The notes: generated by a model from the letters alone, not told the origin. 32,000 bases of DNA from Caldivirga maquilingensis IC-167 (GCF_000018305.1 NC_009954.1:1800001-1832000), one strand, 5' to 3'. Positions 1 to 32,000 are shown, counted from the stretch's first letter. Translations and numbers: made by a program.

Positions 1-1272
1 CCAATGGCTCCACCCCACTTATACACTTATGTTAATGAGGCTCCCAGTGAATTAATAAGTAATTTAACGGTAATTAACAGTGCACCCATAACGATAGGTA
101 AGGTTAAGGGCAGTGATACACCAGCTAGGTTAGATGCTGAGAAGTTAACCACGCATCACTGTGCAATACTGGCCTCCACGGGTTCAGGTAAATCATGGTT
201 AGCCGGCGTAATTGCGGAGGAATTAGCCTTAACCATTAAGATGCCTGTGGTTATAATAGATCCCCATGGTGAATACTCAAGCATGCAGTACCCGGCTGTT
301 GATGATCCTTTAGCTAATGAGGTAGCGAGTATGGTTAACATATATGTACCTGGTAGGGTTGATACCGGTGAAATAGATAAGTATTACATGGCTAAGTTCG
401 GGGAACCCAGGAGATACATTAGGATTGGCGTTAACCCAAGGAATATGCCCCTAGGAGTCCTAATTAAGCTTCTCACCCATTACTATGGTTTAACAGACAC
501 CCAGAGGAGACTGCTGGAGGAGGGGTGGCCTTATGACCCATCGATAGATGCACCATTAACAACCATAGATGAACTGGTGGGTGAGGTCATTGAGAGGAGT
601 CGGGGTTCAGCCCCTAAGGGTTATGCTGGTGAGTCATCAATATCATCGCTGGTTTCCAAGTTGAGGTCATTTCTTGAGAATAGGCCATTCTTCATAACAA
701 TGTACGGCGAACATTATGGTGATGAACCAATAAGGCTACTTGATGTTGAAAACATGCTTAATAAACCTGGCATAAACGTAATAGACTTATCCACACTTGA
801 TTTAATGGATCAACAGGCATTAGTGGCCTTAATGCTTGACTCCATGTTTAATTTAGCTAAGAGGAGGCGCATAATGCCGACCTTCGTGATAATTGAGGAG
901 GCGCATAACTTCTCACCCTCGAAGGCATTATCCATTAGTAAGTCATCAATACTCAGGATTGCAAGGGAGGGTAGGAAGTTTGGGTTAGGTTTATGCATAG
1001 TGTCTCAAAGACCCTCAAGGATTGACCCAGACGTGCTTAGTCAATGCATGACCCAAATCTTCAAGAGAATAATTAATCCCCTTGATTTAAAGTACGTTGC
1101 CTCTGTTGCTGAGAATATTTCAAGCGATGAGTTAACAACCCTTAAGTCACTTAACCCTGATGAAGCATATGTAACGGGTATGGCTACACCAATACCACTC
1201 CTGGTTAGGGTTAAGGGTAGGTTAACTCACCATGGTGGTGTAACTAGGTGGATTAGTACCATTAATCCTTAA
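1..1272 (+). CDS. HerA/COG0433-type (DUF87) P-loop ATPase, probably 5'-truncated by the window edge
   Basis: The frame is open to position 1. Walker A ASTGSGKS, IIDPHGEY, Walker B FVIIEEAHNF, and REGRKFGLGLCIVSQRPSRIDPDVLSQC typical of HerA-like ATPases. No HAS-barrel-like N-terminus is visible, so the N-terminus probably lies upstream of the window. Confidence 0.8.
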   Translation, partial: PMAPPHLYTYVNEAPSELISNLTVINSAPITIGKVKGSDTPARLDAEKLTTHHCAILASTGSGKSWLAGVIAEELALTIKMPVVIIDPHGEYSSMQYPAVDDPLANEVASMVNIYVPGRVDTGEIDKYYMAKFGEPRRYIRIGVNPRNMPLGVLIKLLTHYYGLTDTQRRLLEEGWPYDPSIDAPLTTIDELVGEVIERSRGSAPKGYAGESSISSLVSKLRSFLENRPFFITMYGEHYGDEPIRLLDVENMLNKPGINVIDLSTLDLMDQQALVALMLDSMFNLAKRRRIMPTFVIIEEAHNFSPSKALSISKSSILRIAREGRKFGLGLCIVSQRPSRIDPDVLSQCMTQIFKRIINPLDLKYVASVAENISSDELTTLKSLNPDEAYVTGMATPIPLLVRVKGRLTHHGGVTRWISTINP

Positions 1273-2241
1273 TCACCTGTGCTCCAGCATGGCTTGAACC
1301 ATCTCATACATCAACCTGAAGCCACTACCCCTGGGTTTGCTTCTACTCATTAGGGTTACCCATGCATTAACCAATGCCCTATACTCGAAACTCATGTAAA
1401 GGGAATCAGGGTATTTTTCAAGTAGGGGGAATTTGGTTTCCCTTAGGAATAAGTAAAGTTCCTCAAGTTCATCCTCCTTAATAACCCTCCTACCGAAGTT
1501 AACCCTCCGCCCAGTTACATGCCTCTCACCCCCACCTGGTAATATTACCTTCCCGTAGGCCGCCTTAATCCTCCATGTTGAGGAATCTGTTGAGTAAACA
1601 CGCAGTAGTTCAAGTGTTGGTGTTATTGATGGGCTACCTAACCCAAGTACGTGAACCCTACCATTGAATTCCTCCACCACTTTAGCTATGAAGGATAATG
1701 CCCTCCACCTACTATTCTTAGGCACATTCCTGGTGACTAAAACGTAAGGTACCAGTCCCCCTATTGCAATCTCCTTAGGGTTATGGTCAATTATGCTCCT
1801 TAACGCCTCTAGGACTATCTCCTCATTCCTATAATAGTGGATTACAGGCATGACCTCTATGTTCTCCCTCTCCAGGACCTTGCTTAACTCATGGTACGCC
1901 TTAATGGTTTTACGGAACTTCCCGAATGCAGTATTAACGTCATCACTCGGTAATGGTGGGTAGTCAAGGGCTAGGTAAGTTGAGGCATCCCAAAAACGCG
2001 AATACACCTTAGCAACATCATCAATCCCTATTTCAACACCCCTGCTTAAGAATTGATAACCCCCTGAATCAACCCAAATCTCCCCACTATGCTGAAGCAG
2101 TGAATGCAATGGGGCGTCGCCGGGGGGTCTTACCTTAAGTAACTCAAAGGCACTCACTATGACTGGTACATTAATAACACCAGTGAAGTCGATCCAAGGC
2201 CTAGGCGTAGCCCTCGGCGGCGTCCCAAGTAAAATCTTCAC
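1273..2241 (-). CDS. Stand-alone TGT-fold protein (tRNA-guanine transglycosylase superfamily catalytic barrel), no Zn site or PUA domain
   Basis: 322-aa ORF with a GTG start. VDSGGYQF motif (compare the TGT catalytic DSGG[FY]Q), IAIGGLVP, HVLGLGSP, YSTDSSTW. No cysteine in the entire protein. Confidence 0.6.
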   Translation of the reverse strand: MKILLGTPPRATPRPWIDFTGVINVPVIVSAFELLKVRPPGDAPLHSLLQHSGEIWVDSGGYQFLSRGVEIGIDDVAKVYSRFWDASTYLALDYPPLPSDDVNTAFGKFRKTIKAYHELSKVLERENIEVMPVIHYYRNEEIVLEALRSIIDHNPKEIAIGGLVPYVLVTRNVPKNSRWRALSFIAKVVEEFNGRVHVLGLGSPSITPTLELLRVYSTDSSTWRIKAAYGKVILPGGGERHVTGRRVNFGRRVIKEDELEELYLFLRETKFPLLEKYPDSLYMSFEYRALVNAWVTLMSRSKPRGSGFRLMYEMVQAMLEHR

Positions 2242-2290
2242 TGGAAGTACTCAGGCCTGGACCTTAAAGTTTCACCCATTTATAAGTCAA

Positions 2291-2824
2291 TTAGGTAAAG
2301 TTAAGTAATTTAAGGCACAGTAGATTAGCGGTATCAACATCACGTGGAGTATCAATATCCATGACTAGGGGTGAGTCGTAATTAACATCAACCCACTCAC
2401 CCATTGATTCATTAAAGAGCGTAACCCCCACGTAGCCTTCCCTACCAATCATGTTGACTACTGGTTTACTTGATTCAATACCCCTTTTAATGAAGTCTAG
2501 TATTATATCCGGGGTTATTAATGGAGTATCAACAGGCATTACAAGCAGTGGCCTAGCCCTAATCAACTTAAGTGCGAAGGAAAGGTCAGTGACGTAATCA
2601 ATACCACTGCTAATGTATACGTCACTGTGAACCTCCTTAAGTATTCTCAATGTATTATAATTACGCATTGATGCGGATGCTATTATCTTATCGATACCAG
2701 CATTAGTTAAGTTATCCAGCACCCACTTAATCATTGGTTTACCGCATATCCTTAATGAACCCTTATCAACATTACCTAACCTACTCCCCCTCCCCCCTGA
2801 CATGATTAATGCCGTAATCCGCAT
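2291..2824 (-). CDS. cobY: MobA/CobY-like NTP transferase (likely adenosylcobinamide-phosphate guanylyltransferase type)
   Basis: 177 aa. N-terminal ALIMSGGRGSRLG..DKGSL..CGKPMI nucleotide-binding signature. Size and C-terminal MDIDTPRDVDTA resemble archaeal CobY as I recall it. Confidence 0.55.
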   Translation of the reverse strand: MRITALIMSGGRGSRLGNVDKGSLRICGKPMIKWVLDNLTNAGIDKIIASASMRNYNTLRILKEVHSDVYISSGIDYVTDLSFALKLIRARPLLVMPVDTPLITPDIILDFIKRGIESSKPVVNMIGREGYVGVTLFNESMGEWVDVNYDSPLVMDIDTPRDVDTANLLCLKLLNFT

Positions 2825-2946
2825 TCACTTAGTTCACTATGAAAGGGCTTAAAGCGTGTTACGTACTTAAAATTCCCCTTCAGGAGACTATACGACCTTA
2901 ATGGGGCTGCTTGAAATTAATCTATTGCGCATTACCAGGAGGCTTA

Positions 2947-4182
2947 TTATAATGCCTCCATGAGTAGGTAGACTCCAAGAATAATCATGGCAATTCCAGC
3001 AGTCTTCTCAATTAATGATCCTATTGAGGCCACTTTACTAATATTTCTCCTACCTAGGTTAGCTAAGGTGAAGACTATTGAGGCCATGGTTACGAAACCC
3101 AGTGAGAAGGCTGCGGTGGTTAAGACACCCATTAGTATATTGTGTGTTAACTGCGAGGCTAGTATTGAACCCAAGGCCACACCTGCGAATATTGGACCAA
3201 TGCAAGGTAACCATAGTCCCGTTAATACTAGGCCCATTGTTAAATCAGCTAAAAGACCACCGGGCTTCACTTTACCCCCCATGTTCTGAACCCTTGATGT
3301 GAAGGTTATGAAACCCCTGTATAGGGGTGGTATGAGGAATACTAGACCCATTAGAATTAATATAATTGAGGAGACTATGTATAGTGTTGACCTAGTTACT
3401 CCACTAAGCCCAATTAAACTGAGTAGTGAACCTAAGGCTATGTAGAATACTAGGAAGCCTCCGAATAGGGCTATTGGGTTTATCTTCCTGTTAAGGGCCA
3501 TTAATGCAATGGATACTAAGGCTGGTAATGCACAGGGCATTATTGCTGAACCAAGGCCAGCTGCATAGGATAGGGCTAATGTATATATGTTTGTGAATGA
3601 TGCGGTACCCTGCCTTTGCAGTGAAGTACCTATTACATTGGTGTGAACCAGTGATAAAATGTCCATTAATATTTGAGGCGGGTAGGCGCCAAGTATTATC
3701 TCCTTAACGATTAATGCACCATCATTATCGTAGGCTACTAGTAATGTTGGGGTTGCTTGAACTGAGAATGGTACTACTTGAGTCGTATTAGTTCTATACA
3801 CTCTTACGGTCACCTCATTGTTAATTGGTTCAATTAAATAAACAGTCCCATTAATCATAATATTGATGTTAGTTAACGATACCGCTGCCTGGTAATCTAA
3901 GTCCACGTAAATTGGTACATAATGACTCTGAACATAGCTAGCTACCGTGGAGTTACTTAGTACATAGGATTTAAGGTAATTACAGGCAGGGCACTGTGAA
4001 TCAGCGTATATTATGAGGAGGTACTTCCCATTACTATTCATGAGGATACTCTGGAAGGAGCTGGGATCCGTTACCAAGTATGCGTTCACTAAACCAAACC
4101 TAACTACTGATAAGGCATAGGTCAATAAAGCAACCCCTGTAAGCATAGTGAGAAGCATAATCACTACTATGCGTTTCTTCAT
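2947..4182 (-). CDS. Thioredoxin-like ectodomain fused to a CcdA/DsbD-type thiol-disulfide transporter membrane domain
   Basis: N-terminal signal/TM segment, CPAC redox motif (DSQCPACNYLK), then a polytopic domain with the two CcdA-type Cys motifs MPCALPAL and WLPCIGPI. Confidence 0.7.
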   Translation of the reverse strand: MKKRIVVIMLLTMLTGVALLTYALSVVRFGLVNAYLVTDPSSFQSILMNSNGKYLLIIYADSQCPACNYLKSYVLSNSTVASYVQSHYVPIYVDLDYQAAVSLTNINIMINGTVYLIEPINNEVTVRVYRTNTTQVVPFSVQATPTLLVAYDNDGALIVKEIILGAYPPQILMDILSLVHTNVIGTSLQRQGTASFTNIYTLALSYAAGLGSAIMPCALPALVSIALMALNRKINPIALFGGFLVFYIALGSLLSLIGLSGVTRSTLYIVSSIILILMGLVFLIPPLYRGFITFTSRVQNMGGKVKPGGLLADLTMGLVLTGLWLPCIGPIFAGVALGSILASQLTHNILMGVLTTAAFSLGFVTMASIVFTLANLGRRNISKVASIGSLIEKTAGIAMIILGVYLLMEAL

Positions 4183-4202
4183 GAATCATTAAGCAGGATA
4201 GG

Positions 4203-4212
4203 TTATTTAAAA
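4203..4212. promoter_or_regulatory. Shared AT-rich TATA element for divergent genes
   Basis: TTATTTAAAA lies 21 nt from ATG 4182 (minus strand) and 21 nt from TTG 4233 (plus strand). Confidence 0.5.
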
Positions 4213-4232
4213 GCTTTTTTTTCTCCGGAGGA

Positions 4233-4676
4233 TTGACGTTGCGTATGATTATTGATGTAATTTGGGCTAGGGGTCATGGTAACGTGAAGGCTACTCATAG
4301 GAACACCATTGAGATTACTAAGGATGATTACATTACTGAGAGAGGCGACTGCATAATAGCCTGCTGTGCCGATAAGGCTGCCTCAGACTTGGATAATGAC
4401 TTCAAGAAGTTGATTACCAGTGGTTACTCATTGGTTTTAATGATTATTGTAGCTGGTTCAAGCATAGATATTGTGACTGGATTAGGGTTAAGTGGGTTGA
4501 GGCTAACTGATGAGAGGAGGATTATAGTTAGGAGGAGTGGGTACATTGATAACGCCACTATTATGCTTCTTGCCAATAAGGCTGCTAAGGATTTGAATAG
4601 GGATCTTATTAATAAAGCCAGGGATAGTGAACCAATTGAGGTGATTTTAATTGGCTCAGAACTTGAGCAGGATTAA
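4233..4676 (+). CDS. DUF371-like small archaeal protein
   Basis: ARGHGNVKATHRNTIEITKDDYITERGDCIIA matches my recollection of the DUF371 N-terminal signature. Start is either TTG 4233 (21 nt from the TATA) or ATG 4245. Confidence 0.55.
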   Translation: MTLRMIIDVIWARGHGNVKATHRNTIEITKDDYITERGDCIIACCADKAASDLDNDFKKLITSGYSLVLMIIVAGSSIDIVTGLGLSGLRLTDERRIIVRRSGYIDNATIMLLANKAAKDLNRDLINKARDSEPIEVILIGSELEQD

Positions 4677-5385
4677 TAGGGTTAGGGCATTGCTTTACAG
4701 GAAGCTTATTCACTTACTATTATCCATTCTACTGATAGTACCGTTGGTGATTGGGCTTGAGGAAAACTACACTGAGATATACTACACCATACTGTTGATA
4801 GGGGCAGCATTCCTATACATATACCAGGTTAAGAAACCCTTAATATCAGTGGTTATTAGAAGTACCCTTGAGGATGCTAGGAATAATGTTAAGTTAAACA
4901 TACTGAGGGTTGCTGAAGTGCTAAATATGACTAGTGTTAAGGAGTTACTGGCTTCAATGGATAAGCTTGAGTACACCTTTACTGAATTCATTAAGAGTGT
5001 TGAGAGGGATTATGAGAGGAAGTGGGGGTATCTGGGGGTTTTAATGGGTATGGTTGGTGTTTACGTATCCTACGTAATGGTTAACACCTACGCATACTAC
5101 GGGGTGTTGGCATTAATGTTCTATGATACGTTCAGCGCATTATTCGGCTCCCTCATTGGTAGGACTAGGATGCCCTATAGCAGTACGACAATTGAGGGTA
5201 TTGTGATGGGTGCATTAGTTTTCTCACTGGTGGTGGGTGCATTAGTGGGTCTTAGTTACTTAACCTGGCTTTACTTAGTAGGTATAGCTCTCGGTATTGT
5301 TGAATCCTACAGTGGTGAGGATAATTTAGCAATCCCAGTGGCAGCATCATTATTAGCCTACTTCCTAAAATTCCCCAGAATCTAG
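4651..5385 (+). CDS. Polytopic membrane protein, cytidylyltransferase-family-1 / dolichol (polyprenol) kinase-like
   Basis: Several TM helices. The C-terminal YDTFSALFGSLIGRTRMPYSSTTIEG resembles the CTP_transf_1 motif (G..GK....SP.KT.EG). TTG start overlaps the upstream gene by 26 nt. Confidence 0.4.
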   Translation: MAQNLSRINRVRALLYRKLIHLLLSILLIVPLVIGLEENYTEIYYTILLIGAAFLYIYQVKKPLISVVIRSTLEDARNNVKLNILRVAEVLNMTSVKELLASMDKLEYTFTEFIKSVERDYERKWGYLGVLMGMVGVYVSYVMVNTYAYYGVLALMFYDTFSALFGSLIGRTRMPYSSTTIEGIVMGALVFSLVVGALVGLSYLTWLYLVGIALGIVESYSGEDNLAIPVAASLLAYFLKFPRI

Positions 5386-5416
5386 GCTTAAGAACGATTC
5401 AACACTATGTGAGTCC

Positions 5417-6046
5417 CTAAAATAACCTACTATTAGTCATTCTCTTAATAGTCCTCCAACTCCTCCTAACTATTGGTGGTAAGGTGCCATTATTAATCCA
5501 CCTCCTTAAGGCACTTATGGTCCTTGGGTCACTTGGGTAACCGCTCCCGAAGTCCCCGTAGGTTTCCTTAAGCCTACTTATTATAGTGTCCCTAATTACC
5601 TTAGCCACTATACTGGCTGCTGACACTAATGGTATTGACTCATCGGCGTGATTAAGCACTATTAACTCCACGTCCTTAACATTAATGAATCCCCTAAACC
5701 TGCTTGGGTTAGGATCAGGTGAATCCACGTAAACCCTAGTAACCCCGCTACATGCTTTAATAAGCTCACTCATCTTAATAGCCTCAAGCTCGTTCAGTAA
5801 CCCCCTATTAACGTAATAATCTATTTCACTGGGCTCAACAATAACATGCCTAACGCATGGCGCCTTACTCACTATTAGCTTATATAATCTACTCCTTCCA
5901 CTTGGGGTTAATTGTTTAGAGTCCTTAACCCCTATGCCCTCAGCCTCTGAATTACTCCAGCCCACTATTGCTATTACCATTGGTCCTATTACTGGGCCTC
6001 GCCCGGCTTCATCTATCCCTGCCTCAAGACTGTTTACCGTCCCCAT
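5417..6046 (-). CDS. rnhB: Ribonuclease HII
   Basis: GIDEAGRGPVIGPMV, DSKQL, VDSPD, HADESIPLVSAASIVAKV. ATG 6046 is preferred; the alternative GTG 6067 adds 7 aa. Confidence 0.9.
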   Translation of the reverse strand: MGTVNSLEAGIDEAGRGPVIGPMVIAIVGWSNSEAEGIGVKDSKQLTPSGRSRLYKLIVSKAPCVRHVIVEPSEIDYYVNRGLLNELEAIKMSELIKACSGVTRVYVDSPDPNPSRFRGFINVKDVELIVLNHADESIPLVSAASIVAKVIRDTIISRLKETYGDFGSGYPSDPRTISALRRWINNGTLPPIVRRSWRTIKRMTNSRLF

Positions 6047-7244
6047 TAAGCTTAGCCTTAATTCCACTTATTATTATTAATGCCTCATCAAACTTATCCT
6101 CCTCGGCTAATTCCTTTAAGTAAGTGAGGAGGGGCAGCATAATCTTCTTAACAGTGGATTTAACGGCTAACGCTGCGCCATCCTCCTCATTTTTTATTAA
6201 ACCAGCCTTAACAGCCCTCTTAACCTCACTCTCCCCGATGCTTAACCCCCATTTAGTTAATTCACCTATCATACCTTCTATAACCCTCCTTGCAAACAAT
6301 CTCCTGTACTCAATGAGCCTAAGTTCAATTAACCTACTTGCCTCATCTAAAGCCTTCCTCTTACCCTCCCTGATCTCATTCTCAATATTCTTCAACTCAT
6401 CTATTGAAACCACGCCAGGTATTTCCGGATCAACATTCCTAGGTACCCCAACATCAATTATTATTGGTTTACCGCTTAATTCCTCTGCATCCCTTCTACG
6501 CAGTAGGGGATTTGTCGCTGATGTGGCGAAGATAACCACATCACTATCCCTTATTACGCTTCTCAGTGAGTCAATGGGCGCGTAGTTGAATCCATACCTT
6601 AACGCCGCAGCCTTAGCCTTATCAAGAGTCCTATTAACAATTATTACGTTTCTGAAACCCTTTTCAGCAAGTCTCCTAACTATATCGGATCCAATAGAGC
6701 CTGCCCCAATCACGGCGATCCTTGAGTTAAGTCCCCTAACCCTATGCACGTACTCAGCCACTAATGAGCCTATGCTTGCTAACCCTATTGAGATTTCCGG
6801 GAACCTGCTCCTAATCTCCTTCCCAGTCCTTATTGCCCTCTCAATGGTGAATCCCAGTAAACCACCCAATGCCCCCCTCTTCCTAGCATCATTGAATGCA
6901 TCCTCAACCTGACCCAGTATTTCAGACTCCCCCACTGCCGCTGATTCAAGACCAGCGGCAACCCTGAAGATGTGGCGCACAGCATTCATCCCCACTAATT
7001 TATCCACATGATTTATGGTACCCTTAACCTTGTACATATCCTCTGCAACTGAATCATCATCACCGTAGACGTAAACCTCAACCCTATTACATGTCTGAAG
7101 TAGGAATACCTCATCGTAATAGTTCATTAATTTACCGTAAACCTCATCTCTATTGAAGTATGTTTCAGACAGGGTGATTGTGCTAACCCTCTTATGGTTA
7201 AGTGTTAAAGCCCTTATCTTACTCAAGTAATCATCAATACCCAT
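6024..7244 (-). CDS. hemA: Glutamyl-tRNA reductase
   Basis: 406 aa. LQTCNRVEVY (catalytic Cys motif), GESEILGQV, NAD(P) fold VIGAGSIGS. Confidence 0.9.
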   Translation of the reverse strand: MGIDDYLSKIRALTLNHKRVSTITLSETYFNRDEVYGKLMNYYDEVFLLQTCNRVEVYVYGDDDSVAEDMYKVKGTINHVDKLVGMNAVRHIFRVAAGLESAAVGESEILGQVEDAFNDARKRGALGGLLGFTIERAIRTGKEIRSRFPEISIGLASIGSLVAEYVHRVRGLNSRIAVIGAGSIGSDIVRRLAEKGFRNVIIVNRTLDKAKAAALRYGFNYAPIDSLRSVIRDSDVVIFATSATNPLLRRRDAEELSGKPIIIDVGVPRNVDPEIPGVVSIDELKNIENEIREGKRKALDEASRLIELRLIEYRRLFARRVIEGMIGELTKWGLSIGESEVKRAVKAGLIKNEEDGAALAVKSTVKKIMLPLLTYLKELAEEDKFDEALIIISGIKAKLNGDGKQS

Positions 7245-7893
7245 GACTCCTAATCACCTCATTAACGTACTTAACCACATTACCCACATCCCCCTTCCTG
7301 GCAAGTTCAATGAAGTTCTCATCGTATTTAAGCTCAAAGTAAATGTTCATCCTAACATGCGGATCATTAACCCTCTTCTTTATTAACTCCTTAGCCTCAT
7401 ACCAAGCGTTTATTAATGGGTGAAGATCACTCTTAGCCAACTCAGCCTGCAGGTAATCCCTAACTATTGATGCCGCAACCCCACTCTTACCCTCCGTTGT
7501 TACTGCAAACCTTACCCCATTAACCTCACCCTCAAAGGGAACTACTACTTCTGTTTCATTGGCATTGGTCGTATCATTAAAGAGGACACGCCTATCCTTA
7601 ATCATTCCCTTAAGCCTATTCTTAAGCTCAGTGTTAGTTGGTATTGCGTAAATTAGTAGGTTAATAATATTCATAACCCTACTGTAATCAAACATACCTG
7701 CATCCGCTATTATTAAATCAATGTTCCCTGTGGAATTAGCCTTAATAAGCTCACTCGATGGTTTAAGCGCTATAACCGTCACGTAGGCACCTGCCTCAGA
7801 GAACTTAAGGGCCCTCCTCGTACCAACGTAGCCACCACCAATGACCAGCACCCTCTTATCACTGAATTCCACGAATAATGGTACCCTAGCCAC
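7234..7893 (-). CDS. sirC: Precorrin-2 dehydrogenase / sirohydrochlorin ferrochelatase (siroheme synthase N-terminal-domain type)
   Basis: Rossmann motif VLVIGGGYVGTRRALKF..GAYVTVIA. 219 aa. 11-nt overlap with hemA. GTG start. Confidence 0.7.
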   Translation of the reverse strand: MARVPLFVEFSDKRVLVIGGGYVGTRRALKFSEAGAYVTVIALKPSSELIKANSTGNIDLIIADAGMFDYSRVMNIINLLIYAIPTNTELKNRLKGMIKDRRVLFNDTTNANETEVVVPFEGEVNGVRFAVTTEGKSGVAASIVRDYLQAELAKSDLHPLINAWYEAKELIKKRVNDPHVRMNIYFELKYDENFIELARKGDVGNVVKYVNEVIRSHGY

Positions 7894-7932
7894 ACTGGCC
7901 TATAGTTAATTAACTTATAAAACTCACCACCT

Positions 7933-9138
7933 TCAAATGCCTTTAGATTTGAACATGAGTAGTATTAATATAGTTAACCCAATAACCAGCACAATCACCA
8001 TAACTACCTCACTCACAGTTACTGCACTCCCCCCAATTGAACTGAATTGAACACTGGGTGCTTGGAGTGCAGGGTTACTGATACCTATTGTGTAATTAAC
8101 CCTCATCACGAATGGCTCACCTGACAGTGTTGTGACATTATAGATTACGTTTAAACCACCGCCAATCCAATTACCCAGCACTGCGAATATGGCGCCGTTT
8201 AAATTCACCGGTATTATAGTTGACCTGCAGTTATTAACATTAAGTATTGATAGGTATGGTTCCCAAGTGGCGTCATTAATAATACCTCCCCCGAGTAGGG
8301 CAGTAGTGGCGTTAACCCAATACACATCAAATATTACTGCACTTGGGTTTATGCAGTTTGTGTAATTAATTAATGTACCATTATTATAATATAGGAGTGA
8401 AGTACCCATGGTGTAGGCGTTACCTACTCCAGACAGGTACATGGTTGGTATTGTTGATGAGGATTGTCTAATAATCATTATTGGTATTAAGGCTTCATTA
8501 TTAAATTGAAATAAACCAAGCGGTAAACCCTTAATCTGAGGCATGCTTAATGTCTTAATCCCATTACCATTAATTAAACCTAAAAGTGGCGTTAGGCTAC
8601 TTGACATTGCCAGAATAAGCAGTGAGTCACCCTGCACTGCAGCTGATACTGGTGTTGATGATGACCAAACACCCTTAAATATACTTGTTAAATTAAATAC
8701 GCTTCCCTTACTTAGATTTATTAGGAATGCTGATGCATAGCCATTAATCACCCCAAACACGTATACTGTATCATTAAGTACTGCTAGGGCATAGGGTTGC
8801 AGACTGATTGGTAGGTAACTTGATAAGTTGGTTACCTCTGTTATGTAATTACTTCCAAGCTTAAGCCTAATTAATAATGGACCACCACTACTGAAGCCGA
8901 GTAAATACAATTGATTACCATACTGATACGTGTTAGTCACCAATACACCCTGCCCATTACTAGGTATTACATTAACGTTAAACCAACCTGAGTCATTAAC
9001 TACATAAACCTGTGAGTACTGGCTGGTTGAGGTGAAGTTCACTATAACTGCTAATAGGTAATTACCCCCACTATATAGGTAAACTACTGGTGCCTTAAGT
9101 AATCCCAATGTTAATATTACTAATGCTAAACTTAACAT
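7933..9138 (-). CDS. Secreted, C-terminally membrane-anchored glycoprotein, beta-rich (propeller-like repeats), unknown function
   Basis: N-terminal signal-like helix, about 11 N-x-S/T sequons, recurring beta-strand patterns (YLLAV, LYLLGF, VYVFGV, LLILAM), C-terminal TM VVMVIVLVIGLTILILLMF followed by KSKGI. Confidence 0.6.
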   Translation of the reverse strand: MLSLALVILTLGLLKAPVVYLYSGGNYLLAVIVNFTSTSQYSQVYVVNDSGWFNVNVIPSNGQGVLVTNTYQYGNQLYLLGFSSGGPLLIRLKLGSNYITEVTNLSSYLPISLQPYALAVLNDTVYVFGVINGYASAFLINLSKGSVFNLTSIFKGVWSSSTPVSAAVQGDSLLILAMSSSLTPLLGLINGNGIKTLSMPQIKGLPLGLFQFNNEALIPIMIIRQSSSTIPTMYLSGVGNAYTMGTSLLYYNNGTLINYTNCINPSAVIFDVYWVNATTALLGGGIINDATWEPYLSILNVNNCRSTIIPVNLNGAIFAVLGNWIGGGLNVIYNVTTLSGEPFVMRVNYTIGISNPALQAPSVQFSSIGGSAVTVSEVVMVIVLVIGLTILILLMFKSKGI

Positions 9139-9215
9139 TAAACCCGCTCAGTATTGCTTAGTATTAAACCTTTCTATGTTAACGCTATTAGGAACCCAGC
9201 CGTGATGTACCTTTA

Positions 9216-9731
9216 TTAAACACCAATAGCCACTAATGCTAAACCAATGAAGACTAAGGCTAAGCCAGCCACGAAGAGGTATAAGGCTTCAGGTAGTGTT
9301 CCAATTTGAACCTCCCATATGAGGTCTTTACCATAATACTGACACACACCGTAGTTAAGTATTGATACTTGACTACTGCTAATTATTGATGGGGATGATT
9401 GACCCCCATTAAGTATTGGCGGTATGTATGAACCATATGAGAATAATAATGTCCCATTTAAGGCGTACGCAGTTACCTTCATTGATACATGATATATCTT
9501 AGTGTAATTATTAATCATGCTCACTATACTTGATTTATTAACTAAATTCATTTCAGTTAAAGTACCTATGAATTCTAAGCATAATGTTGTTGCATTATGT
9601 TTACTAGATAATGATAAGTACACATGGGATAAGTACAATAGAATCCCCGCAGTTATAACTGCCGCTACACCTATTATGATCATGATCCTTTTAACACGGG
9701 CTGGTAGCTTAGGCACATGAATTAAGTGCAC
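9216..9731 (-). CDS. Hypothetical bitopic membrane protein (N- and C-terminal TM helices flanking an exposed domain)
   Basis: 171-aa ORF with TM helices IIIGVAAVITAGILLYL and LYLFVAGLALVFIGLALVAIGV. The start is uncertain (GTG 9731 or ATG 9683). Confidence 0.55.
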   Translation of the reverse strand: MHLIHVPKLPARVKRIMIIIGVAAVITAGILLYLSHVYLSLSSKHNATTLCLEFIGTLTEMNLVNKSSIVSMINNYTKIYHVSMKVTAYALNGTLLFSYGSYIPPILNGGQSSPSIISSSQVSILNYGVCQYYGKDLIWEVQIGTLPEALYLFVAGLALVFIGLALVAIGV

Positions 9732-9785
9732 ATGCGTTTAAAACTATTATTCCACTAAGTGGTGAATTGCATTGGTAAGGGTAAT

Positions 9786-10340
9786 TTAACGGCTTAAACG
9801 CGCTATGTAGAGTATGTGTGATACCTGGTCAATAATTAGGTTAAGCCCGGTTTCAACAGCATCAGGTGATCCGGGTAGGCAAACAATCAACTTATTATTA
9901 ATAATCCCTGCTGTTGCCCTACTTAACATTGCCGATGCCCCTATTTTCTGATAACTGATGAATCTGAATAATTCCCCAAAGCCCTCAATCTCCTTACTGA
10001 ATAATGGCCTAACAGACTCAATGGTTACGTCACTTTTGGCTAAACCTGTACCACCTATTAGAACTATGACATCTACATTATCCTTATGAATTAATTCATT
10101 CAAGGCATTCTTAATCATGTACTCATCATCACTAACCAACAGCCTCCCCACTACTAAATGACCAGAGTTAGTTATTTTTAGGGAAGCTAAATCACCTGAC
10201 TCATCCGTATACTGTTTACCAGCCTTCATTAACTCGTACCTTGACGTACTCACAGTAATTATGAAGAAGTTAACTTTACCTGGCCCCTTCTTCTCATGCT
10301 CCACGTGAGGTGACGTTGCATTACCCCTATTAATGCTCAT
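9786..10340 (-). CDS. moaB: Molybdenum cofactor biosynthesis protein B (MoaB/MogA family)
   Basis: FIITVSTSR, VIVLIGGTGLAKSDVT, CLPGSPDAV. TATA TTTTAAAA lies 23 nt upstream. Confidence 0.85.
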   Translation of the reverse strand: MSINRGNATSPHVEHEKKGPGKVNFFIITVSTSRYELMKAGKQYTDESGDLASLKITNSGHLVVGRLLVSDDEYMIKNALNELIHKDNVDVIVLIGGTGLAKSDVTIESVRPLFSKEIEGFGELFRFISYQKIGASAMLSRATAGIINNKLIVCLPGSPDAVETGLNLIIDQVSHILYIARLSR

Positions 10341-10362
10341 GGATCCATAATTCCTAATCCCA

Positions 10363-10370
10363 TTTTAAAA
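10363..10370 (-). promoter_or_regulatory. TATA box of moaB
   Basis: TTTTAAAA 23 nt upstream of ATG 10340, a leaderless-type spacing. Confidence 0.5.
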
Positions 10371-10471
10371 CATTGCTTAACTCCTAAAGGCTTAAGGATT
10401 ATTGCGTGATTAATTCACATAAACGTAACCATCAGCGCTATGGACCATCATCAATTAGGTCCTCAGCTAGG

Positions 10472-10493
10472 TAAGGCCCACCAATAGGCCTTA
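10472..10493 (-). terminator. Perfect 7-bp hairpin just downstream of the giant gene
   Basis: TAAGGCC-caccaata-GGCCTTA, 20-41 nt past the stop at 10513. Its function is unproven. Confidence 0.3.
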
Positions 10494-10512
10494 TCCGTTG
10501 CTCATCACTGAC

Positions 10513-13500
10513 TTAACTACGCTTAATACCACTTAAATATTTACCTCCAGTGAATCTGATGCTTCTTCTAATCCTGGTGATGCTTAGTAGTGTGGAGTAC
10601 GTGGTTTTATCATTGGTGCTTAGCTTCATTATACCCCTCACTGTGTTTACCTTACTTAACTTTAATGCTGTCTTAAACTTCACATCACCAATATTTTTCT
10701 CAATATAAGACTCTGCGAATAAAGTAACCATGTGGTCAAGTTGATTCATTAAACCGCTTAACCATGCCTTATCACTAGCATTAACCGCACCCTCATAGAA
10801 CCTACTCATTCTTATTAAGTAACGTACATAGAGTCTCCTGTATGCTGAGGAATTTGGATTAAGAGTTAACGCTGCTGTTAATTCCCTCTTTAAATCCTCA
10901 TCCAGAATCCCCTGTCTAATAATACTCCTAACAGTGTTAACGGTTATTAATGGATCAAGTGTCATGAGCATTTCCTTAATTAACGTTGCGGGATGGAGTC
11001 CTAGGCTTGTAGAGATTAAGGCTATGTCTACGTTACCTTTACTGAATGCATGCTCCATAATGATGTTCATTAATGTGCTTCTACGTCTAATATTAAGTGT
11101 ACCTGCACTTAAGTCCCTTAGGTAATTCATGAATAATGAGGGTATATTCGTTGAATCCCTTAGTAGGTAAACGGCTAAGTTGCTTATGTTTTTGGTGTTA
11201 ATTAAACCCCTTAATGGTGTTAATCCATTTAAATTAACGTAATTGAATCTTACTCCCTTGATGTTTAATCTCACGTATTGCTTAATTAAATTCCTCCTTA
11301 TACCTGATACTTTCCTTACACTGTTCATGATTATTCTATAGGTTTCCGCTGATACTTTCAATTTCTGTAACACCTCAGTAACCCTCCCAATGTAATTAAT
11401 AACCCATGGTGATGTTAATTCCCTGTAAATACTCATTAATTCCATTAATTTACCCTTATCAACACTAGCAAGCCCAGACTTAACTAAGGCTACTATTGCT
11501 TCAGCATTAGGATTCATGGCTAATGATAATAAGGTGAAAACTGCTAATTTATCATTCCTATTAACCCTATGTTCCTTACCCAGTTTCACCTCATTACTAG
11601 CATCCACTAACCTGGATATAATGTCCTTAGAGTGACCGTGAGTTAAGTAGGTTAATGCCGTGTACGCACTCCTCTTATTACTAATAAGCCTTAACCTACT
11701 CCTATACTCCATAATACTCCTGAAGAACCAATACCTAATCCTCCTCTGAGCCTCCCTACTGCTTAATAACCCCCTTTCATAAAGTTCAAAAACAAGAGCC
11801 TCATTTCTAATGAGCCTCCTCGCTAGGAATTCCCTTGACTCCACCCACCTATTCCACTTATCTCCAAGCAGTATATTTTCCGTTAATTCAAGTGGACCAA
11901 GGGGTCTGGCTAACAGGTACCTAATCCTAATCCTACTTATTAACCCTGGATTACGCCTACTACCCACTGTCTCCCTTAATAGGCTTGATAAGTATGGATT
12001 ACGCTTTGACTTAAGGTAGATGCCGAATAAACCGTGGTTACTCAAGTGGGTTAAGTAACCTTGCCTACTGTAAAGGGCTAGTAATCCACGTATCCTCTGT
12101 CTATTAGCTGGGTAATAACTGTAATTTTCCCCAGTAATACTGCTTAGATCCGTGATCCCGCCTTTTCCTCGTCTAATCCTCATTAAGCTAAGTATTAGTG
12201 ACCTGGGGGATTGATTACTGATTAAGAATATGAGGTTCCTTAATTCACTGGTTAACCTAATTATTGGTGTATTTAAGGGGGTTGATTCACCTGTAAGTAT
12301 TAGTAGTGCTTCAAGTAAACCCACTATTGATAATGGGTACATTAACCATGATAATGCGCTTGGAATCGCCATGAATTCACTTAGTAATGATCCGTGAAAG
12401 TCATTATTCATACTTCTAAAGTATTCATATAGATTACTAGTATATGCTAGTAGGTTACCCTCGTAACCCCATGTGCTTAATCTAGAGCCCACAATGGTGA
12501 TGCTGCCTCCTATTGTTCCATTACCCCTGCAGGTTATATTAATTAAATACTGATTCAAGTCCCTTGGGGGATTAGGGGTTATTGGGTTAAATATGCTTTC
12601 ATTCCTTAACCAAACCACACCATATGTTAATGATGAATTATAGTAGCTTAATGCATATTCCTCAAATTCATTGAACCGTGAGATTAATCCCCCATTAACA
12701 ACACTACTATTAATACTCAACACTTCTCCACTACAATTACTTGTCTTCCCCAAGTGGACATTAACCTTACTTGCATATACCCAAAGCATTATAATTGAAT
12801 TATTCATGGTTGTTTGATTGAAACGCAATACCACAGTGTCATTATTACTAGTGGCTAACCAAGCTGAGGGTTCCCTTATCCAACGCCAAAGTGCGATCAC
12901 TTTACCGTTAGTAATTAATTCATTAACCATTGGATGAACATTAATGTAAGTGACTGGGATCATTGACTCATTTACAGTACTTACTGTAATGGCTGCAGGA
13001 ACCTTGATCCAAGCCACGTACGTGGAGTTCAATGTTATTAAGCATCCTGGTTGATTCTCATTAATCATTATTGATTCATCATACGATATGAAACCTACAC
13101 TGCATATACTTCCTGTAATTAATGCATTAGGGGAGTTAAACACATATACGTGAATACTACCATTATAGTTCACTAAGTCAAGTGTCCTATTAACTAATGT
13201 GACTAGGTTAATTAAATTCATGTTATTGTACCCTAATGGGGATGAGGCATATACTGGAATCATCATTAAAGATAAACCCACTGCAATTAATGGTACTATC
13301 AATGACCTAATGCCCCTAATCATCACTAATGGTGCAAGTAACGCAACCACTGGTTCAAATGCTTTAGCTATCACCCATATGACGTGAATCATGTGGTATA
13401 TTATGTACATTAATTGAGAGTACGAGAAGACTATGTACAATACCTCTGATGCTAAGTCTATTAATCTTCCAAAAACTAGGTTTAACCCAATGTTACTTAG

Positions 13501-13803
13501 AATATACCCTAACCCAGTATTATATATGAATAATCCTAGAATATTAAGAACCATTAGCGCGATGCTCTTAGTAATCATTACTTTAGCCGTAGTATTAATT
13601 ACTAAGCCCCAGTACTCCTCCATCCTCACTACGGCATTTATGCTACTGCCATTGAATAAGCTAATTACCGTGAGGGACAATGACACTACACCTATGAATA
13701 AGATTACGTCATTTAGAATACGCTGATTATCATTCCCCCATATTTTATAGATAATGATTAATAATGATTCAATAAACATCAGTAACAGGGTTGCGTTAAT
13801 CAT
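10513..13803 (-). CDS. Giant (~1,096 aa) uncharacterised membrane protein: six TM helices, glycosylated ectodomain, seventh TM helix, Arg-rich helical cytoplasmic domain
   Basis: Uninterrupted 3.3-kb ORF. ATG 13803 overlaps the upstream stop as ATGA (the ORF track starts at TTG 13821). The ectodomain (about 12379-13245) carries 13 N-x-S/T sequons and all four Cys. The C-terminal ~580 aa (10513-12290) is Cys-free and R/L-rich. No family recognised. Confidence 0.85.
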   Translation of the reverse strand: MINATLLLMFIESLLIIIYKIWGNDNQRILNDVILFIGVVSLSLTVISLFNGSSINAVVRMEEYWGLVINTTAKVMITKSIALMVLNILGLFIYNTGLGYILSNIGLNLVFGRLIDLASEVLYIVFSYSQLMYIIYHMIHVIWVIAKAFEPVVALLAPLVMIRGIRSLIVPLIAVGLSLMMIPVYASSPLGYNNMNLINLVTLVNRTLDLVNYNGSIHVYVFNSPNALITGSICSVGFISYDESIMINENQPGCLITLNSTYVAWIKVPAAITVSTVNESMIPVTYINVHPMVNELITNGKVIALWRWIREPSAWLATSNNDTVVLRFNQTTMNNSIIMLWVYASKVNVHLGKTSNCSGEVLSINSSVVNGGLISRFNEFEEYALSYYNSSLTYGVVWLRNESIFNPITPNPPRDLNQYLINITCRGNGTIGGSITIVGSRLSTWGYEGNLLAYTSNLYEYFRSMNNDFHGSLLSEFMAIPSALSWLMYPLSIVGLLEALLILTGESTPLNTPIIRLTSELRNLIFLISNQSPRSLILSLMRIRRGKGGITDLSSITGENYSYYPANRQRIRGLLALYSRQGYLTHLSNHGLFGIYLKSKRNPYLSSLLRETVGSRRNPGLISRIRIRYLLARPLGPLELTENILLGDKWNRWVESREFLARRLIRNEALVFELYERGLLSSREAQRRIRYWFFRSIMEYRSRLRLISNKRSAYTALTYLTHGHSKDIISRLVDASNEVKLGKEHRVNRNDKLAVFTLLSLAMNPNAEAIVALVKSGLASVDKGKLMELMSIYRELTSPWVINYIGRVTEVLQKLKVSAETYRIIMNSVRKVSGIRRNLIKQYVRLNIKGVRFNYVNLNGLTPLRGLINTKNISNLAVYLLRDSTNIPSLFMNYLRDLSAGTLNIRRRSTLMNIIMEHAFSKGNVDIALISTSLGLHPATLIKEMLMTLDPLITVNTVRSIIRQGILDEDLKRELTAALTLNPNSSAYRRLYVRYLIRMSRFYEGAVNASDKAWLSGLMNQLDHMVTLFAESYIEKNIGDVKFKTALKLSKVNTVRGIMKLSTNDKTTYSTLLSITRIRRSIRFTGGKYLSGIKRS

Positions 13804-14204
13804 GGTGCTATACTTTTCCAAATCTCAATAAATGGGCTGAAAAACACCTTGTAGAGTAGTTCACTGGCGAAGCCCGCCGGGTTAACGATGCTTGATCCAC
13901 TAATGTAATTGGCTATTAGTGCGAGTGAGTAGACAGTCACATATAAGCCCACTATGGTTACTATGAACCATTTAAAGTTACTGAATAAATCCCATAATGC
14001 AGCCGCCCTAGCCCATCCTGTTGGACCAAGTTTACTTTCAATTGCCTTAACCAACACACTAATTACCATTAACCATAGCGCTAAACCCCCGATAATGCTC
14101 AGTACCCTGAAGGTATCGTTCATTATGGGTATTACTAATTCGTTTTCAATTTCACTAACTATGTCGTAGATTAAAGTAATCATTAGATAGTAGTTGTTTT
14201 GCAT
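13800..14204 (-). CDS. Small (134 aa) two-TM hairpin membrane protein, unknown function, co-operonic with the giant gene
   Basis: ATG start. Hydrophobic helices SIIGGLALWLMVISVLV and WFIVTIVGLYVTVYSLALIA are separated by a K/R-containing loop. The stop TGA overlaps the downstream ATG. Confidence 0.7.
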   Translation of the reverse strand: MQNNYYLMITLIYDIVSEIENELVIPIMNDTFRVLSIIGGLALWLMVISVLVKAIESKLGPTGWARAAALWDLFSNFKWFIVTIVGLYVTVYSLALIANYISGSSIVNPAGFASELLYKVFFSPFIEIWKSIAP

Positions 14205-14249
14205 AGCTTATCCTCAAACTATGTAGGGTAATGCTGCCAAGTGGTATGC

Positions 14250-14281
14250 CCTATATTAAATAAATGTTATAAGCATATAGG
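14250..14281. promoter_or_regulatory. Inverted repeat CCTATAT-N18-ATATAGG enclosing the TATA-like core of the divergent promoter
   Basis: Arms at 14250-14256 and 14275-14281 are exact reverse complements. ATATTAAATAAA (14253-14264) lies 30 nt upstream of ATG 14294. Confidence 0.45.
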
Positions 14282-14293
14282 TATGTAGTAACT

Positions 14294-15328
14294 ATGGGGG
14301 GAGGTAATTCTTCACAAATAACACTATATATGTATGCACCATCACTATTCCTCGACTTATACATAGGTTCAAGTTTATTGGCTAATCGTTACATTAATTG
14401 CTCAATACCATTAACATCATTGATTAATGATGCGTACTTCAGGAAAATACTCACCAACAATCTAACTAATTATGTAAAGGATGAGGAGGTAGGCAGGATT
14501 ATTAAGAATTTGAAGCATGTCTCATTAATATCAATAATTAATCCAACTTACGTCGTTAAGAAGGCTGAGAATATGGTTAATTTAATTAAGAATTATGAGA
14601 ATAGGTATAGGGATGATATTACGGAGTGGTATAGTAGGGTTACTAACCGTAGTAATTTACCTTATAGTAAAATGATCTACTCCCTGAAGCATACCATAAA
14701 GATTACTAGGGGAATGGTTAGGCATTACTTATATAAGAGGGCGCAGGGCTTAATAAGGAAGAGTACTATTGACTCATTAATGCTTTACATGTCAGTATTA
14801 CCAAATACACTTGCTGAATACTTGAATGTAACCAGTAAGAGTGATGCAATGGCTGTAATCTTCATTACCTCCTTGATTGATAAGTATAGTGCAAGTTACC
14901 CCATACACCTCATATTTGAGGTGTCAAGGAGGGTGCTGGCCATGAACCCTCGGTTACTGAAGGATACGTTAAATGGTATACTCACCAGTCTATCCCCTAA
15001 ATCCAATTACTATAATGCATTATTGGCTGAATTAACGAGAATCTACATCTATAATTATGGTTCACTTGATGATGTTCAGGTCAATTACCTGGTTTTTAAT
15101 TCCACAGTGGCTGATAATTTATTAAGTGAACACAGTACCGAGCTTATTAAGTCTAGGTTACTAAGCTCCATGCTTTATGAATACATATATAGGTTAAGCC
15201 TATTATCTATAAATAACGACTTGAATTCACTTCATGAATTATCTAAAATACTTGGTAATACTAAGGAGAATTTAATTAAAGCTATTTTAAATGAATGGAG
15301 TAAATTGAATGATGAATTAACGACTTAA
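14294..15328 (+). CDS. Hypothetical soluble all-helical protein (344 aa), divergent from the membrane operon
   Basis: Long ATG-initiated ORF in a very AT-rich stretch with no TM segments. It shares the L-x-[LM]-[NH]-P motif and the N/L/I/R/Y-rich composition with the C-terminus of the giant protein. Confidence 0.7.
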   Translation: MGGGNSSQITLYMYAPSLFLDLYIGSSLLANRYINCSIPLTSLINDAYFRKILTNNLTNYVKDEEVGRIIKNLKHVSLISIINPTYVVKKAENMVNLIKNYENRYRDDITEWYSRVTNRSNLPYSKMIYSLKHTIKITRGMVRHYLYKRAQGLIRKSTIDSLMLYMSVLPNTLAEYLNVTSKSDAMAVIFITSLIDKYSASYPIHLIFEVSRRVLAMNPRLLKDTLNGILTSLSPKSNYYNALLAELTRIYIYNYGSLDDVQVNYLVFNSTVADNLLSEHSTELIKSRLLSSMLYEYIYRLSLLSINNDLNSLHELSKILGNTKENLIKAILNEWSKLNDELTT

Positions 15329-15382
15329 AATCATTAAATAAATGCTGATTTTAAAATTAAGCAGGAACCTGAATAACGTCAC

Positions 15383-16633
15383 TTACTTAAGAGTTTCCAT
15401 AATTTCCATTAACGCCTTCCCATACTCCCTAGTACCAAGTGGTGTGACACCCATGTATCTGGCTATATCCTGCGTAACCTTCCTCTGCCTTATAGCCTCA
15501 GTAATAGCCTTATCAAGTAGGTTAGCTGCCTCGGTCCAATTCATGAACCTTAGTAGAAGTTCAATGGCCCTAATTTCACTGGTTGGGTTAGCAACATTCT
15601 TACCAGCGTACTTGGGGGCGGTGCCATGCATTGCCTCAACCATAACTGCGGTATCACCAACATTAGCTGCACCAATCATGCCTACGTTACCCATTAATGA
15701 TGCTGCTAATTCACTTATGTAGTCGCCGTTAACGTTTGGGGCTAGGACAACGTCATAGGATTCAGGCCTAGTAACCAATTGAGCGAACATGTTATCAGCC
15801 ATCCTATCATTAACAAGTATCTTCCCAGCCGGTACTTTACCGCCATAGAGCTTATTGACCTCATCCTCAGTCACTACGTAATCCCTGAACTCCTTTAACG
15901 CAACCTCATAAGCCCACTCCCTGAAGGCGCCCTCAGTGTACTTCATTACATTACCCTTATGCATTATGGTGACTGACCTCCTCTTATTATTCAACGCAAA
16001 CCTATAGGCAAACCTAGCAACCCTCTGGGTTCTCCAACGGCTTATCGGCTTAATACCAATACCACAGTCCTCATCAACCTCAACCTTAAGCTCCTCCCTA
16101 AGGAACTTCCTTAACTTAGCGGCCTCAGGACTGTCCCAAGTCCATTCAAGTCCCTTATATAAGTCATCAGTGTTCTCCCTCACTATGACCCAGTCAATCC
16201 TCTCAGGATTCTTTAATGGTGACTCAATACCTTGAACATACTTAATAGGCCTAACGTTAGCATAGGTGTCGAGCAGTAGCCTAATAGCCACGTTTATTGA
16301 CCTCCAACCACCACCAACTGGTGTTTCTAAGGGGCCCTTTAACACTACCCTATACTTCTGAAGTGCATCAATGGTTTCCTGGGGAAGCCTATTGCCAGTA
16401 AGCTTCTCAGCCTTCTCACCTGCGTAAACCTCCATCCACTTTATCTGCCTTGATGAACCATAGGCTAATTCAACTGCCTTATCGGCAACCTCCATGGCTA
16501 CACTAACGATTTCAGGCCCTATTCCATCACCAAGTATGTAGAGTACTATGGGCTTATTCGGAACCTTCTCAAATACCGCATTCCTAATTACTATGGGTTC
16601 ACCATCCTCAGGTGGTTTGTATTGAACAGGCAT
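15383..16633 (-). CDS. icd: NADP-dependent isocitrate dehydrogenase
   Basis: 416 aa. SINVAIRLLLDTYANVRP, VIVRENTDDLYKGLEW, NVNGDYISE, HGTAPKYAGKNVANP. Confidence 0.9.
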   Translation of the reverse strand: MPVQYKPPEDGEPIVIRNAVFEKVPNKPIVLYILGDGIGPEIVSVAMEVADKAVELAYGSSRQIKWMEVYAGEKAEKLTGNRLPQETIDALQKYRVVLKGPLETPVGGGWRSINVAIRLLLDTYANVRPIKYVQGIESPLKNPERIDWVIVRENTDDLYKGLEWTWDSPEAAKLRKFLREELKVEVDEDCGIGIKPISRWRTQRVARFAYRFALNNKRRSVTIMHKGNVMKYTEGAFREWAYEVALKEFRDYVVTEDEVNKLYGGKVPAGKILVNDRMADNMFAQLVTRPESYDVVLAPNVNGDYISELAASLMGNVGMIGAANVGDTAVMVEAMHGTAPKYAGKNVANPTSEIRAIELLLRFMNWTEAANLLDKAITEAIRQRKVTQDIARYMGVTPLGTREYGKALMEIMETLK

Positions 16634-16717
16634 TAAACCTAGTTCTAAGTCTAATGTTTTAAGTCTTACTCTAGGCCAGGTTATTGTTTAAAACTACATA
16701 ATGAAATAATGCTCACG

Positions 16718-17449
16718 CTACTTAATCACCAGGAGAATTGGGTAATGGTCTGAACCCTCGGTATCAAGGATATCGGCGTCAACCACCCTATTGGTTAATT
16801 CACTTGAAACAAGGCAGTAATCAATCCTCATTGCCTTGCCCCTATCCCTATAACTCCTCCACGAGTACTTAATCTCATTAGGGTGAATTAACCTGAAGGT
16901 ATCTGTGAAGCCTTTTCCAATGAATTCACTTAACCACTGCCTCTCCAATGGTGTTAAGCCTGGGTGATTATCATCCCAAAAACTTGAGTCACGCCTAGAG
17001 TACACTGCATTGAAGTCGCCGCAAATGATTACCGGCTTCCTCATCCTTAGTTCTAAGGTAAACTTCTCAATACTCCTATTGAAGACTAGTTTAAATGAGA
17101 GTCTACTAAGGTCATCACCGGCCCTCGGGAAGTAGGCGTTGATTACGTAGAAGTCAGGTAACTCAATTGATATTACCCTGCCCTCATCATCAAAGTCCTT
17201 CACCCCAATCCCCCTAATCACATTAATTGGTTCAACTCTACTTAGCGTTAATACACCACTATACCCCTTCCTCACTGCTGGGAATCCGTAGACATTAAAA
17301 CCCATTGACAGTAAATCCAAGGGTAAGTCACTTGACCTAATTTCCTGAAGCAGAATAATGTCAAAATCATTAAACACCCTTAACGCACCCTTCCTTGATA
17401 TACTCCTAATACCGTTTACGTTCCATGACATTAACCTCACGTGACTCAC
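16718..17449 (-). CDS. xth: Exodeoxyribonuclease III (AP endonuclease, EEP family)
   Basis: SWNVNGIRS, LLQEIR, CGDFNAV, GSDHYPI. Confidence 0.9.
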   Translation of the reverse strand: MSHVRLMSWNVNGIRSISRKGALRVFNDFDIILLQEIRSSDLPLDLLSMGFNVYGFPAVRKGYSGVLTLSRVEPINVIRGIGVKDFDDEGRVISIELPDFYVINAYFPRAGDDLSRLSFKLVFNRSIEKFTLELRMRKPVIICGDFNAVYSRRDSSFWDDNHPGLTPLERQWLSEFIGKGFTDTFRLIHPNEIKYSWRSYRDRGKAMRIDYCLVSSELTNRVVDADILDTEGSDHYPILLVIK

Positions 17450-17616
17450 CCTAAAGGTACTTCAAGCCCTCAGTTTAATTTAATAAGCAATCGCAGTAAC
17501 TATTGCTGGGAATTTAATTATGAACCATCTTTTAACCTAGGCATGGATGCTCTATTAATGGTGAGGTTAACGTTGATTCTTAAGTGGAAAAGATATTTAT
17601 CCCCAGACTGGGGTTC

Positions 17617-18666
17617 ATGAATATGTATTATAGGTTCCCAATCACGAGGCCGAGAAGATTAAGGAGTAGTAGGGTGATTAGGAACATGGTTTCTGAAACC
17701 TCACTGTCGCCTAGTAACTTGGTTTTACCAATCTTCGTTAAGGATGAGGGTTCCATTGAGCAAATAAACTCAATGCCCGGCCAGTACAGGTACCCTATTG
17801 GTGATGAGTTAATTAAGGCTATTAATGATGCTGTGGAATCGGGGGTTAGGGCGTTCCTGCTTTTTGGTGTTACTAAGAGTAAGGATCCCTTAGGCTCATT
17901 AGCCTATGATAAGAATGGGCCTGTGCCTAAGGCATTGAGACTGCTTAAGGAGAATTTCGGAGACTCAATAATACTTATGACTGATGTATGCTTATGCGAT
18001 TACACTGAACATGGGCATTGCGGTGTTGTTGAATATAGGGATCCGGTTCAAGTCACTCAAACCACCAGTCAGCCTAAGTATGTTGTTAATAATGATGCAA
18101 CCATAAGTATTTACGCTAAGATTGCGGTTAATTACGCTGAAGCTGGAGCTAACGTAGTGGCTCCCTCAGGTATGATGGATGGGCAGGTTAAGGCTATTAG
18201 GGAGGCGCTTGATAATAATGGGTTCACTGACGTAATAATAATGAGCTATAGCTCCAAATACGCAAGCACATTCTATGGTCCATTCAGGGAGGCTGCTGAT
18301 AGCGCACCTAGGTTTGGGGATAGGCGTAGTTACCAGATGGATCCCAGAAACGCTTACGAAGCCTTAAAGGAGGTTTCAATGGATCTTGAGGAGGGGGCTG
18401 ATATAGTTATGGTTAAGCCCGCGATGCCTTACCTAGACGTAATTAGGCTAGTTAAGCAGCATTACCCTGAGGTACCCTTAGCGGCTTACCAGGTGAGTGG
18501 TGAGTATTCTATGATTAAGGCCGCTGCATTAAACGGTTGGCTTAATGAAAAGATGGCTGTAATTGAGTCTCTAATAGCCATAAAGAGGGCTGGGGCCAAT
18601 ATAATAATAACCTACTACGCTAAGGAGGCTTCAAGGTGGATTAACGAGGTGGAGAGCATCCTCTAA
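17617..18666 (+). CDS. hemB: Porphobilinogen synthase (delta-aminolevulinate dehydratase), Zn-type
   Basis: RPRRLR, PIFV, Cys-rich Zn site DVCLCDYTEHGHCG, active-site Lys context VKPAMPYLD, YQVSGEY. ATG 17617 is preferred over the track's GTG 17584, because the TATA agatatttat sits at 17591-17600. Confidence 0.9.
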   Translation: MNMYYRFPITRPRRLRSSRVIRNMVSETSLSPSNLVLPIFVKDEGSIEQINSMPGQYRYPIGDELIKAINDAVESGVRAFLLFGVTKSKDPLGSLAYDKNGPVPKALRLLKENFGDSIILMTDVCLCDYTEHGHCGVVEYRDPVQVTQTTSQPKYVVNNDATISIYAKIAVNYAEAGANVVAPSGMMDGQVKAIREALDNNGFTDVIIMSYSSKYASTFYGPFREAADSAPRFGDRRSYQMDPRNAYEALKEVSMDLEEGADIVMVKPAMPYLDVIRLVKQHYPEVPLAAYQVSGEYSMIKAAALNGWLNEKMAVIESLIAIKRAGANIIITYYAKEASRWINEVESIL

Positions 18667-18714
18667 TAATGAGGCTTCACTTAAATTACACTAGTTACAT
18701 TAATTAACCTAAGC

Positions 18715-19551
18715 TTAACTAAGAGTAATAGTGTCAACTGTTTTCCGGCTCTTAACATCAATTATCTTAAGCTCATTCCCTGAAAGGACCATTACCTTAG
18801 GTTTACTTAAACTATAGGGGCCTGAGGATGATGTGAATAATGAAATAACCTTACCATTGTGGAACCTCCAATAACCCTCAGTTATGTAACTATGCCCCCT
18901 CACTATGAGGTCTATGTTATTTCTCCTAGTGAAATTCATTGTAACGTCTGGACCAAATAAGTAGGTTCCAAGCCCTCTAGGGCTGTCCACGAATCCCTTA
19001 ACCTCATCACTTGGGTCATTCCAAAGGATTTGGAATGCCACCGGGTTACTTGGCTCATCATCATGCTTACTTAACTTAAGTATATCATTAATAGTCTCCA
19101 AGCCCTTAGCTAAACCACCGTGCAGTAGCAGTATCCTGTTGTTAAGTAAGGCTGCGTAGGGTAATGCCGGGAATAACTCGTGCATTATGGTGTGCAGTAG
19201 GCTTTGTCCAAGTAATGGTAATGCCTCATCCATGAAGCCGTAGGTTTCATTCATAATGTATGACTCATGATTACCCCTTAACGGTATCATGCTTCCCTGC
19301 AGAAATAACCTAAGAACCCTCTCAAGTGTTTCAACCTGATACTCACCCCTATCCACGTAATCCCCTAAACCAATGTATAGCCAATCACTGGGTGGGTAAT
19401 CATTAATCACCTTCTCTAATGAATCCAAGTCACCATGCAGGTCACCAAGTATAACCACCCTATTTGAATTAACCTTAACCAATGTCTCCAACTCACTTAA
19501 CTTATCCAACACCTTATCCACCAACTCCTTAAAATTACTCCTATTAATCAT
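18715..19551 (-). CDS. Ser/Thr protein phosphatase, PPP family (PP1-arch type metallophosphoesterase)
   Basis: GDLHGD, GDYVDRG, GNHE, LLHGG. Confidence 0.85.
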   Translation of the reverse strand: MINRSNFKELVDKVLDKLSELETLVKVNSNRVVILGDLHGDLDSLEKVINDYPPSDWLYIGLGDYVDRGEYQVETLERVLRLFLQGSMIPLRGNHESYIMNETYGFMDEALPLLGQSLLHTIMHELFPALPYAALLNNRILLLHGGLAKGLETINDILKLSKHDDEPSNPVAFQILWNDPSDEVKGFVDSPRGLGTYLFGPDVTMNFTRRNNIDLIVRGHSYITEGYWRFHNGKVISLFTSSSGPYSLSKPKVMVLSGNELKIIDVKSRKTVDTITLS

Positions 19552-19588
19552 TGTTACTTAGCCTTAATTACGAATCACTTTAATAAGA

Positions 19589-20335
19589 TTACGCGCTTGG
19601 CCTCTGCGGAAGCCCCTCGTTCTTAGCCTCCTCGATTAATTTACTTAACTCATCAATGGTTAGCTTCCTGAATGACTTAGTCTTAGCATCTATTACACCG
19701 ATCTCAAACCTATCTGCATCAAGGCTCTCAGCCACTAGGCTTAATGACTTAATGGTTAACTTAATGCAGGAGTTAATATCCATTTCATACTTGTAGTTCT
19801 TCTCAAGGTACTCAAGGATAAGTGTTGAACCACTCCCTAATGCTGTTGCATAGTAGCCGAAGTATATTCCACTTGGGTCGGTTTGGTAAAGCCTAGGACC
19901 ATTCTTATCAACACCCCCTATTATTAACGCTATACCGAAGGGCCTGACACCACCATGTTGAGTATAGGCTTGCTCAAGGTCGCTAATCCTCTTAGTTATA
20001 TACTCAACGTCAGCCTGCTCATCGTAAAGTAACCTATATACCTGGGCCTGCTCCCTAGCGTAATCTATTAGAATTCTGGCATCTGATAGTAATCCAGCTG
20101 AGGCTGCACCAATATGGGTATCGATCATGTATACCTTCTCTATTGAATTAAGGTCTATTAATGGGCCAAGCTTCCTTTTTTCAGCGGCAAGCACAACACC
20201 ATCAGAGCACTTTAAGCCAACTGTAGCCCAGCCCCTCTTAACAGCTTCACCAGCGTACCTAACCTGGTATAATTCACCCTCCGGGCTAAATATTGTTATA
20301 GCCCGATCATACCCAGCCATCTGTGGACTGAACAT
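19589..20335 (-). CDS. psmA: Proteasome alpha subunit
   Basis: N-terminal YDRAITIFSPEGELYQVRYA signature. 248 aa. Confidence 0.92.
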   Translation of the reverse strand: MFSPQMAGYDRAITIFSPEGELYQVRYAGEAVKRGWATVGLKCSDGVVLAAEKRKLGPLIDLNSIEKVYMIDTHIGAASAGLLSDARILIDYAREQAQVYRLLYDEQADVEYITKRISDLEQAYTQHGGVRPFGIALIIGGVDKNGPRLYQTDPSGIYFGYYATALGSGSTLILEYLEKNYKYEMDINSCIKLTIKSLSLVAESLDADRFEIGVIDAKTKSFRKLTIDELSKLIEEAKNEGLPQRPSA

Positions 20336-20500
20336 ACTAAAGACCTAACTAACCCGTGTTTTTAACCTTTAACTAATAGTTCACTTTAACCTTAATTTAA
20401 CCCCTACCTAGTAACCGTAATGCTAACCCCCGTTTTAATGAACTTGATGACATTACTGCATCATTAGTCAAGGGCTTTATCCATTGGAGTGGAAAGTAAA

Positions 20501-21250
20501 TTATTTTCTAACTACTAAATACCTGGTTAGTACAAGTAATGCTACTGCTGTTAGGATTAGTGAGATTATTGATAGGATTAATGATACGTTGATTAACTCC
20601 ATTTGGCTATAACTCACTGTATTAGCCTCATTAATGGTGGTAGTTGACGTAATGGTGGTCAATAAGGTACTGTAAGATGTCGAGTAGATGGTGCTACTCA
20701 CTGTACTAACCAGTGTAGTGACTGTGGTAATGGTCTTAGTTATGGTTGATGTTTCAGTTACTGTAATAGTCTTATTAACGAATATTGGGGTAACTGATGT
20801 GGTATTTGATGCAGTAACAGTATATATCCTGGTGGTTAATTGAGGTTCAACAGTTATGTTTACGGCTTTCTCATCAACGAGAACCCAGGTTCCATTAAGC
20901 AGGTAATAGAGGCTTATGTTTAACCTATTAACACCAACCTGCATTAAAGATACTGTGAAAACGAACTTAAGTATACCTGGTGCAGTATCTACTGGTAAAC
21001 TCCCAAGTATTAATGATCCATTACTCAACACCACCATTATTGTTGACATACATGAGTTTGGGCTTGTTATAAGGCATGGAGGGGCATACTCAACTAGAAC
21101 TGTTATATTAGTAGGCTGCCCCACCTCCACTGGGCTAGTGTAGTTAACCCCAATTATCTTAACGTAATTCTCATAGTTTCCCTGGGCCAATGAGCAGATT
21201 GACGCCACCAATACTGCAACCACCACACCCACTATTATTCTCCTATCCAT
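20501..21250 (-). CDS. Cell-surface protein: signal peptide, Ig/CARDB-like beta domain, Thr/Ser-rich stalk, C-terminal TM anchor
   Basis: Signal-like N-terminus, multiple sequons (NYT, NIT, NGS, NGT, NIT, NTT, NKT), the run TVTETSTITKTITTVTTLVSTVSSTIYSTSYSTLLTTITSTTTI, and the TM LILSIISLILTAVALLVL followed by RYLVVRK. Confidence 0.6.
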   Translation of the reverse strand: MDRRIIVGVVVAVLVASICSLAQGNYENYVKIIGVNYTSPVEVGQPTNITVLVEYAPPCLITSPNSCMSTIMVVLSNGSLILGSLPVDTAPGILKFVFTVSLMQVGVNRLNISLYYLLNGTWVLVDEKAVNITVEPQLTTRIYTVTASNTTSVTPIFVNKTITVTETSTITKTITTVTTLVSTVSSTIYSTSYSTLLTTITSTTTINEANTVSYSQMELINVSLILSIISLILTAVALLVLTRYLVVRK

Positions 21251-21330
21251 AGCATAAGCTTCGTTAAGCCAATTATTATGCGTTTCGAGAACAATAAGTT
21301 AATAAGGTTTGGATAGAGGAGATTAAAATC

Positions 21331-22386
21331 ATGAGGTATGTTAGGTTCGGTAATAGTGGACTACAGGTTTCGCAGTTATGTCTTGGTTTGTGGCATCTTC
21401 CTCCTTCTAGGGTTAGGGATGAGTATGGTGTTTATAAGGTTGATGAGGAGGAGTCTGTTAGGATAATTAGGAGGGCTATTGACCTGGGTATTAACTTCAT
21501 TGATACAGCCAACGTATACCATGGAACAATGCAAGGGCCGGATTACATCCACGCCGGTAATGCTGAGAGGATACTAGGCAAGGCAATAAAAGGTTATGAT
21601 AGAGAATCACTAGTCATAGCAACAAAAGTTAGGGGAAGGATGGCTCCTTGGCCTAATGGTGAGGGTTTATCTAGGAAGCACATTAGGTGGCAGATTAAGG
21701 AGTCGTTAAGGAGATTGGATACTAGTTACGTGGACATATACTTAATGCATAGGCCTGATCCATCTACACCAATCGAGGAAACCTTAGATACCTTAAAGGA
21801 CTTGGTTAGTCAAGGTCTTGTTAATTATGTTGGTGAAAGCTACTTCCACCCTGAGGATATAGAGTATATTGTTAATTACTCAAGGCAAATTCACCTACCA
21901 TTCATAGCAATGCAGGAGCCGTATAACCTCATTGAGAGGGATATTGAGAAGGATAAGATTCCATTAGCTAGTAAATATGGCTTAGGCATAATGGCCTACA
22001 TTCCCTTAGCCCAAGGTGTATTAACTGGAAAGTACCTTAATGGTATACCTGAAATGTCTAGGGCAGGTTACGTTGATGAGATACGGTGGAGGTATTTAAC
22101 CCCAGAGACATTGAAGGCTATGAGGGAGTTCCATGAATTGGCGATGGAATTAGGGGTTACTGATGCTCAATTAGCGTTGGCTTGGATTTTAAGGAAGTCG
22201 GAGGAAATGGGGGTTACTGTAATTCCAATAATAGGTGCCACAAGCGTAACTCAACTTGAAGACGATGTAGGGAGTATTAATGTTAAGTTAAGTGGCGATG
22301 TGATGAAGAGATTGGATGAGATTTCTAAAATGGCTAAGGTTAATTGGGAGGTTAAGTATGAGAGAGTAGTGAAACTAACTCAATGA
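21331..22386 (+). CDS. Aldo/keto reductase
   Basis: GINFIDTANVY, ATKV, DIYLMHRPD. 351 aa. Confidence 0.88.
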   Translation: MRYVRFGNSGLQVSQLCLGLWHLPPSRVRDEYGVYKVDEEESVRIIRRAIDLGINFIDTANVYHGTMQGPDYIHAGNAERILGKAIKGYDRESLVIATKVRGRMAPWPNGEGLSRKHIRWQIKESLRRLDTSYVDIYLMHRPDPSTPIEETLDTLKDLVSQGLVNYVGESYFHPEDIEYIVNYSRQIHLPFIAMQEPYNLIERDIEKDKIPLASKYGLGIMAYIPLAQGVLTGKYLNGIPEMSRAGYVDEIRWRYLTPETLKAMREFHELAMELGVTDAQLALAWILRKSEEMGVTVIPIIGATSVTQLEDDVGSINVKLSGDVMKRLDEISKMAKVNWEVKYERVVKLTQ

Positions 22387-22739
22387 CCCCGCATTACTTA
22401 ACCATTAAAATACTCCCCCATCCACGAATCAGACCAACCTCCTCCCATCCTAGGGACTAGGGGATGTGGACTATGCAGGGATACTGACACCCATATATAG
22501 ACCAAAGCCCCTTACCCTAATTCCCTGTAAGATGCAGGACTTGCCTTATCTTCGTCATGCCGGGTTCAATTCATCACACAACTCAGAAGCACCCCTACTC
22601 ACTAATCACCACTGGTGTTGGGTATCGGTGTTTTTATTAATTACCCGCATTAATAATGGTAGGAAGTAATACTATGCATAATGAAGCTTACTGGAAGGTA
22701 TAATTTACGTTAATTTGATTTTTAAATGCTCAAGTGACG

Positions 22740-22744
22740 AAAAA
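22740..22744 (-). terminator. Oligo-T terminator of tuf
   Basis: Minus-strand TTTTT begins 7 nt after the TAA stop (22752-22754). This is the archaeal oligo-T termination signal. Confidence 0.5.
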
Positions 22745-22751
22745 CTGCTCA

Positions 22752-24086
22752 TTACCTCTTTATCTCAACTTTAGCTGGTTTAATCTCTATTATTTGCCCA
22801 GCCGCCACGGTTCTACCCATGTCTCTAAGCGAGAACCTGCCTAAGGCAGGTAGGTCTGAGAACCTTTCAACAACCACTGGCTTAAGTGGCTTAAGCCTAA
22901 CCATTGCTACATCACCCCTCTTTATGAATTGAGGCTTCTGCTCAACAGTTTGCCCAGTGGCTGGGTCTAGCCTTGATATTAATTCTATTATTTGGGTTGG
23001 TACAGTGGCTGTGTGAACATGCATTACTGGAGTGTACCCAACGCCTATTGTGGTTGGGTGCTCTAGGACTGCTATTCTCGCCACTATCTCCTCGGCAACT
23101 GTTGGTGGGTTGTTTAGATGACCAACTACATCACCTCTCTTTAAGTCTTGTCTCTCAAAGCCCCTGACGTTAATACCCACGTTATCACCTGCCTTAGCCT
23201 CCTCAAGCTTCATATGGTGTGTTTCAATACTCCTCACGTCACCAACCTTAGCTGGTGGTAACGCTACTATGGTGTCACCAACCTTAACCACACCTGACTC
23301 AACTCTACCGGTTATTACCGTACCAGCACCTGTTATTGAGAATACGTCCTGGATAGGTAGCCTAAGTGGCTTATCAATTGGCCTTGGTGGTGGTTCAATT
23401 GCATCAAGAGCCTCCAGTAGGACTGGACCATTATACCAAGGCATGTTACTGCTCTTAACCTTAATATTATCACCTCTCACTGCGCTTACAGGTATGAAGG
23501 GTACTTTATTAACATCATACCTAAGTATCTTAAGTATCTTACTTAACTCACCCTTTATCTGCTCATACCTCTTTTGATCATAGTTAACAACATCCATCTT
23601 ATTAACGGCAACTATTAGGTTCCTTATACCAAGTGTCCATGCTAGGAATAAGTGCTCCCTTGTCTGTCCCTGTGGACCAACACCAGACTCAAACTCACCT
23701 GGCCTTGCTGAAACAACTAATAATGCGGCATCAGCCTGGCTTGCACCAACTATCATGTTCTTTACGAAGTCCCTATGACCAGGTAGGTCTATTATTGTGA
23801 AGAAGTATTTAGGTGTTTCGAAGCCAACGTGCATGGCCTCAATTGTGACACCTCTCTCCCTCTCCTCCTTAAGCCTATCCATTATCCAGGCGTATTTGAA
23901 GTCCTCCTTACCTAATTTCTTAGCCTCAGCCTCAAGTTCAGCGAATGCCTTCTCATCAACATAACCTGTTTCAAGCAGTAGCCTACCCGTTAATGTTGAC
24001 TTACCATGATCCACATGCCCTATTATAGCTAGGTTTAAGTGGGGCTTCTTCAATGCACTCTCAGTAGGGTTCTTTATTATGCTCAT
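22752..24086 (-). CDS. tuf: Translation elongation factor 1-alpha
   Basis: GHVDHGKST, DLPGHRDF, NKMD, SAVRG. ATG 24086 is preferred (the track starts at TTG 24089). Confidence 0.97.
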   Translation of the reverse strand: MSIIKNPTESALKKPHLNLAIIGHVDHGKSTLTGRLLLETGYVDEKAFAELEAEAKKLGKEDFKYAWIMDRLKEERERGVTIEAMHVGFETPKYFFTIIDLPGHRDFVKNMIVGASQADAALLVVSARPGEFESGVGPQGQTREHLFLAWTLGIRNLIVAVNKMDVVNYDQKRYEQIKGELSKILKILRYDVNKVPFIPVSAVRGDNIKVKSSNMPWYNGPVLLEALDAIEPPPRPIDKPLRLPIQDVFSITGAGTVITGRVESGVVKVGDTIVALPPAKVGDVRSIETHHMKLEEAKAGDNVGINVRGFERQDLKRGDVVGHLNNPPTVAEEIVARIAVLEHPTTIGVGYTPVMHVHTATVPTQIIELISRLDPATGQTVEQKPQFIKRGDVAMVRLKPLKPVVVERFSDLPALGRFSLRDMGRTVAAGQIIEIKPAKVEIKR

Positions 24087-24109
24087 CAATAGAAGCCATT
24101 AATTTACTC

Positions 24110-24117
24110 TTTAAAAA
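24110..24117 (-). promoter_or_regulatory. TATA box of tuf
   Basis: Minus-strand TTTTTAAA 24 nt upstream of ATG 24086. Confidence 0.6.
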
Positions 24118-24284
24118 TTTAACTGAACGGATCCCTAATACACAATGCTTAAGCAGTAAATCCCCACTCATAACTAATAATACCCCACTGAAAGCCTGTC
24201 TACTCCTTATTCTACGTAGTGAGAATTATTAGCATTAAGTGCTTTGCAGCTTTCCTGTTAGCATTAATTAGTAATTCATTAAGG

Positions 24285-25331
24285 TTAAGGTTTAATTAAT
24301 GACTTAACATAGCTTATTAGCCTACTTTTAAAGGCCTCATAGGTGAATAGTATTGAATGTTCCTTAACCCTCATACTGTAGGCGTTAAATAACTCCCCAT
24401 TACTCAGCAGCCTGATTATTGATTCAACAGCCTCATTATTGCTTAAGTACCCTAACCCAAATTCACCATATCCAACTATGTCACTCCATAAGCCACCCGA
24501 CTTATGCACAACAGGCACTACCCCAGCGTACTGGGCCTCAGCTGCAACAAGACCGAAATGCTCATTGATAGCAGTGTGGAGTAGTACCTTGGCTCTACAT
24601 AAGTAATCCCACTTGGTTTCCTCACTGGCATCAAGTATGAATTCAACATGCTTAGCCTGCTCCTTAACAAGCCTAAAGTACTCCTGGTTGTAGGGTAGTC
24701 CAATTACGTAGAATGAGGCCTTAGGGTAATTAGCGTAGACTGCCTCCATTATCTTAACAGCATCTATAATCCTCTTATCAGGGGCTATTCTACCCACAGT
24801 AACCACCATTTCCTCTTTACTCACTGAACCGCATTGATGCGGCATTACTGGGGGATAAAGCACACCGCTTAACCTTGGTCTATAGGGTAATTGATTAAGA
24901 GTCCACTTTGAATTAGCCAGAAGTAGCCTAGGCCCTAGGATAGGTAATACTACTCTATTAAATTCTAGGAGAATTCTCCTCCTAAGCCTATAAGGTGGCA
25001 TGTATGTTCCTGGGTTATTTAAGTAACCTATATCGAATGGCCAAATCATAACATGGTAAACAGTGTTTATTGTTAAATCATAGCCTAAACTCATTATTCC
25101 TGTTATAATGTTTCTACTTAACCCACGTATGGGTAGATTAGGATCATGATCAAAAGCACTTACTATCCTTCGGGCTGGTATATCATTGATCCTGCTGTCT
25201 ATCCCCCCATTGAAGAGTAGGATAACATCCACTGTGAACCCACTTTCACTAAGAGCCTTAACCATGGCGTATGTTACTAATTCTTGTCCACCCCATCTAC
25301 TTAAGGTATCATAGGTTACTGCTACATTCAC
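24285..25331 (-). CDS. Glycosyltransferase, GT-B fold (GT4-like)
   Basis: C-terminal EHFGLVAAEAQYAGVVPVVHKSGG motif (E-x7-E type). 348 aa. GTG start. Confidence 0.8.
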   Translation of the reverse strand: MNVAVTYDTLSRWGGQELVTYAMVKALSESGFTVDVILLFNGGIDSRINDIPARRIVSAFDHDPNLPIRGLSRNIITGIMSLGYDLTINTVYHVMIWPFDIGYLNNPGTYMPPYRLRRRILLEFNRVVLPILGPRLLLANSKWTLNQLPYRPRLSGVLYPPVMPHQCGSVSKEEMVVTVGRIAPDKRIIDAVKIMEAVYANYPKASFYVIGLPYNQEYFRLVKEQAKHVEFILDASEETKWDYLCRAKVLLHTAINEHFGLVAAEAQYAGVVPVVHKSGGLWSDIVGYGEFGLGYLSNNEAVESIIRLLSNGELFNAYSMRVKEHSILFTYEAFKSRLISYVKSLIKP

Positions 25332-25494
25332 CGGCTACTCACTGCACCGGTGGTATTAAGTATTAATAATTCTAGAAGACCCTAACTTGAATCAACAGCT
25401 TAAAGTAGCTGGGGACTTCATAATGCATTGAGCTTCACTTATAATCATTGAAAATGTTTTTAACCAGTTTAATAGATAGCTTACTCTGCTTACC

Positions 25495-26049
25495 ATGAGG
25501 AGTGCTAAGATTCTTAGGGTTAAGAGTGTGGGGGATTTCTACATCATTGAAGATGAATTATCTAGGTTACTTCTCAATGATAAGAGGCCTCTTGACCCGG
25601 ATAAAATAGATCCAATAGAATTAGCTTACTTAATATATATTGGCGACTTTAAGGTTTACGTTGATGGGAGGCAAGTCTCAATAAGTGATGTACTTCATTC
25701 AGGTGATTTAGAGAGATTCATGGTTTACCTGGATTTGAGGAATAGGGGATTGTACGTTAAGCCGGTTAGGGATGGTAAAATAGATATGCTTGTTTGGGAT
25801 AAGAAGAAGAATGCCCTCTCATCAAATCCCCAATACATGATTAAGATACTTGATGAGGGTAGGGGAATTAAAACAACGGAATTACTTGAATTAACTGATT
25901 ACGCTGAAAGGAATAGGATGAAGCTCATATTAGCTCTATTAAGTTCAGAGGGGACGTTAACCTACTATAGGGCGTTTACAATAGAGCCTACTCAAAGGGA
26001 TGCGGAATGGTTGAGGGTGAGGCAGGTTGGTGAGCTTAAGGGACCTTGA
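25495..26049 (+). CDS. tRNA-splicing endonuclease, non-catalytic (structural, beta-type) subunit
   Basis: YLDLRNRGLYVKP and the C-terminal GTLTYYRAF strand are typical of EndA. There is no His anywhere in the C-terminal ~110 aa, where catalytic subunits carry the catalytic His. Confidence 0.65.
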   Translation: MRSAKILRVKSVGDFYIIEDELSRLLLNDKRPLDPDKIDPIELAYLIYIGDFKVYVDGRQVSISDVLHSGDLERFMVYLDLRNRGLYVKPVRDGKIDMLVWDKKKNALSSNPQYMIKILDEGRGIKTTELLELTDYAERNRMKLILALLSSEGTLTYYRAFTIEPTQRDAEWLRVRQVGELKGP

Positions 26050-26320
26050 ACAGGTAATAGACGCATCAAGGACTAGGGGGATTAAGGTACTGGTGAGGTT
26101 TAGGGGGATTAGGAACTTCATCATGATTGATGGTGAAATTAAGGCGATTAATGTGGATGGTTTAAAGATACCTTGGAGTAGGGCCTTTCAGAAGCCACCA
26201 CAGGTGGTGCTTGATACGTATCCTGTGGAGAGGATAGACGTAATGTGTGGTGATGAAGTGATTGCATCATACGGTAGCTTCAATGAACTGGTTAAATCAT
26301 TGAATAGGCTTGAGTGCTAG
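26027..26320 (+). CDS. Hypothetical 97-aa protein overlapping the endonuclease gene's 3' end
   Basis: ORF with a TTG/GTG start that overlaps the upstream gene by 23 nt. Composition is coding-like. No family recognised. Confidence 0.45.
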   Translation: MVSLRDLEQVIDASRTRGIKVLVRFRGIRNFIMIDGEIKAINVDGLKIPWSRAFQKPPQVVLDTYPVERIDVMCGDEVIASYGSFNELVKSLNRLEC

Positions 26321-26362
26321 TTTAACTAGGGGGTACTGGGTTAATGTATAGTACGGAAACGC

Positions 26363-26370
26363 TTATATAG
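26363..26370 (+). promoter_or_regulatory. TATA box of rps8
   Basis: TTATATAG 23 nt upstream of ATG 26393. Confidence 0.6.
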
Positions 26371-26392
26371 AGGGGACTGGGGCTGAGGACTT

Positions 26393-26785
26393 ATGGTCAT
26401 GCTTGATGTCTTATCCAACGCCTTAATGAGCGTAAAGAACGCGGAGTCCAGGGGTGATAGGCAGGTTATTATTTGGCCATCTTCGAAGCTAATAGGGAAT
26501 GTATTAAGGGTCATGCAGAGGTATGGTTATGTTGGTGAGTTTGAGTACGTGTACGATGGGAGAGGTGGGAAGTATGTTGTTCAACTACTGGGTAGGATAA
26601 ATGATATCGGCGCCATTAAGCCCAGGTTCCATGTTAAGGTTGATGAACTACAGAAGTGGGAGGAGAAGTACCTACCGGCTAGGCAGGTAGGCATATTGAT
26701 ACTAACAACCTCTAAGGGCGTGGTATCTCACCTTGAGGCTAGGGAAAATAGGGTTGGAGGTATTTTAGTGGCTTATGTTTACTGA
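26393..26785 (+). CDS. rps8: 30S ribosomal protein S8 (uS8)
   Basis: [16 protein letters not shown]...[32 protein letters not shown] ttatatag lies 23 nt upstream. Confidence 0.95.
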
Positions 26786-27072
26786 TTAATTGAGGCTTCC
26801 TTACTAATACCCACTATTACTAGGTTTGATCCATCATTAGGGCACTTATCCTCCTCAACCTTACCGACATAGTCACCGGGCCTAAATTCCCTAACCTTAA
26901 CATAACCACATGTTGGGCATCTAAGGGTTGCGTATTCACTTATTCTTTGGGTAACCGTCGTCGACATAATGTTCCTCAAGTCCTTTGATACTACGTAAAA
27001 TAACGTTACCGCCACCGCAATGGCTATTATTACCGGGATTACCACTGTGTATAAATCAATGTTAACCAGCAT
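26779..27072 (-). CDS. Small membrane-anchored zinc-ribbon-like protein
   Basis: N-terminal [21 protein letters not shown], then CPTCGY...x22...CPNDG. Lies 6 nt downstream of the preceding gene. Confidence 0.6.
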
Positions 27073-27078
27073 TAATGA

Positions 27079-28254
27079 TCACTGAGCTACACCAATAGTA
27101 TTACCAACACCCACTATTATGACTTCATCATTGGGATCGGAGTATGAGTCAATTACCTTACCCAACCTTTCAACAACCTTGTTAACAGCCTCATCAATAG
27201 GCTTAGTCATGGCATTAAGGGCTTCAGGCATGCTCATCTTTATTAAAATAGCGTAAATAGGGGTATCGTACTTAGTTGCAATTGACTCTATGTTAAACTT
27301 CTCAACACCGATACCACCCATTGCTACACCAAGCCCCTCGGCTATTGAACCACTCTCCTCACCCTCCAGTTTTAAGGCGGCATCAATTGTTATCATTAAC
27401 CTTGGCCTAGCATTAATGCTCTCGTAAATGTACCTTATTGCATCATCTAAGTGACCCACTGTTCCACCTGGCCCCTCAGCCTTAACTAAGTATATTTTCC
27501 TACCCTTAAAGTTGCATGAGGCTATGTAAGTATCCTTAATCGAATCACCTATTGGTTCCAGGTTGCTGCACAGGTTTTTGAATCTGAAGACTGTTAATGG
27601 CCCTGCTGAATCACCTATCGGTTGCCCCTTTAGGAAAGCTGGCACTGAGCCGTTTAATGCATCAATCTCCTCCTTTAGTAATGGTAATATTGCAGCTAAT
27701 TGAATGAGCAAGTAGTAGCTCTTATACTTCATAGCTAACCTATAGTAATGATCAATGACCTTGTATATGAAATTCAACTCCCTTAATACATCAACAACAT
27801 TGGTGAAATTCTGAATAATAGGCCTACTATTGCTTATGGAAGGCATAAGCCTTGAAACATCCTTCTCAAGCCTATCATTATAGGAGTTTATAAGTGCCTT
27901 ATACTTCCTAACTAAACCCTCAGGCTCCATACTGGTCGGCTCTATTATGACCATTTCCATTAAATCCCTTATCCTACTCTCTATTAACTTCTTATCCTCA
28001 TTAACCTTACTTGTTATGAAGTCTAGTACCTGCGTGATATTGTTATTCATTGAGACCCTTAACCTATTTAGGAAACCACTGACCTGTGACTGGTATCTCC
28101 ATAGTTGGAACGTTTCATAAAACCATGGGAAGACCCCGAACCAAAGTACTAGGAGGATAATATTATATAGTATGTATTGTTGAGTACTCTGGCTACTCAC
28201 TGGTGTTACTTGAAACACTTGAAGTATGCCTAAGGCAGTTAACGTATGCACCAC
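27079..28254 (-). CDS. Membrane-anchored protein, DUF1512-like (archaeal, unknown function)
   Basis: 391 aa. One N-terminal TM (ILYNIILLVLWFGVFPWFY), a helical middle and an alpha/beta C-terminal domain (EGPGGTVGHLDDA...GLGVAMGGIGVE). The family name is from memory and unverified. Confidence 0.5.
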   Translation of the reverse strand: MVHTLTALGILQVFQVTPVSSQSTQQYILYNIILLVLWFGVFPWFYETFQLWRYQSQVSGFLNRLRVSMNNNITQVLDFITSKVNEDKKLIESRIRDLMEMVIIEPTSMEPEGLVRKYKALINSYNDRLEKDVSRLMPSISNSRPIIQNFTNVVDVLRELNFIYKVIDHYYRLAMKYKSYYLLIQLAAILPLLKEEIDALNGSVPAFLKGQPIGDSAGPLTVFRFKNLCSNLEPIGDSIKDTYIASCNFKGRKIYLVKAEGPGGTVGHLDDAIRYIYESINARPRLMITIDAALKLEGEESGSIAEGLGVAMGGIGVEKFNIESIATKYDTPIYAILIKMSMPEALNAMTKPIDEAVNKVVERLGKVIDSYSDPNDEVIIVGVGNTIGVAQ

Positions 28255-28454
28255 ACCCTAAAGACGTAGTGGGGTAATTAAACGTTTCACAGTGTTTAGG
28301 CAAGCACCCACCATGAATTAAGGATGGGGATTTAGCTTTTCCACTTTAATTAAAACTTTAGGGCATTATTTTTATAGGGTATAAAATTAAACTACAGTGG
28401 TGAAGTAATATTAGGGGGATTAGGAGCACTAAGATAGCTAAGGAGGATTACTTA

Positions 28455-29045
28455 ATGGCCATTAAGGTGTTTAATGACTTCTATGGTGAAGCATCATTAA
28501 CATTAGTAGCTAATGAACTCGGCGTAACCCCTGCCACAGCTCATAAGGTAATAGAGCATTTGGAGAATGAGCATTATGTTGTTAAATTAAGCAGAGGCAT
28601 ATACTCATTAACCAGTAATGGTGATGAAATAGCCAGCAAAATGCTTGCTAAGCACAGGATACTTGAAGTATTCTTAGGTATACTGGGCTTCAACATACTT
28701 GAAGTTCACGTGCATGCTCATGAATTAGAGCACGTTAATGATGTTGTAATTGACCGCATATACAATATGCTTGGTAGACCCATGACGTGCCCCCATGGAA
28801 ACCCAATAATCGGTAAGCCAGAGGGAATGAGATTATCCAAGTCATATCCAGGCAACGTAATTATAACCAGTGTAGCTGAATCGAAAAATGTATTGAATTT
28901 CCTAATTCAACATAAGTTAAGCATTAATGATAGGCTAGCAGTTGTAAGAAGGAGGAAGGGTAATGTAACCATTGAGGTTAATGGTAAGAGAATCATCGTG
29001 GATGAATCCATAGCCTCAGGAATAATAGTGACTGAGGTAAAGTAA
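28455..29045 (+). CDS. Metal-dependent transcriptional repressor, DtxR/MntR family with FeoA/SH3-like C-terminal domain
   Basis: wHTH (LVANELGVTPATAHKVIEHLE), KHRILEVFL, metal-site HAHELEH, C-terminal FeoA-like domain. The N-terminus may extend upstream (see finding). Confidence 0.85.
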   Translation: MAIKVFNDFYGEASLTLVANELGVTPATAHKVIEHLENEHYVVKLSRGIYSLTSNGDEIASKMLAKHRILEVFLGILGFNILEVHVHAHELEHVNDVVIDRIYNMLGRPMTCPHGNPIIGKPEGMRLSKSYPGNVIITSVAESKNVLNFLIQHKLSINDRLAVVRRRKGNVTIEVNGKRIIVDESIASGIIVTEVK

Positions 29046-29106
29046 TTACCTCTGGGTTAAGGTTAATACTAATAAATTAAAATAAATTAAAACCTGGAGG
29101 GGCAAA

Positions 29107-29547
29107 ATGGAATGCATCGGTGAGTTAATTAATGCATTGGAGGGTTTACTTAAATTAATATGTAATGGTGTTGATGCTAATGAAGCATTGAAAATAATTT
29201 TAACCAATATTAAGAATAAGCAGTGCAGTAGCATGGTAAATAATGCCATAAGCAAAGTATTAAGGGGTGAAGTCGATGCCTTAAACGAACCACTACTGAA
29301 TAATTACTTACTTTACTTTAAACCAAATGCAGATAGTAAGCTTAAGGGGGTTTTAACAGTGATACTAAGCATGGTTAATGAAGGCAAGATTAATGAAGCC
29401 TTAGGTTACTTAATGAGTAGTATATGTAATTTACCAGATTATGATAGGGTTTACGCCATTGACTTAGCCAGATTAATAACGCTGGCTAAACATGATAATG
29501 ATATTATTAATTCTGTTAAATGCAGGATTAAGCTAATTCTCTCATGA
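29107..29547 (+). CDS. Hypothetical 146-aa helical protein
   Basis: ATG-initiated ORF 61 nt after the repressor gene. AT-rich. Five Cys. No family recognised. Confidence 0.5.
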   Translation: MECIGELINALEGLLKLICNGVDANEALKIILTNIKNKQCSSMVNNAISKVLRGEVDALNEPLLNNYLLYFKPNADSKLKGVLTVILSMVNEGKINEALGYLMSSICNLPDYDRVYAIDLARLITLAKHDNDIINSVKCRIKLILS

Positions 29548-29548
29548 T

Positions 29549-30460
29549 TCACTTACTTAATTCAGGTGCCTTATTGGCTAGGACTGCGGCAAGAGCATTA
29601 GCCTGGGACTGAGCCTTAGCTAATATGAAGCCTATTGATTCGGCAGTGGGTATATTGGCGTTTATGGCTAGGTTACGTGCCTCAACCACCGCCCTACCTA
29701 TTAGCACGCTTATTGTCTCTGGTATTAGTAATGCAGAGTTGACGGCAAGGTTGAATGCCCATGATGCGGCCTGCTTAAACATGTCCTCATAAGCCTTAAC
29801 ATCTATAGCTAACTCCTCACCCTTAATTATGTACTTAGCATTCAGTAGTACTGCCTTAACCTTAAGTGACTCGTAAACAGGCTTGACGTTAATTAACCTA
29901 AGTAAATCAGCTAACTCAGGGGTAACTGTATCACCAGGCTTAGCAACCTGAGTATCCCTGGCAACCCATATTTTACCATCCCTAATCTGCGTCGGTATCT
30001 TAAGCTTACTGAACCTACTTAACACAGGGCCTGGATTAATACCTGTGTTACCGGCTGGAACAATTATATCAGACTGGAGTACATCACCTGGTTTAGCGTA
30101 TCTTCTAACTGAGTTATCTACAATAATCCTGTAGAGGTCAAATGGATTCTCATTAGTGAATATGAAGCCATTCTCACCGCTCAAGTACTTCTCAATTTCG
30201 GCGTTAACTGAATCACCGTAAATCCTCCTTAAGGCTATTAGGAATAATTTGTTTCTAAAAACCTTAACAACACCATGCCCCCTTAAAACCCTCCTATACT
30301 GGTGAAGCATTGATGCAGGTAACTCCCTTAAGTCAAATATCATTATTACACTATGCTTCTTGATTAATTCCTCAAGCTCCTTAAGAACCTTAACCTTCCA
30401 CTCTGGATACGGCTTAGCCCTAACATACCTCTGCTGCCCAGCTGAAGTACTAGCCATCAT
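29549..30460 (-). CDS. rpl10: 50S ribosomal stalk protein uL10 (acidic ribosomal protein P0), C-terminal tail absent
   Basis: KPYPEWKVKVLKELEELIKKHSVIMIFDLRELPASMLHQYRRVLRG and the P0 body. TATA lies 21 nt upstream. Confidence 0.9.
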   Translation of the reverse strand: MMASTSAGQQRYVRAKPYPEWKVKVLKELEELIKKHSVIMIFDLRELPASMLHQYRRVLRGHGVVKVFRNKLFLIALRRIYGDSVNAEIEKYLSGENGFIFTNENPFDLYRIIVDNSVRRYAKPGDVLQSDIIVPAGNTGINPGPVLSRFSKLKIPTQIRDGKIWVARDTQVAKPGDTVTPELADLLRLINVKPVYESLKVKAVLLNAKYIIKGEELAIDVKAYEDMFKQAASWAFNLAVNSALLIPETISVLIGRAVVEARNLAINANIPTAESIGFILAKAQSQANALAAVLANKAPELSK

Positions 30461-30480
30461 TCACTCTCTGTAAGGATTAT

Positions 30481-30488
30481 TATTAAAA
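30481..30488 (-). promoter_or_regulatory. TATA box of the uL10/P0 gene
   Basis: Minus-strand TTTTAATA 21 nt upstream of ATG 30460. Confidence 0.55.
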
Positions 30489-30586
30489 CTTTACTGCGGC
30501 TTAGGTTAATTAATTCCATTTGATTAAACACGCGCCACTGAATTAATGTTGATTGAGTTGAATGGTAAGCTTAACTTTTATGAAAC

Positions 30587-31255
30587 CTACTGCTGTTGAG
30601 CAACCTCCTGGGTTACTTTAACAGCCTCCATTTCAGGCTTTGCCTCCGGCTTCCTTGGGTATTCAAGAACCTTAATCTTAATGATTTCAACCTTCCTAAG
30701 CGGGTATATCTTCTTGGCTACATTAAATAAATCAACCTGTATCTTACCCATTATTGAATCCCTAACTAATGAATCGAAGTCGGATTCCTGACCCACCTTA
30801 TCTAACCTATCCATTATTGACTTCCTTATCAAATGCTTATGAGTCCTAGTGCATCTATACGTGGTTATGGCTAAAACCTCCATCCTTAATTTCCCACCAT
30901 CCTTAGTGGTTACATCCTTAATAACCATTACCTTACTTGAACCCCTCCTAACAAGATTCCTAACGTAATCCCTCGTTAACTCCATTCCATTAAACTGGGT
31001 TAAAGCCCTACCATCATCAACACCATTAACCCTGAACCTCAACTTAACGTTAATGTGTGATAAATCCTTAGTTAAATCATATAGGGTTGTCTCAACATTC
31101 CTACCCACCGCCTTGGAGGGTTCATCAACTGGAATTTCAACTATAGCCTGACCCCCTAGGAAAGCTGGTGCATAGACTGTTAGCCACTTCTTAAACGCCC
31201 ACTTCCCTAATGGTATCCTCTGCTGCGTAGCCGCTTGCTGGGCTTGAGCCATCAT
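30587..31255 (-). CDS. rps3ae: 30S ribosomal protein S3Ae (eS1)
   Basis: KKWLTVYAPAFLGG..., TTLYDLT, LTRDYVRNLVRRGSSKV. 222 aa. Confidence 0.93.
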   Translation of the reverse strand: MMAQAQQAATQQRIPLGKWAFKKWLTVYAPAFLGGQAIVEIPVDEPSKAVGRNVETTLYDLTKDLSHINVKLRFRVNGVDDGRALTQFNGMELTRDYVRNLVRRGSSKVMVIKDVTTKDGGKLRMEVLAITTYRCTRTHKHLIRKSIMDRLDKVGQESDFDSLVRDSIMGKIQVDLFNVAKKIYPLRKVEIIKIKVLEYPRKPEAKPEMEAVKVTQEVAQQQ

Positions 31256-31274
31256 TTAACCTACATAGTCTTAG

Positions 31275-31282
31275 TTTAAAAA
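31275..31282 (-). promoter_or_regulatory. TATA box of the S3Ae gene
   Basis: Minus-strand TTTTTAAA 20 nt upstream of ATG 31255. Confidence 0.55.
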
Positions 31283-31299
31283 CTTTACCATTAAGCGCA

Positions 31300-31647
31300 T
31301 TACTGCTCCTTCTCAATGGTTATTTTCCCTCCCTGTATCTTAACGTAAACGTACTCGCCAACATCCATCTTCCCACCTAACTCATCCATCTCCTCCTCAG
31401 TTAACATCAACGTCACCCTGGGTATCGGTACTTTTCCACCAATCATTTGACCCAACATTGGTATTGATCTAAAGACATTCTGCATCATTTCCAACATATC
31501 CCTACTTAATCCTGATGATTCACCTGAACTGGCAGCAACTAATCCAGGGTTCTCCCTCTCCTCAACAATATCAATCTTAAACATCTTCCCACCGAAGGGA
31601 TCCATTATCAATGTTTTACTAACCACGTAGCCTTTGAATCCAGCCAT
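31300..31647 (-). CDS. Hypothetical 115-aa protein
   Basis: ATG ORF with its own TATA (aagtatattaag) about 25-38 nt upstream. No family recognised. Confidence 0.55.
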   Translation of the reverse strand: MAGFKGYVVSKTLIMDPFGGKMFKIDIVEERENPGLVAASSGESSGLSRDMLEMMQNVFRSIPMLGQMIGGKVPIPRVTLMLTEEEMDELGGKMDVGEYVYVKIQGGKITIEKEQ

Positions 31648-31703
31648 AATTAAGCAACATTAATTCACTTAATATACTTTCCGCGTAAGGTTTAATCATA
31701 ATT

Positions 31704-32000
31704 TTATGAATTAAGCATTGTCTTAATCATTCTCTTTAATTCCGTTAACTTAGCTCCACCGCTCATTAATACCCTTATTATTAAGTCGCCTAATTCAGGG
31801 TCCTGAACCATTGTTCCTATTGAGTTTCCTAATACGTCTGGATCCATGTAAATCATCTTAACGGTCATTCCACCATCAATAGTGAAGTTAACGCCTGTTA
31901 TCCATGATGCTTCATCTGATACTAGGAAGGCTATGAGGTTAGCTACATCCATTGGGTTACCAACCCTGCCCGCTGGGTGCTGGGCATGGTCAAGGGGGTT
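31704..32000 (-). CDS. Short-chain dehydrogenase/reductase (SDR), 5' part outside the window
   Basis: The frame stays open to the right edge (the upstream in-frame sequence reads ...HPAGRVGNP). SDR C-terminal signature VANLIAFLVSDEASWITGVNFTIDGG. Confidence 0.8.
   Translation of the reverse strand, partial: NPLDHAQHPAGRVGNPMDVANLIAFLVSDEASWITGVNFTIDGGMTVKMIYMDPDVLGNSIGTMVQDPELGDLIIRVLMSGGAKLTELKRMIKTMLNS

Follow-up and report, generated by a model that had tools for sequence, protein, structure and literature searches.

The Ted system, named for Thermoproteales exchange of DNA, is an archaeal relative of conjugative type IV secretion that has become domesticated on the chromosome. A DNA-import function has itself been attributed to Ted by analogy with the Ced system. 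Ted consists of the pilin TedC, the channel TedA, and the ATPase TedB (Beltran et al. 2023, PMC9905601; PDB 8DFT). In the published Ted loci, a 7-TM gene lies downstream of tedC, and tedB adjoins tedC in Thermocladium; TedC homologs have also been reported in Caldivirga (PMC9905601). The Ced system of the Sulfolobales and Desulfurococcales comprises CedA, CedA1, CedA2, and CedB (van Wolferen et al. 2016, as cited in PMC9905601 and PMC11823120).

Here, we analyzed a three-gene locus within a 32,000-nt window (the whole stretch of DNA under analysis) from Caldivirga maquilingensis. As in Ted, a homologous pilin is encoded immediately upstream of a 7-TM protein, and the homologous Thermocladium gene pair adjoins TedB-like and ParA-like genes. 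Unlike in Ted, the Caldivirga pilin has no Sec signal peptide, no ATPase is linked to the trio, and an additional conserved gene encoding a 344-aa protein is divergently oriented. Moreover, TedA is compact, whereas the Caldivirga 7-TM protein adds a 288-aa ectodomain and a 591-aa basic tail. With Ced, the locus has in common a two-TM pilin without a signal peptide (CedA1/CedA2), a partner with 6-7 TM helices, and an ATPase gene that need not lie beside those for the membrane proteins. CedA differs from the Caldivirga protein in having no large ecto- or cytoplasmic domains.

A translationally coupled gene pair and a divergent third gene

A sequence-only reading of this DNA had described three ORFs between moaB and icd, and we recovered all three: 13800-14204(-), 134 aa; 10513-13821(-), 1,102 aa; and 14294-15328(+), 344 aa. 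The locus is flanked by MoCF_biosynth (moaB-like) and Iso_dh (icd) genes, in agreement with that reading. Ortholog alignments set the start of the small gene at 14183, shortening the product from the 134 aa given earlier to 127 aa. They set the start of the large gene at 13803, which yields the 1,096 aa previously estimated for this protein, referred to here as the giant. Searches of Pfam, NCBIfam, PHROG, and PADLOC with all three proteins returned zero family matches. The features of the locus are listed in Table 1.

Table 1. Features of the Caldivirga maquilingensis locus (window coordinates)
Feature	Position	Strand	Remarks
tedC-like pilin gene	13800..14183	(-)	127-aa product; upstream alternative ATG at 14204
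Giant residues 1-190, six-TM core	13234..13803	(-)	Hydropathy and AF2 helices
Giant residues 191-478, predicted extracellular beta-rich domain, 288 aa	12370..13233	(-)	Between TM6 and TM7
Giant residues 479-505, TM7	12289..12369	(-)	Invariant G495, L500; sequence VGLLEALLILTGESTP
Giant residues 506-1096, cytoplasmic tail, 591 aa	10513..12288	(-)	Cys-free, Arg/Leu-rich, all-helical
Gene for 344-aa soluble helical protein	14294..15328	(+)	Divergent to pilin gene; clade-specific partner
Shared divergent promoter region	14184..14293	(.)	Between pilin gene and 344-aa gene
TATA-like TTTATTTAATATA	14252-14264		Within shared promoter region
Inverted repeat TAGGG-N20-CCCTA, candidate operator	14224-14253		Conserved

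The small and giant genes are co-directional, both on the (-) strand, and the giant ATG overlaps the small-gene TGA as ATGA, an overlap that translationally couples the giant to the pilin gene. The trio is kept in five further loci with differing flanking genes, so that the synteny expected in related genomes holds in six loci including Caldivirga. The pilin gene lies directly upstream of the giant gene in all eight loci covering that position, the sole exception being L008, in which an unrelated 150-aa protein without TM helices is encoded directly upstream of P0009. The ATGA overlap and the constant gene order across loci therefore tie the pilin and giant genes together.

The 344-aa gene is syntenic with the pilin-giant pair in six loci, and its family is limited to the clade that carries the Caldivirga-type pair. 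The protein had no Pfam, PDB, or PHROG match, and no counterpart was found in the Thermocladium or Pyrobaculum Ted clusters. In the promoter region shared with the pilin gene, no blocks other than the half-sites of the inverted repeat are invariant across the six loci, among them the distant L007 and L009. Taken by itself, the motif occurs in the window no less often than chance would predict.

The small protein resembles the TedC pilin

The 127-aa protein forms a two-helix hairpin with an acidic N-tail and no signal peptide. Its TM segments span approximately residues 23-50 and 70-95, and the basic residues assigned to the loop are K46, K51, R59, and K71. Two hydrophobic helices, a short basic loop, and a mature length of about 110 residues are the traits of conjugative pilins, and the small protein displays them. 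The sole PDB match of the protein or its profile was the Pyrobaculum calidifontis TedC pilin 8DFT, with both helices collinear and weak E-values of 0.29 and 0.14. When the small-protein family (A6) was aligned with the Pyrobaculum TedC family (A5) using hhalign, the two matched over 98 columns (Prob 92.9, E 3.7e-7) with a score of 45.6, compared with 11.8 for the reversed control and 20.3 for the best of 30 hydrophobicity-preserving block shuffles. This alignment runs collinearly from end to end of the mature pilin, through the loop and a C-terminal PxxxM/F motif.

Among orthologs, pilin identity is 63-92%, while the partner proteins have diverged to 29-77%; in L007, the pilin is 66% identical and its neighbors are 29% and 30% identical. 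A pilin far better conserved than its neighbors fits the expectation for a filament subunit.

The Sec signal peptide of the Thermoproteales TedC type is absent from the Caldivirga pilin: an in-frame stop lies 6 nt 5' of the first ATG, and the start position is identical in all six clade members. A Thermocladium homolog, the pilin-like protein P0069 (38% identity, E 9e-27), does carry a signal peptide. Because the CedA1 and CedA2 pilins also lack signal peptides (PMC11823120), this peptide is not a defining feature of the wider pilin family, and the acidic, signal-less N-terminus that had been held against a Ced/Ted assignment is no counter-argument. Collectively, these sequence comparisons indicate that the 127-aa protein is a TedC/CedA1/VirB2-type pilin homolog.

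The giant protein combines a seven-TM core with large domains predicted on both sides of the membrane

Hydropathy and AF2 helices reproduced the six N-terminal TM helices and the seventh (residues 479-505) of the sequence-only reading, although AF2 models of the TM core were of low confidence. The giant has a predicted N-out/C-in topology, with the TM5-TM6 loop and the tail inside and the sequon- and Cys-bearing loops outside. This arrangement agrees with the positive-inside rule and with the partition of sequons and Cys, as does the in/out assignment made previously. The TM5-TM6 cytoplasmic loop contains an invariant R (PLVMIRGIRSL) and resembles, without reaching significance, 'HERTRVLGA' of TedA and 'PRLRGIGA' of a giant protein of Pyrobaculum described below. 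The TM7 motif likewise resembles a TM segment of the Pyrobaculum protein, LGAFEALGLLFGFPTP (hhalign E 0.038, not significant).

The segment between TM6 and TM7 holds all four Cys of the giant and 13 N-x-S/T sequons, where composition-preserving shuffles give 6.3 ± 2.2 (P = 0.003). The sequence-only reading had given the same Cys and sequon counts for a segment of about 290 aa. AF2 predicted a beta-sandwich in this ectodomain (with a pLDDT of 74-90 across approximately residues 220-370 and 410-440), and a fold search of PDB and BFVD gave no significant match. The tail, earlier put at about 580 aa and described as Cys-free, Arg/Leu-rich, and helical, was confirmed as such at 591 aa, with 10.8% Arg, a net charge of +52, and zero Cys. 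Foldseek returned generic alpha-solenoid look-alikes for the tail, none significant, and domain and fold searches of the trio proteins detected no nucleic-acid-binding domain. The alignable tail is confined to the Caldivirga-like clade, and the tails of P0008 and P0009 cannot be aligned with that of the giant. The partition of Cys, sequons, and charge nevertheless recurs in all nine family representatives (the Cys-free tail in 8/9), which argues that the layout is a conserved feature and not chance.

Very large additions to a VirB6-like polytopic core are also found in the extended VirB6 proteins of bacterial T4SSs, such as the RvhB6 paralogs of Rickettsiales and TraG of the F plasmid, which sometimes occur as tandem paralogs. 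Their extensions are unrelated in sequence and are inserted at different positions. In the literature searched, we found no description of the extra outer and inner domains of the giant or of the third partner gene.

The giant had no PDB match and no Pfam TrbL match; as a control, bona fide Pyrobaculum TedA likewise found no VirB6 with the same tools. Neither TedA nor the Pyrobaculum giant showed significant similarity to the TM core of the Caldivirga protein (hhalign E 0.04-0.4, probabilities ≤1.4%), the E-values against TedA being 0.35-0.41 from shallow profiles (Neff 1.2-3). At 1,096 aa, the giant is also far from the compact size of Pyrobaculum TedA (about 270-320 aa; 272-316 aa in the proteins compared). 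Its gene does occupy the position of TedA/CedA/VirB6 genes, immediately downstream of the pilin gene. Thus, what suggests a VirB6-like giant is gene position, topology, and short motifs, and the VirB6-like polytopic partner proposed in the sequence-only reading was not borne out by any profile comparison with TedA.

An architectural twin in Pyrobaculum Ted operons

In the Ted operons of Pyrobaculum (L014, L015, L017, L018), the gene right after tedA encodes a 4,725-5,085-aa protein with six TM helices, an ectodomain containing all Cys and sequons, one further TM helix, and a Cys-free, Arg-rich helical remainder assigned to the cytoplasm. The Caldivirga giant has the same layout, is likewise encoded at the 3' end of the tedC operon, and shares, in collinear order, short motifs of the TM5-6 loop and TM7. 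This previously undescribed Pyrobaculum protein is the closest architectural twin of the Caldivirga giant. However, the Pyrobaculum protein is larger by a factor of four to five, is found alongside a separate TedA, and has a tail that is less basic overall and rich in both R and E, and the similarity between the two proteins is statistically insignificant (E 0.04-0.08). In a decoy test with the giant family, only one of the four Pyrobaculum giants outscored the decoys (hmmsearch). The N-terminus of the Pyrobaculum giant aligned with TedA over 174 columns, with a shared RxR loop motif and an E-value of 0.079. The Pyrobaculum Ted loci also carry RadA.

Homologs in Thermocladium lie in a Ted-type cluster

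Thermocladium encodes homologs of the pilin (P0069) and of the giant (P0008; E 1e-18 over 520 aa). The genes there are ordered ParA-like, 90 aa, 169 aa, DUF87/HerA_C/TraG-P-loop ATPase, signal-peptide pilin, and giant, the last being the only polytopic protein in the cluster. The DUF87/VirB4-like ATPase has N-terminal TM segments, consistent with membrane anchoring, and can be aligned end to end with Pyrobaculum TedB (E 2.5e-15 and 3e-14). Ted loci have been described with this gene arrangement (PMC9905601). Because the homologous cluster carries ParA-like and VirB4-like ATPases, we place the pilin-giant pair in the Ted lineage.

In Caldivirga and three further lineages, the trio has neither a VirB4-like nor a ParA-like gene linked to it. 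The only ATPase near the trio in the window, at 4-1272, is the COG0433 ATPase that the sequence-only reading had pointed to at 1-1272 when raising a Ced/Ted module. It is HerA-type, resembles TedB far less than Thermocladium and Pyrobaculum TedB resemble each other, and is linked to the trio within Caldivirga only; we therefore rejected it as the TedB partner.

A probable Ted version in Caldivirga

We consider it probable that the small and giant genes make up the core of Ted in its Caldivirga version, with a pilin and a putative platform or channel at the pilus base. Pilin homology, translational coupling, conserved synteny, the Ted-type context in Thermocladium, and the domain layout are what the analysis showed. 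The pilin would enter the membrane as a helical hairpin, its two ends facing outward and its basic loop inward, and would polymerize, probably with lipid, into a hollow pilus. Made from the pilin transcript through translational coupling, the giant would act as the membrane platform, or possibly the channel, from which the pilus rises. Its seven-TM core would take the N-out/C-in topology of TedA/VirB6. The putatively glycosylated, disulfide-bonded beta-sandwich between TM6 and TM7 may reach into or through the S-layer space. On the cytoplasmic side, the 591-residue basic tail could take up nucleic acid or pass it on, or it could serve as a docking site for ATPases, which would be encoded elsewhere in the Caldivirga genome. 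The 344-aa protein, whose gene shares the divergent promoter region, could be a lineage-specific cytoplasmic accessory.

The giant might instead be a shortened counterpart of the Pyrobaculum post-tedA giant, serving as a scaffold, adhesin, or S-layer-spanning accessory and not as a pore. The module would still be Ted, but in Caldivirga and Thermocladium the true TedA channel of ~300 aa would have been lost or would lie elsewhere in the genome. We regard this as possible but clearly the less likely reading. It draws on the layout common to the giant and the 4,725-5,085-aa proteins, the TM7 motif GxxEALxxLxGxxTP, the tandem tedA and giant genes of Pyrobaculum, and the finding that the giant family's strongest similarities, though weak, point to the N-terminus of the Pyrobaculum giant and not to TedA (phmmer with P0009, E 6e-5 against a database of nine sequences; hhalign E 0.04-0.056). 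However, none of these weak similarities is statistically significant, and the Thermocladium cluster contains no other polytopic protein, so something must supply the channel there. The alignment between TedA and the Pyrobaculum giant suggests that the two may be paralogs, in which case this explanation would merge with the preferred one.

A TedC-type pilus for adhesion, aggregation, or biofilm, in which the basic tail binds membrane lipid or cytoskeletal partners and not DNA, seems improbable to us. In its favor, adhesion would be a fitting task for a large, putatively glycosylated ectodomain, searches turned up no nucleic-acid-binding domain, and in Caldivirga, L007, and L009 the trio has no linked ATPase, ParA, Rad50, or RadA. 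Yet the Thermocladium homologs adjoin ParA-like and VirB4-like ATPases, Pyrobaculum Ted loci include RadA, and all characterized relatives of the pilin fold (VirB2, CedA1, the Ced system) are tied to DNA transfer (PMC9905601). Least credible, and already disfavored, is that two hydrophobic helices and a basic loop arose convergently and that the trio forms an unrelated membrane complex specific to the lineage. Hairpins that are short and hydrophobic readily give spurious matches, the single-sequence E-values against 8DFT (0.29, 0.14) are weak, and the giant and third protein have no recognizable relatives. Such convergence is difficult to reconcile with a profile-profile score of 45.6 against 11.8 (reversed) and ≤20.3 (block shuffles), with collinearity through the loop and the C-terminal PxxxM/F motif of the whole mature pilin, or with the independent Thermocladium genomic context, which agrees with Ted.

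The sequence-only reading had called the trio unrecognizable, which remains apt for the 344-aa protein and the ecto- and cytoplasmic domains of the giant but is too strong for the small protein given its TedC match. Its suggestion of a Ced/Ted DNA-exchange module, which it had itself called weak, stands as regards the Ted-lineage context and the VirB2-like hairpin, for which 8DFT was the sole PDB match and hhalign (92.9, E 3.7e-7) scored far above shuffles. The VirB6 likeness of the giant gained no support from the profile comparisons, and the ATPase at 4-1272 was rejected as a partner. A second, more canonical tedC-tedA pair may be present elsewhere in the Caldivirga genome, outside the window. 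In this probable Caldivirga version of Ted, a signal-less pilin is coupled to a 1,096-residue giant whose extra domains, like the third gene, are absent from the literature searched.

A conserved divergent gene trio in Caldivirga

ORF calls recovered all three genes that the sequence-only reading had placed between moaB and icd, and the trio is indeed flanked by a MoCF_biosynth (moaB-like) gene and icd. Orthologue alignments support the proposed length of the giant protein (1,096 aa, with its ATG at 13803) and place the start of the small protein at 14183, giving 127 aa. The giant ORF matches an NCBI protein from Caldivirga maquilingensis at 100% identity. The ATG of the giant overlaps the stop codon of the small gene as ATGA, an arrangement that is a classic mark of translational coupling.

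The order of the divergent gene, the small gene, and the giant gene is kept beyond this genome, as conserved synteny of the trio would have it. The same order is found in Caldivirga UBA161, in two other Caldivirga lineages, and in two distant loci, L007 and L009. The neighbors vary, with TrmB/Cdc6/RFC genes in L007 and ATP-grasp/DUF123 genes in L009. The observation of the trio is real, and because it is kept amid differing neighbor genes, the trio moves as a unit.

None of the three proteins matched a family in Pfam, NCBIfam, PHROGs, or PADLOC, and PDB sequence searches with the giant, a profile of its N-terminus, and a third-protein profile returned nothing meaningful. When 1.84 billion representative proteins were scanned in full by HMMER with the giant profile, only nine family members emerged, from Caldivirga spp., a Thermocladium sp. 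(P0008), and three metagenomic lineages (P0006, P0007, and P0009), with no annotated relative among the matches. A scan of a genome collection for the giant returned only Caldivirga spp. The giant had no tblastn match in plasmids, and hence nothing suggests that it is part of a conjugative plasmid.

Several annotations in and around the trio deserve comment. In the NCBI model (P0001, 1,057 aa), the giant begins 39 codons downstream of the start backed by all orthologues, and the deposited annotation therefore probably lacks the first transmembrane (TM) helix; several giant entries from Caldivirga metagenome-assembled genomes are likewise 1,050 aa instead of 1,084 aa. A 126-aa ORF antisense within icd is almost certainly spurious. 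Downstream of the moaB-like gene lie two orphan genes whose sequon-rich products (401 and 171 aa) have hydrophobic anchors and no family match in Pfam, NCBIfam, or PHROGs. Both orphans are kept at the same position in Caldivirga loci and are absent beside the trio in L007.

Coordinates of the features discussed, by window position or by locus
Location	Position	Strand	Feature
Window	4-1272	+	Partial HerA-type DUF87 ATPase gene
Window	7933-9138	-	Orphan sequon-rich protein, 401 aa
Window	9216-9731	-	Orphan sequon-rich protein, 171 aa
Window	10513-13803	-	Giant, 1,096 aa
Window	~10990-11050		Giant-tail segment aligned with the third protein
Window	13687-13803		Start of the giant gene, omitted from NCBI model P0001
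Window	13800-14183	-	Small protein, 127 aa
Window	14184-14293		Divergent promoter region
Window	14224-14253		Inverted repeat TAGGG-N20-CCCTA
Window	14294-15328	+	Third protein, 344 aa
Window	15342-15722	+	ORF antisense within icd, 126 aa
L010 (Thermocladium)	7394-9439		TedB-like DUF87 ATPase
L010 (Thermocladium)	14559-15818	-	IS605 OrfB/TnpB-like gene
L014 (Pyrobaculum)	2315-4252		TedB-like DUF87 ATPase
L014 (Pyrobaculum)	9979-9992		CCCTACGCCGTAGG
L014 (Pyrobaculum)	11364-20450		Giant gene, directly after tedA (runs off locus)
L015 (Pyrobaculum)	3393-6438		Giant gene, directly after tedA
L017 (Pyrobaculum)	11390-20468		Giant gene, directly after tedA
L018 (Pyrobaculum)	1929-8567		Giant gene, directly after tedA

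The small protein is related to TedC pilins

In the whole PDB, the sole match of the small protein was chain 8DFT_A, the TedC pilin of Pyrobaculum calidifontis, a component of the presumed Thermoproteales DNA-exchange system Ted (TedC pilin, seven-TM channel TedA, and ATPase TedB), the counterpart of Ced in Sulfolobales and Desulfurococcales. The match was collinear across both helices and the loop, with an E value of 0.29 for the single sequence and 0.14 for the family profile. Pyrobaculum TedC relatives were gathered for a family-versus-family hhalign comparison, and the small-protein family aligned with the TedC family over 98 columns with a probability of 92.9% (E = 3.7e-7, score 45.6). 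As controls, the reversed TedC alignment scored 11.8, and thirty 15-column-block shuffles, which preserve the hydrophobic layout, scored at most 20.3. A metagenome scan with TedC returned only two loci. Relative to L007, the small protein is much better conserved (66% identity) than the giant (29%) or the third protein (30%), which is the pattern expected of a filament subunit. The small protein is thus, as judged by homology, a predicted TedC-type pilin.

The pilin cannot have an overlooked N-terminal extension, since an in-frame stop codon lies 6 nt before its first ATG. The TedC proteins of Pyrobaculum and Thermocladium have a signal peptide, whereas the Caldivirga pilin has none, and this difference is genuine. 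The acidic, signal-less N-terminus had been raised as an argument against a Ced/Ted assignment, but it poses no real obstacle, since the CedA1 and CedA2 pilins also lack a signal peptide (PMC11823120).

A Thermocladium cluster links the module to Ted

In Thermocladium, the giant homolog (P0008; E = 1e-18 over 520 aa) is encoded directly after the gene for a 149-aa protein that has a clear signal peptide and shares 38% identity with the small protein of Caldivirga (E = 9e-27). Directly upstream of this pair is the gene for a 681-aa DUF87/HerA_C/AAA_10/TraG-P-loop ATPase that bears TM segments in its N-terminal part, and also upstream are two small genes followed by a CbiA/AAA_31 (ParA-like) ATPase gene. 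The full length of the 681-aa ATPase can be aligned with a 645-aa DUF87 protein from the Ted locus of Pyrobaculum (E = 2.5e-15 and 3e-14). The giant is the sole polytopic protein of the Thermocladium cluster.

This arrangement matches the published description of Ted. TedC homologs occur in all five Thermoproteales genera, Caldivirga among them, with a seven-TM gene downstream of tedC; tedB adjoins tedC in Thermocladium, ParA-like genes are common within Ted loci, and Ted components are found at distal loci in some species (Beltran et al. 2023, PMC9905601). Taken together, the pilin homology, the Thermocladium context, and the published pattern indicate that the small gene and the giant gene constitute the Caldivirga tedC locus. 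The weakly held suggestion of a very distant Ced/Ted module is therefore largely borne out, for the pilin by hhalign and for the system by the Thermocladium cluster and the literature; the proposed VirB6 likeness of the giant is not among the parts that were upheld.

Hydrophobic segments occur near residues 3-49 and 167-202 in the TedB-like ATPases of the Thermocladium (L010) and Pyrobaculum (L014) loci, and both proteins are therefore likely membrane anchored, as some Ced ATPases are reported to be. The Thermocladium locus also carries an IS605 OrfB/TnpB-like gene, about 1.8 kb downstream of the cluster.

A COG0433 ATPase at the start of the window had been considered as a possible partner of the trio. 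The partial gene encodes a HerA-type protein (524 aa in orthologues) whose top PADLOC match is a HerA model (7e-48) and which resembles TedB around the P-loop only. We rejected it as the motor of the trio, and do not count it in the module, because about 9 kb of housekeeping genes lie between them, it is syntenic only within Caldivirga, and it is not TedB-like.

Architecture of the giant

The predicted layout of the giant was reproduced, with six N-terminal TM helices, an ectodomain, a seventh TM helix, and a tail. The ectodomain (residues 191-478) holds all four cysteines and 13 N-x-S/T sequons, compared with 6.3 ± 2.2 sequons in composition-preserving shuffles (P = 0.003). The 591-aa tail has no cysteine, is 10.8% Arg, and carries a net charge of +52. 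This partition of cysteines, sequons, and charge recurs in all nine giant-family representatives, indicating that it is conserved rather than accidental, and the tail is free of cysteine in eight of the nine. Conservation across all nine giants is limited to the N-terminal ~520 residues, which comprise the TM core, the ectodomain, and TM7. The tails of P0008 (no cysteine) and P0009 (three cysteines) share the basic, helical character of the Caldivirga tail but do not align with it.

AlphaFold2 modeled the full-length giant poorly (pLDDT 38.5). For the N-terminal 530 residues, with eight more diverse sequences added, the pLDDT was 56.7; the ectodomain was a confident beta-sandwich (pLDDT 74-90), and the TM core fell below about 55.

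Relation of the giant to TedA and to a Pyrobaculum giant

In Pyrobaculum, tedC is followed by tedA (272-316 aa, seven TM helices) and then by a gene for a 4,725-5,085-aa protein, the start of which overlaps the tedA stop. We found no mention of this protein in Beltran et al. 2023 (PMC9905601). In Caldivirga and Thermocladium, only the giant follows the pilin gene, with no separate short tedA at the locus. The giant could be either a TedA-like core with acquired domains or the counterpart of the separate Pyrobaculum giant, an accessory that may itself be a TedA paralog.

The topology of the giant is collinear with that of TedA. Both proteins have an external N-terminus, an external TM2-TM3 loop, a cytoplasmic C-terminus, and a cytoplasmic TM5-TM6 loop with an RxxR motif, which reads PLVMIRGIRSL in the giant, HERTRVLGA in TedA, and ERTRPLGA in P0009. 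The two differ in the external TM6-TM7 loop, which is 29 aa in TedA and 288 aa in the giant, and in the cytoplasmic C-terminus, which is 6 aa and 591 aa, respectively. The Pyrobaculum giant has the same layout as the Caldivirga giant on a larger scale. Residues 1-245 contain its six TM helices, the ectodomain of ~740 aa at 250-980 holds 10 of 12 cysteines and all 20 sequons, and a single TM helix follows at 984-1003. Past this helix are thousands of helical residues free of cysteines and sequons, with 11-16% Arg. The two giants share a TM7 motif (VGLLEALLILTGESTP versus LGAFEALGLLFGFPTP).

Profile comparisons did not reach significance for either relationship. With very shallow profiles (Neff 1.2-3), hhalign of the giant gave E values of 0.35-0.41 with TedA and 0.038-0.075 with the N-terminal part of the Pyrobaculum giant; removing the ectodomain or using global mode left both comparisons insignificant, and an hmmsearch calibrated with decoys placed just one of the four Pyrobaculum giants above every decoy. 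The compositions of the two lineages differ sharply (Ala-rich versus Ile/Asn-rich), and bona fide TedA itself found no VirB6 with the same tools. Given the shallow profiles, the compositional gap, and this failure of TedA, the null result says little. The firmest statement is that the kinship between the Caldivirga and Pyrobaculum giants is architectural.

The third protein and the shared promoter

The third protein is 29-80% identical among loci and is always encoded divergently from the pilin gene. Homolog searches confined its family to the same clade as the trio; it had no relative in the PDB, Pfam, or PHROGs and no counterpart among all the proteins of the Thermocladium and Pyrobaculum Ted clusters. 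Its C-terminal region (~50 codons), LSKILGNTKENLIKAILNEW, aligns weakly with ISTSLGLHPATLIKEMLMTLD in the giant tail (hhalign E = 0.015). This pairing weakly suggests a helix-turn-helix-like pattern and serves as a lead only.

The 110-bp region between the divergent genes contains a TATA-like element and an inverted repeat, TAGGG-N20-CCCTA, placed between that element and the point where transcription of the pilin gene is expected to begin. By itself, the motif is no less frequent in the window than chance would give. The half-sites are, however, the only blocks that are invariant across six loci, including very divergent ones, and their position is the same. The repeat may thus be an operator. 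Nothing resembling it was found in Thermocladium. In Pyrobaculum, CCCTACGCCGTAGG lies 17 nt upstream of tedC.

Proposed mechanism and implications

We propose that the pilin would insert without a signal peptide, with both termini outside and the basic loop inside, as Ced pilins do, and would polymerize from a platform made by the co-translated giant. The glycosylated ectodomain of the giant would extend into the S-layer space, and its strongly basic tail would dock unlinked ATPases, handle incoming DNA, or both. A bolder proposal, which we regard as less likely than not, is that the Caldivirga/Thermocladium giants and the 4,700-5,100-aa Pyrobaculum giants represent an unrecognized core Ted component, in which a VirB6-like seven-TM core has been enlarged by a glycosylated ectodomain that spans the S-layer and by a basic solenoid in the cytoplasm. 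Such a component would take over the roles of scaffold (VirB8-10) and coupling protein, which are apparently missing from archaea, and the Caldivirga lineage would have absorbed TedA wholly and recruited the 344-aa partner.

The assignment to Ted has been published before. The new elements are a TedC variant with no signal peptide, an enlarged 1,096-aa partner that takes the place of a compact TedA, the architectural kinship of this partner with an undescribed giant of Pyrobaculum Ted operons, and the clade-specific third gene. Thermoproteales TedC pilins are not uniformly dependent on a signal peptide, which bears on the route of pilin export. The assembly of Ced and Ted machines and their way of moving DNA are described as open questions, and most parts of bacterial type IV secretion systems have no archaeal counterpart (PMC9905601, PMC11823120). 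A conserved, translationally coupled giant with large domains on both sides of the membrane stands out as a candidate for the architecture that is missing, and it offers a concrete target for structural and interaction studies and for DNA-binding work on its basic tail.
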